Positions 1 through 64,000 of a stretch of DNA of 64,000 nucleotides are shown one piece after another. The stretch is taken from sequence record PV467749.1. One strand, 5' to 3'. The position numbers and the translations under genes are program-made. Source of the stretch: a phage. Positions within the stretch are counted from its first letter, which is position 1. The number at the start of each line of letters is the position of its first letter. The notes under the pieces are model-generated. The model was given only the letters and a program-made list of their open reading frames with translations, did no database searches and was not told where the DNA came from.

Positions 1-622
1 TACTTTGACGACCGATTATGATAGAATTTCGGATTAGAAAATTACTACAGTACTGAAAATCTTTGTAGTACTTGTCAAGGATATATGGCATTATCGCTTC
101 TTTCACTTCTTCATATCCATTTGAACTATCAATTGCAGTACAATAATCTTCTCGGTCTTTATTCCCTCGATGATTATCAAACTCGTACTCAAAGAATAAA
201 TTTTCATTTAATGAATTATTTGAACCAACTGATCCACTATAGTATGATTTTCTATCATTCATTCGATCATCGGGGCATGATGCATACATAGAAATGTCAT
301 GTGTTGACGTACCGATATAAATTTTCTTAGTAATGTGATTGTACGCGATGTAATCATAATCTTGTACTCCAGTGAGCATTAACTGGAACATCAATTCATC
401 AGGAACATCAATCAACGGGTACTCAAACTTCGAATATCTACTACGACAGAAATTCTTTTCAAATGCTCGATATGCGATGAAATCTTTTAGGTTTGTAATA
501 GATTCATGCTCATGTGTATTACTGGTGCGTACATTGACATTAGTAGACGAGCAATACCCTTCAGATTCTTCTGTGTAGTCATAATAACCCTTACTGTAGT
601 CAACGATTAGATAAAGTTTCAT
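1..622 (-). CDS. family A (FQ-motif) paralog, 3' end outside window
   Basis: ORF open to window edge; ATG at 620-622 preceded by GGAG; contains DELMFQLML. Confidence 0.5.
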   Translation of the reverse strand, partial: MKLYLIVDYSKGYYDYTEESEGYCSSTNVNVRTSNTHEHESITNLKDFIAYRAFEKNFCRSRYSKFEYPLIDVPDELMFQLMLTGVQDYDYIAYNHITKKIYIGTSTHDISMYASCPDDRMNDRKSYYSGSVGSNNSLNENLFFEYEFDNHRGNKDREDYCTAIDSSNGYEEVKEAIMPYILDKYYKDFQYCSNFLIRNSIIIGRQS

Positions 623-633
623 ATATCTCCAGA

Positions 634-664
634 CAAAAAAAGGACGAGATATTATATCCCGTCC
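634..664 (-). terminator. intrinsic terminator
   Basis: Hairpin GGACGAGAT..ATCCCGTCC 642-664 next to A-run 634-641 (U-run on minus RNA), just 3' of gene 674-979. Confidence 0.5.
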
Positions 665-673
665 TTTGGTTTA

Positions 674-979
674 TTAGTGGCTTGCCCAGCAGTAAACAGG
701 ACGTAGATTTTCCATTGGGTTTACTTCAGGCTTCAGTACTGTAACACGAACTTCATACGGAGTACCATCTGCATGATGGAACGTTTCGTAATGAATACTC
801 TCAATGAAGGTTTCATATTCTTCTTGAGAACGAGCACGAACTGATGGGGAATATTTCTTTTTGGTATCTGATTTTAGTGTAACACTTACTAGTTCTGATT
901 CTTCACCATTTTCAAGTTTATTGAAATCGAACTCTGGTACACCTTCAAACATATCAAATTTCATTCCGTTGTCTTCCAT
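674..979 (-). CDS. hypothetical protein
   Basis: 101 aa ORF, minus strand, terminator downstream. Confidence 0.5.
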   Translation of the reverse strand: MEDNGMKFDMFEGVPEFDFNKLENGEESELVSVTLKSDTKKKYSPSVRARSQEEYETFIESIHYETFHHADGTPYEVRVTVLKPEVNPMENLRPVYCWASH

Positions 980-1030
980 TTTAAATTCCTTTTTATATAA
1001 TGTTAGTTAGATAGTTTTTAATAAATCAGA

Positions 1031-1417
1031 TTAGATTACGTCATACGGTAGAGTACCGTGACGGAATTTATCAAGTTGTGCAAGAACTTCTTTACGTTCG
1101 ACAATCTCTGGCACATCTTCTTGCAGTTGGTCACATACTTCAACGATGAAATCCCAATCGCTCTCACAACTCACACGTACTGCTTCAATTGTTTTCCAAT
1201 CAGCACTAATTTCACCTTCAGGATTTACATACGAAGGCCATACCTTTCCATAGTCTTGTACTGATTTGTCGTTAAGAACACGAATAGCATTGAAAATCTG
1301 TCCAGTACTGAAGTGTTTAGTATTCTTCATGTCTTCTAAGCAACATAGCTTAGGTTCACCCTGGACTTCAATCAGAAGTACACCACCAATAGCTTTTAGA
1401 ACAGAACTTGTATTCAT
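1031..1417 (-). CDS. hypothetical protein
   Basis: 128 aa ORF, minus strand. Confidence 0.5.
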   Translation of the reverse strand: MNTSSVLKAIGGVLLIEVQGEPKLCCLEDMKNTKHFSTGQIFNAIRVLNDKSVQDYGKVWPSYVNPEGEISADWKTIEAVRVSCESDWDFIVEVCDQLQEDVPEIVERKEVLAQLDKFRHGTLPYDVI

Positions 1418-1488
1418 CTATATCTCCATTTATCAAAAAAAGATGTGAACATTATATCACAAGGAATTGTCATGTCCACAATATTTTA

Positions 1489-1782
1489 TCAAATAGTCAA
1501 ACTTTCGTGCCAGTTATTGAAATCGTTAATAGCCAGCATAAACATATTCTCATCATTAAATTCTAGAATATGTTCATTGTATAAGTAGCTAATGTACTTA
1601 TTACTACAGTGTTTGCTATTCATAATTAGCATTTCAACTGCACGTTCATACGAACATGGGCTGAGATACAATTTTGTTCCATCAGGATGCTCAATCTCCA
1701 CAGCACCAGGTGGAATAAAACGTTCACCAGTATAAGGGATATACGGCTCTGTTTTGAAAATAAGTTTGAATTTAGTATCCAT
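1489..1782 (-). CDS. hypothetical protein
   Basis: 97 aa ORF, minus strand. Confidence 0.45.
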   Translation of the reverse strand: MDTKFKLIFKTEPYIPYTGERFIPPGAVEIEHPDGTKLYLSPCSYERAVEMLIMNSKHCSNKYISYLYNEHILEFNDENMFMLAINDFNNWHESLTI

Positions 1783-1798
1783 ACCAAATCCTCCATAA

Positions 1799-2647
1799 TT
1801 ACATTGTTTCTTTTATGTTGCGTAACATAGTATTAACTATGTTCATCTTCCCGCCCAACTTGAAGTAATATTCCAATTTATTAATAATATTACTTTTTAA
1901 TATCTCAAATATTTGATATTCATTTGTTTTGAAACTAAGTTCGAATTGGAAAGTATATAAATTGTTGAATAGATGTACCAACGATGCATCAGGTGATTCC
2001 ATTGTAAATGTGTAGTTGGCACGATAACCAGTACTAATCACTACATCCGATGTTTCACCATTCATTGATATGTCAATATTATACATCATTGGGCGACCAG
2101 TTGCAATATCTTTCATTCGGAAGAATGCAGTACTACGATACACAACACCATCTTCGGTAACCTGTTCTTGTATAGTGATATTTGAAACTTCACTCTCTTT
2201 GAATTTGGATTCGAATGAATGAATACGATTTGATTTTTCATCATCCGTATACATAGTGCATGTATATTTTCCAAAATCATCTCTAGATGTATAAGATTTA
2301 TCACTGGCGGTTTTATAAAACGAAACTCCATTGATGTGTTCTTCTTTGTACATCATAGTGTCATTGGATTTGTAGTATGAACAATTAGGTGTTGAAAGAG
2401 ATTCAAAATTGTTCACATCATGACAGTAAGAAATAGAAGAATCGCTATACAGTACAACATCACGAATTGCAACTTCTTTTGAAGTACCTTTTTTGACAGA
2501 AATTTGAAAGTCATTGCATGGGAAGATTCTATATCCATCGTATGTATCTGATGTACTGATGCCAAATGGTGTTGGGGAATTCAGAAATTCGTTGATATGT
2601 TCAAGTACTGAATACTTTTTGAAATTACGAAAATCTGTGATATCCAT
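1799..2647 (-). CDS. hypothetical protein
   Basis: 282 aa ORF, longest in this block. Confidence 0.55.
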   Translation of the reverse strand: MDITDFRNFKKYSVLEHINEFLNSPTPFGISTSDTYDGYRIFPCNDFQISVKKGTSKEVAIRDVVLYSDSSISYCHDVNNFESLSTPNCSYYKSNDTMMYKEEHINGVSFYKTASDKSYTSRDDFGKYTCTMYTDDEKSNRIHSFESKFKESEVSNITIQEQVTEDGVVYRSTAFFRMKDIATGRPMMYNIDISMNGETSDVVISTGYRANYTFTMESPDASLVHLFNNLYTFQFELSFKTNEYQIFEILKSNIINKLEYYFKLGGKMNIVNTMLRNIKETM

Positions 2648-2671
2648 CGTAATACAATCTCCTAAATTTCG

Positions 2672-2703
2672 GACAAAAAATTAGTCGAGAATAAATCTCG
2701 ACT
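2672..2703 (-). terminator. putative intrinsic terminator
   Basis: Perfect hairpin AGTCGAGA-ataaa-TCTCGACT 2683-2703 followed on minus RNA by AAUUUUUUG. Confidence 0.4.
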
Positions 2704-2814
2704 TGTGTTTTACTTTACCATTCTTCATTGCTTTTTTACGGTCCACATGTGTTTGAGGTTTATTAAACTCATTCATATGCTTTTGTACAAAGTTGTTTAC
2801 ATTTTTAGCCATAC

Positions 2815-3288
2815 TTACTCCAAATCGGGATCTTTAACTGTTAGGCTTTCAATATCACTTGCGTAAAGAACTACATTAGTTTGTGTCTCTGATACTTTAA
2901 AATCATGATAACTATCTTTCACTTTAAAATTATCCAAAATAAACCCTTTACTACAACACATCATGATTTTATCATCTTTGATAGTGTATGTATTCTTTTT
3001 CTTACGTACTTCAGATTGTGGGGTAATATTATCATTGTTACGAATAACACAATCAATGTACTCGTCATTTGTACTCATAGGCATACCCATGATAAACGAA
3101 TTACTAGTACTGATTGTTAGTATAAAAACATTAGTATTTGGATTGTGAAAGAAGTCGTGCATAGTTTTACTGCATAAAAACAAGCACTGAATTATGTCCT
3201 TTACATTGAACATTATATCATGAACTTTGAATGCGTCCAACTCTAAAATGTCATCTATCTTTCCATTCTCAACAGTTTTAATCTCCAT
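2815..3288 (-). CDS. hypothetical protein
   Basis: 157 aa ORF. Confidence 0.5.
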   Translation of the reverse strand: MEIKTVENGKIDDILELDAFKVHDIMFNVKDIIQCLFLCSKTMHDFFHNPNTNVFILTISTSNSFIMGMPMSTNDEYIDCVIRNNDNITPQSEVRKKKNTYTIKDDKIMMCCSKGFILDNFKVKDSYHDFKVSETQTNVVLYASDIESLTVKDPDLE

Positions 3289-3330
3289 GATCTATCCTTG
3301 ATCTTCAAAGGCACTCCATGTGCACATATA

Positions 3331-3831
3331 TTAGGTCACAGCTTTGTATTTCTCCATTGCTTCGGTGATATTCAATACTGCTTGCGGTACGTCACTTTTG
3401 TTGTATGCAATGGTTAGTTTTTCCATGTTATTGAGAAGACTTAGAAACAATGGAAGTACTTCTGCATTGTCACTGAAGTTACAATCATTGACAGTACTCA
3501 ATTGAAATAACTCACCCGCATCAACATTGAGTGTGTTGTATTCTTTAACAATGTTTTCTTCAGTATTGAAGATGTAGAATACAGTCCCCATGTGGTGTAA
3601 GTATACACCAGTTTCATTCTGAATATGACATGGGGTGATTACAATTGCTGTGTTATCAATATTATTTACTATTGTCAAACGCAGACTATGTAACCCAAAG
3701 ATTACAGTACAATCCTTTGTACTGTGTTGGATCTGGTCACTAGTAAAGGAAGACCCACTATGATTTTTAGAACCATTTAGTATTTCTTTGATAATTTTAA
3801 ATGAAATCTTCATCGAATTAGTTAAAAGCAT
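3331..3831 (-). CDS. family A (FQ-motif) paralog
   Basis: 166 aa; motif GELFQLSTV. Confidence 0.55.
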   Translation of the reverse strand: MLLTNSMKISFKIIKEILNGSKNHSGSSFTSDQIQHSTKDCTVIFGLHSLRLTIVNNIDNTAIVITPCHIQNETGVYLHHMGTVFYIFNTEENIVKEYNTLNVDAGELFQLSTVNDCNFSDNAEVLPLFLSLLNNMEKLTIAYNKSDVPQAVLNITEAMEKYKAVT

Positions 3832-4231
3832 GAACTTTACCTTTAAGTAGATTAATTAATGTTCGCATAGATTCAGTACTGACAGTACCAAAATCAACAC
3901 CTAAGCACTCGTATTGAAAGAACTCAATAGAATCAATTGAGTCCAAAGGAATCTCAACAACCTGATTCCCTATACCAGACATAGTAACATTGCTTTTATT
4001 AATCGTCAAGAAGTTTTTTGAATAAGTATTAAATTTTAGTGAAATCGCGTCGGGGTGCTTTGTAACAATGCAGTACTGGGAACCATACACATATAGTACT
4101 TTACTTTCACTAAGATCTGTTTTAAAAAAATGAATCCCATTGAAGTATTTCTCATTGGCTCCCATCGCCGCGATTAGTTCATCTGTTGTTGTTAACCTTG
4201 TTTCGTTCTTCGTTAAACTGTTGAAAAGCAT
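3818..4231 (-). CDS. family A (FQ-motif) paralog
   Basis: 137 aa; motif IEFFQYECL. Confidence 0.5.
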   Translation of the reverse strand: MLFNSLTKNETRLTTTDELIAAMGANEKYFNGIHFFKTDLSESKVLYVYGSQYCIVTKHPDAISLKFNTYSKNFLTINKSNVTMSGIGNQVVEIPLDSIDSIEFFQYECLGVDFGTVSTESMRTLINLLKGKVHAFN

Positions 4232-4652
4232 AGAATACTACCTTAACCATTTGTAGTGTTTCAGACATTACTTCTGATGAAAATTCAACATCATTGAATT
4301 TCAGCATAGTGTTCTGTGTAAAGAAAGTTGCTTCTAAGTCTTCTAGATTGAAGGGTTCATCAAACAAATTAGTACTGAACATGTCAGTCTTCTTCTTGTA
4401 TGTGAACAAGAATTTGGAATTATAACGAAGAACTATTTCATCTTTATTGACCAGAATACGTGCAATGTTCTGACGTGCTAATGTGGTAATGTTTAAATTG
4501 AACACGTTCTTGCGTGTTTCTGTGATATCAACAAAATACCCATCTCCCTGATGGATATTACATCGTACATCCAACCCTTTCTGTACTGTATTGAACAGTG
4601 CATCTTGAATAAAATAATTTGCTGTATCGATGTTTCCTAAAATGTCTAACAT
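4179..4652 (-). CDS. hypothetical protein, divergent family A-like
   Basis: 157 aa; degenerate motif ATFFTQNTM; start may be downstream ATG. Confidence 0.45.
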   Translation of the reverse strand: MLDILGNIDTANYFIQDALFNTVQKGLDVRCNIHQGDGYFVDITETRKNVFNLNITTLARQNIARILVNKDEIVLRYNSKFLFTYKKKTDMFSTNLFDEPFNLEDLEATFFTQNTMLKFNDVEFSSEVMSETLQMVKVVFYAFQQFNEERNKVNNNR

Positions 4653-5164
4653 AACTTCTCCTTGATTGCTGTCATATTTAGAAGAAATTCTTCAAGCAAT
4701 TCCTCTGTAACATACTCAACATACCAGAATATCACAATATCTTTTGAAAGTCGAGTATTCTTAAAAATATCTACTAACTCTTTGTAGTACTCAAGATCAT
4801 ATACATCTTTTATAATTAGTGAGTACTGAAATAGTGATTCTTCAGTTAACTTAAATTCTGGATATAGTAGATCATTAAATTCCTTTGACCCAATTAGGAC
4901 TTTAATTTCTTTAAAATTATTTGTTATACCACCATTGCTTCCATATAACGCCGCATATTCCATGAATTTGGCTTTGGGGTTCCAGTCCAGAACCGTTTCC
5001 CCTTTATATGATAAACGATAGAACGCAGAGAACTTGGTTATTTCCCACGGTTGCTTAATGCCTAATTCATGTATATCAATCCCACTGTACAAAATATCAG
5101 TGAATATCTCACCAATCTTCAATAATAATTTAGTACGTGCTAGTACTGTCATAGGTTCAATCAT
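4646..5164 (-). CDS. family A (FQ-motif) paralog
   Basis: 172 aa; motif EESLFQYSL. Confidence 0.55.
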   Translation of the reverse strand: MIEPMTVLARTKLLLKIGEIFTDILYSGIDIHELGIKQPWEITKFSAFYRLSYKGETVLDWNPKAKFMEYAALYGSNGGITNNFKEIKVLIGSKEFNDLLYPEFKLTEESLFQYSLIIKDVYDLEYYKELVDIFKNTRLSKDIVIFWYVEYVTEELLEEFLLNMTAIKEKLC

Positions 5165-5577
5165 TATACACCTTCATATTCATCAAGGAAATCTTCGATG
5201 ATCATTTCAGCTTCATCCATGTGCATAGCATCAACTTCAACAATGCGAACCTTAGACGTATCCCAAATCATATAGCTAGGAACTGTATCTGGTTCGTAAT
5301 CGTTTTTGTACTGAACTGCATCATAGCCGTTAATTTCGCAGTACTCAATCACTCCACGCCATTCGTCGTCACTGCCCATATCCGTCCACAGAAGCACGTT
5401 ATCAACATCAACTTCTAAGGTATGTAAGTATACTGTATCAGCGTCAACAACGTTCAGTGGGCTTCTCAGCTTGCGTAATGCAGCTTCTAAAGCACTGTGT
5501 TTACCTCCCATATGAAGGCCACCATACGGGATATAAAAGTTATCAATTTTTACAGTACTCGCATGATACAGTTTCAT
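5164..5577 (-). CDS. hypothetical protein
   Basis: 137 aa; no FQ motif. Confidence 0.5.
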   Translation of the reverse strand: MKLYHASTVKIDNFYIPYGGLHMGGKHSALEAALRKLRSPLNVVDADTVYLHTLEVDVDNVLLWTDMGSDDEWRGVIEYCEINGYDAVQYKNDYEPDTVPSYMIWDTSKVRIVEVDAMHMDEAEMIIEDFLDEYEGV

Positions 5578-5586
5578 TATTCATTC

Positions 5587-6171
5587 CTATTTCAGTACTT
5601 TGACCAGGGCTTTAACCGCTGTTTCAAGTTGTGCAAAGTCGTTGATTGTAAGATAATGAATACCCAATGTACTCATTTCTGAATCTATTTTACTATACAA
5701 ATCGAACATGTCAAGTAGATATTGATATGTATATGACTCCGATGACACACATGATTCTTGAAATAGACGTTCTTCCATATCATTTACTACTTCATCATTT
5801 GCGTCTCGAATCACACCATCTTTGTATGTGTAGTAAATCTCATCCCATTCATCTGATAAGCGGAATAGTAAAGGTTTACCATTAAACATCTCAAGGTCAT
5901 ATGCATTGACTTCACTCAATAACATATCATCAGGATCAGGTGTGAAATCGAATTGAGCGAGTGAAGAACCATCATAATCCTTAAGGAATATACCAATAGC
6001 ATTCAATTTAACTTCGCCATAATTGCCATTCTTGAACTTTACACGAATATTAATATCAATGTTTTGAACAGTATCATCATCTTGGAATTGATAATCAATT
6101 TTATACTTTTCCCAAAGTTTTTTAATATCTTTAAAGTACTTAATTTTACTTTCTATTTCTTTAAAGTTCAT
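5587..6171 (-). CDS. family A (FQ-motif) paralog
   Basis: 194 aa; motif EERLFQESC. Confidence 0.55.
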   Translation of the reverse strand: MNFKEIESKIKYFKDIKKLWEKYKIDYQFQDDDTVQNIDINIRVKFKNGNYGEVKLNAIGIFLKDYDGSSLAQFDFTPDPDDMLLSEVNAYDLEMFNGKPLLFRLSDEWDEIYYTYKDGVIRDANDEVVNDMEERLFQESCVSSESYTYQYLLDMFDLYSKIDSEMSTLGIHYLTINDFAQLETAVKALVKVLK

Positions 6172-6799
6172 CTGGAACCGCCATCTCTTGTATGTTCTTG
6201 CATTTTATCATTGCACAATTAGTATGTAAAATGATAGCGTACTTGTGTAATGATTTAATTTTATAACACTCATTAAGTACTGAAATGATGCCCCATAACT
6301 CTTCTACATCAATAGTGATAGGTTCACTAGTACTAAGTTGCATTAGTGCTGCTTCCACATCATCTTTGTTATTGATTTTGAACTGCATACCACGTTTCAG
6401 TATTTTGGTTTTTGGGTTATACTCTGCCATTACATCACCTTCAGGGTAACCCTCGTGTAATAATAATGTAGTCTCATAATCTCCACAATTGAAATTAATT
6501 TCATCATAGTCAGGAACACAAATCATTCCTTCACCATATTGATTATCTACTGATTCGATTGTTAAAATACGCTGATGTTCATTACTCAGGATAATAGAAT
6601 CATGCCAGTACTGCGTAGTGAATTTACTACGTTTCTTTTGACAGCACATACTTGACATGGGACCATACTTTTTATATAGGGACTTCTTGAATGCTATCGC
6701 ATCAGGAGCCACCTTAATAACTTCTCGAATTAGGTCAATAGCTTCTTGATAACTTTTTCTCATTTGTCGTACCCATATAAAATATGATCTAAAGTGCAT
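6161..6799 (-). CDS. hypothetical protein
   Basis: 212 aa; no clear FQ motif. Confidence 0.5.
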   Translation of the reverse strand: MHFRSYFIWVRQMRKSYQEAIDLIREVIKVAPDAIAFKKSLYKKYGPMSSMCCQKKRSKFTTQYWHDSIILSNEHQRILTIESVDNQYGEGMICVPDYDEINFNCGDYETTLLLHEGYPEGDVMAEYNPKTKILKRGMQFKINNKDDVEAALMQLSTSEPITIDVEELWGIISVLNECYKIKSLHKYAIILHTNCAMIKCKNIQEMAVPDEL

Positions 6800-7311
6800 T
6801 GAACTTCTTCATGGAAGAACAGTGGGTAAATTTGTATCAATTTTTCTTTAAGTTCAAGTGAATGACATAATTCTAATGCTTTGATACAATCTTCATATTT
6901 GACTAAATTATGCAATGTACTTAACTGAAAATGTTGTTCTTCAGAGTAAGCTAAATCATATACCAAATTATCATCTAAAAGGTTTGATTTCTTTGAAGGA
7001 TCAAGTACTGTGTTGCTATGACCTACCCAGAAAAAAGCATTGGTGTTCATATTATTACAACCCCAACCTGCCCCCATTTTCTGGTGAATAGCAAAGACAC
7101 AACTATCATAGAGAATAATACCAAGACGCTCTTCGTTGACATAAATCGTAACACCATCGATTGTCATGGTTATTTGGAAACGCATTGAACCTTCACTTCG
7201 TGAACGTGCACAGAAGCCAAGATAACGGTTAATAATTGTATTGATTTTATCTGCCCATCCTTCCACATCTTTGGATGCACATAATTTAAAAAGATCATGA
7301 CTTTGATTCAT
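6760..7311 (-). CDS. family A (FQ-motif) paralog
   Basis: 183 aa; motif EEQHFQLST. Confidence 0.55.
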   Translation of the reverse strand: MNQSHDLFKLCASKDVEGWADKINTIINRYLGFCARSRSEGSMRFQITMTIDGVTIYVNEERLGIILYDSCVFAIHQKMGAGWGCNNMNTNAFFWVGHSNTVLDPSKKSNLLDDNLVYDLAYSEEQHFQLSTLHNLVKYEDCIKALELCHSLELKEKLIQIYPLFFHEEVQCTLDHILYGYDK

Positions 7312-7322
7312 GTAGTTCTCCG

Positions 7323-7904
7323 TTAATCAAGCATAAGTGGCATCATCGCCCATATCTTTTTCATAATCATATCTTCAGTAAAAACAAACGTTTTAGGTGC
7401 AGTATATGATATTGACAACCCAAATGGAAGTACGATTGCATCATCAATTATATTATGAATATCAAACCATGTTTTTACACAATCATATGGTGGAAGTTCA
7501 TGTATTGTACTTAACTGAAAGTATTGTTCTTCACCAAATGTACTGCAATCAATATCACAAATTTTAGTGAATTGATGATTCCATTTAGATATAATACTGT
7601 TTTTATTATTGAACATATTAGTTCTATGCATGAAACCATTTCTGCTAATATGATTTGATATTGCGTTTTCTTCAATATCATTGCTTATTTTAAAATTCAT
7701 GTCAAAGTTGTAGTGCGAACTCGACGATTCTTTGAATTTTAAATGAAAATAACGATTGTTATTAATTTCCATTTCAATACAAAACACATCTGAATCAAAA
7801 CGATTAAACTTGTAATCGTTGTCTTCAGGTAGAGTTTGTAATTTTTTCATAACACCAAGCATAGGGTGCACTAAGCTTCTAATAAAATCATTAGTTATTT
7901 TCAT
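7323..7904 (-). CDS. family A (FQ-motif) paralog
   Basis: 193 aa; motif EEQYFQLST, close relative of 6760-7311. Confidence 0.55.
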   Translation of the reverse strand: MKITNDFIRSLVHPMLGVMKKLQTLPEDNDYKFNRFDSDVFCIEMEINNNRYFHLKFKESSSSHYNFDMNFKISNDIEENAISNHISRNGFMHRTNMFNNKNSIISKWNHQFTKICDIDCSTFGEEQYFQLSTIHELPPYDCVKTWFDIHNIIDDAIVLPFGLSISYTAPKTFVFTEDMIMKKIWAMMPLMLD

Positions 7905-8397
7905 AGTATTCCTTTAGAACTTTAAATGATTCAACAATACTATCTTGTGTGTAATTAGAACTATATACAATTGCATTTGATTTGATTGACCACAGATATG
8001 ACATAAAGGTTATAACACTACTACATGAACTTAATGTATTGTTTTGGAATTCATTTTCTTCAATGTTATCAGTACTGGTATTGATGAATTGGATAGTATC
8101 TTGTTTCTGATTAGACATTGAAACTAAAGTACAATCAGTATAAGGAGTGTACAAAAACGTCTCATTACTAATTGAACTATCATTAGTATATGATGGTTTG
8201 GTAATATAAATCAAACGCATGATATCACGCTCAATACCCGATTTACGACTTTCCACTAAAGAAATCATATCTATATTTTTCATATGATCAACATTGACAT
8301 GGAACTTTTTGTTTAGAATTACATCTTTTGGGGAATTTTTATATGAAGATAAGATCTCATACATCTCAACTAATTCTCGTGCATTTAATAAACTCAT
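7891..8397 (-). CDS. family A (FQ-motif) paralog
   Basis: 168 aa; motif EENEFQNNT. Confidence 0.5.
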   Translation of the reverse strand: MSLLNARELVEMYEILSSYKNSPKDVILNKKFHVNVDHMKNIDMISLVESRKSGIERDIMRLIYITKPSYTNDSSISNETFLYTPYTDCTLVSMSNQKQDTIQFINTSTDNIEENEFQNNTLSSCSSVITFMSYLWSIKSNAIVYSSNYTQDSIVESFKVLKEYYENN

Positions 8398-8822
8398 GTT
8401 TTGTCTCTTAATGAAAGAATATCCTTAGTATAAACTGATACAGAAATGTGATTGTATTTCATCATTAATTTATACACATAAGAAGCTAGTACTAAATCGT
8501 AAATTAATTTAGTATCATACAGTACTCCGTATTGTAAAGCAAGTGAATCAATATCATCTTTACTTTCAATATCCAGAAATGTGCCGAAATATGTAGTACC
8601 GTGGAGATGAAAATTGGAATTAATGCAATCAATGCATTCATTGTCCAACAGAGTAGATGATGATGCCCTCGGTGAATCCCAAATAGTCACTGCGTGTATG
8701 CCCTCAACGAACAAATCTATCCATATTTTGTGTCGTTGTCTTTTTTTTGTTTTATAATTTTCTGGATTTGAAAGTGTAGTTTCAATTATATCCCATATGT
8801 ATAAGCATTCATCTCTTGTCAT
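8394..8822 (-). CDS. hypothetical protein
   Basis: 142 aa; ATGA overlap with neighbour. Confidence 0.5.
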   Translation of the reverse strand: MTRDECLYIWDIIETTLSNPENYKTKKRQRHKIWIDLFVEGIHAVTIWDSPRASSSTLLDNECIDCINSNFHLHGTTYFGTFLDIESKDDIDSLALQYGVLYDTKLIYDLVLASYVYKLMMKYNHISVSVYTKDILSLRDKT

Positions 8823-9400
8823 TATAGCACCTTATCCATTGCTGCATTTAATGCTTTTAAACGATCAACATTCAAAGTATTGAAGATGTACGTTCCTAAA
8901 ATGTGGAAATCGAACTGGTTCTTTTTGTATGTGTGATAAATTAAACTACAAAAAACAACAGTACTAAGAACCTCTTCCGGTATAACGGTGCTCATCTGAA
9001 ACAGTTCTTCATCAACTGTACTTGATTCTGGATTGATAGCTTTTAACTCATACTCTTTATCACCGAATAGTACTTTAATATTATATAAAACACCAACAGT
9101 ACTAATATGAAATGGGTGGTGTGAAAAACTTCCATCATCATTAATTTGGATATCGGATCTAATCTCGCACTCTTCATTACTTTTACTATTATTTTTTACA
9201 ATACAAATATTCCTGGCACCAGAAATAGTAAGAATACCGTGATCGTAATATTCTTTGGACATACATTTAGATGAAAATGACACATCACGAATGAGGTAAT
9301 GTTTGTTAATTTCTTTGGCACTACCAACAATGTGTAGCATCTTTGTACTGATATCATATAGCTGTTGGTGTCTGGCTGTCATATAACTATAAGCGTTCAT
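8822..9400 (-). CDS. family A (FQ-motif) paralog
   Basis: 192 aa; motif DEELFQMST. Confidence 0.55.
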   Translation of the reverse strand: MNAYSYMTARHQQLYDISTKMLHIVGSAKEINKHYLIRDVSFSSKCMSKEYYDHGILTISGARNICIVKNNSKSNEECEIRSDIQINDDGSFSHHPFHISTVGVLYNIKVLFGDKEYELKAINPESSTVDEELFQMSTVIPEEVLSTVVFCSLIYHTYKKNQFDFHILGTYIFNTLNVDRLKALNAAMDKVL

Positions 9401-9971
9401 ATGTATCCTTGATGTTTTTGATTGCCGTGTGTAGCTCTTTTAATGTATCGGATTCACAGTTAATGAACTTACTATACATTACCAATTCACCAGTGTCAAT
9501 AGCTTTTGCAGTTTCATAGCAAAGCATCATGTACTCAAACTCCTTGAAGTTGTCAAGTACTGATCTCTGGAAAATGTATGCTTCACGAATGTCTTCACTT
9601 TGATCTAGTTCTGGTGGAATTTCCAAATATGTATCATTCTCTACGTCATCAAAATTAGATTCAACAATTCGATTAATATCTTCGTGTAAAGCATTGACAA
9701 ATATCATGTTTGGAGTAATGGAACCGATTTGCTCACTATGCCTTGATGTGCGGATATACATTGCCATAGTATCCCATGAACCTTTTTTCGTCGTTCCATA
9801 ATCGTAAACTTTATAAGACTCCAGTACTACTGAACCAAAACGATATGGTGATTTGCATTCAACTTTAAGACGATAATTTCCAATAGGCTCATGTTCAGTA
9901 ATGTTGTGCTTTTCAGATAGTTCTGCAATGTCATGCATCAATTTCATAATTTGAATATGTTCAGCTTGCAT
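9387..9971 (-). CDS. family A (FQ-motif) paralog
   Basis: 194 aa; motif EAYIFQRSV. Confidence 0.5.
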   Translation of the reverse strand: MQAEHIQIMKLMHDIAELSEKHNITEHEPIGNYRLKVECKSPYRFGSVVLESYKVYDYGTTKKGSWDTMAMYIRTSRHSEQIGSITPNMIFVNALHEDINRIVESNFDDVENDTYLEIPPELDQSEDIREAYIFQRSVLDNFKEFEYMMLCYETAKAIDTGELVMYSKFINCESDTLKELHTAIKNIKDTYERL

Positions 9972-10534
9972 TATAAGTCCTCTAATTTAACAGGTACATG
10001 TTCATTGATGAACGTCTTAAGAGCCAGTACTAGATCTTCTAATTCTTCTGTACTGAATTTTAATATAGTTTTAAAGATTATCAATTCATTTCTTTCTATA
10101 ATCTTTGGAATTTCATATGCTAACATAAGATTGCGAACAGTACCAGCGTTGTGTATGAGGTTCGCATTGAATAAAAGTACATCGTACTCGTCTTTTTTAA
10201 TTTTATAATTGTACTCTTCAATTACTTCATGTGTGTATGTATTCTTATAAGCAATTTTATTTTTATGAAATTTATAACCAACAGTAACACTATCATCATA
10301 AAATGTAGAACGATAATCTTGTTTTCTATCGCCGGACGAAATGATGTGTAATGCTGTGTATTTGTCCTCAACATCTAACTCAATGTTTGCATAACTGTTA
10401 ACAGTTTCATTCTTTAGGACGTTAATGTTATATTTCTCATTAACTTTAATGTACTGGCGTGAACCATTATCATCAATGAACTTAAAACAATGCTTTACCA
10501 ACAATGTGATTTCTTTAATTAATTCAGTACTCAT
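9971..10534 (-). CDS. hypothetical protein
   Basis: 187 aa; no FQ motif. Confidence 0.5.
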   Translation of the reverse strand: MSTELIKEITLLVKHCFKFIDDNGSRQYIKVNEKYNINVLKNETVNSYANIELDVEDKYTALHIISSGDRKQDYRSTFYDDSVTVGYKFHKNKIAYKNTYTHEVIEEYNYKIKKDEYDVLLFNANLIHNAGTVRNLMLAYEIPKIIERNELIIFKTILKFSTEELEDLVLALKTFINEHVPVKLEDL

Positions 10535-10595
10535 ATCTTCTCCTGTACTCTGTTAAAAGCGATTATAACACACCTGAATGCTCATGTAAAGCACT

Positions 10596-10621
10596 AAACA
10601 CAAAAAGACCCATAAGGGTCT
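10596..10621 (-). terminator. intrinsic terminator
   Basis: Hairpin AGACCC-ataa-GGGTCT 10606-10621 abutting stop of 10622-11206; U-run follows on minus RNA. Confidence 0.5.
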
Positions 10622-11206
10622 TTATTTTGGTAAAACGCTGTCAATGTACGCTAGAGCCTCATCTCGGAGGTACGTTCCATCTATCGTTATGTAATAGTTC
10701 TTAGGGATATCACTACCAATCTTCTCGTAAATTTTCATACATGATATCACATCTTCATCACAAATGGTACTCAATTGAAACTGTACTTCATCAGTTAAAG
10801 GTACGATATCATGTTTAGATGGGGGGTTGGTATTTTCATTCAAAACAATATCAAACAAATTAGGAGTATTCTTTGACGAAATGTAACGATGTTTACTACG
10901 AATTACCATTCTCGACAGAGAAATACTGGAACTCCATCTTGGGTCCACATCTTCGTATGTTAACGCAATTAACATTTCATAATAATCTTGGAATTTCATT
11001 GATGCATAATATGTTTTGTCCTCACCGTACATTCCAAATGATTTGAATTCAATGTCACCTACATTGTGTGTATCGCTATCACTATTCACGAATTTTAACA
11101 GACTGTTGATTAGTCTGATTAGAATATCATCTTTATTCATTATCAGATAACTCCCTGTGCATGTTGTATAAATCTCTAAAGTCCTGATAGAAATCTTTTT
11201 CTTCAA
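10622..11206 (-). CDS. family A (FQ-motif) paralog
   Basis: 194 aa; motif DEVQFQLST. Confidence 0.55.
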   Translation of the reverse strand: MKKKISIRTLEIYTTCTGSYLIMNKDDILIRLINSLLKFVNSDSDTHNVGDIEFKSFGMYGEDKTYYASMKFQDYYEMLIALTYEDVDPRWSSSISLSRMVIRSKHRYISSKNTPNLFDIVLNENTNPPSKHDIVPLTDEVQFQLSTICDEDVISCMKIYEKIGSDIPKNYYITIDGTYLRDEALAYIDSVLPK

Positions 11207-11699
11207 GAATATCTTTTAAACTAGGAATCTCATCCATAATCTCATCGATATCAGTTTCAATAGTAAAACCTGATTTATAATTTTGTAAGAGATAACTAAA
11301 AGCAACAATGTAAAGAATTTCATTTGGTTTATGGATTAACATGTGTTGGAACATAACTGATTCTAAATCAGATTCAGTACTAAGGTCAGCATAACATGTA
11401 TCGTTTATGTCAATTCGTACTTTACTTGAATTTGGATTCCATGTAAAGCAATGTGTTCCAACTGTTCCCAAACATCCTACTCTTGTACTATCATTTGTTC
11501 CCAAAAAGATATCAAAATACGTTTCATCTGTATAATCGTATTTTTGTACTTTACCTTTTTTAAGGCATAAATCATTATCCTTTCGAAAAGTTTTAGATGA
11601 TAGTGTATCAATGATGCACATTAATGTTTTTGCAAATGCAATACAATGACGTAATTCAAGTCTATGGAAATTATAATTAGTAAAATTCAAAAAATTCAT
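11133..11699 (-). CDS. family A (FQ-motif) paralog
   Basis: 188 aa; motif SVMFQHML; start probably a downstream ATG. Confidence 0.5.
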   Translation of the reverse strand: MNFLNFTNYNFHRLELRHCIAFAKTLMCIIDTLSSKTFRKDNDLCLKKGKVQKYDYTDETYFDIFLGTNDSTRVGCLGTVGTHCFTWNPNSSKVRIDINDTCYADLSTESDLESVMFQHMLIHKPNEILYIVAFSYLLQNYKSGFTIETDIDEIMDEIPSLKDILEEKDFYQDFRDLYNMHRELSDNE

Positions 11700-12238
11700 A
11701 ATTGTACCTTCAATATTTTATCAGCAATTGATATAACCTTGTCATTGAATACATTACCAATTTCAATTCTTATATACATCGCAGGTGGAATCTTTCCCTG
11801 AAGTGCATAATATGTTTGTATACCTAAGTACTCATTATTTGATAATGAAAATTTGATTCTCTCCATATCTATGTCTGATTTTGGTAAATCTAAGAATTCA
11901 TGATGGAAGTCAACATTTTCAGTGTATATCTGTTCGACGTAATTTGAATAGTCACTACTAATGTAGATGCTATCATCACGAACAATTACTTTATAATCAG
12001 AAGGTTCAAACTTATCTTTAGGAGAAAAGAAGACATCATCTATCTTCTCTTCTCGTATACCGAATAACAATTTACCATCGTACTTTACATCAAGCATACT
12101 ACCTAGAATAGTAATTACACAATGTTCATCAATGTCATGACGTAATGAACGAGTCTTGTATTTTGGGTTAATGAAAATTTTCATTAATTTTATACAAATG
12201 TCGGCAATGCATTTTACATTATCATTTTCTATGTACAT
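11696..12238 (-). CDS. hypothetical protein
   Basis: 180 aa. Confidence 0.5.
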   Translation of the reverse strand: MYIENDNVKCIADICIKLMKIFINPKYKTRSLRHDIDEHCVITILGSMLDVKYDGKLLFGIREEKIDDVFFSPKDKFEPSDYKVIVRDDSIYISSDYSNYVEQIYTENVDFHHEFLDLPKSDIDMERIKFSLSNNEYLGIQTYYALQGKIPPAMYIRIEIGNVFNDKVISIADKILKVQL

Positions 12239-12716
12239 CGTAAATCCTCTTTAATTCTTTTACATTTTTAATGAATACTTTCATTGCAGAAATCTCAAAA
12301 GCTAATGATTTAAATTTGCAGTACTTTTTAAAGTACGACATAATGAATAGCATTTTGAGTTCTTTTTCTGTGTAAATTAAACTATTTTGAAAGTAACTTT
12401 CTTCTGATAAATCATCAAGAAAAGGATATACAACTCCATTTGGAGTCAAGAACATGACACGTTCACTCCAAGATCTAAATGAAATGTAATCAGTCTTACC
12501 ACATTCATATAAGGAGTTTATCATTCCGTCAATCATTAAGGAGAACTCAATACTGTATCCTAATCGTTGACACTTGTATCTCTTATCTTCTTTCTTTGTA
12601 ATTACAAAGTGACGACCCAATGCGTCTTTGTTATCGAAAATGAAATCAACTGTCTCTAAACACTCCTTAGCGAACTTTATAGTTTCTCTGTACTTTCGGT
12701 TCATTAGTCTCTCCAA
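12222..12716 (-). CDS. family A (FQ-motif) paralog
   Basis: 164 aa; motif EESYFQNSL. Confidence 0.55.
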   Translation of the reverse strand: MERLMNRKYRETIKFAKECLETVDFIFDNKDALGRHFVITKKEDKRYKCQRLGYSIEFSLMIDGMINSLYECGKTDYISFRSWSERVMFLTPNGVVYPFLDDLSEESYFQNSLIYTEKELKMLFIMSYFKKYCKFKSLAFEISAMKVFIKNVKELKRIYDVHRK

Positions 12717-13117
12717 ACTTTACCAGGGAAGTGTTTCTCGTAGAACTCATCATCACTTAACATATAATCAGGTGTTTCTACTTCTATGGGTTTGTAGAAT
12801 GTTTCTGGAATGTGTGTAATTTTATTGGGTAGTACTTTATGTTCGCGTAAAACCTTCTGTATAGCTCCTAGACGTTGTAAATCAATACAGCCCGGCAGAA
12901 CTAAGCTGTACTGAAATAGCTCATCAGGGGTCATTATAGATACATCCTTGGCTTGTTTGATTTTATTGTTGGCATTAATGAATATATCAAATCCAAGTAC
13001 TGCATTATAGCTTACATATGTTGTTTTGTTTTTGTCAATAGCTGCACTTAAACTATATCCATATATTCCATGTTGGTCAACAATGCATCGTTGCATAATT
13101 TTAATCATTTCGAACAT
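12704..13117 (-). CDS. family A (FQ-motif) paralog
   Basis: 137 aa; motif DELFQYSL. Confidence 0.55.
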   Translation of the reverse strand: MFEMIKIMQRCIVDQHGIYGYSLSAAIDKNKTTYVSYNAVLGFDIFINANNKIKQAKDVSIMTPDELFQYSLVLPGCIDLQRLGAIQKVLREHKVLPNKITHIPETFYKPIEVETPDYMLSDDEFYEKHFPGKVWRD

Positions 13118-13463
13118 AATTTACCTCGTATGTGTTATAATTCCACGTTTTAACACTATCCATTTGTATATCCTGAACTTCATGGAAATATTTAAGTACC
13201 TTCTGGTATTCCATTAGTTCGTACACATCTTCAGTATTGACAGTGCTCTCCTGAAACAATTCCTCTTCTGATAAAGTACTATAATCAGGGATTTTTATTT
13301 CAGAATATATCTCATTCATATATGAATCATTTTGGTAAATCTGTAGATAAAACTGATTATATTCAGGGATATAGGTTACGAAATGGTTCTTGATGAATTC
13401 ATATCTTGAAGCAAAGCAATCATTGCCATCCGTCATGTACTGAATTGTTGTTGTATTATGCAT
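13101..13463 (-). CDS. family A (FQ-motif) paralog
   Basis: 120 aa; motif EEELFQEST. Confidence 0.55.
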   Translation of the reverse strand: MHNTTTIQYMTDGNDCFASRYEFIKNHFVTYIPEYNQFYLQIYQNDSYMNEIYSEIKIPDYSTLSEEELFQESTVNTEDVYELMEYQKVLKYFHEVQDIQMDSVKTWNYNTYEVNYVRND

Positions 13464-13938
13464 TCAAATAATCCACGCATTTATGGTATACATCTAAATC
13501 TAAAAAGAATCGTTGTTTGTATTTGTAATGATGAAGTAGTGCACCATAAAGTAATATAGCATTAAGTACTTTTGCATCATGAATACAAGACCCTTGGAAG
13601 TACATTTCTTCTGTCATGAAAACTAACTCATTGTACGGGATAAGCACTGAATCTCTAAATGTATCAATGTTAATCTTCAAATCGGACCCTTGGCAATATG
13701 AAATATATTCACCTCGGTAATGAAAGTCATTATCGTCAAAGTACTCAGCATATACTTGATTGTTCCTATTATTTTTAAAGGCAAGTCTTCCTTTGGTTGA
13801 ACTGAATTGGTCATATTGGAACATTCCACCAAAAGGCATTCCACCGAAAGGTTGGGGACTTCTGAACTCCTTTGCAATGCGATGAATGTTAGATGCAAAT
13901 TCTAAAACACCATCGTAATCATATTCTGTTGTAATCAT
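13456..13938 (-). CDS. family A (FQ-motif) paralog
   Basis: 160 aa; motif EEMYFQGSC. Confidence 0.55.
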   Translation of the reverse strand: MITTEYDYDGVLEFASNIHRIAKEFRSPQPFGGMPFGGMFQYDQFSSTKGRLAFKNNRNNQVYAEYFDDNDFHYRGEYISYCQGSDLKINIDTFRDSVLIPYNELVFMTEEMYFQGSCIHDAKVLNAILLYGALLHHYKYKQRFFLDLDVYHKCVDYLNA

Positions 13939-14414
13939 AGACCATTTTTCTCCATGTACTCAATGATTTCATCTACGAAGTTTAAATCCATATAGAATCT
14001 ATCATTTGCGTCATTGAGTTCATCTTTAAGTACTGTAAAAATTGTAGAACTAAACACGATTCTCTCATTGTACAAAGTACTGTACTGGAAGAATTCTTCT
14101 TCTGATCTAACATTAAATGTGTCATATTCATCATCATCATTAGATCTAGGATGATAGTACTTAAAACTATCAGATGTATGGAAACAATATGAGATAAAAT
14201 CCCCTGATGGTGCATCGTCAAGTACACGAATACCACAGAAATTCTCATCTGTAGTATGCAACAAATTGCTATTCATTGACAAATAATTTTTGTACGCATA
14301 AAGTGTGCATCGTGGGAGAATTATATTCTCTTTAACTGTTACAAGGAACTTATGAAGTTTAATGATATTTTGTGCGATTTTTTGTGCATTGCTAAATGAT
14401 AGGTCTTTGGACAT
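13935..14414 (-). CDS. family A (FQ-motif) paralog
   Basis: 159 aa; motif EEEFFQYST. Confidence 0.55.
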   Translation of the reverse strand: MSKDLSFSNAQKIAQNIIKLHKFLVTVKENIILPRCTLYAYKNYLSMNSNLLHTTDENFCGIRVLDDAPSGDFISYCFHTSDSFKYYHPRSNDDDEYDTFNVRSEEEFFQYSTLYNERIVFSSTIFTVLKDELNDANDRFYMDLNFVDEIIEYMEKNGL

Positions 14415-14473
14415 TGTGATATAACCCTTTACAATTAATATAAAGAGATTATATCACAAAGATTTGGAGGGTG

Positions 14474-15064
14474 TCAAGAGTTCTCACGAAGTTCTACCAT
14501 TTCTTTCCATACTAAATGGTAATCTTCTAAGTCCAGATAGAAGTCTTCATTTAAGTGCTCATATAAGTACTTGTACATGAATAGTACACCTAAATTGTAT
14601 TCAGTAGTAAGCAATGATTGTTGGAAGTAGTTTTCTTCATTTAGTTCTATATCCATGAACTCAAATCTACCTAGACCTTTTAATGTACGTATCTCAACAT
14701 GTGAAGTATCTGTTTTACTGAAGCACATGAATCCACCTCTAAATTCGGGATCATATTCACATTCATACTGTCCACTGTTATTATAGAAATCTCTATTACC
14801 ATCCTTATCTTTTGGCTTAACAACTGATACGTGAAGGTCGTCATCTTTGTACATTGTACGTTCTGGCGTTTTCACACATTTTAACTTATTTTCTTTAATG
14901 TACTTGATAATATCAATTATATCTTGTGCAGTACTGATTGCTGCCTCGAACGTATCCAACTTAAGATGATTGTATAGAGTTCCCTCGTTCTTTATTTTAT
15001 CTAACATACTAACCTCATAGTTCATACATCTTTGATTTGAATTGCATTGGTCCACCAACTTCAC
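14474..15064 (-). CDS. family A (FQ-motif) paralog
   Basis: 196 aa; motif EENYFQQSL. Confidence 0.55.
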   Translation of the reverse strand: MKLVDQCNSNQRCMNYEVSMLDKIKNEGTLYNHLKLDTFEAAISTAQDIIDIIKYIKENKLKCVKTPERTMYKDDDLHVSVVKPKDKDGNRDFYNNSGQYECEYDPEFRGGFMCFSKTDTSHVEIRTLKGLGRFEFMDIELNEENYFQQSLLTTEYNLGVLFMYKYLYEHLNEDFYLDLEDYHLVWKEMVELRENS

Positions 15065-15353
15065 ATGGATAATTTTCCATAATACGATTCAAAAGTATCT
15101 GGTACTGTTGTAGTACTTCAATTTCCAAATGTATACTACTATCCAGTACTAATGACTCCTGAAACAATTCACCTGTATCTAAACCTGAAAAATCATTTAT
15201 AGTTAGCATTGGCTTATCATTTGTACGCAATGTAAATGATTCCTCATTTCGGATTAATGTACAGAATTCATTATGTTTTCTGTTATAATTCATTTTAACT
15301 AATAATAACTTAGTGTGAGTTGCGTACATTATTTTTACTAATTCAGTCTTCAT
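15015..15353 (-). CDS. family A (FQ-motif) paralog
   Basis: 112 aa; motif GELFQESL; start may be downstream. Confidence 0.5.
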   Translation of the reverse strand: MKTELVKIMYATHTKLLLVKMNYNRKHNEFCTLIRNEESFTLRTNDKPMLTINDFSGLDTGELFQESLVLDSSIHLEIEVLQQYQILLNRIMENYPCEVGGPMQFKSKMYEL

Positions 15354-15702
15354 AACGGAATAAAATTCTCCTGTACTGCTCCGGCTTAGTACTCAATCTC
15401 TTCACCGGATAATTGTCGAAGATCCTTTTCATTTCTTTCTGGATTAAACAAAGAAAATCAAAATCACAATAGTATTTTTTATCCCATACTAAACTTTCTT
15501 GAAATAACTCATCTTCTTGCATTAGCGTAGTATCAATCGTATCTTCACGTGTATTTGAGTACGCTTCATGACATTGAAATCCATCTTCTGACAATTCTAA
15601 TGTATATGCCGCCATTTCAAACATATCATCATTTGTCTTTAACGAAAGTAAACAACAAACGTATTTTTTCGTTGTGTAGTACGTAATACTAATGGTATTC
15701 AT
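15343..15702 (-). CDS. family A (FQ-motif) paralog
   Basis: 119 aa; motif EDELFQESL. Confidence 0.55.
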   Translation of the reverse strand: MNTISITYYTTKKYVCCLLSLKTNDDMFEMAAYTLELSEDGFQCHEAYSNTREDTIDTTLMQEDELFQESLVWDKKYYCDFDFLCLIQKEMKRIFDNYPVKRLSTKPEQYRRILFRYED

Positions 15703-15707
15703 GGCAT

Positions 15708-16310
15708 TTAAACCTCAGTATAAAGCTTACAATAGCTTTCATCGAAATCAAAAATACTTCTCAAGAACTGACAAAGGTCAGTAAAAATATTTACATTTGC
15801 TATATACACATTATCAAATTCTGTTCTTTCGAAGAATGTATGCATAGAATTTGTAATATATCTCATTGCAGATTCACGCTGCATTGTTATATCATTTGTG
15901 AACATCGCATCTTCATCAGTACTGACTAATTCAATATCAAATGATTGCATATATGGGATACTCTTCCCTAGTGCAAAGCTATCACCGTATGATGCTTCAA
16001 CTGCACCTTTAGAATACACCAATTGATATAAGTCCGAAATAGGGTTATAAAAAGTACGACATATTGATGAACATAATTTATTATCTATCCAAAAGAAAAC
16101 CCTATTTGTATTACCGTCAAATGCTATACGCAATCCATCACCATCTAACGATATATCACCATCGAGATTAAAAGAGAACTGAACTAATGCTTTTTCTAAG
16201 TCCATTCTTTTGTGATAAATGATTTCTTGCATATAGATAATATCATTTACTAATTTCTTAAAATACAAATGAACCTCAGTACTACAACATTTATTTGCAT
16301 TTAATAACAT
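15708..16310 (-). CDS. hypothetical protein
   Basis: 200 aa; no FQ motif. Confidence 0.5.
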   Translation of the reverse strand: MLLNANKCCSTEVHLYFKKLVNDIIYMQEIIYHKRMDLEKALVQFSFNLDGDISLDGDGLRIAFDGNTNRVFFWIDNKLCSSICRTFYNPISDLYQLVYSKGAVEASYGDSFALGKSIPYMQSFDIELVSTDEDAMFTNDITMQRESAMRYITNSMHTFFERTEFDNVYIANVNIFTDLCQFLRSIFDFDESYCKLYTEV

Positions 16311-16897
16311 AGTAGTTCCTTATACATTGCGTGTATTCTTTCAATATCTCTGTAATAACTCATATCTTCACGAGTATCATTAAAAATAGTAACACTGAAT
16401 ATATTAATACTAATTGAACTATTATCAATGTACTCTTTTAATTTATTATAAAGATATATACATTTAGTAGATGTATCATCCCACATAAGACTATTTTGAA
16501 AGATGTTTTCTTCTGTATTAGGATATAAGTACTGGTCAATATTGTACTCCAATGAACTATCACAGTTTTTATATACAGAAATAGATGGAAAATTTTTATT
16601 GTACATAATACTAATAACATTATCATTGTATGTAGAAATTAAACTGGTACTGGATGCTACACTTTCATCATAATTCAGTACTGAAATTCTTGCATTATCT
16701 GTGCAGTACAGATGTTTCATTCCACCTCTCATAGCCATAGTAAGAAATTTATCAGTGAACCATATTCCTTTTGTTTTCAGTATAGTTTCATGCATAAGAT
16801 AAGTTTCAATGAAGATTTTTACACGCTCAAATGCTAAGTCAAGTTCATTGTACATAACGGATATCCTTCTGTAAAGAATCAATATATTCTTTAACAA
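16301..16897 (-). CDS. family A (FQ-motif) paralog
   Basis: 198 aa; motif EENIFQNSL. Confidence 0.55.
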   Translation of the reverse strand: MLKNILILYRRISVMYNELDLAFERVKIFIETYLMHETILKTKGIWFTDKFLTMAMRGGMKHLYCTDNARISVLNYDESVASSTSLISTYNDNVISIMYNKNFPSISVYKNCDSSLEYNIDQYLYPNTEENIFQNSLMWDDTSTKCIYLYNKLKEYIDNSSISINIFSVTIFNDTREDMSYYRDIERIHAMYKELLCY

Positions 16898-17036
16898 CTT
16901 GTTCCTGATACTGTGTGCCCAAATACATCAGTACTTTTAACTCTTTGAATTCAGTACTATATGAGTCGGTTTGCATCATTTTAGAAGAATATATATTGAA
17001 TAGTTTGGCAATATCATCTTGGTCTATTATTTTCAT
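16845..17036 (-). CDS. family B (LGTNYQE-motif) small protein, outlier copy
   Basis: 63 aa; motif YLGTQYQEQVV. Confidence 0.5.
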   Translation of the reverse strand: MKIIDQDDIAKLFNIYSSKMMQTDSYSTEFKELKVLMYLGTQYQEQVVKEYIDSLQKDIRYVQ

Positions 17037-17241
17037 ATATTCTCTTCTGGATTAGTTCCTGTAAGTGCTGAATATAACCCTTCATTGCAACATCCTGTTT
17101 GTTAGAGCCAACGAAGAACAATAGCTTAAAGTCATGGTAATCCATTTTTGGTTTAGTAGTGAACCATATGTCCCACACTGCCCTCACAGTTCTCATGTAT
17201 TCAATTCGATTAAATGTTTTTGAATACTTCATCGAAATCAA
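17014..17241 (-). CDS. family B-like small protein
   Basis: 75 aa; degenerate motif FVGSNKQDVAM. Confidence 0.4.
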   Translation of the reverse strand: MISMKYSKTFNRIEYMRTVRAVWDIWFTTKPKMDYHDFKLLFFVGSNKQDVAMKGYIQHLQELIQKRIYENNRPR

Positions 17242-17743
17242 CCTTTAATAAATTGATATTTAAATTACTGTTAAATGCCATCTGCAATTCCATATAGAAC
17301 TGAATAATAGCATAGTCAGGATCAGTACAAGATAGTTGAAAGCACTGTTCTTCAAATGAATTGTAATTGTACTTAGGAATATTAATAGTACGATATAACT
17401 CTGGATAACCCCATATCATAGTGTACACGTCAATTTCAGTACACTTTTTCTTAAAAGTCATCTGTCGAATAGTTTCAGATCTGGATTCAAGGTATACAAC
17501 ATTCTTATGAACGGCTGAACCAATTGAAAGCAATGATGTATCAATGACGTGTTTCTCACGTATCTCACACTTCTGGAATGCACCATTCCCTTGTAGAAGT
17601 TTATGGAAATCGTACTTCTCACTAATAACTGTACTAGGATCAATTAATCCAGTACTGCATTTTTTCAGTACTGGTACGATAGTGCGAATTTTTTTTGATA
17701 AATCTTGTAATGCATCATAATCATTAATGTTAATTTTTCTCAA
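17210..17743 (-). CDS. family A (FQ-motif) paralog
   Basis: 177 aa; motif EEQCFQLSC. Confidence 0.55.
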   Translation of the reverse strand: MRKININDYDALQDLSKKIRTIVPVLKKCSTGLIDPSTVISEKYDFHKLLQGNGAFQKCEIREKHVIDTSLLSIGSAVHKNVVYLESRSETIRQMTFKKKCTEIDVYTMIWGYPELYRTINIPKYNYNSFEEQCFQLSCTDPDYAIIQFYMELQMAFNSNLNINLLKVDFDEVFKNI

Positions 17744-18185
17744 AGGATGCCTCTTCTATAGTAACGAAATCAACTAACCTATCCAGATTTTCAGTGTCAA
17801 GATAAAATACATCCAGTACTGACTTCTGATATAGTACACTAAATGTACATAGATTGTCAAGTGTTCCTTCATTATAAACAGTACTTCCCTGGAAGTACCC
17901 TTCTTCTGTACTCAGAGATAAAATATCAGAAATTTTAAAAGATTCTTCATTCTCATGACGCTCTATCGTAACTTCATCATATTTTCTGTTCAATGAAATA
18001 TAATCGTATGCTAACTCAATTAGACTATAATTATCCGCATTAGTATCAAATAAAGAATCAATTGTAATCTTCGTGCCATTAGAAACTTCTCTTCGTTCAT
18101 CATCTACGTATTCAGGATTTTCTTTGAAGAACTTAACAACTTTTAGAATATCATTTGCTTTCTTGATTGCACTTTCGTAACTCAT
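17730..18185 (-). CDS. family A (FQ-motif) paralog
   Basis: 151 aa; motif EEGYFQGST. Confidence 0.55.
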   Translation of the reverse strand: MSYESAIKKANDILKVVKFFKENPEYVDDERREVSNGTKITIDSLFDTNADNYSLIELAYDYISLNRKYDEVTIERHENEESFKISDILSLSTEEGYFQGSTVYNEGTLDNLCTFSVLYQKSVLDVFYLDTENLDRLVDFVTIEEASFEKN

Positions 18186-18624
18186 TTTTTCTGGACTCCA
18201 TATATATTACCTGATTTAGTTCATATACATAATCTAAATCAATGAATATAGAATTATTAAAGTTCTCTTGCAGGAATGCATTAAAAACTACTAAAGCTCT
18301 TAACGCCCCATTTGGGTATATAGTACTGTACTGGAAGTAAGCATCTTCTGAATTTAAAAATAGTACTTCTTCTTCTGTGAATTCAAAATATTTTCCACCT
18401 TCCTCTATATAATAGAAAGTTCCAGAATCCCATACGAAGTACTTGAATTCCAAATCATAATCATGGGACTCGTACTTATATTCATTACCTAATCCTAGAA
18501 TATCTGTACCAACACTTATAGTACTAATATATGCCCCTTTATAGTCTAAGTACTTTACATTATTTTGAAAGAACTTTACTATATTAACTAATTCCTCAGC
18601 GTGCTTAAGATCACTTTCGTACAT
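18151..18624 (-). CDS. family A (FQ-motif) paralog
   Basis: 157 aa; motif EDAYFQYST. Confidence 0.55.
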   Translation of the reverse strand: MYESDLKHAEELVNIVKFFQNNVKYLDYKGAYISTISVGTDILGLGNEYKYESHDYDLEFKYFVWDSGTFYYIEEGGKYFEFTEEEVLFLNSEDAYFQYSTIYPNGALRALVVFNAFLQENFNNSIFIDLDYVYELNQVIYMESRKNELRKCNQESK

Positions 18625-18938
18625 TATATTTCAATCTCTATATATTTTTGGGTAATTAAGTAATCCCAGTAGTACTTCACATGTTTTTGTATCTCAAGTA
18701 AAGCATAAAAATTAATTCTCTTATCCCATACAAGTGATTCCTGAAAAATAAATGATTCATGATCATCTCTGTAATCACATTCAAGGAAGTCAGGAAGATA
18801 ATCACAATCGTGAAGATATTCAATCATTAAAGATTCATTACATCTTCTAACGGCAAGGTGCTGGAAATTATCATGATCGAAGAAATACATTAAACTAATT
18901 GTACCTGGAATGTACTGAATACTGTATAATAATTTCAT
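18624..18938 (-). CDS. family A (FQ-motif) paralog
   Basis: 104 aa; motif ESFIFQESL. Confidence 0.55.
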   Translation of the reverse strand: MKLLYSIQYIPGTISLMYFFDHDNFQHLAVRRCNESLMIEYLHDCDYLPDFLECDYRDDHESFIFQESLVWDKRINFYALLEIQKHVKYYWDYLITQKYIEIEI

Positions 18939-19378
18939 CGTTTACCCTTATGTTCGGCACGTACATATTCATAATCCAAATAAAACCTTGTACTATCAAT
19001 ACTTTTAAAGTACCACATAATAACTAAAGTATCTAGTACTTCATCATCATACAAAGTACTATTCTGAAAGTAATACTCTTCACTATCCCACGGACCTTTC
19101 AGTACTTCAAAGTTCAATTTTAAAGGTCTGCTGCGATTATAAAAACGGATTTCACCACCATAAGCATAACTGATAAATTCTGCATCTGGATTGTATTGTG
19201 AAAAATCTGCGGGACTTTTGGAATTCAGCCCAAGAATAACTGTAGTTGTGGTAAAATCACTATCCTTGTAGTAGTTACCATTCTCGGCTTTGTATACTTC
19301 TTCGAACTTCCCAGCCTTAATATCTTCAATATATGCCTGTAGTTCTTTTGCTTTATCAAGAGCACTTTGTAATGACAT
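18935..19378 (-). CDS. family A (FQ-motif) paralog, subgroup PWDSEEYYFQ
   Basis: 147 aa; motif EEYYFQNST; one of 4 near-identical tandem copies. Confidence 0.6.
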   Translation of the reverse strand: MSLQSALDKAKELQAYIEDIKAGKFEEVYKAENGNYYKDSDFTTTTVILGLNSKSPADFSQYNPDAEFISYAYGGEIRFYNRSRPLKLNFEVLKGPWDSEEYYFQNSTLYDDEVLDTLVIMWYFKSIDSTRFYLDYEYVRAEHKGKR

Positions 19379-19844
19379 TATCTTCCCCTACAGTATTCTC
19401 TACGTATTCATAATCGAAATAGAAACTATCAGAACCAATACTTTTAAAGTACCACATAATTACAATAACATCTAATTCTTCTTCATTGTACACAGTACTG
19501 TTCTGGAAGTAATATTCTTCACTATCCCACGGACCTTCTAGTACTGAATACGGAATGATTGTGTCATAATCATCGTAATCAGGGCTGTAAATTATAATAT
19601 CTTCATCTCTACAATAACTAATGTACTGATTGTACATATGATATTCACAGTCATCAGTATCACCCGTATCAGTGTGTAGTACTAACGTTTCTGCATGTAT
19701 CTCTGACTCATCATAATCGTCGCGGTCTTTTACAAAAAATTCAGTATCAGATGTTTTATACACACCAGGCACTGAACCTTCTTGTACCATAATCATGTAC
19801 TCATGAATCTTCTTTGCTTCTTTCAATGCACTTTCTAATGACAT
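19356..19844 (-). CDS. family A (FQ-motif) paralog, subgroup PWDSEEYYFQ
   Basis: 162 aa; motif EEYYFQNST. Confidence 0.6.
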   Translation of the reverse strand: MSLESALKEAKKIHEYMIMVQEGSVPGVYKTSDTEFFVKDRDDYDESEIHAETLVLHTDTGDTDDCEYHMYNQYISYCRDEDIIIYSPDYDDYDTIIPYSVLEGPWDSEEYYFQNSTVYNEEELDVIVIMWYFKSIGSDSFYFDYEYVENTVGEDNVITKCS

Positions 19845-19846
19845 TA

Positions 19847-20287
19847 CTAATCCCCTGTACTTAAATATTCACATGCTCCCCAGTCAAGGAAGAAGGGTTC
19901 AAAATTCAATTCCTTAAAGTACCACAAAACAACCAAGGAATCAAGCATTTCTTGGTTAAAAATAAGACTCTGTTGGAAGTAATACTCTTCAGTACCCCAC
20001 GGTCCATCAAGTACCCCGAAGTCAACAGGTGTATTTGATGTGTCAAAAGTAATCTTAGTACCTGGAATATATACAAAAAAACTAGTATATTGACTACATG
20101 AAGAGTACTGTATAGTATTGTCTTTATCATGGCCCATAAGTAAAATATCATCAGAGTATGTCTTTATACCTGATAGATAATACTCATTACCAAATGCACT
20201 TACTTTATCACCATAGAAACCACTTTTTATGTTATCGTGGAAGTGATGTATTTTGTGTGCCAGTTTAAGTGCACTTGCTAAACTCAT
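19847..20287 (-). CDS. family A (FQ-motif) paralog, subgroup PWDSEEYYFQ
   Basis: 146 aa; motif EEYYFQQSL. Confidence 0.6.
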   Translation of the reverse strand: MSLASALKLAHKIHHFHDNIKSGFYGDKVSAFGNEYYLSGIKTYSDDILLMGHDKDNTIQYSSCSQYTSFFVYIPGTKITFDTSNTPVDFGVLDGPWGTEEYYFQQSLIFNQEMLDSLVVLWYFKELNFEPFFLDWGACEYLSTGD

Positions 20288-20754
20288 ATATCCTCTTTAA
20301 TAACTCGTAGTAGATCCAAGTCCAGATAGAAGCTAGGACAATCGGTATTATTAAAGTACCACAGAATGACAAGCTTGTCAAGCACATATTCCTCGTAGAT
20401 AGTATTCTGCTGGAAGTAGAACTCTTCACTTCCCCAGTCATTATCCAGTACTGAATACGGAAGATGTTTCTCTGCTGCACCAGTTTTAATGTCAGTATCT
20501 TGTATTAAAATATCAGCATCACGACAGAAGTACATGTAATTATCTTCCAGATTAACAACACACCCATTGAGTGTTGTTTCAGAAGAATCTAAGTTTTCTT
20601 CATACATGTGAATGTACTCACTACTGTCATCGTATATCATTCGACAATAAGCTTTACCTTCCTTGAATAGATACCCATTGAGACGATTGAGTACTATTTC
20701 CTTTTTACATAAATCAATTAACTTAGCAATTTCTAATGCTCTTGCAAAACTCAT
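20284..20754 (-). CDS. family A (FQ-motif) paralog, subgroup PWDSEEYYFQ
   Basis: 156 aa; motif EEFYFQQNT. Confidence 0.6.
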   Translation of the reverse strand: MSFARALEIAKLIDLCKKEIVLNRLNGYLFKEGKAYCRMIYDDSSEYIHMYEENLDSSETTLNGCVVNLEDNYMYFCRDADILIQDTDIKTGAAEKHLPYSVLDNDWGSEEFYFQQNTIYEEYVLDKLVILWYFNNTDCPSFYLDLDLLRVIKEDI

Positions 20755-20755
20755 A

Positions 20756-20941
20756 TCAACTCCTGTGTTGTGTCTTGATATAATCTCGGTAAACCATGTG
20801 AATATTAGCTATATACAATTCACTAATATCATATGTACCGAAGTACATGTCATTCCTAATGCTGTTGTTATGTCTAATATCAATTACGAATCGTCGAAGT
20901 ATTGTATTCATGAATGATTCCATTTGTTCTTTTTTATTCAT
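20756..20941 (-). CDS. hypothetical small protein
   Basis: 61 aa ORF filling the gap between array members. Confidence 0.4.
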   Translation of the reverse strand: MNKKEQMESFMNTILRRFVIDIRHNNSIRNDMYFGTYDISELYIANIHMVYRDYIKTQHRS

Positions 20942-21282
20942 AGCTTAAAACGATACCTATCTTTGGAATCAGTCTCTATACAGATTCTTCTATATTCTTT
21001 CATCTTCTGTTGGAGTTCAATAACTTCCTCTAGTGTACACAAGTACTTCTTGTCAAATATTAATGACTCTTGAAATATTTCAGCCTCACCCTGTACAGTT
21101 GTATAGTCTTTCATATTTTCTACAACTGTTCCTTTGGACTGATAATCAATTAAGCTAAAGTAAGAACCATTAAATTTAATGTACTGATCCATTTTGTGTT
21201 CATAATCACCTTTGTTAAGATTGCAATACACTTCCAGTGAAGTACTAATCTTAGGTATAAACATAGAAAAATCATATGTCAT
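20938..21282 (-). CDS. family A (FQ-motif) paralog, subgroup FDKKYLCT
   Basis: 114 aa; motif AEIFQESLIFDKKYLCT. Confidence 0.6.
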   Translation of the reverse strand: MTYDFSMFIPKISTSLEVYCNLNKGDYEHKMDQYIKFNGSYFSLIDYQSKGTVVENMKDYTTVQGEAEIFQESLIFDKKYLCTLEEVIELQQKMKEYRRICIETDSKDRYRFKL

Positions 21283-21638
21283 TATGTAATTCCTATATTG
21301 AATTTGTATTCTTGATTAATACTTACATTGGATGTATTCAAAGCAGCATACTCTTTCATTTCATTTTGTATTGTAATAACTTCTTCAAATGTACACAAGT
21401 ACTTCTTATCAAATACTAATGCAGCTTGGAATAGTTCAGCGGCATCCATTACTGTATAATCCGGCATATCTTGATGTGGATACTGTAATGAATCGTAATC
21501 AATAAATGTAAATTTACCCTGAGTGTAATGAATATACTCATTTGCACTGTGCATTAAATCACCTTTGTTTAAATTACAAAAGTACTGAAAACTGTTCTTA
21601 AAAGAATGTACTGATATTACAAAATCAAATTCCATCAC
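21282..21638 (-). CDS. family A (FQ-motif) paralog, subgroup FDKKYLCT
   Basis: 118 aa; motif AELFQAALVFDKKYLCT. Confidence 0.6.
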   Translation of the reverse strand: MMEFDFVISVHSFKNSFQYFCNLNKGDLMHSANEYIHYTQGKFTFIDYDSLQYPHQDMPDYTVMDAAELFQAALVFDKKYLCTFEEVITIQNEMKEYAALNTSNVSINQEYKFNIGIT

Positions 21639-22048
21639 TCTTCCCCTAGATTGAAATGATTACTAAAATTAGTTTCACCAGTTTTACACCATTTATCTAT
21701 ACATTCCCTGTGAATGCATTTAATTCTACGCTGGATTTCAACAATCTCTTCTAATGTACAGATGTACTTCTTGTCAAATACTAATGACTCCTGAAATAGT
21801 GCAGCATCATCCATTAAGGTATAGTCCAGCATATCGGTTGCTTTACAACTAAATCCAGTACCAAGATCCATTAAATAAAATTGTGAATTCCAGAACTTTA
21901 TAACCTTGCCCCTTGTGTAGTTTAAATCACCTTTGTACAAATTACAACACGTAATCAACTCACCCGTGTACATCCATGTCCCTATACAAAATTCATTATA
22001 TTTTATTTCCATAATAATCTCTACTGTAATTAATAAGGTAAACTCCAA
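21635..22048 (-). CDS. family A (FQ-motif) paralog, subgroup FDKKYLCT
   Basis: 137 aa; motif AALFQESLVFDKKYICT. Confidence 0.6.
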   Translation of the reverse strand: MEFTLLITVEIIMEIKYNEFCIGTWMYTGELITCCNLYKGDLNYTRGKVIKFWNSQFYLMDLGTGFSCKATDMLDYTLMDDAALFQESLVFDKKYICTLEEIVEIQRRIKCIHRECIDKWCKTGETNFSNHFNLGEE

Positions 22049-22210
22049 TATAAGGAGAACGTTTGCGGGGGCGGGGTATTTTTTGTTTCAGGAAACATGA
22101 ACTGTACTCTGTGAACACATTTTAAAACTTTATATTAAACATATACCTTAACATGTTTTTCAGCGAAAATTTTTTTGACCCCCCCAGCGGCCTGTGAAAA
22201 CGAAACGTCT

Positions 22211-22426
22211 CTATTTATTCAGCCTAGAAATCTTGATTTCTTCAATCCTTTTCATTGCACAAAGCCTTCGACTCGTCTTCTCGTATATATTCAATACTCG
22301 TTGTACTGCATTATCTGCATCTGCAATCTGAACCAAATATGTATCCTTCAAAATCGAATCCATCATGTATTCAAAACCTTTCACACTATAGCAATATACC
22401 ACTTCCGGCTCTTCAAACGTAATCAT
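22211..22426 (-). CDS. hypothetical small protein
   Basis: 71 aa ORF, minus strand. Confidence 0.4.
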   Translation of the reverse strand: MITFEEPEVVYCYSVKGFEYMMDSILKDTYLVQIADADNAVQRVLNIYEKTSRRLCAMKRIEEIKISRLNK

Positions 22427-22616
22427 AATTCCAATCCCCTATCCCATCTAACCTTCTAAGATATCTTGCGTAAATTATTTCGAAATATCTGTGCAACGAA
22501 ATTACGGATTGCTCATAATCATCATTCCTGTACATTGTGCATGTAAGAAAATCATTTAAACCGTAATCTAAACTGCACTTGAACTTCTCCTTTGCAACAT
22601 CTCTAAAATTATCCAT
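22413..22616 (-). CDS. hypothetical small protein
   Basis: 67 aa ORF, minus strand. Confidence 0.4.
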   Translation of the reverse strand: MDNFRDVAKEKFKCSLDYGLNDFLTCTMYRNDDYEQSVISLHRYFEIIYARYLRRLDGIGDWNYDYV

Positions 22617-22770
22617 AATATGTCCTCTGCACAGCGTAGGTGTACTGTGAACTCAGCACCGTTAATAGGTAATCTATGTTGTAAGCACGATTTCCTCGTT
22701 GACTAGCACGGCTAGAATAAAGAATATTATCCACATATGTATCGAACTGTTCTTCAAATAACTCTTTCAT
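22609..22770 (-). CDS. hypothetical small protein (below ORF-track cutoff)
   Basis: 53 aa ORF read by hand (MKELFEEQFDTYVDN...); its stop overlaps the ATG of 22413-22616; weak SD. Confidence 0.3.
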   Translation of the reverse strand: MKELFEEQFDTYVDNILYSSRASQRGNRAYNIDYLLTVLSSQYTYAVQRTYYG

Positions 22771-22779
22771 CAGCACCCT

Positions 22780-23334
22780 TTAGCACCCTTTAACAACTTT
22801 TGAAATGTAATCTTCTAATGCACCAATGTTCTTTGTATTCGTTCGAACTAAAAGATAACTTAAATCCTCGAACTCCTGAACATAATGCTTAACAGCGTAC
22901 ATGCATCGTAATTCAAAATCTGTATGAACCGTTTTGTACTGAAATAACATCTCTTCTGAAGCCTCTAAAAGCTCTGTGGCTTGTTCTGTACTGAACTTAA
23001 AGGGATTCTGTACTCCTGAACTAAAACACTTTTGTTCGTTCGTCTGGACACCCTGTGATAGATATAATCCTGTGCTACCATCTTGTGTTGATATCGAATT
23101 GAAACCATTACTTGCAACCATTAAATCTGAACTCAATACAAATAATAATTTATCTTCCTTATGAATTAATAAATCTGACTTCAGGGATTTTATTCCTGTA
23201 CTGGTTATATCACCTATACTAAGATTGTCACTGAACTTCTCAGCGTTGTTCGCAATGCTCTGGACAAGATTTTTTAATCTCTTAATGGCACTTCTGTCTT
23301 TTTCTAATGTATCTAATAAACTCATTGAACTCAT
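22780..23334 (-). CDS. family A (FQ-motif) paralog
   Basis: 184 aa after trimming to the ATG with an AGGAA SD; motif EEMLFQYKT. Confidence 0.5.
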   Translation of the reverse strand: MSSMSLLDTLEKDRSAIKRLKNLVQSIANNAEKFSDNLSIGDITSTGIKSLKSDLLIHKEDKLLFVLSSDLMVASNGFNSISTQDGSTGLYLSQGVQTNEQKCFSSGVQNPFKFSTEQATELLEASEEMLFQYKTVHTDFELRCMYAVKHYVQEFEDLSYLLVRTNTKNIGALEDYISKVVKGC

Positions 23335-23344
23335 TGTACTTTCC

Positions 23345-23689
23345 TTACATATTTGTACCGAACAAAACGGAACTTTGAATGCCATTAATCGACACTTCAT
23401 GTACATATATATTTTGTCTGAATACCTGAAGCAATTGAACTAAACTCTGTTGCATAATAATATGCATCGCTAAATTATCAAAGGCCGTTTCGTATTGGAA
23501 TCGTGCAGCTTCATCTTCTATGAAATTCGGAACTTGGACTGGATTTTCAAAATTTGTCCTTGTACTGAACTGTACATCATTGTCCTGTACCTTAATACCA
23601 TATGAATTATCATTGTTATCAACTACATCAAATTCAATTAAACTACCATCTTTACTGACGTTTACTATATAAACTGAAAATCTACTCAT
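23345..23689 (-). CDS. family A (FQ-motif) paralog
   Basis: 114 aa; motif AARFQYET. Confidence 0.5.
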   Translation of the reverse strand: MSRFSVYIVNVSKDGSLIEFDVVDNNDNSYGIKVQDNDVQFSTRTNFENPVQVPNFIEDEAARFQYETAFDNLAMHIIMQQSLVQLLQVFRQNIYVHEVSINGIQSSVLFGTNM

Positions 23690-24204
23690 AATCCTATTTC
23701 CTTTAAATCTTCCAAAAATGTTTCATAATCACTTAAGGAAAAAAAGATATCCGTATCGATGTTCGCATCTAATACATTATACAAATTCTGCATCTGTAAC
23801 ACATCAGGAGCATCAATCAATGATTGCTGGAAATATGCAGCTTCATCTTCTAAAATATCCCTGAATGATCTCTCTCGTACTCTGTGGTGTACTGAATTGA
23901 ATATTGATTTCTCATCCTTAAGCATTGGTAGGTATCGAATGTACATGTGTTCTCTTAGCTCTGGACTGATGGAACCCCTGAACTGTAACACGTATTCGAA
24001 GCACATAACAACATCCTGAAGGTAATTGGCACTGTAATTATTGCTGTAAACAATCTTATGACTTCTGAACTCATCATCATTTCTGAACCAATTGTCACCT
24101 ACTCTGGTGTACTTATGACTAAGCAATCCACCCTCTAACGCTTTGATGATCTTCAAAATGTTGTGTGCAAATGCATATGATGTATTGTACTTGGCCTGAT
24201 ACAT
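23686..24204 (-). CDS. family A (FQ-motif) paralog
   Basis: 172 aa after trimming to ATG at 24202-24204 (GAGG SD); motif AAYFQQSL. Confidence 0.5.
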   Translation of the reverse strand: MYQAKYNTSYAFAHNILKIIKALEGGLLSHKYTRVGDNWFRNDDEFRSHKIVYSNNYSANYLQDVVMCFEYVLQFRGSISPELREHMYIRYLPMLKDEKSIFNSVHHRVRERSFRDILEDEAAYFQQSLIDAPDVLQMQNLYNVLDANIDTDIFFSLSDYETFLEDLKEIGL

Positions 24205-24217
24205 GTGTGCCTCAACC

Positions 24218-24412
24218 TTATCTTGTGTTAAAATATTCACTGAAATGATTATAACACAAAAGCACCACGATGTTAAGCACTCTGTTGTCAAAATCATCTT
24301 GTGATGTAGGATGCAAGGACGCATTGATGTTAAAATTCACTATATCATTGTGGAATTGGTATGTGAACAAATCAAACTTCGTATGCCTTTGTTTGATATC
24401 ATAGGCGGTCAT
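24218..24412 (-). CDS. hypothetical small protein
   Basis: 64 aa ORF between two array members. Confidence 0.4.
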   Translation of the reverse strand: MTAYDIKQRHTKFDLFTYQFHNDIVNFNINASLHPTSQDDFDNRVLNIVVLLCYNHFSEYFNTR

Positions 24413-24413
24413 A

Positions 24414-25022
24414 TTATATATTCAACCCTTTAACAATGGAAATAAATTCTTTGTATACATTTTCAGGTAAAGCTCTACTACCATAAAGAACACTAAATTC
24501 AGGTAACATATCCGAAATCTCTTTCGCTAAATTTATTTCATCCCTGAACATTTGCACAGGCATGATATCCTGTACCAATGATAACTGAAAGAAAAATGAT
24601 TCAATATCTTCATGCACCTCTGAATTTAAATAAATCTCTTCTGGAAACTGGGCTGTACTGTAATAATAAAATACGTCAATTCTTTTTTCATTATTTTGTA
24701 CAAGAGGTAAATTTCTTTCGTCTCTCTTATTAATATTTGTTTTCCATGACTCAATGTTATTCGGAACCCAAAACTCATAAGGTGTCTTCTCTCCTGAAAT
24801 ATTATCCAGCTTCAATCCATAATATTCACTTTCGCCGTACTTTTGCTTCAAAACAATACCTGTACTACTAATGTTTACAATGTACGTATCAACAATCCCT
24901 TCTGTGGTAAAAGGAATATTTAACTCTGAACCTTCAGGGTACTTAGCATTGAATGCATCTAATGCTTTACTTAGCACTGGAATTGCACTTGTACTGTACT
25001 TCATTAATTGGTCTATGTTCAT
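24414..25022 (-). CDS. family A (FQ-motif) paralog
   Basis: 202 aa; motif ESFFFQLSL. Confidence 0.55.
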   Translation of the reverse strand: MNIDQLMKYSTSAIPVLSKALDAFNAKYPEGSELNIPFTTEGIVDTYIVNISSTGIVLKQKYGESEYYGLKLDNISGEKTPYEFWVPNNIESWKTNINKRDERNLPLVQNNEKRIDVFYYYSTAQFPEEIYLNSEVHEDIESFFFQLSLVQDIMPVQMFRDEINLAKEISDMLPEFSVLYGSRALPENVYKEFISIVKGLNI

Positions 25023-25603
25023 TTTAATTCCCCTGTAATCATACTGATATTTGAACGATACATATCGTACACTGTACTTTCTTTCTTGTGCACAATGAAA
25101 TCATAAAGATCAACAAATGCAGGAATAATAATCTTGAATGATTTATTTGGGTACGTCCCAAAATCAACTGTACTCAATTTTGCAACGAGCATAACAACAA
25201 AGATTTCTTCTGGACTATGCAATGTACTGTACTGAAAATATTCCTCAGCACTCATGGCACTTATTGCATTTATATCTTGTGTTTGTAATGTAATATTAAG
25301 ATATTCAAAAATAGAATAAAACTCTGATTTTGTTTGTATTTTGTATTTGTCAATTGGGGTATCTCTCATGAACCATAAACGGTCCTGACCATAAAAAGGA
25401 ATGATTGAATTTGGGGAACCCAAAAAAACTTCTTCTCTATCAATATCCTTTAACTCAATTTGCATACCGGATGAATTGGCAATAATTAATTCATTAAAAA
25501 TGTAATGAACCTTGTGTACAATCTCTTGTACTGAATTGAAATCATCTGGTATTTTAAAATTTTCCATAGGTATCTCCTTAAAAATGATTACACATTGTAC
25601 CAT
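25019..25603 (-). CDS. family A (FQ-motif) paralog
   Basis: 194 aa; motif AEEYFQYST. Confidence 0.55.
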   Translation of the reverse strand: MVQCVIIFKEIPMENFKIPDDFNSVQEIVHKVHYIFNELIIANSSGMQIELKDIDREEVFLGSPNSIIPFYGQDRLWFMRDTPIDKYKIQTKSEFYSIFEYLNITLQTQDINAISAMSAEEYFQYSTLHSPEEIFVVMLVAKLSTVDFGTYPNKSFKIIIPAFVDLYDFIVHKKESTVYDMYRSNISMITGELK

Positions 25604-25640
25604 GCATTTGTACTCGTGTCAAACAAAAAAAGCCCATATC

Positions 25641-26138
25641 TTACGATACAGGCATGTTTATTTGAATTTCATTGTACAAATCATCAATATATAGACATGA
25701 AAACGATAAACTTTCTTTAACTATATTGTTGTGATAAAGCATTTTAAACACTATATAGAAAAATAAATCAATATCATCATGAACTAAATTCTGCTGGAAC
25801 CACCACTCTTCTGTTAAATCTTGTGCATTAAAATCATCAGGAACTTCAATTGACGACATATCAGCATCTTCTTTGTACTCAAACCACATGTCGTCATTTG
25901 GAAAACGTTCATGCTTCTCTGGGTAACAATTGCTGGGATTAAATGCTAAAATATAAAATACCGTCGCAGAATGTTCTTTATTAAAAAATGAATTATTCCA
26001 CACCTGATACCTTTCACCAACATCAAGCTCTTTTGATACTGATGTTATTGCACATAATGTACGATATATTGTTTCTATTTTGTGAACAAATTTAAAGGCT
26101 GCATCTAAACTAAACTCTAAATCAGACATGCGGTGCAT
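25641..26138 (-). CDS. family A (FQ-motif) paralog
   Basis: 165 aa; motif EEWWFQQNL. Confidence 0.55.
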   Translation of the reverse strand: MHRMSDLEFSLDAAFKFVHKIETIYRTLCAITSVSKELDVGERYQVWNNSFFNKEHSATVFYILAFNPSNCYPEKHERFPNDDMWFEYKEDADMSSIEVPDDFNAQDLTEEWWFQQNLVHDDIDLFFYIVFKMLYHNNIVKESLSFSCLYIDDLYNEIQINMPVS

Positions 26139-26458
26139 AAAATTACCTCAACTAAAATAAGAACGGTATTGAATTCGAGGCAACCTTTGATACCTTGATT
26201 GTACATGTACTTTGCTACTACATATTTCTGTACTAAATTATAATTATTAAATTCCTCAAAATTGTAATTTAGAATGAAATTTGTACTCAAAAATAACTTA
26301 TGCATCTCTAATGCACTCTGATAATATTTGTACAACTCACTGATATCAATACTTTGTAAATCACTTTGTTCATATGTATGATAAGGAATGGCGTCAATAT
26401 CAATATTATTAAACCATTCTCTTAACTTATTAATATCAAATGTATTATTCAGCTTCAT
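26117..26458 (-). CDS. hypothetical protein
   Basis: 113 aa; no clear FQ motif. Confidence 0.45.
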   Translation of the reverse strand: MKLNNTFDINKLREWFNNIDIDAIPYHTYEQSDLQSIDISELYKYYQSALEMHKLFLSTNFILNYNFEEFNNYNLVQKYVVAKYMYNQGIKGCLEFNTVLILVEVILCTACLI

Positions 26459-27023
26459 AACTCAATACCTCCATTAAGCACTCATAAACACCATCAATCG
26501 CATAAGCACAAAAACTGAAATTAATTTTGTTATTCTTGTGTAATGGACTATCGTGTACTGTACTCAACATAACACTATAAAACAAAGAACGTTCATGTGT
26601 AAATAATGATTCCTGAAAAAATGCTTCCTCTGATTTAATTTTATTATATTCAATCGATTGATCATTAGAATAAAATGAATCTTGATTTGAATTGTACCAT
26701 GTGTAATCCAAATCATTCTTTGATATAACTGGTGTTGGATTAAACTGTAAAAGACTAATAACACTACGGGCATTTGGGGTATCAGGTGTATTGAATCGTT
26801 TATCAAAATGACTCGTGCACGCAATATGTGAATCAAAATCAGATGGTTTAAACCCCATGAATGCGTTAATGATTCTTGTATATGGTTTTTTATTATGTGC
26901 TGCTTTCTGTACATTATATAAGGCTGCAACAATACAAGCTAACTTTTGTCCCATAAGGATTGCATTAGCGTAGGTGTACTGAATTTCATTGTACTCATTG
27001 CTTTCATTGTACTTCGAGATCAT
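26445..27023 (-). CDS. family A (FQ-motif) paralog
   Basis: 192 aa; motif EEAFFQESL. Confidence 0.55.
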   Translation of the reverse strand: MISKYNESNEYNEIQYTYANAILMGQKLACIVAALYNVQKAAHNKKPYTRIINAFMGFKPSDFDSHIACTSHFDKRFNTPDTPNARSVISLLQFNPTPVISKNDLDYTWYNSNQDSFYSNDQSIEYNKIKSEEAFFQESLFTHERSLFYSVMLSTVHDSPLHKNNKINFSFCAYAIDGVYECLMEVLSYEAE

Positions 27024-27345
27024 GGAACAGCCTCACTTTGCCTAACTCGTCATTGGATATAAATTCGTTAACAGCTTTCTGTATATTCCTTAATAATAGC
27101 ACATCAAATCCTTTTGTGTCAAGCACACATTGCATTTGGAAGAATTCTTCTTCTGATAATGTATTAAAATCCACAAAATTGTCTAATATTACGTCATTAT
27201 CCAAATGTGCCATGTGCCATGTATTTCTTTCGGAGCGTTTAATAAAATTCCATCCATCTGGATAATCGGGTTCTAATTCTACATATATCCCCGATACTGT
27301 ATAAAGCATTTTATATATCATAACTATTGTACTCATTGCTTTCAC
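27004..27345 (-). CDS. family A (FQ-motif) paralog
   Basis: 113 aa; motif LSEEEFFQMQC; close copy of 27342-27653. Confidence 0.6.
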   Translation of the reverse strand: MKAMSTIVMIYKMLYTVSGIYVELEPDYPDGWNFIKRSERNTWHMAHLDNDVILDNFVDFNTLSEEEFFQMQCVLDTKGFDVLLLRNIQKAVNEFISNDELGKVRLFHDLEVQ

Positions 27346-27653
27346 TGTACGTCGATGTCATAATACGCTCCTACCTCATAATCTTTCTTGCTTTGGAATT
27401 CATTAACGACTTTCTGTATATTTCTTAATGTTACCATGTCATGTCCGTACATGTCAACCACCAATTGCATTTGGAAAAATTCTTCTTCAGATAATGTATT
27501 AAAATCTATAAAATAATCCGTAACAACATGTTCGTCTAAATTTGCCATGTACCATTGATTGGTATCGACCTCTTTAACCAAATTCCATGCATCTGGATCG
27601 GATTCTAATTCTACATATATTAATGTTAATGTATACAGCATTTTATACTTCAT
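27342..27653 (-). CDS. family A (FQ-motif) paralog
   Basis: 103 aa; motif LSEEEFFQMQL. Confidence 0.6.
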   Translation of the reverse strand: MKYKMLYTLTLIYVELESDPDAWNLVKEVDTNQWYMANLDEHVVTDYFIDFNTLSEEEFFQMQLVVDMYGHDMVTLRNIQKVVNEFQSKKDYEVGAYYDIDVQ

Positions 27654-28203
27654 AACTATATCCTTGCATTAAAAGAACATAAGCAATATCAACTAATTCT
27701 AAACGAATGAAAAATTTTAAATTATCTTTCAATAGATTCAAATGCATTATACTAAACAACATAAGATACTTCATTTGATTTGTATTGTATATTAGGGATG
27801 TCTGAAATACTTCTGCTTCATTGTAAGGATCAATAAATTTTATACCTTCTTCACTGTAATCCGTTTTGGAATTCTGATATATAAAATAATCATCACCAGC
27901 ATTGTACCACAAATAACCTTCAAAACTAGAATCAAATTCTGAATTTTCATTTCGCATTAAAGGTGATACTGAAATTGGATTTGAACCAACTGTTGCACAA
28001 ACCTCAATGTAAGCATCTTCACTTCCCTTAACTTCCTCTTTGATTTTATCATTGTACTGTCCTGCAAAACCAGCTTTTACTTCCAAATATAAACTACTCC
28101 CAACTTTATTAATTCTTAAAAGGGAACTCTGTACTGTATTCGCATTGTTCAGCACTAACGATATTGTGCAAATCTTATGTACCAATAACTCAATATCATT
28201 CAT
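27643..28203 (-). CDS. family A (FQ-motif) paralog
   Basis: 186 aa; motif AEVFQTSL. Confidence 0.55.
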   Translation of the reverse strand: MNDIELLVHKICTISLVLNNANTVQSSLLRINKVGSSLYLEVKAGFAGQYNDKIKEEVKGSEDAYIEVCATVGSNPISVSPLMRNENSEFDSSFEGYLWYNAGDDYFIYQNSKTDYSEEGIKFIDPYNEAEVFQTSLIYNTNQMKYLMLFSIMHLNLLKDNLKFFIRLELVDIAYVLLMQGYSYEV

Positions 28204-28214
28204 ATTGGTATTCC

Positions 28215-28397
28215 TTAATTTGGTGGATTTGGATGTAATAAACGATCTTGATAATTTAAATGCTCTTGTAATATTGCACTAAGATAATAACTAAAATCAT
28301 TAATTCCACCCTTTAAATGTATATTGTAATACATCTTAATGCTTGTAATCAATGAATTATTTAAATCATCAAATGTTCTTGCTTCATATGATTTCAT
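28215..28397 (-). CDS. hypothetical small protein
   Basis: 60 aa ORF. Confidence 0.35.
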   Translation of the reverse strand: MKSYEARTFDDLNNSLITSIKMYYNIHLKGGINDFSYYLSAILQEHLNYQDRLLHPNPPN

Positions 28398-28536
28398 TAA
28401 AATTCTTCCCTCAAATAACGCTTAATGGCACAATCTAAATAAAAATCATAATACATCATATCTCTATTCTTAACCCATACACAATAATCTGCATTAATAT
28501 TTCTTAATAATATATTCATATTATAATCTTCACACC

Positions 28537-28947
28537 CTAATCGTGCCATTTAATAGGATACTCCGTTCCATTTATTGTATAAGATATAATCCATCCGTAA
28601 TGAATAGGATGATTTTTGTCTGAAACAGGAATAAAATATAAAGATGTACTAGGATTATAACTGAATAAATCGTTGTTACCAATTGTAAAATGTGATAACT
28701 CAATCTTCCTTGTACCTGTACTTGGACGAAGAACATTCTTAACACCGAAGACTGTACCTTGATATTTCTCGGAAAATTCAAACAATGCATCTGCAATTAA
28801 ATCACGAAACTCCGCATGTATGGTTTCAAAAAAATCTATATTACACGATGTTTTAATATCCTTGAACTCCTTATATAAAGAGCTTCTTGTATTCAAAAGA
28901 AATATTACTTTTTTAAGATCCTGAACTATTTCTGGATTCATATTCAT
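28537..28947 (-). CDS. hypothetical protein
   Basis: 136 aa; no family motif. Confidence 0.5.
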   Translation of the reverse strand: MNMNPEIVQDLKKVIFLLNTRSSLYKEFKDIKTSCNIDFFETIHAEFRDLIADALFEFSEKYQGTVFGVKNVLRPSTGTRKIELSHFTIGNNDLFSYNPSTSLYFIPVSDKNHPIHYGWIISYTINGTEYPIKWHD

Positions 28948-29188
28948 TTATCTCATTCTGTAACTTAAGCATCAAAATTTGCATATTAATTTTTTGTACA
29001 AGATGATTGAGAAATTTCTGTACTGTATCTTCTTGTTCTTTTGTACCAAGATAAAATAACATATTAAATTCAGATAATCTCAGAGCGAAATCTTCCTCTC
29101 CCCCTAGTAAACAAAAATCCCTGTACTTTGAAGCATACAAATAAGCATCTATCTTTTTATAATTCACTGTACTTCCTTTCATATGCAT
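28913..29188 (-). CDS. family B (LGTNYQE-motif) small protein, outlier copy
   Basis: 91 aa; motif YLGTKEQEDTV; start probably a downstream ATG. Confidence 0.5.
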   Translation of the reverse strand: MHMKGSTVNYKKIDAYLYASKYRDFCLLGGEEDFALRLSEFNMLFYLGTKEQEDTVQKFLNHLVQKINMQILMLKLQNEINEYESRNSSGS

Positions 29189-29199
29189 TAGGTATCTCC

Positions 29200-29511
29200 T
29201 TATATATTGACATGTTTTGTTATCCCTGCTGTACCTTGTATTAAATTATCATACATATCGAGCATCACTTTTTGAATACTAATTAATACTGGCATCGTGC
29301 AAATATCAATGTCGTATATTAAGCTGTACTGGAATAATTCCTCTTCCTGCATTTGTACTAAATTAGGTAAAAGATAATTGTCTGCCTCTTCATCCTGGTA
29401 CTTGAAATGCATAACACCATCCTTTTTGTACAAAAGAATGTCAATATCACCTAACTCTTCTGCATAACCAAAAATACATATACTCGATGTTTTTGCTATA
29501 TTAAATTTCAT
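29200..29511 (-). CDS. family A (FQ-motif) paralog
   Basis: 103 aa; motif EEELFQYSL. Confidence 0.55.
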   Translation of the reverse strand: MKFNIAKTSSICIFGYAEELGDIDILLYKKDGVMHFKYQDEEADNYLLPNLVQMQEEELFQYSLIYDIDICTMPVLISIQKVMLDMYDNLIQGTAGITKHVNI

Positions 29512-29520
29512 ATTCTTCTC

Positions 29521-29871
29521 TTATATGTAGAATTCACATACGCGTTGAACAAAATTCTTTGGAAGATGACAATGTGCAATCATCTGCTTTTGTACTTCCT
29601 TCATGTCTTCGAATGTAAATCCTAAAGAATCATCATGTACTAACAAGTACTGAAACTCTTCTTCTTCAGAGATAGAACATAAATTCGGTACTGAAATTGT
29701 TTTTGCTTTTCTTGCACCCAATTTCCAATGAAAAGAATTATTGCATTTTCTGTACTCAAATATCTTCAACCCAGAACCTGTATTAAAATCAGCTACTACA
29801 ATGTAACATGAATTCTTACGTACAATACAATTGAACTTACGCATTATCTCCACCTCTCTCCGTCTGTACAA
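29521..29871 (-). CDS. family A (FQ-motif) paralog
   Basis: 116 aa; motif EEEEFQYLL. Confidence 0.55.
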   Translation of the reverse strand: MYRRREVEIMRKFNCIVRKNSCYIVVADFNTGSGLKIFEYRKCNNSFHWKLGARKAKTISVPNLCSISEEEEFQYLLVHDDSLGFTFEDMKEVQKQMIAHCHLPKNFVQRVCEFYI

Positions 29872-30089
29872 GAGTACTGGTACGTTGTCGTTAGGGTAGG
29901 GACCATGTTTGTAATGGGCATATTATTAACAATAACGGTAACAGGCATAAGAATCGTCTCTTCTCTACTCTGTCCTGTCCTTGTGCAATTCATCTTTTGC
30001 ATTTCATCGGACTCCATGAAATACAATACAAATGGTGCAATCCCAAGAACAATACACAAGACGATAAGGAAATTTAAAAAATTCAACAT
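29844..30089 (-). CDS. small membrane protein
   Basis: 81 aa; hydrophobic N-terminal stretch FLIVLCIVLGIAPFVLYF; own promoter upstream. Confidence 0.45.
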   Translation of the reverse strand: MLNFLNFLIVLCIVLGIAPFVLYFMESDEMQKMNCTRTGQSREETILMPVTVIVNNMPITNMVPTLTTTYQYSCTDGERWR

Positions 30090-30118
30090 AATTTTTACCC
30101 CATGATTAACGTACAGGT

Positions 30119-30147
30119 ACTATATCAGTAATGAAAAGTACTGTCAA
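30119..30147 (-). promoter_or_regulatory. sigma70-like promoter
   Basis: Minus-strand TTGACA, 17 bp spacer, TATAGT, upstream of 29844-30089. Confidence 0.45.
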
Positions 30148-30153
30148 GTACTG

Positions 30154-30369
30154 TCATTTGCATTTGGACTTTATTTGACACATCAACCCCCAAATTAAAT
30201 ATCGAACACTATCAGCTTGATAGTTTGTTCCTACTGTGTGTTTTAAGATTAACTCATCTTTCAGTACTGAACATTCTGCATTAGATATAGGAAGAGAATT
30301 AATTCTTTTAATTTCTGGTTGTAAAGTCCTGATAAGATTGGTGTAATCTTTGTATGATAATCTTTTCAT
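30154..30369 (-). CDS. family B (LGTNYQE-motif) small protein
   Basis: 71 aa; motif VGTNYQADSV. Confidence 0.5.
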   Translation of the reverse strand: MKRLSYKDYTNLIRTLQPEIKRINSLPISNAECSVLKDELILKHTVGTNYQADSVRYLIWGLMCQIKSKCK

Positions 30370-30372
30370 TGT

Positions 30373-30714
30373 TCAGTACTCAACGATGTGTTCTTCATAA
30401 CCATTAAACTCCGGTTTAGTTTCTTTCATTAGGACTACCATTTTATGTACTAATGGCATAGGAAATTCTAAATCCCATACTAATGATTCTTGAAAGTATT
30501 CTTCTTCAGATAAAGTACTTAAATCTTTAATATCAACGTGCTTGTATATTTTATTTTCGTAATTAAGAAATGATATATATAAATCATTAACATAAGAATC
30601 ATAAGTAATTGTGAATGGCTTACCCTTGTAGTCCATTACATCTTTACATAGACTGCATTTGATATATGTATGTTCTTCTGAACTGTATACATTGAGTTGT
30701 ATATTAGTTTTCAT
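30373..30714 (-). CDS. family A (FQ-motif) paralog
   Basis: 113 aa; motif DLSTLSEEEYFQESLVWDLEFPMPLVHKM, near-identical to next gene. Confidence 0.6.
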   Translation of the reverse strand: MKTNIQLNVYSSEEHTYIKCSLCKDVMDYKGKPFTITYDSYVNDLYISFLNYENKIYKHVDIKDLSTLSEEEYFQESLVWDLEFPMPLVHKMVVLMKETKPEFNGYEEHIVEY

Positions 30715-30728
30715 AGTTACCTTATATA

Positions 30729-31067
30729 TTAATACTCAATAATGTGATCTTCATAACCATTAGGTACAGGCTTAGTTTCTTTTATTAGTACTATCATCTT
30801 ATGTACTAATGGCATAGGAAACTCCAAATCCCATACTAATGATTCTTGAAAGTATTCCTCTTCAGATAAAGTACTTAAATCTTCAATGTCAATGTGTTCG
30901 TACATGTTATATTTGTAATCAGCAAAAGATATATAAAAACCTCTTGTATTATCATAAGTAAGTGCAAATGGCTTACCTTTGTAGTCCATTACAGAGTTAC
31001 ATGTATGGCATTTGATGTATGTACTTGCAAATGATTTATATACCTTGAGTTTTATATTAGTTTTCAT
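30729..31067 (-). CDS. family A (FQ-motif) paralog
   Basis: 112 aa; same motif as 30373-30714. Confidence 0.6.
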   Translation of the reverse strand: MKTNIKLKVYKSFASTYIKCHTCNSVMDYKGKPFALTYDNTRGFYISFADYKYNMYEHIDIEDLSTLSEEEYFQESLVWDLEFPMPLVHKMIVLIKETKPVPNGYEDHIIEY

Positions 31068-31341
31068 ATTTCTCTTTATTAGCTTGTTTAGATTGTTTGG
31101 TTTTATAGTGAATGAAATCTATTAATGTAATCAAGTACAACGTCAAATAGTACTCTTGTTGATCTGTACCTAATGATACAAAGAACTTGTGCTCATAGAT
31201 TAAAACCTGTTTCTCTTCAAATGGACATTTAATCCTCTGTATAGGCTTAAGTAAATGATAGTACTTATTAAATCTATGATACATTTCTAGTTCTGTCAGT
31301 ACTTTCATATTAAACATGTACTCCATTAGCTGTAGCATCAC
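31057..31341 (-). CDS. family B (LGTNYQE-motif) small protein
   Basis: 94 aa; motif SLGTDQQEYYL; start probably an internal ATG. Confidence 0.5.
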   Translation of the reverse strand: MMLQLMEYMFNMKVLTELEMYHRFNKYYHLLKPIQRIKCPFEEKQVLIYEHKFFVSLGTDQQEYYLTLYLITLIDFIHYKTKQSKQANKEKYEN

Positions 31342-31531
31342 GTAAAGCTCTCAAATACTTCTGTACTGCTTGCTCTTGATGATCTGTACCTAAAAGTATA
31401 TACATCCATAATTCACTGTAATGTACATCTTGTGTATAAGGGTTGTTGTAACTTTTTGATAATATAGCATCAAATTCAGATGCATGAACCCTTGCGAACT
31501 TAAGCATATCTTGTTGTGTTATGATTCTCAT
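31310..31531 (-). CDS. family B (LGTNYQE-motif) small protein
   Basis: 73 aa; motif LGTDHQEQAV. Confidence 0.55.
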   Translation of the reverse strand: MRIITQQDMLKFARVHASEFDAILSKSYNNPYTQDVHYSELWMYILLGTDHQEQAVQKYLRALRDATANGVHV

Positions 31532-31743
31532 ATCTTTTCCTGTACTATCTGCATAAGAATCTCTATGTGTGAATTAACAGTTCTCTCTTGATGCTGTGTT
31601 CCTAAGAGTGTCAGTACTATCATCTCTGAACGCAAAAGATTTTTTTCAAGTTCACTTATATCAGTTCTTGAATCAAGTGCCATATATTTGTGATTATTCT
31701 TCCTGAATAGTGCCAAGTACTCTTGATTTGATATTTCCTTCAT
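31528..31743 (-). CDS. family B (LGTNYQE-motif) small protein
   Basis: 71 aa; motif LGTQHQERTV; ATGA overlap. Confidence 0.55.
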   Translation of the reverse strand: MKEISNQEYLALFRKNNHKYMALDSRTDISELEKNLLRSEMIVLTLLGTQHQERTVNSHIEILMQIVQEKI

Positions 31744-31970
31744 AGTTTATTCCTGATGCCATTTAAAAGTGCTCTAATATGCTCCTGTACGAATTTGTAC
31801 TGACTGTCTGTTCCTAGAGTGAGTAGTAATCTTAAATCTGAACTTTTGATATGATATTCTAAATCATTATTTGATTCTTGCATCAGTTTCTTAAAGGATG
31901 AGAAGTTTGCAGCCATTAGTTCAATGTATTCTGCTGTTCCTAGTGGTTTGTGTATTGGCTGTTTGTGCAT
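31740..31970 (-). CDS. family B (LGTNYQE-motif) small protein
   Basis: 76 aa; motif LGTDSQYKFV. Confidence 0.55.
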   Translation of the reverse strand: MHKQPIHKPLGTAEYIELMAANFSSFKKLMQESNNDLEYHIKSSDLRLLLTLGTDSQYKFVQEHIRALLNGIRNKL

Positions 31971-32182
31971 TTTAATTTTATTACCCTTTTGAGTGTATTA
32001 ATGTAATTATACACATTGGCTTCTTGATAGTTAGTTCCCAGTGTAGCTTGAACATAGATTTCATTTAACTTAATAATTTTATCAGTATCTGGTAGTTTTG
32101 ATGTGTTAATGGCAAATAACTTCAAAAACAGTCCATTTAAGATTGTTAGGTATTCTTCGTCGGTAATGATTCGCATTTGCAT
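31940..32182 (-). CDS. family B (LGTNYQE-motif) small protein
   Basis: 80 aa; motif LGTNYQEANV; near-copy of next gene. Confidence 0.55.
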   Translation of the reverse strand: MQMRIITDEEYLTILNGLFLKLFAINTSKLPDTDKIIKLNEIYVQATLGTNYQEANVYNYINTLKRVIKLKCTNSQYTNH

Positions 32183-32388
32183 TGGATAAACCTTTTTAGT
32201 TCTTTGATGTAATCATTAATATTGCATTCTTGATAGTTAGTCCCTAGGGTAGCTTGAACATAGATTTCACTCATTAGAATATTTTTTTCTTCATCAGGTA
32301 AATCTGTGGTCTTTGCTATATACAATTTTAGAATTAAACTACTTAATAGTTCGTGGTATTCACTTGGTGAAAGGATTTTCATTTGCAT
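32146..32388 (-). CDS. family B (LGTNYQE-motif) small protein
   Basis: 80 aa; motif LGTNYQECNI. Confidence 0.55.
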   Translation of the reverse strand: MQMKILSPSEYHELLSSLILKLYIAKTTDLPDEEKNILMSEIYVQATLGTNYQECNINDYIKELKRFIQCKCESLPTKNT

Positions 32389-32594
32389 GTTCTCAGTACA
32401 GATTCTTTAAGTTCATCGATGTAGTCCTCAACGAATTGCTCTTGGAAGTTAGTTCCAACATATAAAAGAACTCTTAAATCTGCTCTAAGTAACTCTTTTT
32501 CATCATCATCTATATCAGACAATGTTATGTTTAAGAATTTACTTGTATTAAAGATTAACAATTCTGTTTGTTCACTGTGGCTTAAAATTTTCAT
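32379..32594 (-). CDS. family B (LGTNYQE-motif) small protein
   Basis: 71 aa; motif VGTNFQEQFV. Confidence 0.55.
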   Translation of the reverse strand: MKILSHSEQTELLIFNTSKFLNITLSDIDDDEKELLRADLRVLLYVGTNFQEQFVEDYIDELKESVLRTCK

Positions 32595-32802
32595 AATCTC
32601 TTTTTGCTTTCCTCGCCAAAAGGTACATATACGATTCTTCGTATTGTGCTTGGTAGTTTGTGTTTAAGAGTCGAAACAACTTCTGTTCTGCTAGAACGAG
32701 TTGCTTATCTTCATAACAACGATAGCGTATCAACTTTTTGTATTCGATGTTGATTACATCCATTACTATAAGCCCATGTTCATCATCTGTCAAGTGTTTC
32801 AT
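32572..32802 (-). CDS. family B (LGTNYQE-motif) small protein
   Basis: 76 aa; motif LNTNYQAQYE. Confidence 0.5.
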   Translation of the reverse strand: MKHLTDDEHGLIVMDVINIEYKKLIRYRCYEDKQLVLAEQKLFRLLNTNYQAQYEESYMYLLARKAKRDYENFKPQ

Positions 32803-33041
32803 GCATTTTTTCTTTTTCTTATATGTTTAGTTAAAAGGTATATTAGTTTTCTGATGTATTCTTCTTGGTAGTTTGTTCCTAGGAGTGCAAGAAGCTTTGC
32901 TTCAACTAGAGCTAATTGACGTTCTTCAAATGTGTGTTCCAGTATGTACTTTGGGTTTGATTTTTTAGAAATTGCACTATTAGTTTTCATTACAATCTTA
33001 TGATATTCATTAACTGTTAGGATTTTTAAATTCTTGAGCAT
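32799..33041 (-). CDS. family B (LGTNYQE-motif) small protein
   Basis: 80 aa; motif LGTNYQEEYI. Confidence 0.55.
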   Translation of the reverse strand: MLKNLKILTVNEYHKIVMKTNSAISKKSNPKYILEHTFEERQLALVEAKLLALLGTNYQEEYIRKLIYLLTKHIRKRKNA

Positions 33042-33267
33042 GTACCTTTTCCTTTATAGAGAATTTAAGATATCGAAGCATACTTTCAATGTAATACTCT
33101 TGTCTGTCAGTTCCAAGAAAGTACATGAGTTGAATGTATAAAACTTCTGCACTCCTTTCGGCAGGTGACTTGTTTGTGTCGTTTGGAAGTTGATTTGTAA
33201 GTTTTCTGGATTTAATTAATCGTTCTTTTAACTCATCGTCTGTTAAGTATTTCATTTCATTTTGCAT
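33010..33267 (-). CDS. family B (LGTNYQE-motif) small protein
   Basis: 85 aa; motif LGTDRQEYYI; near-copy of 33477-33713. Confidence 0.55.
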   Translation of the reverse strand: MQNEMKYLTDDELKERLIKSRKLTNQLPNDTNKSPAERSAEVLYIQLMYFLGTDRQEYYIESMLRYLKFSIKEKVHAQEFKNPNS

Positions 33268-33487
33268 TTACTTTTTCCATAATACTCATTACAAGATGTT
33301 CAATCATATTTTGAACCATAAATTCTTGTTTATCAGTTCCAAGAACGTATTGTAGCTTCTGAAACAATACATTCGCAGACATTTCATATATTGATTGATT
33401 TGGAACGAACTTAAGAGTAATGTTATTGGCTTTTAACATCTTCTCTTGAAATTCTTCATTCGTTAAGTATATCATTTCACTTTGCAT
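33257..33487 (-). CDS. family B (LGTNYQE-motif) small protein
   Basis: 76 aa; motif LGTDKQEFMV. Confidence 0.55.
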   Translation of the reverse strand: MQSEMIYLTNEEFQEKMLKANNITLKFVPNQSIYEMSANVLFQKLQYVLGTDKQEFMVQNMIEHLVMSIMEKVNAK

Positions 33488-33713
33488 TTATTTTTTCCAT
33501 AATAGTGATTTTAAGATATTTAATTATACGTTCAACGTGATACTCTTGCCTATCAGTTCCAAGAAGGTATGGTAATGACTGGAATAAAACTTCTGCACTC
33601 CTTTCCGCTGGGGTTTGGTTTGGGTTGTGTGGAAGATATTTTGTAAGTTTTTTGGATTTATCTAGTCTTTCTGTTAACTCATCATGTGTTAAGTATATCA
33701 TTTCATTTTGCAT
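33477..33713 (-). CDS. family B (LGTNYQE-motif) small protein
   Basis: 78 aa; motif LGTDRQEYHV. Confidence 0.55.
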   Translation of the reverse strand: MQNEMIYLTHDELTERLDKSKKLTKYLPHNPNQTPAERSAEVLFQSLPYLLGTDRQEYHVERIIKYLKITIMEKINAK

Positions 33714-33940
33714 TTAATGTTCCTTACGTAAATTGTCTGGATTAAAAGTGAAATCCATTTTTCTACATATTGGTTTTGATACTGTGTACCTAAGAGGAAC
33801 TGCATTTTAAACTCTGCTTCAAGTTCATATCTCTTTTCTATAGAAAAGCTTAAATGACCATATTCCTTATCGTATCGTCTCATAGCTTCCCCAATTCTAT
33901 CAAATCTTTCTGCTAATCTGATGTTATTCACAATATTCAT
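33698..33940 (-). CDS. family B (LGTNYQE-motif) small protein
   Basis: 80 aa; motif LGTQYQNQYV. Confidence 0.55.
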   Translation of the reverse strand: MNIVNNIRLAERFDRIGEAMRRYDKEYGHLSFSIEKRYELEAEFKMQFLLGTQYQNQYVEKWISLLIQTIYVRNIKCKMK

Positions 33941-34194
33941 CGATCAGTACACCTCAGTGGTTGGGTCATTTGATAAAAGTACAGCTTACCTTTGATTTCC
34001 AATAGTAACTCCGCGATTAAGCGATTTACTTCTGGCTCTTGATAGTTTGTTCCTAAGAATACACCCATCTTTAACTCACGCATCATAATCATTTTCTTAC
34101 TGTGTTGAATTTCTGGGTTGTGATAGATTGTATTACGTTTGTGTGTAATTTTTGTCATACGCTCGGTATATTCATCTTTACTTAAATTGATCAT
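33937..34194 (-). CDS. family B (LGTNYQE-motif) small protein
   Basis: 85 aa; motif LGTNYQEPEV. Confidence 0.55.
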   Translation of the reverse strand: MINLSKDEYTERMTKITHKRNTIYHNPEIQHSKKMIMMRELKMGVFLGTNYQEPEVNRLIAELLLEIKGKLYFYQMTQPLRCTDR

Positions 34195-34427
34195 TTTTTA
34201 TTCTCCAAAGCATCGCATTTATTTTCGATACAATTCATTAGTTCTCTAAGATAGTTTTTTACCTTACCTGCCTGATAGTTCGTCCCCAGGAAGTTGCATA
34301 ACTCTGCTTCTATTATTTTGATTCTTCTGTTATCAGGTTTCAATTTTTTGTTATTGAAGATTTGAATCCTTATATCCCTTGATGCATTTAAACGTTTTTG
34401 ATAATCATGGTAAGATAAATGAATCAT
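34191..34427 (-). CDS. family B (LGTNYQE-motif) small protein
   Basis: 78 aa; motif LGTNYQAGKV. Confidence 0.55.
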   Translation of the reverse strand: MIHLSYHDYQKRLNASRDIRIQIFNNKKLKPDNRRIKIIEAELCNFLGTNYQAGKVKNYLRELMNCIENKCDALENKK

Positions 34428-34642
34428 TTACTTTGTATCTCTCTCTTGAGGGCATCAATTAACAACAGTACAGCATTCTCTTGATAGTTTGTTCCTAAGA
34501 CTGAAAGCATCTTAATCTCATTTACTACAATCAACTTCTTTGAGCGTTCAATAATGTTACTATTATAAACGGCGTTACGTGCTGGATAAGTTTTTGCAAG
34601 ACGATCATAATATTCATCTTTACTTAAATTAATCATTTGCAT
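34424..34642 (-). CDS. family B (LGTNYQE-motif) small protein
   Basis: 72 aa; motif LGTNYQENAV. Confidence 0.55.
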   Translation of the reverse strand: MQMINLSKDEYYDRLAKTYPARNAVYNSNIIERSKKLIVVNEIKMLSVLGTNYQENAVLLLIDALKREIQSK

Positions 34643-34851
34643 TTACTTTTGACCTCTTTCAGTAGAGCATCAACCCATATGTCTACATACATTTGTTGAT
34701 AGTTTGTGTCTAATAGTGCACCTACATATAGTTCAGCTACCATTGCGTGCTTTAGGTCAACAGGGATGCTCTTATCAGATTGAATCTTTACCCTTCTGCT
34801 TCCACATGTTTTCAGAAGCTTAACATATTCGTAACCTATTAATTTTCTCAT
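34633..34851 (-). CDS. family B (LGTNYQE-motif) small protein
   Basis: 72 aa; motif LDTNYQQMYV. Confidence 0.55.
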   Translation of the reverse strand: MRKLIGYEYVKLLKTCGSRRVKIQSDKSIPVDLKHAMVAELYVGALLDTNYQQMYVDIWVDALLKEVKSKCK

Positions 34852-35063
34852 TCTCTGGATAACACCTTGTTGCGTAAGGCACTTAACAATACGTCAGTGT
34901 AGATGTTTTGATAGTTTGTTCCTACGAAAGCACCCAACTTCATTTCAGCTATTATAACACATTTGTCCTCTTGTGCAATAGACTTGTCTAAAGAAATACT
35001 AACAACTTTCCTTCTTATAGCTTGTAACCTCCAATGATACTGAAACTCATTTAGTGTTATCAT
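34848..35063 (-). CDS. family B (LGTNYQE-motif) small protein
   Basis: 71 aa; motif VGTNYQNIYT. Confidence 0.55.
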   Translation of the reverse strand: MITLNEFQYHWRLQAIRRKVVSISLDKSIAQEDKCVIIAEMKLGAFVGTNYQNIYTDVLLSALRNKVLSRE

Positions 35064-35298
35064 TATCTCGTCTCCATATCTCGGTTCTAATGTGTTGACA
35101 TTGTGCTTCGATGAACATATCTATTGATTTGGCAATTGCGTTTTTATCTGTGCCAGTCATCAGTACAAGCATCTCGGCCTCACAGTGAAGTAAACGCATG
35201 ATATCATAGGGTAATATTCCAGATACCGTGTCATAGTGTTTCTGTGCCAGTGTCTGTAATAGTTTACAATACATTTTGTGATTTAGTCTGTGTCGCAT
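35047..35298 (-). CDS. family B-like small protein (divergent)
   Basis: 83 aa; degenerate motif TGTDKNAIAK. Confidence 0.45.
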   Translation of the reverse strand: MRHRLNHKMYCKLLQTLAQKHYDTVSGILPYDIMRLLHCEAEMLVLMTGTDKNAIAKSIDMFIEAQCQHIRTEIWRRDNDNTK

Positions 35299-35558
35299 TG
35301 TTTATTCCATTCTTTTTTTTTGGCCTTGATGGTTTTATATTGGATTTGGTTTCTTAATGCTGATAAGTATCGTTGAATGAACAGATCTTGATAGTTTGTT
35401 CCAATGAATTTCATAAGATAAAGTTCACCGTTGATAACATCCACTTCAGGTGCACCATATAAGGCATTGTTTTTTCTAAGGGCATGGATTAAAGAGAATA
35501 GGGCAGTTTGATACTCAACTCCTGATAAAATCTTCATGTTTTGTGAGCAAATAATCAT
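35283..35558 (-). CDS. family B (LGTNYQE-motif) small protein
   Basis: 91 aa; motif IGTNYQDLFI. Confidence 0.5.
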   Translation of the reverse strand: MIICSQNMKILSGVEYQTALFSLIHALRKNNALYGAPEVDVINGELYLMKFIGTNYQDLFIQRYLSALRNQIQYKTIKAKKKEWNKQCDTD

Positions 35559-35772
35559 CTAGTTTATCCTGTATAACATTCGTTAATTGTTCGATATATT
35601 CTGTGCAAAACTTATCTTGATATTGAGTCCCCATAAAGTACAGCAACCATAGCTCATTAACTTTAGCTCGCATTTGGTTCCATGTAAGGCTGGGGTCATC
35701 GTAGACTATCCTTGCTATAGGGGTTAGTTTACGGACTATAGTTTCATATTCATCTAGTGTTAAGTGTTTCAT
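35515..35772 (-). CDS. family B (LGTNYQE-motif) small protein
   Basis: 85 aa; motif MGTQYQDKFC. Confidence 0.5.
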   Translation of the reverse strand: MKHLTLDEYETIVRKLTPIARIVYDDPSLTWNQMRAKVNELWLLYFMGTQYQDKFCTEYIEQLTNVIQDKLDDYLLTKHEDFIRS

Positions 35773-35987
35773 TTACATTTGTCCCTTATTAGATCAGTGA
35801 GGGCAACTATGTGTGCAACAACATACTCTTCCTGAAAGTTCGTCCCCAGTACAGCCATCATGCGTATATCGGTGGTGTTTATCCTGTGTTCCCTTACACA
35901 TAAACCTTCTGTGTGAGGAAGTGTAAAATATTTGTTTATTGCAGCAACGATAATTTTATTCTTCTCGGAGTTACTTAAATGTTTCAT
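35769..35987 (-). CDS. family B (LGTNYQE-motif) small protein
   Basis: 72 aa; motif LGTNFQEEYV. Confidence 0.55.
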   Translation of the reverse strand: MKHLSNSEKNKIIVAAINKYFTLPHTEGLCVREHRINTTDIRMMAVLGTNFQEEYVVAHIVALTDLIRDKCK

Positions 35988-36196
35988 AGTTTACTCCTGA
36001 TATAATTCTGAAGTGCAATTAAGTATTCCCCTACATAATACACCTGAAAGTCTGTATCAAGGAATGCACCCATAAGTAAATCTTTTTCTAATACCCTTGA
36101 TAAGTTAAGGTCTGCATTTGAAAGGTATATAAGTAAGATTTCACCCTGTGCGGAATTGAAACGTTTCTTATATTCTTCTGGTGTTAAAAAAATCAT
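35984..36196 (-). CDS. family B (LGTNYQE-motif) small protein
   Basis: 70 aa; motif LDTDFQVYYV; near-copy of next gene. Confidence 0.55.
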   Translation of the reverse strand: MIFLTPEEYKKRFNSAQGEILLIYLSNADLNLSRVLEKDLLMGAFLDTDFQVYYVGEYLIALQNYIRSKL

Positions 36197-36408
36197 AATT
36201 TGCTCCTGATATATTTCTCAAGAGATGACAAATACTTTTCCTCATAATACTTCTGATAGTCTGTTCCTAAGAATGCACCCAAAAGTATTTCATTTTCCAA
36301 TACCTCGGCTAAGTTTAAATCAGAAGTCTCTTCGTATATTATGAGGATTTCAAGTTGTCTGGCAGCGATGCGTTCAGTATATTGATATGAGTTTTCTATA
36401 ATAATCAT
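36193..36408 (-). CDS. family B (LGTNYQE-motif) small protein
   Basis: 71 aa; motif LGTDYQKYYE. Confidence 0.55.
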   Translation of the reverse strand: MIIIENSYQYTERIAARQLEILIIYEETSDLNLAEVLENEILLGAFLGTDYQKYYEEKYLSSLEKYIRSKL

Positions 36409-36614
36409 AATTTACTCTTTATATCTTGAATTAAAAATCGAATCCATTCTTCAACATAATCTTCCTGATGGTTTGTGTTCAGTACAGCCAACATGCGGAT
36501 CTCTGCTCTTGCAACTTCAATTTCAGTTTTAGGAAGGTCTTTGCTGATATCCACCATTAAGTCCATGTATTTCAAGATAAGACCGTATGATTGGGTTCGT
36601 GTTATAGTTTTCAT
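36405..36614 (-). CDS. family B (LGTNYQE-motif) small protein
   Basis: 69 aa; motif LNTNHQEDYV. Confidence 0.55.
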   Translation of the reverse strand: MKTITRTQSYGLILKYMDLMVDISKDLPKTEIEVARAEIRMLAVLNTNHQEDYVEEWIRFLIQDIKSKL

Positions 36615-36811
36615 TGTTTCCTCGTGGACAATATTTTATTTTTCAATGTATCCATATATTGAATCACCCATCTTTCCTGATAGTTAGTTCCCAAAGTAAT
36701 CAAAAGGTATAACTCCATTCGTTCTACGTGTGTGTCTGTATTATAAATCTTTGTGAAGTTTTTACGTAACAGTTCTTGATAATCTTCTTTATTTAAAATA
36801 CGCATTTTCAT
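36611..36811 (-). CDS. family B (LGTNYQE-motif) small protein
   Basis: 66 aa; motif LGTNYQERWV. Confidence 0.55.
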   Translation of the reverse strand: MKMRILNKEDYQELLRKNFTKIYNTDTHVERMELYLLITLGTNYQERWVIQYMDTLKNKILSTRKQ

Positions 36812-37005
36812 AGTCTACCTTTTATGTCCCTTCGTAATTCTTGTAAGTATAGTTCGATATACTTTTCTTGATAGTTAGTTCCTATGAAAAGTTTCATAAC
36901 CAATTCACGCTTATATGCAATACCACGGATATGTGACATATGTAGGATATATGCCATGTTGGATATGAGTGTGTGGTTGTGCTCTTCTTGAGTTAAAATA
37001 CGCAT
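36808..37005 (-). CDS. family B (LGTNYQE-motif) small protein, first gene of array
   Basis: 65 aa; motif IGTNYQEKYI. Confidence 0.55.
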   Translation of the reverse strand: MRILTQEEHNHTLISNMAYILHMSHIRGIAYKRELVMKLFIGTNYQEKYIELYLQELRRDIKGRL

Positions 37006-37254
37006 AGGGACTCCATTAAAAATAATATCAATCCAATAATATACGATTCATATAAAAAGTCAATAACATTTTATAAGTAATACCCCTTTATCGAAGTCGC
37101 TAAGGTTACCCGCCCTTTAGCCCCCTACGCATTTTGCCATAGTCCAATCCCTTTTTATTCATAAAAGTCAAGGGATTACCTATGCATTTTTTTAACGCTG
37201 AAGTTTAAAAATGCCTTGACTTTTTTATGATTCAGTACTAAATCCTTTTACGCA

Positions 37255-37464
37255 TTAATCCTTCGTTACGCTTACGATTATCTGTGTATCCCCATAGTCC
37301 TGCCATACTTCCACGCCAGCCGTCGCCCTGGTTAGTCGTGCTGTCATCTGCTTAATGGTCTTAGGCTTTAGTGGAACCTGTTGCAGTACTGTACGCATAG
37401 CACTATCGACGTTATCATGTACGCCTGCAATAGTGCCTAGGACGCTGTATACTGTATAGAACAT
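37255..37464 (-). CDS. hypothetical small protein
   Basis: 69 aa; AGGAGG SD; intergenic hairpin AGGCCGC..GCGGCCT upstream. Confidence 0.5.
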   Translation of the reverse strand: MFYTVYSVLGTIAGVHDNVDSAMRTVLQQVPLKPKTIKQMTARLTRATAGVEVWQDYGDTQIIVSVTKD

Positions 37465-37532
37465 ATGTATGCCCTCCTGATATAGTTAAGGCCGCTACAA
37501 GGCGGCCTATGATGTTTGGTGATGTGTAACGC

Positions 37533-37934
37533 TTACAGTCCTAAGATAGTGCGTGCTTCGTTACGTTCCGTACACAGCTGCATGATGTGAGCAAGTAAGT
37601 CCTTGCTAATGTATCCGGTGTTCATAGCTTCACGAATAGATACATCATAAGCACCGAACCCAGTGCGAACGATACGCACATCATTCAGGTTAGTATTATA
37701 GATACCGCCGAGATCAACGGCTTCGAATACTACATCAACAGAATATTCATTGTTGCCATCGTGGAAGTTTTCCAGTGCAATAGTATTGGAAACCGCCCAA
37801 CGTTTGCAGTTTCCAATGATGCGGCACTGTTCCGGTTGGATAGTGCCATTACTTACAGCGTACTCCAGTGCATCTTTACCAAAAGTCCGAGCCAGTACTA
37901 AAACGTCAGCGAAGGAAGTGATTGAGAAGGTCAT
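37533..37934 (-). CDS. hypothetical protein
   Basis: 133 aa from ATG 37932-37934 (AAGGAG SD); track ORF extended through promoter. Confidence 0.55.
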   Translation of the reverse strand: MTFSITSFADVLVLARTFGKDALEYAVSNGTIQPEQCRIIGNCKRWAVSNTIALENFHDGNNEYSVDVVFEAVDLGGIYNTNLNDVRIVRTGFGAYDVSIREAMNTGYISKDLLAHIMQLCTERNEARTILGL

Positions 37935-37988
37935 GATAAAACTCCTTAATTTAGGAGGGAGAACCATTTCCCCCTCTCTATGTAAAAC

Positions 37989-38016
37989 ATTATACATGAA
38001 TCTAAGTACTATGCAA
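37989..38016 (-). promoter_or_regulatory. sigma70-like early promoter
   Basis: Minus-strand TTGCAT, 16 bp spacer, TATAAT; transcript start context TACAT. Confidence 0.5.
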
Positions 38017-38023
38017 GTACTTT

Positions 38024-38356
38024 TTACATTTTGATACCTGGATTCAGGTAGCGGTGAGATCCATACTCTGGATCGGTTTCGGTCCAGTACTGTAAATCGA
38101 TAGTACCTTTCGCGTTAATCTTGTCTACCAGCTTATTCATCTTAGCGTATACTACATCAGCATCGATGCGTTTAAAGCCAGTGGCTTTAGTGAAGTAGTA
38201 GTGATTTGCTTCACTATCATTCAGGATGTACCGAGAACCGTTTGCCGTTTGTGCGATAATGATTGAGTATTCTACGTTACGGTCGAGGCCGTCGATGAAT
38301 ACAGAGGAAACATTAGTACGGATGAATGCTTTAACGATAGCGATTGAAGTAGTCAT
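38024..38356 (-). CDS. hypothetical protein
   Basis: 110 aa; AGGAG SD. Confidence 0.55.
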   Translation of the reverse strand: MTTSIAIVKAFIRTNVSSVFIDGLDRNVEYSIIIAQTANGSRYILNDSEANHYYFTKATGFKRIDADVVYAKMNKLVDKINAKGTIDLQYWTETDPEYGSHRYLNPGIKM

Positions 38357-38409
38357 TTTGAATCTCCTAACTTTGTGGGCCGTCGCACCATTGCCGCCCT
38401 ACGAGATAC

Positions 38410-38438
38410 ATTATCGCAGTACTGATATACTTTGTCAA
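38410..38438 (-). promoter_or_regulatory. sigma70-like early promoter
   Basis: Minus-strand TTGACA, 17 bp spacer with CAGTACTG, GATAAT. Confidence 0.5.
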
Positions 38439-38560
38439 TACTTTTTTATTAATAGTTTTCACCCCACCAGCAGATAGTTACTCACCGTTATTAACTATAT
38501 ATTTTGGATACACCTATGCACCCTGTGGGCTAGTTTTTGTCTATGCGTATATAATAGCAA

Positions 38561-38584
38561 AGGGACTGACCGGAGTCAATCCCT
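38561..38584. terminator. bidirectional terminator inside repeated intergenic cassette
   Basis: Hairpin AGGGACTGAC-cgga-GTCAATCCCT with T7 on plus and U-rich tail on minus; 3' of gene 38602-38802. Confidence 0.5.
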
Positions 38585-38601
38585 TTTTTTATTCTTTTTT
38601 G

Positions 38602-38802
38602 TTAGATGATTCTCCAATCATCAACGATCATGGTAAGATACCGAACCAGTGATTCGAGTGATTCGTGTTCTCGATAGTCTGCCGCTCCACCAGCGGTACA
38701 AGTACAGCCGATTAAGCCGTTTTGTAGTTCCTGGATCTTTACGTCGATCTGGTTGGCTTTAGCTTCTTTCAGTACTGCAACCAGGGCGATAGCGATAGAC
38801 AT
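38602..38802 (-). CDS. hypothetical small protein
   Basis: 66 aa. Confidence 0.5.
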   Translation of the reverse strand: MSIAIALVAVLKEAKANQIDVKIQELQNGLIGCTCTAGGAADYREHESLESLVRYLTMIVDDWRII

Positions 38803-38892
38803 AATGTTTTACTCCAAACTATTGGCGGGAGAACTATTCCCCCGCTCTATGTAAAACATTATACATTACTGGTTAGTACTGTCAAATAGTTT

Positions 38893-39150
38893 TTATGAAA
38901 TATCTTCGATGTAGTCGGCCCATTTCATTTTTTCAGTACTGTCAATGGCGACCGGATTATTTGGATCAAACCATTCACCATCACCGCAATACATACCCAC
39001 GGCTACGGTTTTATAGCCATCCTGGGCAGTACACCACGACATTGCACGATAGATATGGCCTTTAACTGGTTGCAGTACTGGTAACGTTTTATGGTCTTCT
39101 ACGTAGGCCATAGCTTGTGGATTTACCCGATATTGTGTGAACTGATCCAT
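38893..39150 (-). CDS. hypothetical protein
   Basis: 85 aa. Confidence 0.5.
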   Translation of the reverse strand: MDQFTQYRVNPQAMAYVEDHKTLPVLQPVKGHIYRAMSWCTAQDGYKTVAVGMYCGDGEWFDPNNPVAIDSTEKMKWADYIEDIS

Positions 39151-39226
39151 TATGTTTCCCCTTGTAGTTAGTAAAGTTATTACATCAGTACTATCAAGCT
39201 ATGTCAATAGTACTGAAATAAAACTT

Positions 39227-39451
39227 TTAGATTAGATTATTGAGGCCGTCAATGGTAGACTCACCTTCTTCTTTCTCCCATTGTCGGTAGTACTTCCATG
39301 CTTCATGATAGGTGGCGATTAGTTCATCTTTTTGATCCTGGTTACATGCCAGTACTGAATCACGGTGAGCGGTGTTATAGATAGAATCGAATGATTTCTT
39401 CTCTTCTGCCAGGTTAGCTACTTCCCGCATCAGTTCATCAAAGTTAGCCAT
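39227..39451 (-). CDS. hypothetical small protein
   Basis: 74 aa; promoter and hairpin upstream. Confidence 0.5.
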   Translation of the reverse strand: MANFDELMREVANLAEEKKSFDSIYNTAHRDSVLACNQDQKDELIATYHEAWKYYRQWEKEEGESTIDGLNNLI

Positions 39452-39518
39452 TTTATTACTCCTTTTAGTGGGGGAGGATATCTCCCCCTATGCAAAACAT
39501 TATACTTTGTTTTAGTTA

Positions 39519-39782
39519 TTATGCAAGTACTTTTTTCATATAAACATTAAATTCTACACCGCCGTAACCTTCCACGATGATATGTTTTGCGTTATCACGT
39601 TTGCACATAGTGAAACCGTTGTTGATGTGTTCTGAATTTTCCAGGGCGACATCACCGATAGCGGCACATACAGCACTAATAACAGTATTCCGCAAAGTAC
39701 TGGTATCATTGGCGGTCATAGTAGTTTGCAGTACTACGTTGTCGTATACGTGTGCATTGATAGTGATTTCGATAGTGTTCAT
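39519..39782 (-). CDS. hypothetical protein
   Basis: 87 aa from ATG 39780-39782 (AGGAG SD); track N-terminus MFYIERGKWF is promoter and hairpin sequence. Confidence 0.55.
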   Translation of the reverse strand: MNTIEITINAHVYDNVVLQTTMTANDTSTLRNTVISAVCAAIGDVALENSEHINNGFTMCKRDNAKHIIVEGYGGVEFNVYMKKVLA

Positions 39783-39869
39783 GTTGTATCTCCTGGACTT
39801 GAGGGGAAACCATTTCCCCCTCTCGATATAAAACATTATACGTTAATCTAACTACAATGCAAGTACTTT

Positions 39870-40061
39870 TTAAATTTTATTTCCGATATAGTCCGGCATG
39901 TTCTTTTCAGTCATACGCTTTGCTAATGTCTGCATATGGCTTATAGCGTTCAAGGTGTCTTCCTCCAGGGATGAATCGAGATAATCAGGATCATTCTTCA
40001 CCTTGCAATGATTATGATAGCGTAGTACTGCCAGTACTTTTTTAACTTCTTCAACTGTCAT
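39870..40061 (-). CDS. hypothetical small protein
   Basis: 63 aa; ATGA overlap with upstream gene. Confidence 0.5.
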   Translation of the reverse strand: MTVEEVKKVLAVLRYHNHCKVKNDPDYLDSSLEEDTLNAISHMQTLAKRMTEKNMPDYIGNKI

Positions 40062-40330
40062 AATAAGTACTCCACTTCGTTAGCTTTCAGGTTAGTATCA
40101 ATCATCAATGGTTTTTTGTAGTTCACAAAACGATTAGTTTTTTCGATAGCAAATCCCATATAATCCAGCTTACTAACAGTACATTCATTCTTAAAAACTT
40201 CTTTCGCTGCATCGATGGCTGATTGCATGGATAACCGACCATCTAAATTAATGTTTCCAAATGATCCACCAGCAGAAGTAGGATTACCGTTCATATCTTT
40301 AATGATCATAGTAGCGGAGTAGCTGGACAT
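40058..40330 (-). CDS. hypothetical protein
   Basis: 90 aa; PeSL cassette upstream. Confidence 0.55.
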   Translation of the reverse strand: MSSYSATMIIKDMNGNPTSAGGSFGNINLDGRLSMQSAIDAAKEVFKNECTVSKLDYMGFAIEKTNRFVNYKKPLMIDTNLKANEVEYLL

Positions 40331-40352
40331 AATTTTGTTTCCTTTTATTGGT

Positions 40353-40411
40353 GGGGAGAACTATTCTCCCCTTGATGTAAACTATTATACAGTACTGATA
40401 TACTTTGTCAA
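40353..40411 (-). promoter_or_regulatory. promoter plus stem-loop cassette (PeSL-like)
   Basis: TTGACA 40406-40411, 16 bp spacer, TATAAT 40384-40389, then hairpin GGGGAGA-actat-TCTCCCC 40353-40371. Confidence 0.55.
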
Positions 40412-40417
40412 ATACTT

Positions 40418-40825
40418 TTATTCGCCCATATAGATTAGATTATCATCGCCTACATAGGGATCGCAAACGTTGATTTCTTCGCAGTACTTAGTGAATATAT
40501 CATCATAGTGACCGATATCACGATCCCAAAAACCAGTGCCGTGACCTTCGCGAGTAAGAAAGAGATCATGACCTGCATGACTATAAGTATAATCAGGATT
40601 ATGGTGTTTTTGTACTGTTTCCATATCTTCACCATGTACAGCAAGGAAACGTGAACATGCAATCACTGCCGCTTGATGGGCTTGCTCTGATAATTCATAA
40701 TCTTCCAGGTATTCGCCGTTCTCATTGTGTACTGTACTGAATTGCATAGCTTCAATGTAACCAGCGACCATTGCAGCATGATTTTTATCGTTGGCGATGG
40801 ACCGAGCTTGATTAGTAGTAGTCAT
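40418..40825 (-). CDS. hypothetical protein
   Basis: 135 aa; His-rich motif GHDLFLTREGHGTGFWDRDIGHYDD. Confidence 0.55.
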   Translation of the reverse strand: MTTTNQARSIANDKNHAAMVAGYIEAMQFSTVHNENGEYLEDYELSEQAHQAAVIACSRFLAVHGEDMETVQKHHNPDYTYSHAGHDLFLTREGHGTGFWDRDIGHYDDIFTKYCEEINVCDPYVGDDNLIYMGE

Positions 40826-40846
40826 GATTTTATTCCTTTTAGTATC

Positions 40847-40905
40847 GGGGAGAACTATTCTCCCCTTGATGTAAACTATTATACAGTACTGGTATACTTT
40901 GTCAA
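40847..40905 (-). promoter_or_regulatory. promoter plus stem-loop cassette (PeSL-like)
   Basis: Identical architecture to 40353-40411. Confidence 0.55.
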
Positions 40906-40908
40906 TAC

Positions 40909-41130
40909 TTAATTACGTTTAAAATGATATGTACCTTTATCATCCTGTACGCCCCATACTGATTTACCATTTAAACCAGTGAAGCCGGATTGTAATTCAA
41001 TATGGAAACCATTATTATCAACTACAAAAACTTTTTTATTTTCATCCCGATAGCATTGATATTCTTCACCTGCTTTAAATGCTGCATCATTCAGAAGATT
41101 TGAAGCGTGAACGCAGGTCATAGTAGTCAT
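40909..41130 (-). CDS. hypothetical small protein
   Basis: 73 aa from ATG 41128-41130; track ORF extended through promoter. Confidence 0.5.
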   Translation of the reverse strand: MTTMTCVHASNLLNDAAFKAGEEYQCYRDENKKVFVVDNNGFHIELQSGFTGLNGKSVWGVQDDKGTYHFKRN

Positions 41131-41317
41131 CGTCTTGATTCCTTTTAGTACTAGGGAGAACCATTTCCCCCTCTCGATATAAAACATTATACGCTCATTG
41201 AGATAGTTTGCAAGTACTTTTTTAAAAATAGTTTTCAGTACTGAATACTTATATAATAGATACACTTCCGCACCCTATGGGTCAGTGAGTTATCTCTCAA
41301 TGGATATATAATAGCAA

Positions 41318-41341
41318 AGGGACTGACCGGAGTCAATCCCT
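41318..41341. terminator. bidirectional terminator inside repeated intergenic cassette
   Basis: Same hairpin as 38561-38584, followed by T6; 3' of kinase-like gene. Confidence 0.5.
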
Positions 41342-41354
41342 TTTTTAATCTTTT

Positions 41355-41939
41355 TTATCGTGTTACCTTACTTGCTGCCACATCACGCTTTTTATAGTAC
41401 TGATTCCAGATATTGCAGGTTAAACCGTAATCAAGTACTTTAATAAGGCCATTACGATCCTGGCCGATATTCTGTTTTCTGATATCTCTTATCGTTAGTG
41501 TTGATAATGTATCATCGACGTGTTGTAGTGCATCAGCAAAGCGGTGCTGGCGTTCGATTGCATTACGTTTAATATTGTACTTTAATTCATTGCACGCGTT
41601 TACGTGCTTCACACTACCTTTGCTTGCAGTACTCAACCGATCCATAACGATAAACATATTATCAGGATCGCATAAATGCATATGCACCTTTGCAAAGTAC
41701 TGTTTCAACTGAGGGCGGTCATAGTCTAAAAAATTCCATACCTTACATTCAGTTTCATTTTGTTCTACACCCGCATCACAATTCGCGACCTTAATCACTA
41801 ACCGATCATTTAAAGCGAAAACTATACGGGAAGAACCAGCACCGATGATCTCCAGGCCAGCTAACCGACAAGCTGAAAGGATCTCTTTGTTGGTTTCCAT
41901 TTCTGACAGTGTACGGATGAATTTAGTATAATTACGCAT
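41355..41939 (-). CDS. protein kinase-like protein (minimal ePK/RIO/KdoK-like fold)
   Basis: 194 aa from ATG 41937-41939 (AAGGAG SD); motifs in order IIGAGSSRIVF, VIKV, RDIRKQN, VLDYG. Confidence 0.5.
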   Translation of the reverse strand: MRNYTKFIRTLSEMETNKEILSACRLAGLEIIGAGSSRIVFALNDRLVIKVANCDAGVEQNETECKVWNFLDYDRPQLKQYFAKVHMHLCDPDNMFIVMDRLSTASKGSVKHVNACNELKYNIKRNAIERQHRFADALQHVDDTLSTLTIRDIRKQNIGQDRNGLIKVLDYGLTCNIWNQYYKKRDVAASKVTR

Positions 41940-41970
41940 TGCATGTTCTCCTTGAGTTAATGAAACTATA

Positions 41971-42213
41971 TTACAGTACTTTACTATCAATGGCAACTAC
42001 TTTTTTAACATTAACGGCGTGGATCACTTCCTTCGTGTTTTTAGTACTGAATACTTTCGCCGCTCCTTGTTCGACCGTGATACGATAGCGACCATTAACA
42101 TCAACCATATTAATAAAGTCCGGCGTGCTGAATGGTGTTGTTTTACATTTGAGTACTGTTAACAGTTCCACCAGCGATGTAGTTTCTTTGATACGTTTTT
42201 CTAAAGTAATCAT
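41971..42213 (-). CDS. hypothetical protein
   Basis: 80 aa from ATG 42211-42213; upstream leader duplicated at 42490-42546. Confidence 0.5.
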   Translation of the reverse strand: MITLEKRIKETTSLVELLTVLKCKTTPFSTPDFINMVDVNGRYRITVEQGAAKVFSTKNTKEVIHAVNVKKVVAIDSKVL

Positions 42214-42270
42214 TTTGTTTCCCCCGTGTTGGTATGTACATATAGTACTAAAACATTTGAGTACTGTCAA

Positions 42271-42489
42271 TTAGATAATATTATATTTCTTAAAATAAAA
42301 TGCGTCCTGTGTTGGTTGATACTCAATTCCATTGCCGTTATTGACTTCAACTAATAAACCTTTGTCAATAAGTTTTTTAATAGTACGATACCCTTGTTGA
42401 AAATTGGTAAAATGTGAATCATTACGAAAGGTATAACCGTGCTTAACTGCTTCATCAATAGTTTTCTTTTCGATTTTAGATAATTTCAT
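42271..42489 (-). CDS. hypothetical small protein
   Basis: 72 aa from ATG 42487-42489; promoter TTGACA-17-TACTAT upstream. Confidence 0.5.
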   Translation of the reverse strand: MKLSKIEKKTIDEAVKHGYTFRNDSHFTNFQQGYRTIKKLIDKGLLVEVNNGNGIEYQPTQDAFYFKKYNII

Positions 42490-42542
42490 TTTGTTTCTCC
42501 CGTGTTGGTATGTGTACATAGTACTAAAACATTTGAGTACTG

Positions 42543-42797
42543 TCAACGTGATATTAGTTTTATTTTCTTATTGTATTGTTGATGCTCATAAAGGTTTATC
42601 TTTCCTGTGTTCTCGATTACTATCCTGTTGTTAGTGTCCACGTCGATTACACGCAGTTTCCCGTTGCTTAACTTCCTAGGTAATAGGTTACCATTAATAA
42701 ACTCATTAGCAAGCTGTACGGCCTTTGTGATGATTCTCTGAGGTGCTTTATAGTGTACCCGTAAGATGTTATCTTTATATAGTTGAACCTTAATCAT
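42543..42797 (-). CDS. hypothetical protein
   Basis: 84 aa. Confidence 0.5.
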   Translation of the reverse strand: MIKVQLYKDNILRVHYKAPQRIITKAVQLANEFINGNLLPRKLSNGKLRVIDVDTNNRIVIENTGKINLYEHQQYNKKIKLISR

Positions 42798-42804
42798 TTT
42801 GTTT

Positions 42805-42836
42805 GTCCGATAAAAAAGGCGGGAACTGATCCCGCC
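42805..42836 (-). terminator. intrinsic terminator
   Basis: Hairpin GGCGGGA-actga-TCCCGCC 42818-42836 with U-run on minus RNA; 3' of gene 42859-43254. Confidence 0.55.
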
Positions 42837-42858
42837 GTGTTGTTAGTACTGCAAGTTA

Positions 42859-43254
42859 TTAGATAACCTGGCGGCGTTTACTGTATACTGTTACACGATT
42901 ACCCTTACGATCATGTCGGATCTCTTTCTGGTTGCGAATCAGTTCACTTGGACGCTTAAGGTTTGCCAGGTGATCCGCGTGAGTCCATGCGGTGTGGTTT
43001 ACCTGTACTTTGATATCAGAATCAGCGATAAACTCATCTTGTGCGTCAAGTATTGCCGCCAGCATATCCGCTCGTTTTAGTTCTGCTGCTGTCAGTACTG
43101 GCTCAGGTGAATTCACAATATCAGAGATTTCTTTGAACTGTACGGCCCAGCGTTGACCTTTCGGTGCATCTTTGCCCATGTCTTTAAATGCTGCTCCTTC
43201 CTCGCGTGCAACAATACGGGCAGCTTCACGGGTAGCGTAGAATTTAGTAATCAT
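42859..43254 (-). CDS. hypothetical protein, paralog of 54841-55107
   Basis: 131 aa; shared N-terminal YFATRE.AR..AR..GA.FKDMG and C-terminal DRKGNRVTVY. Confidence 0.55.
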   Translation of the reverse strand: MITKFYATREAARIVAREEGAAFKDMGKDAPKGQRWAVQFKEISDIVNSPEPVLTAAELKRADMLAAILDAQDEFIADSDIKVQVNHTAWTHADHLANLKRPSELIRNQKEIRHDRKGNRVTVYSKRRQVI

Positions 43255-43349
43255 GGTATACATCCTATTAGTTAAGTTAGTACTACAAGTTAGAGTCTAT
43301 TATAAAGTACTATCTGGACAGTGTCAAATAGTACTTTAAATGGATTCTA

Positions 43350-43673
43350 TTACATGTCTTTCTTACGTTTTACATCGTGGTAGCGAACTGTAATTTCTTT
43401 GTTGATCTCTTCCTCGATGCGGTGAATAACTTTTTCTTTCGGGTTGAAACCTATAACGGTTTCTTTAATGATCTCCAAGCCCGTGTATTCGCCTTGTGTA
43501 CCGTAACCGTATGTAAAGGTTTCGTGTCCCAGGTCTTCCCAGCGATCACCAATCAATGCGGACACGTAGCAGGAGTGGTAAGTATTGCCGTGGCTATCAG
43601 TCCACCGATTAACTTTAATGTCAAAGGAGGTTACAATTTTCAGTTCTACTTTCTGGGTAAGGATCATAGCCAT
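43350..43673 (-). CDS. hypothetical protein, paralog of 49861-50184
   Basis: 107 aa; shared RWTDS.GNTYHSC.VS and TYGY; C-terminal VKRKKD. Confidence 0.55.
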   Translation of the reverse strand: MAMILTQKVELKIVTSFDIKVNRWTDSHGNTYHSCYVSALIGDRWEDLGHETFTYGYGTQGEYTGLEIIKETVIGFNPKEKVIHRIEEEINKEITVRYHDVKRKKDM

Positions 43674-43696
43674 TTTTATTTCTCTCTCTTTGTTAG

Positions 43697-43757
43697 GAGG
43701 GGAACCATTCCCCTCGCTTGATGTAAACTATTATACAGTACTAAGATACTTTGTCAA
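43697..43757 (-). promoter_or_regulatory. promoter plus stem-loop cassette (PeSL-like)
   Basis: TTGACA 43752-43757, TATAAT 43730-43735, hairpin GAGGGGAA-cca-TTCCCCTC 43697-43715. Confidence 0.55.
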
Positions 43758-43760
43758 TAC

Positions 43761-43943
43761 TTATTTTTTGGAAAGTTTACGCATTAATTCTACGCTTTCT
43801 TGTGAACGTTTTGCTACCTGGCAAGCTGTATGGGCAGTAAACATTTTTGTATAGTCTGACGCTTTGCCACCGAACCGAGCGGCACGTTCACGGGCACTTG
43901 GAACTAATACTATTTCTTTCTTGCAGATAGTGCACTTAGCCAT
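43761..43943 (-). CDS. hypothetical small protein
   Basis: 60 aa; cysteines CTIC and C at 40. Confidence 0.45.
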   Translation of the reverse strand: MAKCTICKKEIVLVPSARERAARFGGKASDYTKMFTAHTACQVAKRSQESVELMRKLSKK

Positions 43944-43966
43944 TTTTATTTCTCTCTTTTAGTTAG

Positions 43967-44026
43967 GAGGGGAACCATTCCCCCTCTCGATGTAAACTAT
44001 TATACAGTACTAAGATACTTTGTCAA
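43967..44026 (-). promoter_or_regulatory. promoter plus stem-loop cassette (PeSL-like)
   Basis: Near-duplicate of 43697-43757. Confidence 0.55.
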
Positions 44027-44029
44027 TAC

Positions 44030-44305
44030 TTAAGTATTGTAAATGTCGTGAATAGTGATAAAGTTTTTACGACCGTAAACATGTAAATCAGTATCAATGT
44101 AGTGCTTATCAAGTACATCATCGACGCTTAAAGACGTGTCGTGAATATCTTCATAAAATTGTGGATCAACAATCGTGCTTAAGTCATCTGGCGTTAACTT
44201 ATCGTTAAGGCATTGAACCGCCTGGATATCTGCTTCACGTTTCCATTGTTCCAGATTAGTAGTCAGTACTTGCTCGATTTCGTTAGCTGTAAGTAAAGTC
44301 CGCAT
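44030..44305 (-). CDS. hypothetical protein
   Basis: 91 aa. Confidence 0.5.
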   Translation of the reverse strand: MRTLLTANEIEQVLTTNLEQWKREADIQAVQCLNDKLTPDDLSTIVDPQFYEDIHDTSLSVDDVLDKHYIDTDLHVYGRKNFITIHDIYNT

Positions 44306-44374
44306 TTTAATGTTTCCTTATCAGTGGTTGATGTAAGTATTATACTCGTTTACTTTCTATTGTCAAACTATTTT

Positions 44375-44447
44375 ATCAGGGGAGTTTTTCGTATGTCTTA
44401 CTCCTGGACTACTTAACGGGGTTACTTATTTCGTTCCCCGTCCTGAT
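44375..44447 (-). ncRNA. candidate structured RNA element between tandem promoters (copy 1)
   Basis: 73 nt, outer stem ATCAGG/CCTGAT, inner hairpin CGGGG..CCCCG; second copy at 54161-54235 with compensatory stem changes. Confidence 0.3.
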
Positions 44448-44582
44448 GTAAAACATTATACTTGATTCTAAGTACAATGCAAGTACTTTTTAAAAATAGT
44501 TTTCAGTACTAGCCACCAGTAAACAATAGATACATTTATGCACCCGGTGGGCTGATTTGTTTCTATGCGTATATAATAGCAA

Positions 44583-44606
44583 AGGGACTGACCGGAGTCA
44601 ATCCCT
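44583..44606. terminator. bidirectional terminator inside repeated intergenic cassette
   Basis: Same hairpin as 38561-38584, T5 follows. Confidence 0.5.
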
Positions 44607-44619
44607 TTTTCAATTATTT

Positions 44620-44769
44620 TTAAACTTCTTTCGGGTTGCGATATGTGATAGCGTTCGGGTACATTTGTTTAATGTTATTCCATGCCTGGTTAACATTATA
44701 ACCACTTGATCGAATCAGTTGGTTATTACCGACACCTTGAAACACTACTTCAAATAAGAATTCTTTCAT
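44620..44769 (-). CDS. hypothetical small protein (below ORF-track cutoff)
   Basis: 49 aa ORF read by hand (MKEFLFEVVFQGVGNNQ...); ATGA overlap with stop of upstream gene. Confidence 0.35.
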   Translation of the reverse strand: MKEFLFEVVFQGVGNNQLIRSSGYNVNQAWNNIKQMYPNAITYRNPKEV

Positions 44770-44939
44770 GCTTTCACCTCGCTATCTGCTTTGCCTTTAC
44801 GCCAGGCCGTTGCTAATTGTTCGCGTTGCCATAAGTCGAGTGATACGTAAAGTTTTGCATTATCACCCTTCGGATATTCGCCAGTAGTACCAATCCGATA
44901 AAACAGATCTTTCAGTACTGTTAATTCTACCTGGACCAT
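44766..44939 (-). CDS. hypothetical small protein
   Basis: 57 aa from ATG 44937-44939; track ORF extended through promoter. Confidence 0.45.
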   Translation of the reverse strand: MVQVELTVLKDLFYRIGTTGEYPKGDNAKLYVSLDLWQREQLATAWRKGKADSEVKA

Positions 44940-45026
44940 TATACTTTCCTCTTTGTTCGGAGGGGAACTATTCCCCTTCCGATATAAAACATTATACACT
45001 TTATTCAGTACTGTGCAAGTACTTTT

Positions 45027-45239
45027 TTAATCTTTCAGCCAATGATCCTGAATGAATTTTTCACCGGAACCTTGCTGCATTGATTGTAACAGACGTTCGC
45101 GATGAGCGGCGGCGAATTGCTCAGTACTATGCGTTACACCTGGTTGATATCTGGATTCACCATTGGGGGCGATGTATTGTACATCCCACGGTTTTTCGTT
45201 AGTATCAGACCATTTACGAACGATTAGTTGACCTTGCAT
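45027..45239 (-). CDS. hypothetical small protein
   Basis: 70 aa; PeSL cassette upstream. Confidence 0.5.
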   Translation of the reverse strand: MQGQLIVRKWSDTNEKPWDVQYIAPNGESRYQPGVTHSTEQFAAAHRERLLQSMQQGSGEKFIQDHWLKD

Positions 45240-45324
45240 TTTTCTTTCCTCTTAGTGGGGAGAATCATTTCTCCCCTTCATGTAAACTATTATACAGTAC
45301 TATAATCTATTGTCCAGTACTTTT

Positions 45325-45513
45325 TTACAGTTTATGAATCAATTCTTTATCTAAGCGATAGCGTACATTATTAATGGTAACAGCATTATTTTTAATGCTA
45401 CGCTGTACGGGTCCACCAGCAATAACAAACGTTGCTTTATTGCCCCGAACAATGATAGCACTTCCAGGATTACCGAAATCATCTTGTACTAAAATACTTG
45501 ATAAGTTTTCCAT
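45325..45513 (-). CDS. hypothetical small protein
   Basis: 62 aa; promoter and GGGGAA..TTCCCC hairpin upstream. Confidence 0.5.
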   Translation of the reverse strand: MENLSSILVQDDFGNPGSAIIVRGNKATFVIAGGPVQRSIKNNAVTINNVRYRLDKELIHKL

Positions 45514-45591
45514 TTTTATTTCCTCTTAGTAGGGGAAGATGTTTCCCCTTGATGCAAGTACTATAACAGTACTGAAAACTAAATGCAAGTA

Positions 45592-45948
45592 CTATGATAA
45601 AATCATGATAGGATATTCACTATCGATCAGTACCTCGAATCCGAATCCTTCGTACCATTCTTTAAGATTAAAGGCGTTATCTTCTCCCGTATCGCATTCT
45701 AAGATGATACAATCTGAATCATCGGCGGCATCGATAAAGGCATTCATTAATTCGTTACCTTCACCATTGCCCCGACTATCAGGATCAACATAAAGAGAAT
45801 CAATAAACGCTACACGGTCATAATCAAGATCCGGTGCAATGATTCCACGTTTAACAAACCAGTACTGCAATTGTGCTACTTTGCCCTGTACTTGATAACC
45901 AGTGATCTCGCCATTGTCAGTAGTACGCGTGATATGTTGTATTCCCAT
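45592..45948 (-). CDS. GNAT-family acetyltransferase-like protein
   Basis: 118 aa; motif A-like VDPDSRGNGEGNELMNAF and C-terminal EGFGFEV. Confidence 0.5.
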   Translation of the reverse strand: MGIQHITRTTDNGEITGYQVQGKVAQLQYWFVKRGIIAPDLDYDRVAFIDSLYVDPDSRGNGEGNELMNAFIDAADDSDCIILECDTGEDNAFNLKEWYEGFGFEVLIDSEYPIMILS

Positions 45949-46011
45949 GATTTCAATCCTCAGTTAAGATATAAAACATTATACACTACTGGATAGTACT
46001 GTCAATACTTT

Positions 46012-46269
46012 TTATCTCATAGATCTATGCCAACAATTACGCGGATCTCTTTTAAAAGTACTATCATGATCCTCCTGGCAAGTAATACAATACATGCACC
46101 CTATAACGGCCTGGCGTCGATTCTCAGGGATTTTATCGCCGCAGTCGAGGCAATGTACTAGTGATTCTCTTTGTGCGTTAATTTGCTTTCTAGCGTGGTT
46201 AACGGCGGCCTGAATCACTGCGTTAATCTCGTCTTGCTCGGCCCCATCTTTCGCGAATCCTACTGCCAT
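46012..46269 (-). CDS. TraR/DksA-family C4 zinc-finger protein
   Basis: 85 aa; CLDCGDKIPENRRQAVIGCMYCITCQE matches C-x2-CG-x2-IP-x2-RR and C-x2-CQ. Confidence 0.6.
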   Translation of the reverse strand: MAVGFAKDGAEQDEINAVIQAAVNHARKQINAQRESLVHCLDCGDKIPENRRQAVIGCMYCITCQEDHDSTFKRDPRNCWHRSMR

Positions 46270-46430
46270 TATTTTAACCTCATTATAAAAATACTATAGT
46301 ACTGTAATGCTACAATAATACTACTAGTGTTTATCTTATTCAAACCATATGATACTACATATCCACCAGCATTACCACGGATAGTAACGCCTTTGTACTG
46401 TCTATATAAATTCAACTGCGTATATTGCCT

Positions 46431-46503
46431 TTGATCAAGAATTGATCAGAATTATACTCCTTATGCTAAATTGATCCAGTACTTTTTTGATCATTTATTG
46501 ATC
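46431..46503. repeat. GATC / TGATCA cluster
   Basis: Five GATC sites within 73 bp inside a 290-bp non-coding leader. Confidence 0.5.
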
Positions 46504-46605
46504 GATATTATATAGTTACATTTGTGCACCCTATGGGTTAGTGACGTTCTCGTCTTGATGTAAGTATTATGCCAGTACTGGCATTGTATGTCAACAATTA
46601 TTTTC

Positions 46606-46643
46606 AAAAAAAGAAAAAGCCCACCAGCGTTAACCAGTGGGCT
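46606..46643 (-). terminator. intrinsic terminator
   Basis: Hairpin AGCCCAC..GTGGGCT 46618-46643 with long U-rich tail on minus RNA. Confidence 0.45.
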
Positions 46644-46649
46644 ATAATC

Positions 46650-46793
46650 TTACATCTTGCGGATAATCTTAACAGTATCTTTCACCGATTTACCGTTTTG
46701 CTGACATTGCTCGATCATTGCGTATTGTTCTGCGGTCAGATCCTCGCCAGTTTTTGCCAGTACTGCATCGATGAATGAATCCAGTGCGATCAT
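46650..46793 (-). CDS. hypothetical small protein (below ORF-track cutoff)
   Basis: 47 aa ORF read by hand (MIALDSFIDAVLAKTGEDL...), terminator immediately 3'. Confidence 0.4.
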   Translation of the reverse strand: MIALDSFIDAVLAKTGEDLTAEQYAMIEQCQQNGKSVKDTVKIIRKM

Positions 46794-46884
46794 TTTGTTT
46801 CTCTCTTATGTTAAGTTAACTACTGTTTATAAAACTTATTATACAGTACTATCAAACTATGTCAATAGTACTGGTAATATATTT

Positions 46885-47097
46885 TTAGTTAATGATAGTC
46901 AGTGTAAAATTGTAATCACCTGCCTGGTATAGTACTTTGTCGCCGAACGTTCCAACACGTTTCATATTGCAATAGATACCCATAACACTTTTTACATCTT
47001 TGATATTCCGAACGCCAGTAATATCCTTGTTTAAATGATCGTGATCAGAAAATAAAACTTGTTTTGCATTTTTCAGTACAGTGCAGATATTAGCCAT
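46885..47097 (-). CDS. hypothetical small protein
   Basis: 70 aa; PeSL cassette upstream. Confidence 0.5.
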   Translation of the reverse strand: MANICTVLKNAKQVLFSDHDHLNKDITGVRNIKDVKSVMGIYCNMKRVGTFGDKVLYQAGDYNFTLTIIN

Positions 47098-47193
47098 TTT
47101 GTTTTCTCTCTCTGTTAGTGGGGAGAAGTTTTTCTCCCCTTGATGTAAACTATTATACAGTACTATAATCTATTGTCAAACTATTTTTTTATA

Positions 47194-47535
47194 TTATTCG
47201 AAATCTTCTGGACCGGACTGATAATCATCTTCACCGCATGCACTTTCTAACGTTTCACCAGTGTAGTCATCAGTTAGTGAGTCATCCTCATAGTTCACGT
47301 CTACGCCAGTGATGTAAAACTGGCTATCGTCTGGATCATTGAAATTAATTTTTTGGATGTTTACAATAACTGTATTGATACCCAGGACACCGCCATCAGC
47401 CGTTACAAAGTACTGATATTTTTCACAACCGCCTGAATTGAAACCGTAATTAATTTCGGCCCGACCATCATTTAAACGCAGTGCCTGGGCGATGATTTCA
47501 TTTTCAAAGTTAGATTGAGCAATTGAGATAGTCAT
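47194..47535 (-). CDS. hypothetical acidic protein
   Basis: 113 aa; strongly acidic C-terminus. Confidence 0.5.
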   Translation of the reverse strand: MTISIAQSNFENEIIAQALRLNDGRAEINYGFNSGGCEKYQYFVTADGGVLGINTVIVNIQKINFNDPDDSQFYITGVDVNYEDDSLTDDYTGETLESACGEDDYQSGPEDFE

Positions 47536-47617
47536 GATTTGTTTCCTTATTACCAGGGGAAACCGTTTCCCCTTTCGATGTAAAACATTATACGCTTATC
47601 AGGAAGTAATGCAAGTA

Positions 47618-48085
47618 CTATTTCACGTTAATTTCAAAGTACTGCTCTTTGATGTTTTCCTGTTGGTAAATCTCGTTTAATGCTTTAAGATCTAAAACCT
47701 GTTTACCTGCTGCCTGAATATACTTTTTAAGAGTCGCTAACAGCTTCTCAGGCGTGTTTGTAGTCTTACGTGTTGGGATCTTATCGTGCCCCATAGCGTA
47801 ATACTGCTTACGTGCTATAGTACTGATAACACTGCGGTACGGTTCCATGATCAGCTTGTCTGTGTATTCGTCGCTATCCCCAAACTTCATACCGTGGATC
47901 GCAAAGGTCATCATCATGCGGTCGTTATCGCGGATATTGTGGGGGCAGTCGGCAAGCTCGCGAGTCAGTGACATAGTGATCCCCACGTCGCCACCCAGCG
48001 GTAAAGGTCGGGCGATAAAGAAACCGTTAGGGAATACTTTCAGGAAGTTTTCTTGAACTGCTGCGACGAATTCGATGCTATTCAT
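47618..48085 (-). CDS. hypothetical protein
   Basis: 155 aa; PeSL cassette upstream. Confidence 0.55.
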   Translation of the reverse strand: MNSIEFVAAVQENFLKVFPNGFFIARPLPLGGDVGITMSLTRELADCPHNIRDNDRMMMTFAIHGMKFGDSDEYTDKLIMEPYRSVISTIARKQYYAMGHDKIPTRKTTNTPEKLLATLKKYIQAAGKQVLDLKALNEIYQQENIKEQYFEINVK

Positions 48086-48300
48086 AATTCATTTCCTTAA
48101 TTAGTGGGGGAAACCGTTTCCCCTTTCGATGTAAAACATTATACGCCTATTGAGATAGTTTGCAAGTACTTTTTAAAAATAGTTTTCAGTACTCAATACT
48201 TATATAATAGATACACTTCCGCACCCTGTGGGCTAGTGAGCTATCTCTCAATGAATATATAATAGCAAAATGGCTGACCGAAGTCAACCACTTTTTTCAT

Positions 48301-48435
48301 TTATTTTTTAGCTTTAAGTACTGCGGCCTTTCGCGTCATGCCTTGCTTGATGTACTCCTTTACTTTCGCTTTTTTAGCGTTTACCTTGTCTGCTTTCGTT
48401 TTAGGAGTACTGTAAATTATACCGTTAGGATTCAT
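48301..48435 (-). CDS. hypothetical small basic protein (below ORF-track cutoff)
   Basis: 44 aa Lys-rich ORF read by hand; start overlaps stop of 48436-48525. Confidence 0.35.
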   Translation of the reverse strand: MNPNGIIYSTPKTKADKVNAKKAKVKEYIKQGMTRKAAVLKAKK

Positions 48436-48525
48436 TTAAATCACCATAAAGAATAGATAGGTTACTAACAATGCCGCGATCAATGCACCGACCAGGGCCG
48501 AACTATAGTAAGCTAATGATTTCAT
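48436..48525 (-). CDS. hypothetical hydrophobic peptide
   Basis: 29 aa (MKSLAYYSSALVGALIAALLVTYLFFMVI); ATGA overlap with upstream gene. Confidence 0.3.
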   Translation of the reverse strand: MKSLAYYSSALVGALIAALLVTYLFFMVI

Positions 48526-48674
48526 TTTTTAGCCTGAAAATAATGTTTAATTTGAGCGGCGGTCAGTGCACAATTACGCAGGAAGTTTTCTGTATAACTT
48601 TTGCGAGTACTGAAAGAGAATTGACCTTTGCCGTTACCGATAGTAACATCAAACCGAGCGTTGTATTGTTTCAT
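48522..48674 (-). CDS. hypothetical small protein
   Basis: 50 aa from ATG 48672-48674 (AGGAG SD); first gene of a coupled trio. Confidence 0.45.
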   Translation of the reverse strand: MKQYNARFDVTIGNGKGQFSFSTRKSYTENFLRNCALTAAQIKHYFQAKK

Positions 48675-48755
48675 TTTGATTCTCCTGTTATTGGGGAGAA
48701 TCATTTCTCCCCTCTATGTAAAACATTATACGCGTTTAAAAACTAATTACAAGTA

Positions 48756-48902
48756 CTATTTTTTAGATTTACGCAAACTTTCTACCATCTCAGGAGTAAG
48801 GCCCGGCGGGTAGGAAACTACTTCATCAACGAAACGTAATGGGAATACCCCATCTAAGGTTGAACGTGCTTTCTTGTTAGTACTCTTTTTTGATGCTTTC
48901 AT
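48756..48902 (-). CDS. hypothetical small protein (below ORF-track cutoff)
   Basis: 48 aa ORF read by hand; PeSL cassette upstream. Confidence 0.4.
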   Translation of the reverse strand: MKASKKSTNKKARSTLDGVFPLRFVDEVVSYPPGLTPEMVESLRKSKK

Positions 48903-48971
48903 TTCATATTCCTTAATTAGTGGGGAGAATCATTTCTCCCCTTCATGTAAAACATTATACGCGTTTAAAAA

Positions 48972-49181
48972 CTAATTACAAGTACTATTTGAAAGTAAAT
49001 GCTCATACGCTGCATTAACTACGTTTTCAATAACCGACTGTACAGAAAGATCCCCCACGTCCTGGCTATAGTAGAAATTGCTTACAGTGGTGTCATCGTA
49101 TGCAAATACTTTACCAGGTACGGCATCAATCACATACATATTAACCTTTAAGATGTCGATCTTATCCTGTACAGTAAGCAT
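48972..49181 (-). CDS. hypothetical small protein
   Basis: 69 aa. Confidence 0.5.
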   Translation of the reverse strand: MLTVQDKIDILKVNMYVIDAVPGKVFAYDDTTVSNFYYSQDVGDLSVQSVIENVVNAAYEHLLSNSTCN

Positions 49182-49186
49182 ATTAA

Positions 49187-49459
49187 TTACCCTTTTAAGT
49201 ACTGGATTAAGTAGTCTTGTTGATCTTCGGTGATTGCCGCCATCTTCCCTAGTACTGGATTAATGATATAATCCCCGGTAACGTCCTGTAACGCATTCTC
49301 AGGCGGTGAAACGGCTGGGGTAGCCATAGCCATCGCCTGGACTTGTTCGACGCTGTATCGCTCATATAGGCGGCATTCTTCCGGTGTTAACATAGCATCA
49401 GTACGCTTCATCGGTTTAATGATGCTTTCGATCTCATTCAGTACTTGATTAACGTTCAT
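49187..49459 (-). CDS. hypothetical protein
   Basis: 90 aa. Confidence 0.5.
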   Translation of the reverse strand: MNVNQVLNEIESIIKPMKRTDAMLTPEECRLYERYSVEQVQAMAMATPAVSPPENALQDVTGDYIINPVLGKMAAITEDQQDYLIQYLKG

Positions 49460-49510
49460 GGTATAATCCCCAATATAAGCGGCCTGAATCGACCGCTAAC
49501 GATGTTTTGA

Positions 49511-49780
49511 TTAATAGGTGTATGGTTGACGCTCAAACAATGATTGCACGTTGTACGCCCCGCTTATGGGCTTCGCTGGTAAATCAATTTTATATTGTTC
49601 ACGCTTAAAGATAATAAAACGGCAATTGTTTTTAACATCAAAATTGATTGAACGTTCCAGGAGTTTTCCATCGTGCACAAATACAAGATAACCGCTTGCT
49701 ACTTGTTTTGTAGTACTGGTTGCAACCATAGACCGCCGAACATGTGTACCTGCGTCGATTAAAGTACTGATATTTTTCAT
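49511..49780 (-). CDS. hypothetical protein
   Basis: 89 aa. Confidence 0.5.
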   Translation of the reverse strand: MKNISTLIDAGTHVRRSMVATSTTKQVASGYLVFVHDGKLLERSINFDVKNNCRFIIFKREQYKIDLPAKPISGAYNVQSLFERQPYTY

Positions 49781-49860
49781 TATACGATCCTCTTAAGTTA
49801 ATTTAATTTCTTTCCCCTATGCAGACACTATATCAAAGTATCTGCATAAAGTAAAGCTAA

Positions 49861-50184
49861 TTAAAGATCTTTTTTGCGTTTAACATTCTGTACAGTACAA
49901 TGCAACGGGATATTAAGATCATTGCACAAACGAGTAAGGGAGGTTTCATCAGTATTAAGCCCGTCTACTGATTCCTTTAAGAGAGATAACGCCGTTTGTT
50001 GATATGCATCTTCATAGCCATAAGTAAATGATTCAACCGCCAGATCATTCAAACCGTTATCCAGTTCAACGCTTACATGACAAGAATGATAAGTATTGCC
50101 ATATGAATCAGTCCAACGTTTACCGTCAACATTGATTGCACGGATTGCAGCCAGGGAAACGGTGTTAATGATAGTTTTAGCCAT
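49861..50184 (-). CDS. hypothetical protein, paralog of 43350-43673
   Basis: 107 aa; shared RWTDSYGNTYHSCHVS and TYGY motifs. Confidence 0.55.
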   Translation of the reverse strand: MAKTIINTVSLAAIRAINVDGKRWTDSYGNTYHSCHVSVELDNGLNDLAVESFTYGYEDAYQQTALSLLKESVDGLNTDETSLTRLCNDLNIPLHCTVQNVKRKKDL

Positions 50185-50273
50185 TTTTGTATTCCTTAAA
50201 TTAATATGTTGTCTTGATAAAATCTATTATGCCAGTACTATCAAACTATGTCAATAGTACTGTGATAATATTT

Positions 50274-50417
50274 TTACTTACTTTTTGCTTTCTTTGCTGC
50301 TTCCACCTGGTCGGCCCATTCTTTACCCCATACTTGTAAATTATAATGGTACTGGCAAAGAGCAACGCCCCGCTTTAAACCAGTAATAGATTTCTGACCA
50401 CATTGACAAGTTTTCAT
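50274..50417 (-). CDS. hypothetical small Cys-containing protein (below ORF-track cutoff)
   Basis: 47 aa ORF read by hand (MKTCQCGQKS...); PeSL cassette upstream. Confidence 0.4.
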   Translation of the reverse strand: MKTCQCGQKSITGLKRGVALCQYHYNLQVWGKEWADQVEAAKKAKSK

Positions 50418-50502
50418 TTTAGTTTCCTTGTAGTGGGGAGAACCATTTCTCCCCTTGATGTAATGTATTATACTTTATTCGATTTACTTTGCAAGTACTT
50501 TT

Positions 50503-50730
50503 TTAATTTAATTCATCAAGGCAAAGGATACGCTCAACGCCCAAATCAGTTAAACTAATCGACGGCACTTGATAGGTTTCAATGTATGCTACACTTGCCC
50601 ACTGACCGAACTCATTAACGGCCCAGGTATTCATTGCATTTTGCAATTCCGCACCTTCCTTGTTGGTAATGACTGCAACTACTTGTTCGTTGCCAGTAGT
50701 ACCAGATACGCGAGTAATGATAATAGCCAT
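50503..50730 (-). CDS. hypothetical small protein
   Basis: 75 aa from ATG 50728-50730; track ORF extended through promoter. Confidence 0.5.
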   Translation of the reverse strand: MAIIITRVSGTTGNEQVVAVITNKEGAELQNAMNTWAVNEFGQWASVAYIETYQVPSISLTDLGVERILCLDELN

Positions 50731-50962
50731 TGTTTTGATTCCTTTGATTTTGAAGGAGAACCGTTTCCCCCTCTCGATGTAAAACATTATACGCTAATCT
50801 CTTAATCGTGCAAGTACTTTTTATTACTTTTTGCAAAATACTTTAAACGCTCTCAATCGCGTTCTTACAGCCTTAACGCCACCAGCTAGGGCAATGCATC
50901 AGATAATCAGTTTAATGCGTTAGAATCGTTTCTAGGCGGTGCTGGTGGCCTGGTAAACGATA

Positions 50963-50994
50963 AACACAAAAAAGCCCACCGTTTAAGGTGGGCT
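50963..50994 (-). terminator. intrinsic terminator
   Basis: Hairpin AGCCCACC-gtttaa-GGTGGGCT 50973-50994, U-run on minus RNA, 3' of gene 51016-51498. Confidence 0.6.
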
Positions 50995-51015
50995 AGTGAT
51001 TCAGTACTTTAATTG

Positions 51016-51498
51016 TTATGCTTCAACTTTGCGATGAGCTTCGATCCATTCCTCGCGAGTCATACCACTGGAGTTAATCGCGTCCAGTACTACCGCAATA
51101 CAGTTACCACGCACCGGAATCAGATATTCTTCCCCGTTGTCCAGTACTACCGCTACGCGTTCCTGAATCCATTTTTTGGCTTTTACTTCTGGCTTGTCTT
51201 CCCCATACTTAACCGCCAGGGCTTTTTGTGCCATCTCTGTAACTACTTCCAGATCCAATCCAACTACTGCCGCCTGAATACTTTCGATTGTTGCTTGTAG
51301 TTCTGCTTCACGGGCCGCCTTTGCCGCTTCAATTTCTGCCGCTTTATTTGCTTGTAGTTCTTTCGCAGTACTGTACGCGATGTTAAAATTATTGCGTACC
51401 GCTTTCATGGTATCGTTATCCAGTTCAGCCAGGATCTCAGCCGCTACGTTAGTTTCATTTGCTACCAGTGCTTTGATGAATGATTTTACATTAGCCAT
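51016..51498 (-). CDS. hypothetical Ala/Glu-rich protein
   Basis: 160 aa from ATG 51496-51498 (AGGA SD); promoter TTGACA-16-TAGAAT upstream. Confidence 0.55.
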   Translation of the reverse strand: MANVKSFIKALVANETNVAAEILAELDNDTMKAVRNNFNIAYSTAKELQANKAAEIEAAKAAREAELQATIESIQAAVVGLDLEVVTEMAQKALAVKYGEDKPEVKAKKWIQERVAVVLDNGEEYLIPVRGNCIAVVLDAINSSGMTREEWIEAHRKVEA

Positions 51499-51697
51499 TT
51501 TATAAATCCTCAATTAAAGTTTAGTTTACGTTTATTAGTGTATCAAAGTTTTCTCGACGTGTCCAGTTTTTCGTTCGACTTACTGGCGGTCTACTTAGTG
51601 CTCCCCGTCTTGATGTAATACATTCTACGCTTTTCTGCGGTAATGTCAACTACTTTCTTAAAACTATTTTCAAAGTATCTCAGTACTACGATACTAC

Positions 51698-51724
51698 AAA
51701 AACAAAAAAGCCCACCAGGTGGGC
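51698..51724 (-). terminator. intrinsic terminator
   Basis: Hairpin AGCCCACC..GGTGGGCT 51708-51724 with U-run on minus RNA, 3' of gene 51732-51962. Confidence 0.55.
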
Positions 51725-51731
51725 TATGTAC

Positions 51732-51962
51732 TTAATCAGTGAGTAAAATATTAAACACTTTACCATTTAACGTTATTGGTGCACTGCTACCAGGCTCAAG
51801 ATCCGTTAATATACCTGCAATCGCTTTATCATTGGCGACCTTTCCAGTGTCCAACAGTACTACAGTACTGATAAGATTAACGCTCGTTTCAATATCATAA
51901 TGCACGGCGTTAAGTAGTTGTGTAGTACTGCTTTCGTTAAGTAAAACAATTCGCTTAGTCAT
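51732..51962 (-). CDS. hypothetical small protein
   Basis: 76 aa. Confidence 0.5.
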   Translation of the reverse strand: MTKRIVLLNESSTTQLLNAVHYDIETSVNLISTVVLLDTGKVANDKAIAGILTDLEPGSSAPITLNGKVFNILLTD

Positions 51963-51983
51963 GATGTTACCCCGTAGTATCTA

Positions 51984-52283
51984 TCAACGGCAATTAATAA
52001 CGCCGGTATGCGTTACTTTCTCAGTATCCATTACAGTGACCGAACCGCGTTTAGTACTGGCATCATAATAAATTGTTGTGCTACCGTTTTCGTCTTCTTC
52101 ATGGAACGGGCCGTTTTTAAATGCTTCCGGCTGGATCTCTAAATCCTTTAATACAATCTCGCCAGTACTTTCATCGGTCATTGCAACAGTGCACTGAATG
52201 AATTTTTCACTACTTACATCTAATGACGCATTAACAGCGAAAGAGGAAACAGATAAAGCCAGGGCGATGATTGTAATTTTCAT
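51984..52283 (-). CDS. secreted or periplasmic protein with signal peptide
   Basis: 99 aa from ATG 52281-52283; N-terminus MKITIIALALSVSSFAVNA then S. Confidence 0.5.
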   Translation of the reverse strand: MKITIIALALSVSSFAVNASLDVSSEKFIQCTVAMTDESTGEIVLKDLEIQPEAFKNGPFHEEDENGSTTIYYDASTKRGSVTVMDTEKVTHTGVINCR

Positions 52284-52389
52284 TTGATTATCCTTAGTTA
52301 CCAGGGGAACCGCTCCCCTATGCAAAACATTATACGCGTTTAAAAACTAATTGCAAGTATTTTAATAAAAAGTATTTGAAAAATAATTG

Positions 52390-52418
52390 TTGACAACTGC
52401 ATCCAGTACTGGCATAAT
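52390..52418 (+). promoter_or_regulatory. plus-strand sigma70-like promoter, antisense to gene array
   Basis: TTGACA 52390-52395, 17 bp spacer with CAGTACTG, CATAAT 52413-52418. Confidence 0.45.
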
Positions 52419-52499
52419 TACTACATCAAGACGAAACAGTCACTAACCCACCGGGTGCCGAGATCCGTCTATTAAATGATTCAGTACTGAAAAAGTAAC

Positions 52500-52518
52500 G
52501 GGGAGTTATTATCTCCCC
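52500..52518. terminator. bidirectional terminator
   Basis: Hairpin GGGGAG-ttattat-CTCCCC; U-rich on both strands; 3' of minus gene 52525-52746 and of the short plus transcript. Confidence 0.5.
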
Positions 52519-52524
52519 GCGTTG

Positions 52525-52746
52525 TTATTTTGTAAGGTATAAACAGAAGTCGCCTTTATTTGCTACGCCGCCAGTGTAACGCGATGAATAGTTAGAAACG
52601 TCCTGGACTTCTGCTATTACCAGGGTATCATCATTCAATTCGTCGCAGAAGCAAACGGCTGGATCTTGTACGCCGATTTTGTCGGCATGTTCCCGCATAG
52701 ATTTAACCAGTGCTTCCAGTTGGGAAAGAGTAGTGATATTAGCCAT
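52525..52746 (-). CDS. hypothetical small protein
   Basis: 73 aa from ATG 52744-52746; track ORF extended through promoter. Confidence 0.5.
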   Translation of the reverse strand: MANITTLSQLEALVKSMREHADKIGVQDPAVCFCDELNDDTLVIAEVQDVSNYSSRYTGGVANKGDFCLYLTK

Positions 52747-52832
52747 TTTATTTTCCTCATTACCAGGGAGAACCATTTCTCCCTTTGATGTAAACCATTA
52801 TACAGTACTGAAAACTAATTGCAAGTACTTTT

Positions 52833-53093
52833 TCAATATTGTTTGTCGTCGTCTTCCTCGATGAATTGACCGACGAAATGATCTACTTTCGCTTTGAGGC
52901 TTTTATAATCTTCTTCTACTTCCTTTAAACGTTCCTGGTAGTATTCCAATGCTTCAAGATACGCCGCCTCAGCAGTTTTTGCACGCATGGCTAAATTCAT
53001 GCCACGCGTTTCATCAAATAGCCAATAACCATCGGTGCACTGGCTAATAGATAATGTCTTGCTTAGTGCTGTATAGCTAATTACTTTACTCAT
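52833..53093 (-). CDS. hypothetical protein
   Basis: 86 aa; charged helical C-terminal half; GAGGG SD. Confidence 0.5.
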   Translation of the reverse strand: MSKVISYTALSKTLSISQCTDGYWLFDETRGMNLAMRAKTAEAAYLEALEYYQERLKEVEEDYKSLKAKVDHFVGQFIEEDDDKQY

Positions 53094-53150
53094 TAGATAA
53101 CCCTCAGTAAAGGCGGGAACTATTACCCGCCATTATCTCAGTACTGAATA

Positions 53151-53390
53151 TTACATTCCAACCATTGCAGCACGGATCGCAGTAGTGCTATATTTGAATC
53201 CGTCCGGCGTTGTAGTAGTACCGTTGGCTTTTAATCTGCGGTACATACATTCCGCAGCAATATCTTTAGTTCTACTTTGTGCGATGCAACTTTGTGCAAG
53301 CCGATACAATGACTCACCGTTATTAATCCAAAGGCTTACATTCCAATGAGTTTTGTTTTTGTGTCCGTTGTAAGTTTTAGTACTAGCCAT
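53151..53390 (-). CDS. hypothetical protein, paralog of 55196-55435
   Basis: 79 aa from ATG 53388-53390; shared HKNKTHWNVSLWINN and PDGFKYSTTAIRAAMVGM. Confidence 0.55.
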   Translation of the reverse strand: MASTKTYNGHKNKTHWNVSLWINNGESLYRLAQSCIAQSRTKDIAAECMYRRLKANGTTTTPDGFKYSTTAIRAAMVGM

Positions 53391-53480
53391 TTTTAAATCC
53401 TCGTTTGAGCGGGGAACCACTCCCCGCCTTGATGTAAAGTATTATACGCTTTTAAACTTAGTTTACAAGTACTTTTTAAA

Positions 53481-54092
53481 TTAATATTCGATTGATTCCA
53501 CTACGCCATCAATAACATTGAATTGATATTCGTTACCCTCAATCAGTGCAGTAATGTTTTCAGTAGTGAATTGATCCTCATATGCATTCTCTAAATCACG
53601 GTACAACTTACGAGATAATTCACGGATCGCATCAGTCAGTAAGTTTTCCAGGTCATCAGCAAGTGCCGCTTGTTTTACAGTTAAATCAGTGTAGCGAGTA
53701 TCAACGCAACCGCTTACCGTGTTTTCGTGTGCGTAGCGAGAGTGTGAACGTTCTACACTCATTGCCAAATCATCTTCATTCAACAAGTGACGGATTGAAC
53801 GATATTTCGTTAACGCCTTAACCTTGCGTAAAAACTTCTCAGCGTCAACGTGGTTAGTACTGATTGATGCACCGTCACCTTGCGACCAAAAACCACTGTA
53901 TTGCAATTCAGCTTCATCTATGCCGTATTCTGGTAGTACTGTTTCTTTATAGTACTCGATAACGCCCTCAGCAAAGAAATTATCCTCACATGAACGCTCA
54001 CGATCCCGAACCAGTTCGATAGCCGCCGTTTTTTGTTCTGCGTTCAGTTCAGAAAAAGCCATAACAAAAGTAGTAGTAGTGATAGTTTTCAT
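53481..54092 (-). CDS. hypothetical protein
   Basis: 203 aa; motif YSGFWSQGDGASIS; no family recognised. Confidence 0.55.
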   Translation of the reverse strand: MKTITTTTFVMAFSELNAEQKTAAIELVRDRERSCEDNFFAEGVIEYYKETVLPEYGIDEAELQYSGFWSQGDGASISTNHVDAEKFLRKVKALTKYRSIRHLLNEDDLAMSVERSHSRYAHENTVSGCVDTRYTDLTVKQAALADDLENLLTDAIRELSRKLYRDLENAYEDQFTTENITALIEGNEYQFNVIDGVVESIEY

Positions 54093-54160
54093 TTTGTAAC
54101 CCTCATTCAGTAGTTGATGTAAGTATTATACGCTTTTAAAAACATTTGTCAAACTATTTT

Positions 54161-54235
54161 ATCAGGGGAGTTTTTCGTGTGCCTTACTCCTGGGCTACTT
54201 AACGGGAAGTTACTTATTTCGTTCCCCGTCCTGAT
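54161..54235 (-). ncRNA. candidate structured RNA element between tandem promoters (copy 2)
   Basis: 75 nt duplicate of 44375-44447; inner stem CGGGAA..TTCCCG replaces CGGGG..CCCCG. Confidence 0.3.
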
Positions 54236-54316
54236 GTAAAACATTATACGCTTATTGAGATAGTTTGCAAGTACTTTTTAAAAATAGTTTTCAGTACTGA
54301 ATAGTAAAAAAAAGTA

Positions 54317-54345
54317 TTGACAGCATTATCAAGTACTGGCATAAT
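54317..54345 (+). promoter_or_regulatory. plus-strand sigma70-like promoter
   Basis: TTGACA, 17 bp spacer with AGTACTG, CATAAT; followed by the ACCCACCGGGTGC box. Confidence 0.45.
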
Positions 54346-54522
54346 ATACCCCATGACAACAGCTAACCCACCGGGTGCACAATTGTAACTATACTAAACT
54401 AATTTTTCTATAGATACACTCCCGCACCCTATGGGCTACGGCTTATCTGCCAATGAATACATTATGCCAGTACTGACAAAATAAGTCAATACCGGCAATT
54501 GTAAATTTTTCAAAAAATATGA

Positions 54523-54753
54523 TTATACTGCAATCGCGTCCAGGCTGTAATAATAATAAGTGCCGTATTGGTGTACTTTATTACCTTTTATTTCAGTACT
54601 GAATGAATCCGAACGATTTGCATATGATGTTAATTTAAAGTACTTTGATTTGCTGATACGTTGCCATACACCACAGATCCGCTGTAAGTAAGTAGTTTTA
54701 TTCGTGGTCGTATCTTTTACGGTTTTAACTTCAGTCATATACATATTAGTCAT
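54523..54753 (-). CDS. hypothetical small protein
   Basis: 76 aa; PeSL cassette upstream. Confidence 0.5.
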   Translation of the reverse strand: MTNMYMTEVKTVKDTTTNKTTYLQRICGVWQRISKSKYFKLTSYANRSDSFSTEIKGNKVHQYGTYYYYSLDAIAV

Positions 54754-54840
54754 TTTTATTACTCCAGGTTATAGGCGGGAAGAGTTCCCGCTCTCGATGT
54801 AAAACATTATACGCCTTTAAACATAGTTTGCAAGTACTTT

Positions 54841-55107
54841 TTATTCAAGTACTGCAATCTTTTTAGTACGGTACACGGTCACGCGGTTGCCCTTTCGGTC
54901 GAGCTTTATTTCTACCACTCGACGCGATACACTATCGGGACTTTTTAAGGCCGCTAACCAGTACTGTAATGATCTGGCGGTACTACGCTTTACAATGGCC
55001 CAACGTTTACCACGTTCCGATTGTACGCCCATATCTTTAAACGTTGCCCCGTCCTGGCGTGCGGCGATCCGAGCTTGTTCACGCGTCGCAAAATACTTAA
55101 TATTCAT
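54841..55107 (-). CDS. hypothetical protein, paralog of 42859-43254
   Basis: 88 aa from ATG 55105-55107. Confidence 0.55.
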   Translation of the reverse strand: MNIKYFATREQARIAARQDGATFKDMGVQSERGKRWAIVKRSTARSLQYWLAALKSPDSVSRRVVEIKLDRKGNRVTVYRTKKIAVLE

Positions 55108-55195
55108 GCTGTTGCCCTTATCGTTGGTGTATGAATAAAACACTATTATAAAGTACTATCCCCGTGCAATAGTACTTTAAATAAATTCTATTCTA

Positions 55196-55435
55196 TTACA
55201 TTCCAACCATTGCCGCACGGATCGCAGTAGTGCTATATTTGAATCCGTCCGGTGTTTTATCTTGTCCAGTCTGTTCTAAAAATAACATCATATGACGGGC
55301 CGCATCATTGCGATTAGTGCTATCGTTAATAAAGTCCTGGGCCAACCGGTATAATGATTCATCGTTATTAATCCAAAGGCTTACATTCCAATGAGTTTTG
55401 TTTTTGTGACCTAAGAACATTTTTGATTTAGCCAT
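55196..55435 (-). CDS. hypothetical protein, paralog of 53151-53390
   Basis: 79 aa from ATG 55433-55435. Confidence 0.55.
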   Translation of the reverse strand: MAKSKMFLGHKNKTHWNVSLWINNDESLYRLAQDFINDSTNRNDAARHMMLFLEQTGQDKTPDGFKYSTTAIRAAMVGM

Positions 55436-55528
55436 TTTTTTAATCCTCTTATATAGTGGGGAACTATTCCCCACCTGATGTAAAACATTATACGCTTTTA
55501 AACTTAGTTTGCAAGTACTTTATTAAAC

Positions 55529-55891
55529 TTATTTGTAAATTTTGCCACTTTCTACCCATACCAGGAAACGAGGCATATTATCCCATGCATCTTGCTTTAA
55601 GTTTAAGCCGTGCAATTCCTCAGTTGTTGCCATGCCTGGGACTGGTTTACTATACACCGAGAATTTTTCGCCCATGTACTGATAAACCATCGTCAAATCA
55701 CTGGCGATCATCTTATGGATCATCGCATCAAGCATCACGGTCGCGGCGTATTGTTCACGCTTAAGCGGCAGCATTTTAATCAGTTCGCGGTATGCGTCAA
55801 TGTGAGTTTTAACCGTTGCCGCCGGAAGATCTTTCATCTCGTCGCGGAAGTTAACCAGGTTAGCAATAATTTTGGTGATTTGAGTCGCCAT
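55529..55891 (-). CDS. hypothetical protein
   Basis: 120 aa from ATG 55889-55891; track ORF extended through promoter. Confidence 0.55.
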   Translation of the reverse strand: MATQITKIIANLVNFRDEMKDLPAATVKTHIDAYRELIKMLPLKREQYAATVMLDAMIHKMIASDLTMVYQYMGEKFSVYSKPVPGMATTEELHGLNLKQDAWDNMPRFLVWVESGKIYK

Positions 55892-56199
55892 CGTTTTAAT
55901 CTCTCTTAAAAGTGAGTTAGGAGCGTTTCCCCCGTCTCGATGTAAAACATTATACGCCTTTAAACATAGTTTACAAGTACTTTCTACAAATACTTTTAAA
56001 ATAGTTTTCTTTCTATATAGGGAAACTATCATTCAGTACTGAATCAACCAAATCACTACTACACCCCGTAAAACGGCCTCAATCGCATTCTAACGCATTA
56101 TTACACCTAAGCTATACATTTGCACCATTCTAATCATTCCAGTGCGTTACGGGCCGTTTAAACGCGTTAAATTATTTTCAATTATTTTGTTTTTAGGTA

Positions 56200-56227
56200 T
56201 TGACTCAGTACTAAAAAAGCGTATAAT
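56200..56227 (+). promoter_or_regulatory. plus-strand promoter 1 of non-coding hub
   Basis: TTGACT, 16 bp spacer with CAGTACT, TATAAT. Confidence 0.45.
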
Positions 56228-56415
56228 TACTACATAGACGCGAGAAAGCGGATACCCCAGGGGGTGCGGAATTGTGCCCAAAATTCAAGATATAAAAAAA
56301 GGATACACTCCCGCACCCTAGCAGGTAAACGCACTTTCTCAGTACTGAAATATAGTACCATAGTCCGGCCCAGGATAGCAAGCAAATTAATTAAAACTTT
56401 TTTGCTTCCAGGGTA

Positions 56416-56443
56416 TTGCTTTATTTTTTCAGTACTGTATAAT
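56416..56443 (+). promoter_or_regulatory. plus-strand promoter 2 of non-coding hub
   Basis: TTGCTT, 16 bp spacer with CAGTACTG, TATAAT. Confidence 0.4.
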
Positions 56444-56540
56444 AGTTCCATCAAGTCGAGAAAGACTCAAGCCCACCGGGTGCATAGTTACGCCCAAAAT
56501 TCAGTACTGAAAAAATTTTTAAAAATATCCGTCCAGGTCG

Positions 56541-56569
56541 TTGACATTGCCCCCAGTTTATAAGATAAT
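56541..56569 (+). promoter_or_regulatory. plus-strand promoter 3 of non-coding hub
   Basis: TTGACA, 17 bp spacer, GATAAT; faces the iteron cluster. Confidence 0.45.
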
Positions 56570-56659
56570 GATTCCAGATTCAGAAAAATCTAACACCAGA
56601 TACTGCGGGGAAACTATCCCCACGCGGTAGGGGAACTATTGGAAAAAACAAAATAAAAT

Positions 56660-56810
56660 TTTGATTTAGCCGTCTATACTTCCAGACGTGTAACCATCTA
56701 GCCGTTTAGCCGTCCAAACGTCTAGCCATCCAGCCATCCAGAAATCTAGCCGTTTAGCCGTCTAGATGGATAGCCATCTTTACTTCCAGACTTCTGGAGG
56801 GCTAGACATA
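56660..56810. repeat. iteron cluster
   Basis: Short direct repeats TAGCCGT, CCATCCAG, GGCTAGA and twice TACTTCCAGAC within about 150 bp; no ORF. Confidence 0.55.
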
Positions 56811-57180
56811 TCTACGCCCAAAATCCATCCAGGGTAACTACACCCAAAATCCGTCAGTACTATACCATAGATCTATCTTTTGAAAGGGAGTATTCAGTAC
56901 TGCCATCATAGCCCTCACTATGTTACCCTAGGAGGATGAAGACTATCATGTAGTACTGAATACTGTTAGAGGGAATCCACCAGCTTGTGCTGGTGGCATA
57001 ATGCTTTAGATTAAAATCAGTACTGACACCATTCTGTTAATATCAGTACTGTTATTACGATTTTCATATGAGGTTCAAAAAGATGTACCACCACAGGAGG
57101 AACTATCTTTTCTGTACTGTCTCACGACAGGAGGTAGAGTAAATGAATTGTTCGCAGCAACTCATCTCTCTATGTAGAAC

Positions 57181-57209
57181 ATTATACAGTACTGAATCAT
57201 AATGTCAAT
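57181..57209 (-). promoter_or_regulatory. minus-strand promoter facing into the non-coding hub
   Basis: TTGACA 57204-57209, 17 bp spacer with CAGTACTG, TATAAT 57181-57186. Confidence 0.45.
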
Positions 57210-57875
57210 AGCTTTCTTTCATTATTCAGTACTGATATTCTTGAGAACTACCCGACTACAAACATCATTATATCCCACAAATCATAAACGTCCCAACGTA
57301 AATTTCAACTTTCGAAGAACCAACTTTTATTTCATAGGTACTCCAAAATTTTTAGGATCGAGATTTAGGATGGAGTACTAACCAACTTTTTGCTGGAGCC
57401 TCAAGGGGTAATTGAATTTTACCCCGAAGGGTAAAAGGGTAATTGAAATTAAGGTGAAAGTAATAATTCAGTACTAATCATTGCGTGATTACTTTTGATT
57501 ACATTTGATGTAATTTGCAAAATGGAAAAGGAGCTTGGAAACTACAAAGTACGGCAGACTTCCTCTGCCTACTTAGTGACATATCGACACCTTCAGTACT
57601 GAATACTTTTAGGGCAGTACTGAATCCTTCCCTAGCATTCTTGAGTAATCTTGTCTATAATAATCAGTACTGAATCATATATAATCATTCTGTGATTCTA
57701 CGGTGCTCATATAAATGTTTATATATGATTACTTATGACTACATATGATTACGGGGTTTAGCCTGGGGAGAATCCTAGTGATCGCATTTGTCCAGGCTGA
57801 ATTTTAACAATTCTTCTAATTGTTAAAGCCTGTCCAATGCTTTCCCTGCGGAGCTTCCCCTGTCTATATGTTGAA

Positions 57876-58082
57876 TTACTTCCTATATATAAGCATTAAC
57901 ATATAGTAGTACTGATTATGCTGTACATTCTCTTTAATATTATAAGGGTCTATAGCAATCTCGGTACATCTGTTAAATGCATATCTATTAAATGCCAGTA
58001 CTATTATAGATCTAATCCATGCTTGGTCAGTCGGTGGTAGTTTACTTATATAGTACTCTTTATAGTTTTTTATGTTCTGCAT
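57876..58082 (-). CDS. family C small protein
   Basis: 68 aa; conserved N-terminal K-[EY]-YY-x-KL and C-terminal Y..L.LIYR. Confidence 0.5.
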   Translation of the reverse strand: MQNIKNYKEYYISKLPPTDQAWIRSIIVLAFNRYAFNRCTEIAIDPYNIKENVQHNQYYYMLMLIYRK

Positions 58083-58093
58083 AGTATACCTTA

Positions 58094-58285
58094 TTATTTC
58101 AAAGTACCATATAGTACTCTTAATAGGAAGTAGTACGTATTAGAGATATCATTAGTAGTTAAAACAATCTTAGTACACATATTAAATTCGTATTGAGTCA
58201 TTGCCAGGGGGATTAAATTGTTAACCCATGCTTGTTCGTTTTCTTTGAGTTTACTTATATAGAAATCTTTATGTTCTTTATTCAT
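58094..58285 (-). CDS. family C small protein
   Basis: 63 aa; MNKEHKDFYISKL...LLRVLYG. Confidence 0.5.
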   Translation of the reverse strand: MNKEHKDFYISKLKENEQAWVNNLIPLAMTQYEFNMCTKIVLTTNDISNTYYFLLRVLYGTLK

Positions 58286-58487
58286 ATAGGAATAGTATAC
58301 CTATGATGCCGGAGTACATATTAGTACTGTTATTATTGTCGTTTGCGTTTAAGGTCATTTGAATACAATTATTGTAGCATAATCTGCCGAAATATGTATC
58401 AGTACTTAAAGGTGCTGTAGTCCTTAGAAACATTTGTTCTGTGGGGCTGAGGTGTTTGGAGTAGAATTCTTTATGTTCTTTATTCAT
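58278..58487 (-). CDS. family C small protein
   Basis: 69 aa; MNKEHKEFYSKHL; near-copy of 58861-59067. Confidence 0.5.
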   Translation of the reverse strand: MNKEHKEFYSKHLSPTEQMFLRTTAPLSTDTYFGRLCYNNCIQMTLNANDNNNSTNMYSGIIGILFLYE

Positions 58488-58492
58488 ATTAG

Positions 58493-58678
58493 TTAGTGTC
58501 TGTATATAAGTAATAGTAAGAATACGTACTGCACCTGTTCATCTTTAGTATTGAGTACTGTACGTATTGCGTCATGGAACAAGAATATAGTACTTGGGTC
58601 ATTAGAATTTAAGGGGTTTACGGGGACGGCGTGTTTGTAGTTCCCTTTAACAAATTGTATATAGTATTCTCTATGCAT
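58493..58678 (-). CDS. family C small protein
   Basis: 61 aa; MHREYYIQF...LLLLIYRH. Confidence 0.5.
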   Translation of the reverse strand: MHREYYIQFVKGNYKHAVPVNPLNSNDPSTIFLFHDAIRTVLNTKDEQVQYVFLLLLIYRH

Positions 58679-58679
58679 A

Positions 58680-58868
58680 TCAGTACCTATATATTAGGGC
58701 GAGAATGTAGTACAGTTTATATGTATTATAATCTGGGTTGATAGCACATAGTGTGTGGTAGTGGAATTGTTTGGTATTTTTCTTATCCTTGATATCTATT
58801 GGGATTTGTGGTATAAGCATTTGGGAGTTTAGATCGAGATGGCTTAAGTAGAATTCTTTGTTATTCAT
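58680..58868 (-). CDS. family C small protein
   Basis: 62 aa; MNNKEFYLSHL...ILALIYRY. Confidence 0.5.
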   Translation of the reverse strand: MNNKEFYLSHLDLNSQMLIPQIPIDIKDKKNTKQFHYHTLCAINPDYNTYKLYYILALIYRY

Positions 58869-59067
58869 AGAAGAATATTAGTCCCATTACGCCTGAGTAT
58901 TGAATATTTTTGTTATTGTTTTCTAAAGCTTCTAGAGTAATACGTATACAATTATTAAAGCAATCTCTGGCGTGTGGTGTATCTAAACGTAAAGGTGATA
59001 CACTCCTTAGAAACATTTGTTCTGATGCACTGAGGTGTTTGGTGTAAAATTCTTTCTGTTCGTTCAT
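58861..59067 (-). CDS. family C small protein
   Basis: 68 aa; MNEQKEFYTKHL. Confidence 0.5.
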   Translation of the reverse strand: MNEQKEFYTKHLSASEQMFLRSVSPLRLDTPHARDCFNNCIRITLEALENNNKNIQYSGVMGLIFFYE

Positions 59068-59077
59068 ATTGGCCTCT

Positions 59078-59266
59078 TTAGTACACGAAAGCTAGGTACA
59101 GTACATGATACAGTACTCGATGATAGCTATCAAAATCTAGTATACATGCTTTAGTGCACATAGTAAAGTACACTTTATCGTTTTGAGCATTGATACCGCG
59201 AGGTTTATCTAATAGATTAGTACTGAGGTACATTGGGAAATATTTTGTGTAGTATTCTTTATGCAT
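59078..59266 (-). CDS. family C small protein
   Basis: About 62 aa from the internal ATG (MHKEYYTKYF); track ORF 59078-59311 is longer. Confidence 0.45.
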   Translation of the reverse strand: MHKEYYTKYFPMYLSTNLLDKPRGINAQNDKVYFTMCTKACILDFDSYHRVLYHVLYLAFVY

Positions 59267-59267
59267 A

Positions 59268-59450
59268 TTAGTACCTGAATATAAGTAGGATAGTGTTATA
59301 TAATTGGTCATAGCTACTACTATTTTCTATACTGCGTTCTATGCAATTATTGAATCCCAGTACTGCCAAATCGTTATCCAGGGGGACTTTATATCTGGCG
59401 TAGTGTTCAAATATACTGGGGAGAAATTGTGTGTAGTATTCTTTGTGCAT
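59268..59450 (-). CDS. family C small protein
   Basis: 60 aa; MHKEYYTQFL...ILLIFRY. Confidence 0.5.
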   Translation of the reverse strand: MHKEYYTQFLPSIFEHYARYKVPLDNDLAVLGFNNCIERSIENSSSYDQLYNTILLIFRY

Positions 59451-59451
59451 A

Positions 59452-59643
59452 TTAGTACTTATATATTAGTAAAAGGATGTGATACAGTACTCTATTATAG
59501 TCCTCAATATATATCGAGGATTTAGTGCACTGAATGAAGTAGTCTTTTTCGTAGTCTTTTTCTATACTCAATTGTTTTGTTGGTACAAGGTGTTGGAGAT
59601 ACATTGGGAGTTTCTCTATGTAGTATTCTTTGTGGTTATTCAT
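59452..59643 (-). CDS. family C small protein
   Basis: 63 aa; MNNHKEYYIEKL...ILLLIYKY. Confidence 0.5.
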   Translation of the reverse strand: MNNHKEYYIEKLPMYLQHLVPTKQLSIEKDYEKDYFIQCTKSSIYIEDYNRVLYHILLLIYKY

Positions 59644-59651
59644 ATTATGTG

Positions 59652-59825
59652 TTATTTCGTGAAAACAAGGGTTAGTACTGCATAGTACAAGTCATACGTA
59701 TCTTTAGGGTTAATAGCACCTTTAATACATTCTTTCATTACTTCATTATAGATAATTTTAGTACTGAATGTATTGGATGTTACTATATCGGAATTAAGGT
59801 ACGAGAGGTAGAATTCTTTATACAT
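59652..59825 (-). CDS. family C small protein
   Basis: About 57 aa from the internal ATG (MYKEFYLSYL); track ORF 59652-59888 is longer. Confidence 0.45.
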   Translation of the reverse strand: MYKEFYLSYLNSDIVTSNTFSTKIIYNEVMKECIKGAINPKDTYDLYYAVLTLVFTK

Positions 59826-60477
59826 AGTTTGAAATATACGTAATGAGGTGATGAAATTTCTTATCAGTACTGATAAGTTCCTGTACATGTTTTGTTAGTT
59901 TGTACGCGTTTTTATAGAGTCCTGGATTATCGATTACAGTACTGTACATGAATTCTTCTTCCTCGGATAATTCTTTGTGTTCTAGTTCTTTGAGGAATTG
60001 CAGTACTGTATCAGTTTCGTTAGTACGTTGCTTTTGGAAGAAGTGCATGTTATCGTGTATTTTTTCTGAACCCATGCAGTACATATCGCCGATTTGGAAT
60101 TGTGCAGTACTGATATCATGGGTGCTATTACAATTCCCGAAGAAGTATACATTCCCGAAAGATAGAATTATAGTGCACGGGATATTATCCATGTGTATAT
60201 AGATAGATGCATTCTTTAGTGCTTTTGTGCTGGTATTAGTACTCAATACTTTTAAATCAGTATTATAGATATTAATAAAAGCAAGAGCTATATTATTTTT
60301 CTTCAAGTACGATTTGAGGTTCTTAGATACGAGAACATTTCTGGATTTTTTCTTTTTATTTCGTTTCTTTAGTACACACGGGTCGTAAGTATATGCTGGT
60401 GTAAAAGATTCTGCTTGAATACTGTTGAGGTATTTAAAGTGCTTAAGGTATTGTTTGCTGTGTGCATTAAGTTTCAT
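59818..60477 (-). CDS. family A-like protein embedded in family C array
   Basis: 219 aa; motif LSEEEEFMYSTVID (FM in place of FQ). Confidence 0.5.
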   Translation of the reverse strand: MKLNAHSKQYLKHFKYLNSIQAESFTPAYTYDPCVLKKRNKKKKSRNVLVSKNLKSYLKKNNIALAFINIYNTDLKVLSTNTSTKALKNASIYIHMDNIPCTIILSFGNVYFFGNCNSTHDISTAQFQIGDMYCMGSEKIHDNMHFFQKQRTNETDTVLQFLKELEHKELSEEEEFMYSTVIDNPGLYKNAYKLTKHVQELISTDKKFHHLITYISNYV

Positions 60478-60487
60478 TTGGTTTCCT

Positions 60488-60667
60488 TTATACAGATGCG
60501 AGAGCGAGGATTTCCCTGAAGGGATTATCTTTTGTTAGTGCGTGATGAATGCAGCTATTGAGATTAATATTTTTAGTACTATTAGTTGCCAGGTTGTAGT
60601 ACTTCACGAAGGTGTCGTACATGAAACGGTCTTTAATGCTTATGTGTTCTATATAGTATTCTTGCAT
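60488..60667 (-). CDS. family C small protein (below ORF-track cutoff)
   Basis: 59 aa ORF read by hand (MQEYYIEHISIKDRF...). Confidence 0.4.
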   Translation of the reverse strand: MQEYYIEHISIKDRFMYDTFVKYYNLATNSTKNINLNSCIHHALTKDNPFREILALASV

Positions 60668-60675
60668 ATTATTCC

Positions 60676-60864
60676 TTACATAGAGATGAGTTTCAGTACA
60701 TCAATATACATATAACGTTCAGATGACAGTACACGGGTAGTGATAATCTCAATCGATATATTTTTAATTCCATGTGCAGATGATTGATGGTGCTGAATAA
60801 ATGAGTTGTGCATACTTTGTTCTATGTGGTTTAGTTTATTGAAGTAGTACTCAAAAGTGTTCAT
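60676..60864 (-). CDS. family C small protein, subgroup VLKLI
   Basis: 62 aa; MNTFEYYFNKL...YIDVLKLISM. Confidence 0.5.
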   Translation of the reverse strand: MNTFEYYFNKLNHIEQSMHNSFIQHHQSSAHGIKNISIEIITTRVLSSERYMYIDVLKLISM

Positions 60865-60871
60865 GTCTACC

Positions 60872-61051
60872 TTAGATTAAGATTAGTTTAAGTACTTCTC
60901 TGTACGTGTACTTTTCGTTTTGTGCTTCTACTGTACACGAGAGTAGATAACGTTTTTTATCTCTTTTGTTCCCGACTGTGTAGTACCTTTGGAATTTATT
61001 ATAGTTGTATCTATCTTTGTGCTGGAGGTTATAGATATAGAATTCTTGCAT
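60872..61051 (-). CDS. family C small protein, subgroup VLKLI (below ORF-track cutoff)
   Basis: 59 aa ORF read by hand (MQEFYIYNL...YTYREVLKLILI). Confidence 0.4.
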   Translation of the reverse strand: MQEFYIYNLQHKDRYNYNKFQRYYTVGNKRDKKRYLLSCTVEAQNEKYTYREVLKLILI

Positions 61052-61059
61052 AGAGTACC

Positions 61060-61245
61060 TTAGATTGCTATCAGTTTGAGTACTTCAATATATGTGCGGT
61101 ACTCTGCTTTAATTAAATTTGTACACACTGTAAGGGAATTTCTTTGTATAAGTTTATTGCCGCTTTTATACGCATTTCTCCACACATAGAGATGAGATCT
61201 TTCAGGCATAGATAGTTTATTTGTATAGTACTCAAATGTGTTCAT
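61060..61245 (-). CDS. family C small protein, subgroup VLKLI
   Basis: 61 aa; MNTFEYYTNKL...YIEVLKLIAI. Confidence 0.5.
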   Translation of the reverse strand: MNTFEYYTNKLSMPERSHLYVWRNAYKSGNKLIQRNSLTVCTNLIKAEYRTYIEVLKLIAI

Positions 61246-61253
61246 ATATTACC

Positions 61254-61436
61254 TCAAATAGAGATTAGTTTAAGTACTTCTCTGTATGTGTACTTTTCGT
61301 TTTGTGCATCTCTTGTGCTTGTATATAGGTATCCTCGACGATATTTGTTGCTCCCGTTCTTGTAGTTGAATTCGAACTTATTGTAGATGAATCTATCGCC
61401 AGGCTGTAATTTACTTAAGTACAATTCAATGTTCAT
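61254..61436 (-). CDS. family C small protein, subgroup VLKLI
   Basis: About 60 aa from the internal ATG (MNIELYLSKL...YTYREVLKLISI). Confidence 0.45.
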   Translation of the reverse strand: MNIELYLSKLQPGDRFIYNKFEFNYKNGSNKYRRGYLYTSTRDAQNEKYTYREVLKLISI

Positions 61437-61446
61437 AGTATTCTCT

Positions 61447-61632
61447 TTACATATCAATAAGTTTCAGTACTGCTCTGTACGTGTACTTAGTTGTTAGTGC
61501 TTCTTTTATAGCAATACAGAAGTAATGTTGTTTGTCTCTTATACTACCGCGTTTGTAGTACCATACATTGGAGTTGTGGGTGTACTTGTCCCTGTCGGAT
61601 AGATTTTGGTAATAGTATAATATATGATTCAT
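61447..61632 (-). CDS. family C small protein, subgroup VLKLI
   Basis: 61 aa; ...YTYRAVLKLIDM. Confidence 0.5.
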   Translation of the reverse strand: MNHILYYYQNLSDRDKYTHNSNVWYYKRGSIRDKQHYFCIAIKEALTTKYTYRAVLKLIDM

Positions 61633-61841
61633 GGTAATGTAATTAGCCTTATTATGTTAAAGTACTCGGTCCCTGGTACACCTTGTAGAATATTATCAAC
61701 TACATTTTCTTGGTGCAGGATTAATACATTCGGTGCGGTTCTTTTAAGGTTTTTTAAAGTACTGTATTCTTGTTTAAGGATGAACTGTACATCTTTAGGG
61801 AGAATATCTAAGTAGTACTGGTGTATGTTCATAGTTTTCAT
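61629..61841 (-). CDS. family C small protein
   Basis: 70 aa; MKTMNIHQYYLDIL...IIRLITLP. Confidence 0.5.
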   Translation of the reverse strand: MKTMNIHQYYLDILPKDVQFILKQEYSTLKNLKRTAPNVLILHQENVVDNILQGVPGTEYFNIIRLITLP

Positions 61842-61852
61842 ATAGTACTCTT

Positions 61853-62038
61853 TTAGAACTTAAAGATGAGGTTCATGATAGATAAGTACTTAGTTTCAGG
61901 AAATTGATGTTCTATTGCATAACGTGTCTCCAGTCTGAAGTCAAATTTATAAAAGGGACTATTCATATCCATAGGTTCATTGGGAAATGAATCTCTGTAT
62001 TGTTTGTGCAGCTTACTACAGTAGAATTCTTTATACAT
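61853..62038 (-). CDS. family C small protein
   Basis: 61 aa; MYKEFYCSKL...IMNLIFKF. Confidence 0.5.
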   Translation of the reverse strand: MYKEFYCSKLHKQYRDSFPNEPMDMNSPFYKFDFRLETRYAIEHQFPETKYLSIMNLIFKF

Positions 62039-62039
62039 A

Positions 62040-62252
62040 TTAGTGCTCGATTAAAAGGGTTAGGATGTAATAGTATTGCATACTTTCTACCCCTTGTACA
62101 GCATTTCTTATTTTATTATTCCTGTACGAGTTCAAGAGTTTAGGACAATGTTTGAAGTTTATATAATTATTTTGTGTATACAGTAGGCTTTCTCGTAGAC
62201 CTTTTGTTGGTAGTGCATCAATGTAGTACTGTTCAATGTTCATAGTGTTCAT
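62040..62252 (-). CDS. family C small protein
   Basis: 70 aa; MNTMNIEQYYIDAL...ILTLLIEH. Confidence 0.5.
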   Translation of the reverse strand: MNTMNIEQYYIDALPTKGLRESLLYTQNNYINFKHCPKLLNSYRNNKIRNAVQGVESMQYYYILTLLIEH

Positions 62253-62476
62253 AGAGCTACCAGTACTAAGATTTTTGATAATTGTTTATTGCTATCCCCG
62301 CAGATGTTGCTGTGTAAAATACTCACTACAAGGGTATCAAGTGCATTGTTCAGCATAAGGTTACATCCAGTACTGTTATGTGTTTTTAGCTCAATTAGCC
62401 ACGAACTATCCGCGAGAAACTTCGCGTACTCTAGTTCATTTAGAGTATTAATGTAGTACTTAAGTGTAGTTGTCAT
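62249..62476 (-). CDS. family C-like small protein, first gene of array
   Basis: 75 aa; MTTTLKYYINTL...ILVLVAL. Confidence 0.45.
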   Translation of the reverse strand: MTTTLKYYINTLNELEYAKFLADSSWLIELKTHNSTGCNLMLNNALDTLVVSILHSNICGDSNKQLSKILVLVAL

Positions 62477-62562
62477 GTACAGTTCTCCTTATATTCCTTA
62501 TATTCCTTCTATAGTACATCAGTACTGAAAGGTTGTCAAGGGTTTTCTTTTTGGGGTAAATA

Positions 62563-62571
62563 TGATATAAT
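62563..62571 (+). promoter_or_regulatory. extended -10 promoter
   Basis: TGaTATAAT about 15 bp upstream of AGGAGG SD and ATG 62588; no good -35 at 17 bp. Confidence 0.35.
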
Positions 62572-62587
62572 GAATAAAGGAGGAAAT

Positions 62588-63724
62588 ATGTTACCTTTTG
62601 CAAGAATGGTTAAGTACGGGAACGTAGCACCAGATAAACTAAAAATACGTGATATTGTTGCAGGTGCTAATTCATTATTACTAATAACCGAGGATAATGA
62701 ATTATGGGTGCGTGGTAATAATGCGTATGGCAAATTAGGTATAGGAACTGATACTATAGTGAATGTAACCGAGTGGACTAAAGTTAGAGATGATGTTAAG
62801 TTTGCTTGTGCTAGTAATTTAGTATGCGTTGTATTAACTGTAGATAATAAAATTTTCTACTGTGGTGATCAATGGTTTGAATCTGGTGGTTCGACAAGTT
62901 CTAAAGTTGTTACATGGAAAGATGTTACGACACAATTTAGTGCAGTGAATCTAAGCACAGTTCGTGAAATGAAAATAACTTATTATTGTGTAGGATTACT
63001 TACAAATGATAATAGATTATATGCTAAAGGATATGATAATAACCAATCATTTGGTGGTTCAACAAGCAAAGTTAATGCTGTATTAGTTGCGTCAAATGTT
63101 TCAAAATTCTACACTTCTCTATCTGGTACTATATATTCTAGTACTACTGGTGGTTACTACCGCTGTGGTATAAGCAATACTGGAGCATTGGGTACTAGCA
63201 CAAATTTAACTTCTTATAATTTGTACTCTGCTCCCGAATTTGCATCCGAATGTGCAGTTGGTATGTCAACATTAAACTCTGGTATATTATATTATGATAC
63301 TAATGGTATCACTAGATATGTTATAGCAGGTCAAAATAGAAATTATCAACTAGGTAATTCTTCTTCAAATACCACAAACGTATATTCGTATACAGAATTA
63401 ACCGGATATAGAGGCAGGTTTAGGGATTTGTGGAGTGATATGAATAACTCTGTTCTTTCTTTTGCTATAAGCACAGATGGCAATACTTTATATTATGCTG
63501 GTACTAACAATACACTATCTTCTGGTGATCCTGGTGTTGAATATTCATCTGCATTTAAAGAAGTACCACACGGGTTTAATGATATAACAAAGGTGGTATC
63601 GTTAGCCTATCTATCTATAGTGCAAGATTCAACTGGATGGTATTATTCTGGAAATGCAACTACGTTATATGGTTTGCCATCGAGTGATGAATTTATACCA
63701 TTACCATTACCAACAATAATTTAA
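62588..63724 (+). CDS. RCC1-like repeat protein
   Basis: 378 aa from ATG after AGGAGG SD; repeats such as VRGNNAYGKLGIG and YAKGYDNNQSFGG. Confidence 0.5.
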   Translation: MLPFARMVKYGNVAPDKLKIRDIVAGANSLLLITEDNELWVRGNNAYGKLGIGTDTIVNVTEWTKVRDDVKFACASNLVCVVLTVDNKIFYCGDQWFESGGSTSSKVVTWKDVTTQFSAVNLSTVREMKITYYCVGLLTNDNRLYAKGYDNNQSFGGSTSKVNAVLVASNVSKFYTSLSGTIYSSTTGGYYRCGISNTGALGTSTNLTSYNLYSAPEFASECAVGMSTLNSGILYYDTNGITRYVIAGQNRNYQLGNSSSNTTNVYSYTELTGYRGRFRDLWSDMNNSVLSFAISTDGNTLYYAGTNNTLSSGDPGVEYSSAFKEVPHGFNDITKVVSLAYLSIVQDSTGWYYSGNATTLYGLPSSDEFIPLPLPTII

Positions 63725-63730
63725 ATACAG

Positions 63731-63757
63731 GCCAGTACTTGATACTGGCTTTTTTTG
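63731..63757 (+). terminator. intrinsic terminator
   Basis: Hairpin GCCAGTA-cttga-TACTGGC 63731-63749 followed by T7. Confidence 0.6.
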
Positions 63758-63790
63758 ATTAAATATAGTATAATGAATAAGGGAGGGAAT

Positions 63791-64000
63791 ATGTTACCTT
63801 TTGTAAGAATGTTTGATTATGGAAATGAAGCTCCTACCAACTCTGGTCGTTATAAAATATATTCCAGTGATTCTATGTATCTTCATGATACTTATACTGA
63901 CAAGTTGTATGCATCTTCTGCGACGAATTGGGGTACTGGTACAGGTGTAGCATCGAGTAAATTTATTCTTTGTGCGGAGAATGTTAAACGAGTTCTATTG
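63791..64000 (+). CDS. paralog of RCC1-like repeat protein, 3' end outside window
   Basis: Starts MLPFVRMFDYGN, same N-terminus as 62588-63724; GGGAGG SD; ORF open to window end. Confidence 0.45.
   Translation, partial: MLPFVRMFDYGNEAPTNSGRYKIYSSDSMYLHDTYTDKLYASSATNWGTGTGVASSKFILCAENVKRVLL

Follow-up and report, generated by a model that had tools for sequence, protein, structure and literature searches.

The question raised by this locus is why five GATC sites should lie within 71 bp upstream of a TraR/DksA-like gene in a phage. We analyzed it in a stretch of 64,000 nucleotides (sequence record PV467749.1), referred to below as the window. A first-pass annotation, made from the letters alone, had reported five closely packed GATC sites in a long leader and had proposed a Dam-regulated or SeqA-bound region. 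The close packing was confirmed. The sites, numbered here 1 to 5, are at 46433, 46444, 46473, 46489 and 46500, with gaps of 11, 29, 16 and 11 bp between adjacent sites. The cluster as a whole (46433..46503, no strand assigned) also contains an imperfect 26-nt inverted repeat (46433-46458 and 46478-46503).

The gene downstream of the cluster (46012..46269, − strand) encodes an 85-aa C4 zinc-finger protein of the TraR/DksA family. Its earlier identification held up in the Pfam search, where the match to PF01258 (36.8 bits, E 3.9e-9) was above the cut-off of 24.9 bits. The NCBIfam models NF008243 and TIGR02419 matched below their cut-offs, and the protein falls in phrog_54. Members of the TraR-like family bind the secondary channel of RNA polymerase. 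The GATC sites inside the 3′ end of this gene change as the encoded amino acid changes and are apparently incidental.

In the window, 147 copies of GATC were found (one per 435 bp), against 198 expected from shuffles, and the cluster is the unique maximum at the 75-bp scale, with no other group of even four GATC per 75 bp in the window. At least five GATC per 75 bp occurred in 0.3% of uniform placements and in 0.9% of Markov-1 simulations of the window. For genome-wide counts, the complete genome of fEgEco12, the closest relative, was assembled, with 353.7 kb of unique sequence. It had 599 GATC copies, compared with about 1,160-1,270 expected (ratio 0.47-0.52; 1,270 and 0.47 under the Markov model), and only one other 4-base palindrome is more strongly depleted in this genome. 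The cluster is the only locus there with at least four GATC per 75-100 bp (P ~0.004). The local density of about 70 GATC/kb, against 1.7/kb across the phage, is far above the average, and the cluster is unique in the GATC-depleted genome of fEgEco12. Close GATC pairs are generally not in excess there (adjacent gaps of at most 35 bp: 33 observed, 34.5 expected).

The flanks of the five sites are also alike. All five read TTGATC on the + strand, or GATCAA on the transcribed strand, a flank that is seen on a given strand at about 10% of GATC sites genome-wide. The cluster supplies 5 of the 14 + strand TTGATC copies of the 64-kb window, and the chance of five TT-flanked sites in one orientation is roughly 2e-5. 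The cluster is real, unique and beyond chance. In a genome so depleted of GATC, five sites would be unlikely to persist within 71 non-coding bp if selection did not maintain them.

The 2 kb around the cluster share 91-97.5% identity with the Asteriusvirus phages fEgEco12, 121Q, PBECO4 and vB_Ec-M-J. By sequence similarity, the window is assigned to an Escherichia jumbo phage of this genus, of the 121Q/PBECO4 kind. The annotation of vB_Ec-M-J places the homologous region inside a 21.5-kb direct terminal repeat, and the homologous sites of fEgEco12 are at 11,245-11,312 of its terminal repeat of 20,993 bp, whose ends were predicted by PhageTerm and checked by restriction digestion (PMC13070987). 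As mapped in these relatives, the cluster is about 11.2 kb inside a 21-kb terminal repeat.

The neighborhood consists of short − strand genes, almost all with their own near-consensus sigma70 promoter, so that it looks like an early, host-takeover region. Gene timing in the Rak2/121Q-like jumbo phages is almost unstudied. The papers on Asteriusvirus and Rak2-like phages that we text-searched make no mention of GATC or of this leader, and among them promoters are described only in the CBB paper. An origin in host or plasmid DNA was rejected, as a blastn search with the leader against 5,426 E. coli genomes and 72,556 plasmids gave no match. Methylation of GATC could come from two sides: the host carries Dam, and the phage family has a Dam-family DNA methyltransferase (fEgEco12 g162, PF05869, E 6e-33) in addition to a C5-cytosine enzyme.

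What lies between the upstream gene and the TraR/DksA-like gene differs in several respects from the plain leader behind one promoter that had first been described. The upstream 47-aa gene (46650-46793) is followed by an intrinsic terminator (46618..46643, − strand) with an 11-bp stem, AGCCCACTGG..CTGGTGGGCT, and then a T run. Next comes a strong promoter, P1 (46566..46594, − strand; TTGACA-17-CATAAT with an extended −10 TG, 11/12 matches), with a predicted start at about 46559. Its hexamers are invariant in eight relatives, and the differences are confined to the upstream half of the spacer. A palindrome search found the dyad ATGCCAGTACTGGCAT in this spacer (46569-46584, − strand), which reads CCAGTACTGG on the transcribed strand.

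A second dyad, the box ACCCATAGGGT at 46538-46528, had been taken for part of the promoter, at about 46530. This placement was not supported: the promoter is at 46594-46566, and the box lies within transcribed sequence, about 20-30 nt past the P1 start. The box is contained in a conserved 27-nt motif, A-CCCATAGGGTGCACAAATGTAACTATA (46511..46538, − strand). This motif belongs to a family of nine copies restricted to the terminal repeat, and a −10 element was found 20-28 nt before the motif in eight of the eight copies with an identifiable upstream −10. The motif occurs in G17, RaK2, Muenster and Hallingskeid as well. An Rfam 15 search at gathering and permissive thresholds found no family match in the window or for the motif, and the best sub-threshold matches fall on the terminator. 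A common RNA structure for the motif family was rejected, with covariation not above that of controls.

The leader had been described as a 290-bp ORF-free stretch. About half of this stands. A − strand ORF of 48 codons, ORF48 (46269..46415), begins with TTG, or with GTG in sequences of the PBECO4 type. Its stop codon and the ATG of the TraR/DksA-like gene overlap (TAATG). It is annotated as gp293 in 121Q and g029 in fEgEco12 and matches phrog_38664, a small PHROG family. The alleles of the 121Q and PBECO4 types differ at about 35% of bases (38/108) over the first 36 codons, with frame and length kept. In the ORF48 frame, dN/dS between the alleles was 0.42 and no stops were found, against dN/dS of at least 2 and 5-6 stops in the other two sense frames. 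On this coding-like evolution and the annotation in relatives, we rate ORF48 a probable real gene. It fills 147 nt of the stretch, so that the true non-coding leader from P1 is about 145 nt.

The ribosome-binding site of ORF48 is weak. Its product had no Pfam family (an IscR match was below threshold), and a wider homologue search returned one cluster only. A single-sequence AlphaFold model was of low confidence (pLDDT 69.5), with one helix. On the profile searches and the model, the idea that the 48-aa product is the cassette's own DNA-binding regulator was rejected.

Within the remaining leader, four of the five GATC sites are in two copies of a 27-nt direct repeat, 78% identical and with starts 56 bp apart. 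Both units share the layout TATAAT, NN, NGATCAA, N4, TGATCAAA. Unit A (46486..46512, − strand; TATAAT-AT-CGATCAA-TAAA-TGATCAAA) carries sites 5 and 4, which form the palindromic 15-mer GATCATTTATTGATC (46489-46503). Unit B (46430..46456, − strand; TATAAT-TC-TGATCAA-TTCT-TGATCAAA) carries sites 2 and 1, which form the palindromic 15-mer GATCAAGAATTGATC (46433-46447). Both 15-mers have the form GATC-N7-GATC, with the two GATCs one helical turn apart and an A/T spacer. Unit B is present only in the 121Q-type haplotype described below. The remaining site 3 lies between the units, within TGGATC (46478-46473).

This TGGATC and the TATAAT of unit B have the arrangement of a promoter. The putative promoter P2 (46451..46478, − strand) would have TGGATC (46478-46473) as its −35, a 16-nt spacer and TATAAT (46456-46451) as its −10, with AAAAAAGTA directly upstream and a start predicted at about 46443-46446, within the 15-mer of unit B. 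Its −35 matches the consensus at 3/6 positions in the window's haplotype, and P2 is below the threshold of the promoter scan. We call it a promoter on its geometry: AAAAAAGTAC followed by TGGATC-16-TATAAT has the geometry of the gene-proximal promoters of paralogous modules in the repeat, which can be written AAAAAGTAC-TTGCAA-16-TATAAT or AGTAC-TTGCAA-16-TATAAT. The −10 is invariant in all ten homologous sequences compared, and those of the PBECO4 type have TTGATC as their −35. The GATC sites thus appear to overlie a second, internal sigma70-type promoter, whose activity we infer from this likeness. Relative to its predicted start they are at about −58, −47, −31 (in the −35 hexamer), −2 and +10.

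From this arrangement, we tentatively read the cluster, which is probably a cis-regulatory array bound by protein, as an array of operators on P2 that can be read by methylation, and give this reading a probability of about 40%. Several known promoters under Dam control carry GATC within the core promoter or directly before it: Mu mom, the transposase promoters of IS10 and Tn5, P1 cre, and dnaA P2. P2 resembles them in having several GATCs within about 60 bp of a sigma70-type promoter, one of them in the −35, and in its setting in a phage or mobile element, with Dam from the host or the element. It differs from them in that the five sites form largely two palindromic 15-mers, with a methylation dependence that is putative, and in that no recognizable partner site for OxyR, Lrp or Fur is present; in a search alongside the GATCs for consensus sites of OxyR, Lrp, Fur, IHF and DnaA, none was recognizable. 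Dam control of transposase promoters has been summarized (PMC3347997).

A reader of such sites in the host could be SeqA, for which a GATC pair one helical turn apart is a preferred target. Dam- or SeqA-regulated promoters have at least two GATCs in or beside the core promoter or the site of a regulator, and P2 has five. SeqA-bound regions of E. coli favor GATC gaps near 10 or 20 bp, below 50 bp, and SeqA regulation has been noted at lambda promoters (PMC2912659). The gaps of the cluster obey this spacing rule, and at 11-29 bp they are in the range favored in vivo, as in the SeqA-bound clusters of oriC, the dnaA promoter and the lambda promoters. Unlike those clusters, this one has only five sites and no origin features. 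Among known systems, the Dam-sensitive phage and transposon promoters and the SeqA-bound GATC clusters are the nearest. The uniqueness, the spacings and the promoter position of the cluster, together with the Dam of the host and the Dam-family enzyme of the phage family, fit the Dam/SeqA-type region proposed in the first-pass annotation, but the flanks and spacers point at least as much to a sequence-specific dimeric protein such as Fis.

This second possibility does not need methylation. The oriented TTGATCA, or the 15-bp GATCA-N5-TGATC, might be an operator bound by dimeric Fis, another nucleoid protein or an early or middle regulator of the phage. The 27-nt direct repeat at 56-bp spacing suggests two equivalent binding modules, and the same TT flank is found at 8 of 9 sites across the haplotypes. 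Both 15-mers fit the degenerate Fis consensus GNNYRNNWNNYRNNC exactly. Against the consensus GNTYAAAWTTTRANC, unit B scored 11/13 and unit A 10/13 by hand, and GATC-N7-GATC units scored 10-12/13 overall (consensus from PMC6907758). The likeness to GATC-containing Fis sites extends to the 15-bp palindrome, the G/C ends, the YR/YR steps and the A/T center. One such site, at the inside end of IS50, was reportedly found to be Dam-sensitive by Weinreich and Reznikoff in 1992. In E. coli, GATCs within Fis sites are hypomethylated (PMC10653831).

Several observations weigh on the other side. A match of only 10-11/13 is common by chance. Scores of at least 11 are not enriched in the AT-rich phage genome (23 sites, 36 expected), and since scores at this level are common there, we treat the Fis match as a lead and not as a finding. 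The centers of the 15-mers, at about −52 and +4 of P2, are unlike the classical activating position of Fis at −71. A regulator encoded in the cassette itself finds no candidate in the 48-aa product, for which no DNA-binding fold was found by profile searches or AlphaFold.

A further test of the flanks is provided by a second locus. fEgEco12 has a single further TTGATC pair with 11-bp spacing, GATCAAAAATTGATC at 82,085, which is intergenic and upstream of g210. The corresponding regions of PBECO4 and 121Q are about 80% identical to it, both GATC cores are kept, and the flanks and spacer have changed (flank variants TTGATCA, TCGATCA and ATGATCT), with the spacer still A/T. In all, the spacers of six GATC-N7-GATC units are A/T at 41 of 42 bases, as a methylation-independent operator would have it. 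The varying flanks around constant GATC cores at g210 argue against such an operator and favor the methylation reading, and one further paired site in 354 kb is few for a regulon. We consider methylation-independent operators somewhat unlikely.

Comparison of ten homologous sequences revealed three haplotypes of the leader. Five GATC sites are found in the 121Q type, to which the window belongs. The PBECO4 type has four, at −59, −48, −43 and −32, with none downstream of the −10. A recombinant haplotype, seen in two metagenome contigs, has three, at −59, −48 and −32. Three upstream sites are therefore an invariant core across the three haplotypes, and the other two sites of the window are haplotype-specific. 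In the PBECO4 type, AAAAAAG is changed to TGATCAA, which makes a second GATC-N7-GATC unit elsewhere, and two flanks are altered to TTGATC. A search of IMG/VR for further leader variants found only 121Q itself.

Between the −10 of P1 and the −10 of P2, the window and 121Q are 99.2% identical (1 difference in 121 nt), while the flanking genes are 88-94% identical. By this comparison, the leader is either constrained or recently exchanged. The conservation spans the whole leader and not the GATC cores alone. At 14% divergence, all 12 GATC core bases shared between haplotypes would survive by chance with a probability of about 0.16, which is not significant alone.

Such uniform conservation would also be expected if the GATC sites had no dedicated function and were relics of the duplication or reshuffling of promoter modules, in a leader constrained by other features such as the P1 transcript and the conserved motif. 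TTGATC resembles a −35 hexamer, TATAAT is a −10, and four of the sites are within a 27-nt repeat that begins with TATAAT. On the + strand, TTGATC-16/18-TATACT/TATAGT arrangements score as promoter-like, and the region is a hotspot of cassette exchange. However, the + strand matches are not kept in the PBECO4 type, where a GATCAA has arisen independently and two flanks have been improved to TTGATC. Dozens of similar promoter modules exist, and yet the 354 kb contain only one such cluster, in a genome that is depleted in GATC. This explanation is accordingly one that we hold to be unlikely. A recent tandem duplication of the units was rejected: Tandem Repeats Finder (TRF) found only two 2-copy arrays, and what the copies share is mainly the TTGATC hexamers and an ATTATA block, a likeness too limited for a recent event.

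The palindromic sites might instead act in RNA, as UGAUCA hairpins in the P1 transcript that control the translation or stability of ORF48 and the traR-like gene; transcripts from P2 would be without them. In the minimum-free-energy fold (−29 kcal/mol), sites 5 and 1 pair, as do sites 4 and 2, and a hairpin, UGAUCAAUUCUUGAUCA, adjoins AAAGG upstream of the ORF48 start. The folding z-score of the cluster is −2.0 as RNA, which is modest, and −2.5 as DNA. Sites 1 and 2 are missing from the PBECO4-type and recombinant haplotypes, so that the long-range fold is not conserved, and the Rfam search gave no match. An RNA element is very unlikely on these grounds.

The leader is part of a unit that is gained and lost as a whole. 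P1, the motif, the GATC/P2 region and ORF48 form an indel cassette (46270..46600, − strand; 332 bp in fEgEco12), bounded in relatives by a 9-10-nt direct repeat, TTAAAATAA, at the gene ends. The phages phAPEC6 and ph0011 are without P1, the motif, the GATC region and ORF48, and their preceding 65-aa gene joins the traR-like gene directly. The GATC part of the leader had no match elsewhere in these two genomes. Further relatives match only the P1/motif part. The window and vB_Ec-M-J are, instead, without the 65-aa gene.

Cassettes of this kind recall those of T4-type phages, in which promoter-terminator (PeSL) cassettes have been described (PMC2839356, PMC4122927). In both cases, small early genes have their own promoter or a composite terminator-promoter and are gained or lost at conserved regulatory sequences. 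Unlike PeSL cassettes, the indel here is bounded by the short repeat at the gene ends. The likeness concerns the movement of the cassette and not the role of the GATC sites.

The existence of viable relatives without the cluster is a strong argument against an essential role at the level of the genome, such as replication origin or sequestration (as at oriC or P1 oriR) or packaging (as at P1 pac). The region is AT-rich and has tandem promoters, and, as in P1 pac, TGATCA/G hexamers recur in two groups, spaced about 11-12 bp apart. In P1 pac, four and three hexamers (spacings 7, 12, 15 and 12, 11) flank a cleavage zone of about 96 bp with an IHF site, where packaging starts with PacA/PacB. In contrast, the locus here is far inside a terminal repeat with mapped, digestion-checked ends (PMC13070987) and is dispensable, being absent from phAPEC6, ph0011 and the relatives in which the P1/motif part alone has a match. 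The annotation describes the terminase as T4-like. No DnaA box with one mismatch or less is in the cluster or leader (the one-mismatch hits at 46336-46344 and 46658-46666 are both outside), and no IHF site was found. GC skew tracks gene orientation only and gives no origin signal. A genome-level site of either type is therefore highly improbable. An origin of the oriC/P1 oriR type was rejected for want of initiator boxes and a skew signal in a dispensable locus, and a P1-type pac because the hexamers are far inside the repeat and have no IHF consensus beside them.

If the cluster is an operator array on P2 that responds to methylation, it could work as follows. Transcription of ORF48 and the TraR/DksA-like gene would start at P1, whose transcript has about 145 nt of leader, or else at P2. 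The GATCs would occupy the UP-element region (−58, −47) and the −35 hexamer (−31) of P2 and, in the window's haplotype, also its start (−2) and early transcribed region (+10). Host proteins that read GATC pairs would bind there: SeqA on hemimethylated or methylated DNA, or Fis with its binding modulated by methylation, Dam competing for the sites. Binding would set the activity of P2, and perhaps the read-through from P1, according to the methylation of the phage DNA and so its replication state. The methyl groups may be supplied by host Dam, by the Dam-family enzyme of the phage or by both. This would tie the expression of ORF48 and of the TraR-like protein to how the terminal repeat is methylated and replicated, both as it enters the cell and as it is copied. 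What the analysis shows is the anatomy, uniqueness and conservation of the cluster and its place in a cassette; the firing of P2, the methylation of its sites and the nature of the reading protein we infer.

A more specific form of this mechanism is that the GATC-N7-GATC palindromes are a methylation-gated switch. By it, the phage would read from its terminal repeat the state of replication and methylation, and through Fis or SeqA the growth state of the host, for the timing of the TraR-like protein and its 48-aa partner. This form is doubtful. If true, a strictly lytic phage that otherwise purges GATC would possess an epigenetic timer. One conserved array of GATC sites, kept against genome-wide avoidance, is a clean and cheap handle for experiments, and it could show whether a lytic phage times an early regulator of RNA polymerase through host Dam and SeqA or through Fis. 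Should methylation have no effect, the locus would still be a compact operator for some DNA-binding protein and an example of cassette exchange among early genes.

The methylation state of one site would have a consequence for restriction digestion. Site 5, in the context ATCGATC, coincides with the first ClaI site counted from the left end of fEgEco12 (position 11242), and ClaI is blocked where Dam methylation overlaps its site. In virion DNA, the left-end ClaI fragment would be 11.2 kb with site 5 unmethylated and 17.9 kb with it methylated.

The conserved motif CCCAYMGGGTGCNNANNTGTAWC was confined to the terminal repeat, with nine copies in the window and eight in fEgEco12, the closest relative. 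In the window, the minus strand carried copies at 38529, 41281, 44551, 46537, 48232, 54435 and 56324, and the plus strand those at 54367 and 56256; close to the left end of the terminal repeat, motif copies formed two convergent pairs. A −10 element could be identified upstream of eight copies, and in all eight (8/8) the distance from the −10 element to the motif was 20–28 nt. The unit of promoter and motif was also found in G17, RaK2, Muenster and Erwinia phage Hallingskeid, where it lies antisense and is directed into the terminator of the upstream gene. In these four phages the unit resembles a small RNA gene of ~100 nt. Covariation in the motif family was no higher than in controls, and the motif had no match in Rfam.

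Within the 3′ half of the motif copies generally, a G.U-rich hairpin (GGGUGCN-NNNN-UGUAUCU) is possible, and this hairpin has the GGG in common with the CCC-NNN-GGG hairpin. The two hairpins could constitute an attenuator-like alternative structure. At one copy (56319-56300, minus strand), the G.U-rich hairpin is followed by a run of T, and this site was scored as a terminator.

A composite terminator-promoter element recurred on the minus strand of the window at 38559-38586, 41316-41343, 44581-44608 and 48267-48294. In this element the −35 hexamer TTGACT is inside the stem AAAGGGATTGACTCCGGTCAGTCCCTTT, which is followed by TGCTATTAT. These elements are like the PeSL elements of T4-type phages (PMC2839356). 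Throughout the window, nearly every early promoter contained or adjoined AGTACT or CCAGTACTGG (for example, 46476-46483 and 46572-46579), placed variably 5′ of the −35 hexamer, at the junction of the −35 hexamer and the spacer, or immediately before the −10 element. AGTACT/CCAGTACTGG may be an operator for a regulator of early genes. GTAC was 1.35-fold over-represented in fEgEco12.

Comparison of window regions 46270-46600 and 46793-46885 revealed that close relatives differ by insertions and deletions of gene cassettes. The 332-bp P1-GATC-ORF48 cassette (promoter P1, the conserved motif, the GATC/P2 leader and the 48-aa ORF48) is delimited by the repeat TTAAAATAA and does not occur in phages phAPEC6 and ph0011. 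Two genes of 65 and 59 aa are present in fEgEco12 and missing from the window. Recombination inside the spacer of P2, the putative internal promoter under the GATC cluster, was seen in two metagenome contigs.

The tetranucleotide GCGC did not occur in the whole 64-kb window (1-64000), and in the 353.7-kb unique genome of fEgEco12 it occurred 0 times versus ~185 expected. Neither GCGC nor HhaI was mentioned in the top-ranked papers that a literature search gave for jumbo phages and Asteriusvirus. When palindromes were ranked by bias, GCGC was the strongest case (0), followed by GATC (0.47) and CCGG (0.63).

GATC sites per kb in fEgEco12 were 2.7-fold more frequent in the terminal repeat than in the rest of the genome. 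The G+C content of the terminal-repeat part of the window (about 36000-58000) was 0.37–0.40, as against 0.31–0.35 outside it. The fEgEco12 gene g271 (L010 16992-17336) is annotated in its record as a 'SAM hydrolase', but Pfam gave no match for g271, and its only match was to a PHROG family of unassigned function. A SAM hydrolase would be relevant to Dam methylation in infected cells if the annotation were correct, so this label should not be relied on. In fEgEco12, a second conserved palindrome of the form GATC-N7-GATC is present upstream of g210, at 82085-82099 (L009 32085-32099); its spacer is A/T, and it has a terminator on one side and a conserved TAAATA box on the other. Its GATC cores are retained in PBECO4 and 121Q at ~80% identity.

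Follow-up and report, generated by a model that had tools for sequence, protein, structure and literature searches.

Three very short open reading frames (ORFs) follow one another on the minus strand of the phage record PV467749.1, within the stretch of 64,000 nucleotides analysed here (the window). The locus raises the question of whether these ORFs are genes, whether they are expressed as one unit, and what the almost entirely hydrophobic product of the middle one could do. The original prediction had described consecutive ORFs of 50, 29 and 44 aa, coupled to one another through overlapping stops and starts. All three were found, and their coordinates are listed in Table 1 with those of the associated signals. 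On comparative sequence evidence, they are best read as real, conserved genes of one transcription unit. Furthermore, a probability of roughly 80% is given to the reading that they form a self-contained tricistronic early cassette, composed of a promoter, a hairpin, three cistrons and a terminator.

Table 1. Features of the three-gene locus (window coordinates)
Feature	Position	Strand	Description
Sigma-70-type promoter	48725..48752	minus	TTGTAA-16 nt-TATAAT; 10/12 consensus matches; followed by conserved GTTTTACAT
5'-UTR stem-loop	48693..48712	minus	GGGGAGAA-ATGA-TTCTCCCC; 8-bp G/C stem; -13.9 kcal/mol, z = -3.0
ORF1 Shine-Dalgarno	48682..48686	minus	AGGAG; 7 nt 5' of ATG
ORF1	48522..48674	minus	50 aa from ATG at 48674; basic (+7), soluble
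ORF2	48436..48525	minus	29 aa, MKSLAYYSSALVGALIAALLVTYLFFMVI; start overlaps ORF1 stop
ORF3 Shine-Dalgarno	48440..48445	minus	GGTGAT; within last ORF2 codons; -9.1 kcal/mol
ORF3	48301..48435	minus	44 aa, MNPNGIIYSTPKTKADKVNAKKAKVKEYIKQGMTRKAAVLKAKK
Intrinsic terminator	48267..48294	minus	12-bp stem, UUCG loop, then U-run; -15.9 kcal/mol, z = -5.3

Phage identity and position of the locus

By nucleotide identity, the window belongs to Asteriusvirus, the PBECO4/121Q/G17-like jumbo coliphages. The region was 86-96% identical to 36-42 Asteriusvirus records, including PBECO4, 121Q, G17, phAPEC6, WPEC3 and JP4, and the records containing both terminal repeats matched it twice. The locus lies inside the approximately 21-kb direct terminal repeat of the phage. 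In vB_Ec-M-J it is within the annotated direct terminal repeat of 21,525 bp, and in fEgEco12 it occupies positions 9090-9495 of a 20,993-bp repeat, for which restriction digests gave confirmation (PMC13070987). The Asteriusvirus orthologues of the locus, at 86-96% nucleotide identity, possess the same three genes with the same junctions, promoter and terminator.

Coding constraint on the three frames

The window was aligned with 19 relatives, giving a set of 20 genomes, and the frames of ORF1, ORF2 and ORF3 were all intact in 19 of them. The remaining record, CMSTMSU, is labelled UNVERIFIED_ORG and contains 1-nt indels at scattered places, one of which falls in the A-run at the ORF1 stop. Variable sites at the first, second and third codon positions numbered 4, 2 and 15 in ORF1, 5, 2 and 8 in ORF2, and 10, 8 and 25 in ORF3, and clustering at third positions was seen only in the proposed frames. 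The in-frame pN/pS values were 0.09, 0.20 and 0.26, respectively, whereas the two shifted frames gave 1.0-2.5 together with many stops. When every distinct column allele was counted once, the synonymous excess had binomial P values of 1e-9 for ORF1, 0.0098 for ORF2 and 2e-7 for ORF3; the ORF2 value comes from 17 distinct changes only, in genomes that are related and recombining.

All eight amino-acid changes in ORF2 were conservative (K2R, S3T, L4F, L11V, V12I, G13V, L15M and T22A), and its length was 29 aa in 19 of the 20 genomes. The indels of ORF3, of 6 and 15 nt, were in frame, and a 1-nt difference in its terminal A-run changes only ...AKK* to ...AKNK*. These comparisons make a very strong coding case for ORF1 and ORF3 and a good one for ORF2, which has few substitutions behind it. 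An open frame of 29 codons is not by itself rare in such AT-rich DNA. Translation of the trio is proposed here from the sequence. In the literature searched on Asteriusvirus, neither transcript nor ribosome-profiling nor proteomic data were found for the trio; for the genus as a whole, the search turned up no transcriptomes, promoter maps or proteomics of small proteins.

It could be supposed that the minus-strand ORFs arose by chance and that any real gene of the locus lies on the plus strand. The UE-S1 record does annotate a plus-strand ORF of 91 aa, UES1_246, antisense to ORF1 and ORF2, but this frame had a pN/pS of 2.17, its start codon read ACG instead of ATG in nine of the 19 analysed genomes, and JP4 and SHEFM2K had stops within it. 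Moreover, it extends through the promoter and the hairpin. A second plus-strand ORF, of 25 aa (48338-48415), lies antisense to ORF3 and had no stops and a pN/pS of 0.33. However, this low value is the expected shadow of ORF3, because the antisense frame shares its third positions, and the ORF has neither a Shine-Dalgarno sequence nor a promoter. Every promoter cassette of the region faces the opposite way, and ORF1 and ORF3 match established protein families. A plus-strand origin of the signal is thus hardly credible, and the minus-strand ORFs are retained as the genes.

Transcription and translation signals

The 5'-UTR stem-loop sits between the promoter and the ribosome-binding site of ORF1. 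Across the 20 genomes, the ORF1 leader formed a duplex with the anti-Shine-Dalgarno sequence of between -7.4 and -9.2 kcal/mol, compared with a mean of -2.7 for the background. ORF2 has no Shine-Dalgarno sequence, and its duplex of -2.5 kcal/mol in every genome equals the background. Upstream of ORF3, the 22 nt preceding the ATG were identical in 20/20 genomes, including an invariant GGTGAT; about 4% of background 22-mers score -8 kcal/mol or lower. The intrinsic terminator begins 7 nt past the ORF3 stop. Its equivalent is also annotated in the G17 record.

The overlaps that had been proposed at both cistron junctions were found at one. ORF1 and ORF2 share a true 4-nt ATGA, whereas at the second junction the TAA of ORF2 and the ATG of ORF3 abut with 0 nt between them. 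Both junctions were invariant across the 20 aligned genomes, and RNA at the two sites folded no better than shuffled sequences (z = -0.06 and 0.46). Translational coupling is a plausible proposal for part of the trio. ORF2, lacking a Shine-Dalgarno sequence, should depend on coupling, which is its sole obvious route to translation. In contrast, ORF3 has its own strong and invariant site, so it need not be coupled.

From these signals we infer both the early timing of the trio and its coupling. Host RNA polymerase with sigma-70 would initiate at the near-consensus promoter and produce a single early mRNA, bearing a stable G/C stem-loop at its 5' end and the intrinsic terminator at its 3' end. 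Ribosomes would load at the strong AGGAG of ORF1, ORF2 would be reached through termination-reinitiation at the ATGA overlap, and ORF3 would be translated by reinitiation in addition to direct loading at GGTGAT. In the related phage CBB, RpoD-like/sigma-70 promoters of the early region are concentrated before short hypothetical genes, which the authors read as early host-takeover genes (PMC5259590).

Annotation status and small genes

The trio was said to have been missed by the list of ORFs, which may be only partly accurate. Under a mechanical first-start rule, ORF1 becomes an ORF of exactly 60 aa (48522..48704) that begins at an ATG within the hairpin loop, so a list with a 60-aa minimum could have included ORF1 with a wrong start. 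The true start is placed at 48674 because of the family alignments and the AGGAG Shine-Dalgarno sequence. A metagenome gene call, P0001, gives the same wrong start.

The three genes have already been deposited as hypothetical proteins; their absence from an ORF list is an effect of the gene-calling threshold, in a genus that has been sampled well, and their description is no discovery. All three coding sequences (CDS) are annotated in at least six GenBank records, namely WPEC3, JP4, SD-15_S21, phAPEC6, SD-1_S14 and SHEFM2K. The corresponding locus names include gp521c/520c/519c in phAPEC6, WPEC3_CDS041/040/039 and JP4_CDS0281-0283, with gp286 and gp287 for ORF1 and ORF3 in 121Q. ORF1 and ORF3 are annotated and ORF2 omitted in 121Q, G17, PBECO4, BF17, Turkey5 and vB_Ec-M-J. 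The slurp01 and UB records annotate ORF1 alone, and those of EC.P1 and Ecwhy_1 have no member of the trio among their CDS. In addition, the 29-aa ORF2 is included in an ENA metagenome gene call.

The further claim, that genes of this region are undercounted, is correct for a 60-aa list, since 8 of the 18 annotated CDS in the 5 kb around the locus in WPEC3 are shorter than 60 aa. The four other ORFs below 60 aa that had been named all exist. At 94-100% amino-acid identity, three of them (46650-46793, 48756-48902 and 50274-50417) had annotated counterparts among the CDS of WPEC3, G17, EC.P1 and one metagenome contig. The fourth (44620-44769) belongs to another promoter-hairpin cassette, where it comes second, joined through ATGA to a first cistron of 57 aa. 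For calibration, close to half of the true genes found in early and terminal-repeat regions of jumbo phages have fewer than 60 codons. A 60-aa ORF filter loses such genes or gives them wrong starts, and permissive callers put false CDS over conserved non-coding motifs.

Predicted proteins of ORF1 and ORF3

ORF1 matched phrog_7119 over its full length (E = 1.3e-27), its residues 1-50 aligning with positions 3-52 of the 52-position profile, and the SHEFM2K annotation assigns the same family to it. The phrog_7119 family is present in 183 phage records, and the invariant residues of its core are I12, N14, G15, G17, F21 and Y27. The phrog_7119 proteins of rV5-like phages (Vequintavirus) and CR3/CR9-like phages (Certrevirus) have the same core as ORF1. 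Unlike the 50-aa ORF1, however, they are 59-65 aa long with N- or C-terminal extensions, and their genes are not followed by a hydrophobic mini-ORF.

ORF1 is predicted by structure modelling to be a small, possibly SH3-like beta-barrel with two short helices. In Pfam, no family was found above its curated cut-off; ORF1 gave a sub-threshold SAM_SMF hit of 20.5 bits (cut-off 27), and a SAM_SMF reading was dropped because the AF2 model is a beta-barrel. A sequence-profile search of the PDB returned insignificant matches only (E >= 0.036). A homeodomain or helix-turn-helix recognition helix, considered from the likeness of LNEAQIKIWF to LTAAQIKHYF, received no support from the predicted fold.

ORF3 is lysine-rich as had been predicted, with 30% K+R and a net charge of +11. 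It matched phrog_29913 over its full length (E = 3.3e-29), with residues 1-44 aligning with positions 1-44 of the 45-position profile. By tblastn, a word-indexed search and an all-library HMMER scan, it was restricted to Asteriusvirus; apart from its own cluster, the HMMER scan recovered only two long proteins, probably of low complexity. ORF3 has length variants of 39-47 aa, and two mosaic alleles exist for its N-terminal half. The C-terminal half is conserved (AKVKEYIKQGMTRKAA.LKAK), with a synonymous excess of P = 5e-6. The predicted structure is a disordered N-tail followed by a basic helical hairpin (H14-30, H35-43; pLDDT 81). A 51-aa ORF of CR9 (MNPHK...GHSKATARAMAKK) was considered as a relative of ORF3 on the basis of 27% identity and a pairwise E of 3e-4. 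It stands two genes after the ORF1 homologue of CR9 and, as the library-wide search did not recover it, is kept as an unconfirmed lead.

The predicted hydrophobic peptide ORF2

The description of the 29-aa ORF as almost entirely hydrophobic was borne out by a GRAVY of +1.78. The peptide starts with MK and continues as a hydrophobic stretch of about 20 residues up to the C-terminus; the best 19-residue window (residues 11-29) reaches the C-terminal end. A membrane peptide had been suggested as possible, and the hydropathy is in favour of it, with a KD value of 2.69 for that window and an unweighted Hessa sum of -3.35 kcal/mol. These values point to membrane insertion, and ORF2 is probably a single-pass inner-membrane peptide with its N-terminus inside and no extramembrane tail. 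It was found at 89.7% identity or more in 35 records. No Pfam match was obtained for ORF2 and no PHROG family, the best PHROG match (E = 0.005) being compositional, and tblastn gave no match outside Asteriusvirus.

KdpF and TisB are bacterial peptides of around 30 aa, of the small single-pass membrane or type I toxin kind. ORF2 resembles peptides of this type in its size (about 29 aa), its one hydrophobic helix and its short charged N-terminus. It differs from type I toxin peptides in having no antisense RNA partner and in its context of a phage early operon. The likeness is offered as an analogy for how ORF2 might act, with no claim of membership.

The 87 nt between ORF1 and ORF3 could instead be an untranslated spacer with an accidental open hydrophobic frame, in which conservation would reflect an RNA-level or regulatory constraint, such as carrying the Shine-Dalgarno sequence of ORF3. 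That sequence does lie inside ORF2, which itself has neither a Shine-Dalgarno sequence nor a PHROG family. In addition, the selection statistics of ORF2 are modest (P = 0.0098), and roughly every second deposited annotation leaves it out, as do those of G17, 121Q, PBECO4, BF17, Turkey5 and vB_Ec-M-J. However, the frame fills the gap exactly, from ATGA to TAA|ATG. It was free of stops and frameshifts in 19 genomes, its eight amino-acid changes were all hydrophobic or polar swaps of a conservative kind, and its pN/pS was 0.20 in frame against 1.0-2.4 off frame. The shuffle-like folding at the junctions also speaks against a constraint on RNA structure. Moreover, a hydrophobic mini-ORF occupies the same position in the metagenomic contigs L024 and L025 and in the phages K64-1 and phiKp_21, despite diverged nucleotides. 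An untranslated spacer is consequently considered unlikely, and the reading of ORF2 as a translated gene is preferred.

ORF2 lies in the -1 frame of ORF1, and their junction falls on CTAAAAAATGA. ORF1 and ORF2 might therefore also be made as a membrane-anchored fusion of about 79 aa, by -1 frameshifting or transcriptional slippage at the A6 run (GCT AAA AAA TGA) right before the ORF1 stop. This A-run was invariant in 19 genomes. However, two points weigh against a fusion: T AAA AAA departs from the canonical X XXY YYZ heptamer, and a run of six A is short for transcriptional slippage. RNA folding found no stimulatory structure downstream. Furthermore, the corresponding junctions of K64-1 (AAATAATG) and L024 (TAA A TTG) involve different frames and no slippery run, indicating that a fusion is not a conserved feature. 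Such a product is very improbable, and ORF1 and ORF2 are treated as separate proteins. As a whole the locus looks ordinary, with nothing that shows an unusual mechanism.

Comparison with promoter-early stem-loop cassettes

The promoter of the trio belongs to a repeated type. In the window, 29 copies of TATAATGTTTTACAT-like -10/start motifs were counted where 1.3 would be expected, and every copy was on the minus strand. Other cassettes have, at the same position, different yet complementary G-run/C-run stems (repeat families D2 and D4). Five repeat families, D1-D5, were recognised in the window.

Similar units have been described as PeSLs (promoter-early stem-loop) in the T4-type phages RB49/phi1, T4/PST and KVP40/nt-1. 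In a PeSL, a GGGG...CCCC stem-loop accompanies a sigma-70 promoter with an AT-rich region upstream of it, and such units recur in front of numerous small ORFans (PMC2839356, PMC4122927). The cassette of ORF1-ORF3 shares with PeSLs a strong sigma-70-like promoter, its AT-rich upstream region and a G-run/C-run stem-loop, and in both the unit recurs ahead of many small ORFans in a plastic part of the genome. Common to both, and published as a signature of PeSLs, are also gene indels that distinguish close relatives and whose crossover falls within a shared cassette. For instance, a gene of 155 aa (47618-48085) is present in the window and absent from G17 and JP4; identical 37-nt promoter-hairpin segments flank it, and the crossover took place in the shared TATAATGTTTTACATCGAAAGGGGAAACGGTTTCCCC.

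There are also clear differences. The present host is a Rak2-like jumbo phage (Asteriusvirus) and not a member of the Tevenvirinae, whereas PeSLs belong to the hyperplastic regions of T4-like myoviruses. Unlike in PeSLs, the stem-loop here follows the -10 element, lying within the 5' UTR and lacking a U-tract, and the units end at separate canonical intrinsic terminators. Moreover, the present cassette carries three cistrons and a PeSL carries one. The cassette is thus PeSL-like in its working and falls outside the described members. No literature linking PeSLs to Asteriusvirus-type phages was found.

An Rfam scan over the whole window gave no family at the gathering score. A repeated motif following the terminators (CCCAYNGGGTGC-N4-RTGTAWCTAT) was tried as a structured RNA and rejected. 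Its single-sequence fold had z = 0.13, and in an alignment of six copies the 3' half was invariant and the 5' half varied without compensation.

Possible pairing of ORF1 with a hydrophobic peptide and possible role

A comparable layout was found in the Klebsiella phage K64-1 (Alcyoneusvirus). Its ORF1 homologue gp441, 54-56% identical to ORF1, is followed in the same coupled arrangement by gp442, a hydrophobic ORF of 38 aa (GRAVY 2.2) whose ATG overlaps the gp441 stop (TAATG). A third gene, gp443, is joined to gp442 by an ATGA overlap. The K64-1 trio is likewise preceded by a sigma-70-like promoter and by the repeated upstream motif that the ORF1-ORF3 cassette has. In contrast, gp443 is a protein of 101 aa unrelated to ORF3, and K64-1 lacks the GGGG...CCCC hairpin. 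The same hydrophobic ORF and arrangement, unannotated, were present in phiKp_21.

The contigs L024 and L025 encode an ORF1 homologue of 72% identity, and a hydrophobic ORF of 33 aa starts 1 nt past its stop. Over 23 aa, this peptide and ORF2 shared 39% identity (pairwise E = 2e-4); their C-terminal ends are ...LFFTLI and ...LFFMVI, respectively. A gp443-like gene of 102 aa follows the 33-aa ORF. The K64-1 peptide gp442 did not align with ORF2 or with the L024 peptide and had no detectable sequence similarity to either, so the linkage in K64-1 could be analogy rather than homology. In addition, the ORF1 homologues of rV5, CR9 and three other metagenomic contexts had no hydrophobic mini-ORF as a neighbour. 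Together with the dissimilarity of gp442, this indicates that the pairing is restricted to certain lineages, and as an association it is suggestive only.

Judged from its context, the trio most likely has an accessory early host-modulation function, although this is a guess. ORF1 and ORF2 may cooperate at the inner membrane, for instance to bring about superinfection exclusion or to modulate a host membrane protein, which is likewise guessed. Confidence in any specific role for the cassette is low. A broader proposal is rather doubtful, namely that ORF1 and the micro membrane peptide are the two components of a conserved early module. In it, ORF1 would be tethered to the inner membrane, or activated there, by the peptide, and lineage-specific third genes would tune the module. 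If it were true, the module would be common to at least three jumbo-phage lineages: Asteriusvirus, the K64-1-type Alcyoneusvirus and an uncultured lineage. It would, for example, exclude superinfecting phages or disable a host membrane machine, and the tuning genes would be the basic 44-aa ORF3 here and the 101-aa protein elsewhere. With its persistent link to a widespread family of small proteins, a membrane peptide of 29 aa can reasonably be considered as a candidate factor for host takeover or exclusion.

Promoter Cassettes and the Repeated Motif

Promoter cores resembling TATAATGTTTTACAT numbered 29 in the window and shared one orientation, on the minus strand (~23.7-57.2 kb, mainly 38-57 kb). 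Two types were present, TTGCAAGTACT...TATAATGTTTTACAT and TTGACAAAGTAT..CAGTACTGTATAATAGTTTACAT, and most cores were followed by a G/C hairpin with a stem of variable sequence and preserved complementarity.

In addition, the motif CCCAYNGGGTGC-N4-RTGTAWCTAT occurred seven times in the window, against zero expected. It lay with an intrinsic terminator on one side and the next promoter cassette on the other, and was preceded by an invariant TTGAC-N17-TGnTAtaAT, an extended -10 promoter-like element whose -35 falls within the terminator stem. The conservation of the motif reached Klebsiella phage K64-1 (L020), a member of a different genus. Moreover, variable sites were sparsest across the 20 aligned genomes (12%, vs 14-41% in the ORFs) in the 102 columns 3' of ORF3, the last gene of the trio, which comprise the terminator, the motif element and flanking sequence. 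Rfam gave no match for the motif, and no covariation was found in it.

Coordinates of the features discussed, in the window unless another sequence is named
Feature	Position	Strand
Repeated motif	48207-48232	-
Repeated motif, further copies	38504, 41256, 44526, 46512, 54410	-
Repeated motif, opposite strand	54367	+
Repeated motif, K64-1 counterpart	L020 ~745-775	
TTG-start CDS	48186-48287	-
TTG-start CDS in relatives (JP4_CDS0284, WPEC3_CDS038, SHEFM2K M2K_0191, one SD-15_S21 CDS)		
TTG-start CDS, K64-1 gp440	L020 682-804	
Other ORFs with the same 'peptide', examples	44490-44582, 46491-46607	
UE-S1 antisense CDS	L009 344-547	
ORF3 codons 1-22	48369-48435	-
CR9 51-aa ORF	L022 1419-1574	
Second coupled pair	44620-44939	-
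57-aa ORF	44939-44766	-
49-aa ORF	44769-44620	-
DksA/TraR-type gene	46012-46269	-
155-aa gene	47618-48085	
155-aa gene with both cassettes	47540-48165	-
48-aa gene	48756-48902	
48-aa gene with both cassettes	48670-48992	-

Gene Calls and Anomalous Records

Permissive gene callers placed a 33-40-aa TTG-start CDS (...LAHRV..CIY...) across the terminator and the repeated motif. Its 'peptide' reappeared at every recurrence of the DNA motif, and these CDSs are probably false genes. The antisense CDS annotated over ORF1 and ORF2 in the relative UE-S1 failed the coding tests. In CMSTMSU (L019), several 1-nt homopolymer indels, which are probably sequencing errors, broke all three trio ORFs.

Coupled Genes and ORF3 Alleles

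A second ATGA-coupled pair consisted of a 57-aa ORF followed by a 49-aa ORF. The former probably begins at the ATG that follows GAGGAAAG rather than at the GTG at 44999; the latter was followed by a terminator of the TTGACTCCGGTCAG type, as at the trio. The same early region encodes an 85-aa DksA/TraR-type zinc-finger protein (CLDCGDKIPENRRQAVIGCMYCITCQ). PF01258 was present in its metagenome orthologue, and the protein is a plausible candidate modulator of host RNA polymerase.

For the N-terminal half of ORF3 there were two sharply different alleles, NGIIYSTPKTKADKVNAKK vs TGLNYKSCSAFTKANKANARK, with a 6-nt indel. Recombination inside ORF3 is indicated by these sequences, since the alleles showed a mosaic distribution among otherwise close genomes. 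Furthermore, a 51-aa ORF of CR9 (MNPHKLLITAYPNKGDKRHTLDRLTRYYQEAGHSKATARAMAKKELRFGKN), two genes downstream of that phage's ORF1 homologue, gave an end-to-end alignment with ORF3 at a pairwise E of 3e-4 and 27% identity, and is possibly a very distant relative.

Cassette-Bounded Genes

On either side of the 48-aa gene stood a 94-nt cassette; the two copies were nearly identical and 229 nt apart. This single-gene cassette may also have been gained, lost or replaced, as suggested by the sequence 5' of the trio promoter, which differs in SD-15, SD-1, PBECO4, 121Q and TH47 (alignment columns 1-25). The 155-aa gene (phrog_21515) had a promoter-hairpin cassette on each side, with an identical 37-nt segment common to both; G17 and JP4 lacked the gene and carried a single hybrid cassette instead. 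This is a modular indel like those of the PeSL (promoter-early stem-loop) cassettes of T4-like phages, but in a jumbo phage outside that group.

Follow-up and report, generated by a model that had tools for sequence, protein, structure and literature searches.

Comparison of the repeated ACCC-N3-GGGTGC boxes in this phage DNA indicates that they belong to a clade-wide and strongly non-random RNA motif family, which appears to be unannotated. A covariance model built from ten aligned copies, a check that the earlier note on this DNA had suggested, detects about 85 copies across related jumbo phages, 10-12 per genome. Judged from sequence, there is about an even chance that these phages encode a family of early small RNAs, in multiple copies, that has the box as its invariant core and acts as RNA. 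Function at the RNA level is suggested because the units keep a constant polarity relative to their promoters, their 5′ hairpin (H1) covaries, one pair of the second hairpin alternates between A-U and G-U, and their tail varies by transitions only. What is new is the family itself, together with its multiplicity and its confinement to the direct terminal repeat (DTR), while phage small RNAs or leaders are known as a kind of element. Little is known about the small RNAs of lytic phages, and the early regions of Rak2-like phages are annotated only with hypothetical proteins and RpoD-like promoters.

The window, that is, the whole stretch of 64,000 nucleotides (64 kb) analyzed here [GenBank:PV467749.1], comes from an Asteriusvirus, a jumbo coliphage of the 121Q/PBECO4 type. 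Its 51-57 kb portion is 92-96% identical to the Asteriusvirus jumbo coliphages WPEC5, vB_EcoM_G17, Sharanji and phAPEC6. Asteriusvirus genomes carry DTRs of about 21 kb, and that of fEgEco12 was reported to be 20,993 bp long (PMC13070987). When positions 56600-59000 are aligned with fEgEco12, the inner edge of its right repeat, equivalent to the left genome end, falls at about 57,580 of the window, and the DTR therefore occupies approximately 36.6-57.6 kb. A step in G+C content from 0.31-0.34 to 0.38-0.40 agrees with this boundary. The genes of the window lie nearly all on the minus strand and are annotated as hypothetical. Among the ten largest DTR proteins, Pfam gave no RNA-binding or regulator domain, only sub-threshold hints of a kinase and a papain-fold toxin, so that the proteins neighboring the RNA units offer no functional clue. 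The early region of the window is rich in terminators, and both an 8-bp repeat array and the genome end lie close to RNA units.

With the consensus RCCC-AYM-GGGUGC, ten copies of the box are present in the window at no more than one mismatch, against 0.44 expected; none of 100 shuffled sequences contained as many, so the enrichment that the earlier note had made its test is borne out. Four units are on the plus strand and seven on the minus strand, 11 in total including one degenerate copy. ACCC-N3-GGGTGC occurs without mismatch at 52446 and 54366 on the plus strand and at 41270 and 46526 on the minus strand. The longer form [AC]ACCCACCGGGTGC, previously taken as the conserved box, is too narrow: ACCCACCGGGTGC is exact only in the two copies at 52446 and 54366 (plus strand), and the others are variants, including the one-mismatch forms at 56255 (CCCCAGGGGGTGC) and 56471 (GCCCACCGGGTGC), also on the plus strand. 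The minus-strand boxes are at 38518, 41270, 44540, 46526, 48221 and 54424. All six dyads that had been noticed in opposite orientation were thus found, the one expected at about 44525 lying approximately 15 nt away, at 44540.

All 11 copies in the window have a promoter of the form TTGNNN-16..18-NANNNT immediately upstream, ending 2-4 nt before the start of the model match (one overlaps it by 1 nt). The same is true for 84 of the 87 covariance-model hits from 15 sequence sources, namely the window and 14 fetched loci. Transcription is predicted to start about 7 nt past the -10 element, and the polarity of the unit relative to its own promoter is always the same. Because every copy stands at a fixed distance from a promoter, the box is part of the first 55 nt of a predicted transcript rather than the mark of an antisense promoter. 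The original description as antisense promoters is not supported, since the minus-strand copies too have a promoter at equal distance and approximately 60% of all copies have the orientation of the genes. The five plus-strand promoters listed at that time all exist, but TTGACA-17-CATAAT is found only at 52390-52418 and 54317-54345; the others are TTGACT-16-TATAAT (56200-56227), TTGCTT-16-TATAAT (56416-56443) and TTGACA-17-GATAAT (56541-56569). A box follows four of them, not the 56541 promoter.

The focal unit begins with the plus-strand promoter at 52390-52418, which consists of TTGACA, a 17-nt spacer containing CAGTACTG, and an extended -10 element, TGgCATAAT; the predicted start is an A at about 52425. 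The RNA core matches the covariance model at 52423-52478 on the plus strand (65.3 bits, E=3e-17). Within it, H1 is formed by GAC (52430-32) and GTC (52439-41), followed by the box ACCCACCGGGTGC (52446-52458) and the tail CCGTCT (52465-52470). The palindrome CAGTACTG follows the core at 52482-52489, and AGTACTG is kept in six of six aligned full-length orthologues or paralogues. A bidirectional intrinsic terminator, GGGGAG...CTCCCC and then GCGUUGUUAUUUUG, lies at 52499-52533. It serves both a predicted plus-strand transcript of about 105 nt and the minus-strand gene at 52525-52776. The proposal of a transcript of this length running from the 52390 promoter into a bidirectional terminator is in full agreement with these data, as the start is near 52425 and 52499-52519 scans as a terminator both ways.

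Three other units are on the plus strand. The first, a short form, has its promoter at 54317-54345 and its core at 54348-54398, and is convergent with a minus-strand unit whose core is at 54404-54458 and whose promoter is at 54489-54461; the two meet tail to tail. The second (promoter 56200-56227, core 56232-56287) carries the box CCCCAGGGGGTGC, and its tail GUGCCC forms a strong alternative hairpin. It is convergent with the degenerate eleventh unit on the minus strand (56293-56381), which has the promoter TTGCTA-18-TACTAT (56381-56352), the core 56293-56351 and the box CCUGCUAGGGUGC, and scores only 10.8 bits; here a GGGUGC/GUAUCC hairpin precedes U7 and scans as an intrinsic terminator (56319-56300). 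The third has its promoter at 56416-56443 and its core at 56448-56503. The remaining minus-strand units are co-directional with the genes. In four of them the promoter is nested within the hairpin that terminates the upstream gene: 48201-48287 (TTGACT-17-TATTAT at 48287-48259, core 48201-48256), 44520-44601 (short form, promoter 44601-44573, core 44520-44570), 41250-41336 (promoter 41336-41308, core 41250-41305) and 38498-38579 (short form, promoter 38579-38551, core 38498-38548). The fifth, 46506-46594, has TTGACA-17-CATAAT at 46594-46566 and its core at 46506-46561.

The units occur in three genomic contexts. Among the 87 covariance-model hits, 36 (about 40%, the focal copy included) are anti-directional to the genes, and about 60% are co-directional. 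In anti-directional single copies, about 10 nt separate the core from a conserved AGUACUG, after which come an A-rich stretch and a GC-rich hairpin with a U-rich tail; in 12 such copies from several phages, this terminator comes 16-20 nt past the core. Such single copies show a complete promoter-to-terminator layout of 105-110 nt and are predicted small-RNA genes. The layout of a stand-alone sRNA, with its own promoter, a Rho-independent terminator and a non-coding length of 50-300 nt, is found at 52390-52533 and likewise in L002:12953+, L002:20020+, L004:3302-, L004:10995-, L016:672+, L016:2602+ and L017:9989-, but not in co-directional copies. The plus-strand copy at 52390 stops before the neighboring gene, and the copies at 56200 and 56416 lie in a gene-free terminal region. 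Other copies form convergent tail-to-tail pairs about 25-30 nt apart, eleven in all, for example 54348+/54404- and 56232+/56293-. Transcripts of such a pair would enter the antisense of the partner and could fold as a long imperfect hairpin. Co-directional copies often have their promoter inside the hairpin that terminates the upstream gene. Past the core come CAGUACUG, an UP-like element and, 20-70 nt on, a strong promoter of the next gene, with no terminator between; at 48201, for example, a CAGTACTG-like sequence, the UP element and the next gene promoter follow in this order. In the copies at 38498, 41250, 44520 and 48201, and likewise in RaK2, the -35 element is inside a GC hairpin (AAAGGGATTGACTCCGGTCAGTCCCTTTGCTATTAT), followed by TTTGCTATTAT, and the seven other copies of the window have plain promoters. 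A common scaffold, ACAUCAAG-hairpin-ACUAA, is seen in the ordinary gene leaders of the region.

The RNA unit is about 55 nt long and consists of the 5′ hairpin H1, the RCCC/GGGU hairpin H2, and a tail able to pair with GGGUGC (H2′). In the consensus of 82 distinct copies, it starts at the A of a conserved CAU and continues with H1, a linker UAR, CCCAYAGGGUGC, six mostly purine bases ending in U, and the tail. The tail follows the pattern S-Y-R-U-C-Y and then AU(A/U), with GUAUCU, CCGUCU and GUGCCC as examples. The conservation of the core extends over 20 nt on the 3′ side only.

H1 has a stem of 3-5 bp and an A-rich loop of 6-8 nt (for example GAGAAA, AGAUAA or AGAACAA). Its stems vary yet remain complementary: GAC/GUC, GUC/GAC, CGC/GCG, GAG/CUC, GGC/GCC, CCAC/GUGG and others. 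In two independent hit sets, 44 and 49 cells were changed on both sides, a number that none of 500 shuffles reached, and for each of the three pairs in the model, 10-20 sequences carry changes at both positions. Pairing is found in 96-98% of cells, compared with 8-64% in slid registers. These counts come from alignments fitted to the covariance model, and an alignment-free check was added, in which, for 53 of 73 copies, the 27 nt 5′ of the core gave a better fold than shuffled versions of the same sequence. H1 is absent in about one quarter of the copies, the short form, which have an A-rich stretch (GAAAACAA) instead. H1 is probably a 5′ stabilizer and is generic in appearance.

H2, with its 3-nt loop, is 98% paired and nearly invariant. 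At the outer pair, 38 copies have A-U and 40 have G-U, and a compensated CCU/AGG change is present in two copies. The H2 fold is beyond proof by covariation because the core is almost invariant. H2′ is 90% paired, compared with 25-63% in slid registers, and the tail varies only by transitions that keep the pairing with GGGUG (U or C opposite G, A or G opposite U). RNAalifold on six full-length copies picks H2′. Only one of H2 and H2′ can form at a time, and their energies are similar, about -4 versus about -5 kcal/mol with GUAUCU tails; H2′ is unstable with tails of the CCGUCU type, the focal copy included. The full 113-nt RNA folds little better than its shuffles (z = -1.24). Two further pairings were considered and rejected. 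Pairing of the H1 loop (AGAUA) with the tail (UAUCU) shows no covariation, as loops AGAACAA or GAGAAA carry the same tail, and a long closing stem of the unit shows no covariation either. A likeness of CUAACC...GGGUG to the phi21 boxB loop was also dismissed, since the CUAA linker is not conserved and UAG, CAG and AAG variants occur.

In the window, the covariance model has ten matches, all at 38.5-56.5 kb and inside the DTR; the other 43 kb contain no significant match. Klebsiella phage RaK2, Erwinia phage Hallingskeid and Klebsiella phage fENko-Kae01 have 10-12 copies each, and in fENko-Kae01 all 11 matches are within the annotated DTR (1-19,736). Another 44 copies were found in 121Q, GAP32, CBB, Yersinia phage fHe-Yen9-04 and metagenomic contigs. 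A scan of 2.9 million viral contigs (IMG/VR) with the exact pattern returned only Rak2-like genomes of about 350 kb plus a few metagenome contigs or fragments, two by one count. Every exact-pattern match in RaK2 falls in one 20-kb stretch, and both terminal repeats of CBB are matched. The motif is kept at the nucleotide level in phages that infect six genera (Escherichia, Klebsiella, Salmonella, Cronobacter, Pectobacterium/Erwinia and Yersinia), and DNA similarity of the DTR region between genera is limited to short intergenic islands, namely the RNA units and gene promoters.

Rfam 15 at gathering thresholds gave no hits in the 64-kb window, and at E<=10 over 52300-56700 it gave four weak hits, none of them on the core of an element; one of the weak hits, RT-6 (52353-52425, minus strand), overlaps the promoter of the focal copy. 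ARAGORN found no tRNA or tmRNA genes in the window. When the focal RNA was compared by BLAST with 5,426 E. coli genomes, no match appeared, and hence no host gene is copied in it at detectable length. Matches to GGGTGC/GCACCC and CCC-N3-GGG in the window take in every RNA unit, and a window search for sites complementary to the box or the tail revealed no enrichment and no target-like pattern among scattered short-word matches. The literature on phAPEC6, Asteriusvirus, RaK2 and jumbo-phage small RNAs yielded no description of the motif, and no transcriptome or RNA-seq study of Asteriusvirus or RaK2-like phages was found in the searchable literature. The CBB paper reports only RpoD-like promoters for this region (PMC5259590). 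The covariance model can be used for annotating genomes of the clade, in which some intergenic units are now called hypothetical ORFs.

If the units are indeed early small RNAs, the approximately 11 paralogous units in the 21-kb DTR would amount to about 22 per virion genome, counting both repeats. Since each has a strong sigma-70-type promoter, host RNA polymerase should transcribe them upon DNA entry. In the predicted transcript, the central GGGUG has two possible pairing partners, namely the upstream RCCC (H2) and the tail (H2′). The RNA would act in trans and at high dose, which fits the free orientation relative to genes, the strong promoters of the units themselves, and the self-contained, terminated anti-directional units. 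The invariant core may bind a factor conserved across Enterobacterales hosts or these phages; such a highly conserved target, either a host machine or a phage protein, fits the near-identity of the core in six host genera. The RNA could then serve as a decoy, sponge or regulator in host takeover. Several observations are difficult for the early small-RNA reading. The approximately 60% of copies that are co-directional have no terminator before the next promoter, and their transcripts would either have to be processed or make up the 5′ end of an mRNA. H1 is absent from the short form, H2 and H2′ exclude each other while the near-invariant core gives no covariation to prove its fold, and the 113-nt RNA as a whole folds little better than its shuffles. 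Nor did the searches of E. coli genomes and of the window give a match or complementary site that would point to a target. The presence of 10-12 promoter-driven copies per repeat across host genera suggests that some step in the first minutes of infection relies on RNA. A more specific version, which we regard as rather unlikely, is that of a bistable takeover RNA (RCCC:GGGU versus GGGUGC:tail) that would be made in very large amounts from about 22 promoters on the first-entering DNA and would neutralize or redirect a conserved Enterobacterales factor. Candidates for this factor would be RNA polymerase, the ribosome or its anti-Shine-Dalgarno sequence, Hfq, or an immune sensor. Such an RNA, if it exists, would be a lytic-phage counterpart of the decoy RNAs of the 6S/CsrB type, or an RNA-based anti-defence.

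Several other explanations compete with the early small-RNA reading. The units could be cis-acting 5′ leaders, whose nascent RNA makes the polymerase terminator-resistant in the manner of put, or which work as H2/H2′ attenuators. The position of the unit at +1 of a strong promoter, its length of about 55 nt and its two small hairpins recall putL, which is about 70 nt long, has two stem-loops and follows PL (PMC9378689). The density of terminators in the early region, the two mutually exclusive partners of GGGUGC with similar energy, and the -10-like TATAAT/TATAGT after the tail are consistent with a leader, as are a few copies (56319-56300; L014:8948; L006:1225) in which a U-run directly follows H2′ and scans as a terminator. 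However, about 40% of the copies face away from genes and either end at a terminator about 75 nt on or meet a partner copy; the downstream genes have strong promoters of their own 20-70 nt past the unit, at variable distance; and H2′ is weak (about -5 kcal/mol) and lacks a U-tract in most copies. We therefore consider a leader function unlikely, though it is the strongest of the alternatives. A DNA operator, a possibility raised in the earlier note, appears improbable. ACCC-N3-GGGT would in that case be the site at which a regulator, encoded by phage or host, blocks or times the promoters from +20 to +35, and it is true that the dyad is perfect in half of the copies, stands at a fixed position relative to the promoter, is near-invariant as a protein site would be, and that the two CCT/AGG double changes also keep the DNA palindrome. 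But the outer G opposite T in 40 copies (A/T in 38) is a wobble pair in RNA and a mismatch in a DNA palindrome. Conservation is not symmetric either, because the conserved flank (TGC, the purine-rich stretch and the tail) is one-sided and always promoter-distal. Many of the supposedly regulated promoters drive no gene. An operator explains neither the H1 covariation nor the constant polarity, whereas the core of a small-RNA family, the other half of that proposal, is supported by H1 covariation, the A-U/G-U alternation, polarity and the terminated layout.

Another explanation is that the units are recombination or regulatory cassettes of the PeSL (promoter-early stem-loop) type, that is, linkers for modular gene shuffling whose core is homogenized by gene conversion. 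Four copies of the window do begin in a terminator hairpin that holds the -35 element (AAAGGGATTGACTCCGGTCAGTCCCTTTGCTATTAT), as described for such cassettes (PMC2839356, PMC4122927), and the similarity of the DTR between genera is confined to intergenic modules of this sort. Yet the RNA units end in a conserved non-coding core instead of a Shine-Dalgarno sequence and a start codon, and inverted copies would favor harmful inversions. In addition, the core is kept in six host genera while H1 stems diverge with compensation, which reflects purifying selection on an RNA fold rather than homogenization. There is little probability in this explanation, as in that of an operator. Even less probable is a translated mini-gene, in which GGGUG serves as a Shine-Dalgarno-like element followed after 5 nt by (A/G/U)UG UAU CUA UAG, giving 1-3 codons that could act, for example, by ribosome stalling or tRNA sequestration. 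In the first hit set, NUG stands at this place with a stop nearby in about 25 of 40 copies, and the gene leaders of the region share ACAUCAAG-hairpin-ACUAA-SD-AUG. But one quarter of the copies (those with CCGUCU-type tails, including the focal one at 52446) have AUC or GUC in place of a start codon, nucleotides are conserved, in a Y/R pattern, rather than codons, and ORF length is not conserved; a mini-ORF MYL-stop was rejected as it is not universal among the copies. Finally, the units might produce origin or primer transcripts, short RNAs that form R-loops in AT-rich DNA and prime a T4-like replisome. The T4 origins oriF and oriG work via promoter-driven R-loop primer RNAs. Each unit combines a promoter, a G-rich RNA segment and AT-rich DNA, and the units are multiple, in either orientation, and near the genome end and the 8-bp repeat array. 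However, 10-12 origins in 20 kb are implausible, and T4 origin RNAs are not known to have a conserved fold, in contrast to the RNA units, which are conserved in both fold and sequence. We see hardly any likelihood that they are origins.

With regard to known systems, put RNA binds the zinc-binding domain of the beta′ subunit and suppresses termination in cis. HK022 putL/putR and the predicted transcripts of the RNA units are alike in being nascent RNAs of 55-70 nt close to early promoters and in requiring no phage protein to be made. Two small stem-loops may be a further likeness: from its +1, the RNA unit shows within about 55 nt one covariation-supported hairpin, H1, and an ambiguous second one, H2 or H2′. 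However, put is present in two copies, both co-directional with their operons, whereas the RNA units are present in 10-12 copies of which about 40% are directed against genes (36 of the 87 covariance-model hits). The lambdoid nut site resembles the units in its small hairpin, its purine-rich loop and its position in an early transcript, but H1 is missing in about one quarter of the copies and their orientation is independent of genes. A nut identity was rejected, as a one-mismatch boxA 8-mer is present in only 5 of the 87 copies, at scattered positions.

Hfq-type sRNAs have their own promoter, a 5′ structured domain, an A/U-rich linker and a Rho-independent terminator with a U-tail. The anti-directional units share this classic layout, with ARN-like A-rich stretches and a length of about 105 nt. 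They differ from Hfq-type sRNAs in that the family has many paralogues per genome, an invariant core and, in most copies, no terminator of its own. In PA5oct, a distantly related jumbo myovirus, RNA-seq detected two highly expressed non-coding RNAs in the DTR, each contributing 2-5% of phage reads in early and middle samples (PMC7318152). A jumbo-phage DTR can therefore be a source of abundant non-coding RNA, a precedent for the early small-RNA reading. The location in a long DTR and the dependence on host RNA polymerase are common to them and the RNA units. However, the PA5oct RNAs are 236 and 451 nt long and single-copy, and they are unrelated to the RNA units by the covariance model, which has no significant match in the PA5oct DTR (best E = 0.25).

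The PeSL cassettes of T4-type phages (Arbiol 2010, PMC2839356; Comeau 2014, PMC4122927) resemble the RNA units in having a near-consensus sigma-70 promoter, an AT-rich upstream element and a stem-loop terminator that overlaps the -35/-10 region, and in being found in many copies within the plastic early regions of T4-related myoviruses. The composite of promoter and terminator that characterizes PeSL is present in the copies at 38498, 41250, 44520 and 48201. Where a PeSL finishes with a ribosome-binding site and a gene's start codon, the RNA unit has a non-coding core of about 55 nt and a second, gene promoter 20-70 nt on. The RNA units also differ from PeSL in occurring in both orientations and in convergent pairs, and in having a core conserved across genera. 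The ordinary gene promoters in the DTR of the window are PeSL-like.

The direct terminal repeat occupies approximately 36.6-57.6 kb of the window, and alignment to the related phage fEgEco12 places the left genome end at position ~57,580. The repeat stands out by its higher G+C content (0.38-0.40 versus 0.31-0.34 outside it), its lower coding density (0.58 versus 0.92) and the strong promoter that precedes nearly every small gene. The gene promoters at 40878-40905, 43730-43757 and 47152-47179, among others (all minus strand), have a common leader scaffold of fixed order: TATAAT, agtttACAUCAAG, a Gn-loop-Cn hairpin (GGGGAGAA..UUCUCCCC), ACUAA, a Shine-Dalgarno sequence and the AUG. The RNA units, which consist of a sigma-70-type promoter and a ~55-nt core with the H1 hairpin, the box and a tail, have the same 5′ part as these leaders. 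At four minus-strand sites (38579-38545, 41336-41302, 44601-44567 and 48287-48253), terminator and promoter form a composite signal, in which the terminator hairpin (AAAGGGATTGACTCCGGTCAGTCCCTTT) includes the −35 hexamer of the promoter that follows and the terminator U-tract continues into the −10 (TATTAT). The stems of these composites show covariation between phages. The composites are the equivalent of what T4-type phages carry as promoter-early stem-loop (PeSL) cassettes.

Across the whole window there are 274 copies of the palindrome AGTACT versus 21 expected, and 63 of CAGTACTG versus 0.6 expected (for example, at 52404-52411, 52482-52489 and 57017-57051). The enrichment of AGTACT is ~8-fold even within coding sequence and ~25-fold in the intergenic DNA of the terminal repeat. 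The palindrome is found in promoter spacers immediately 5′ of the −10, immediately 5′ of the −35, and 10-20 nt past each RNA unit. This sequence pattern points to a genome-wide site for protein binding or modification.

At ~0.8 kb from the left end of the genome, a 1.5-kb stretch without genes contains a tandem array of about 12-15 units of 8 bp (TAGCCGTC, CATCCAGC, CGTTTAGC; 56667-56790). The array looks like iterons and could possibly be an origin or a packaging site. The related Klebsiella phage fENko-Kae01 has no counterpart of it in its first 3 kb. The plus-strand promoter TTGACA-17-GATAAT (56541-56569), the fifth listed in the earlier note, was claimed to have a box downstream, but the box is absent. 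This promoter is directed through two small GC hairpins (~56600-56640) and then the array, towards the genome end. Two extra plus-strand hairpins, GGGC...GCCC-AAAATCC and GGGT...ACCC-AAAATCC (56809-56855), resemble the GGGUGC/tail hairpin of the RNA units at 56232 and 56448, lack a promoter, H1 and box, and may be decayed RNA-unit fragments.

A 99-codon ORF with a GTG start (56264-56563, plus strand) covers two RNA units and one promoter in this terminal region devoid of genes. Several "hypothetical proteins" are annotated in the same region of related records; they are probably miscalled non-coding DNA. Elsewhere in the repeat, two minus-strand proteins have sub-threshold Pfam matches, one to a papain-fold toxin (51016-51513, E=0.007) and the other to a protein kinase domain (41355-41996, E=0.004). 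The fENko-Kae01 repeat likewise has an annotated putative kinase.
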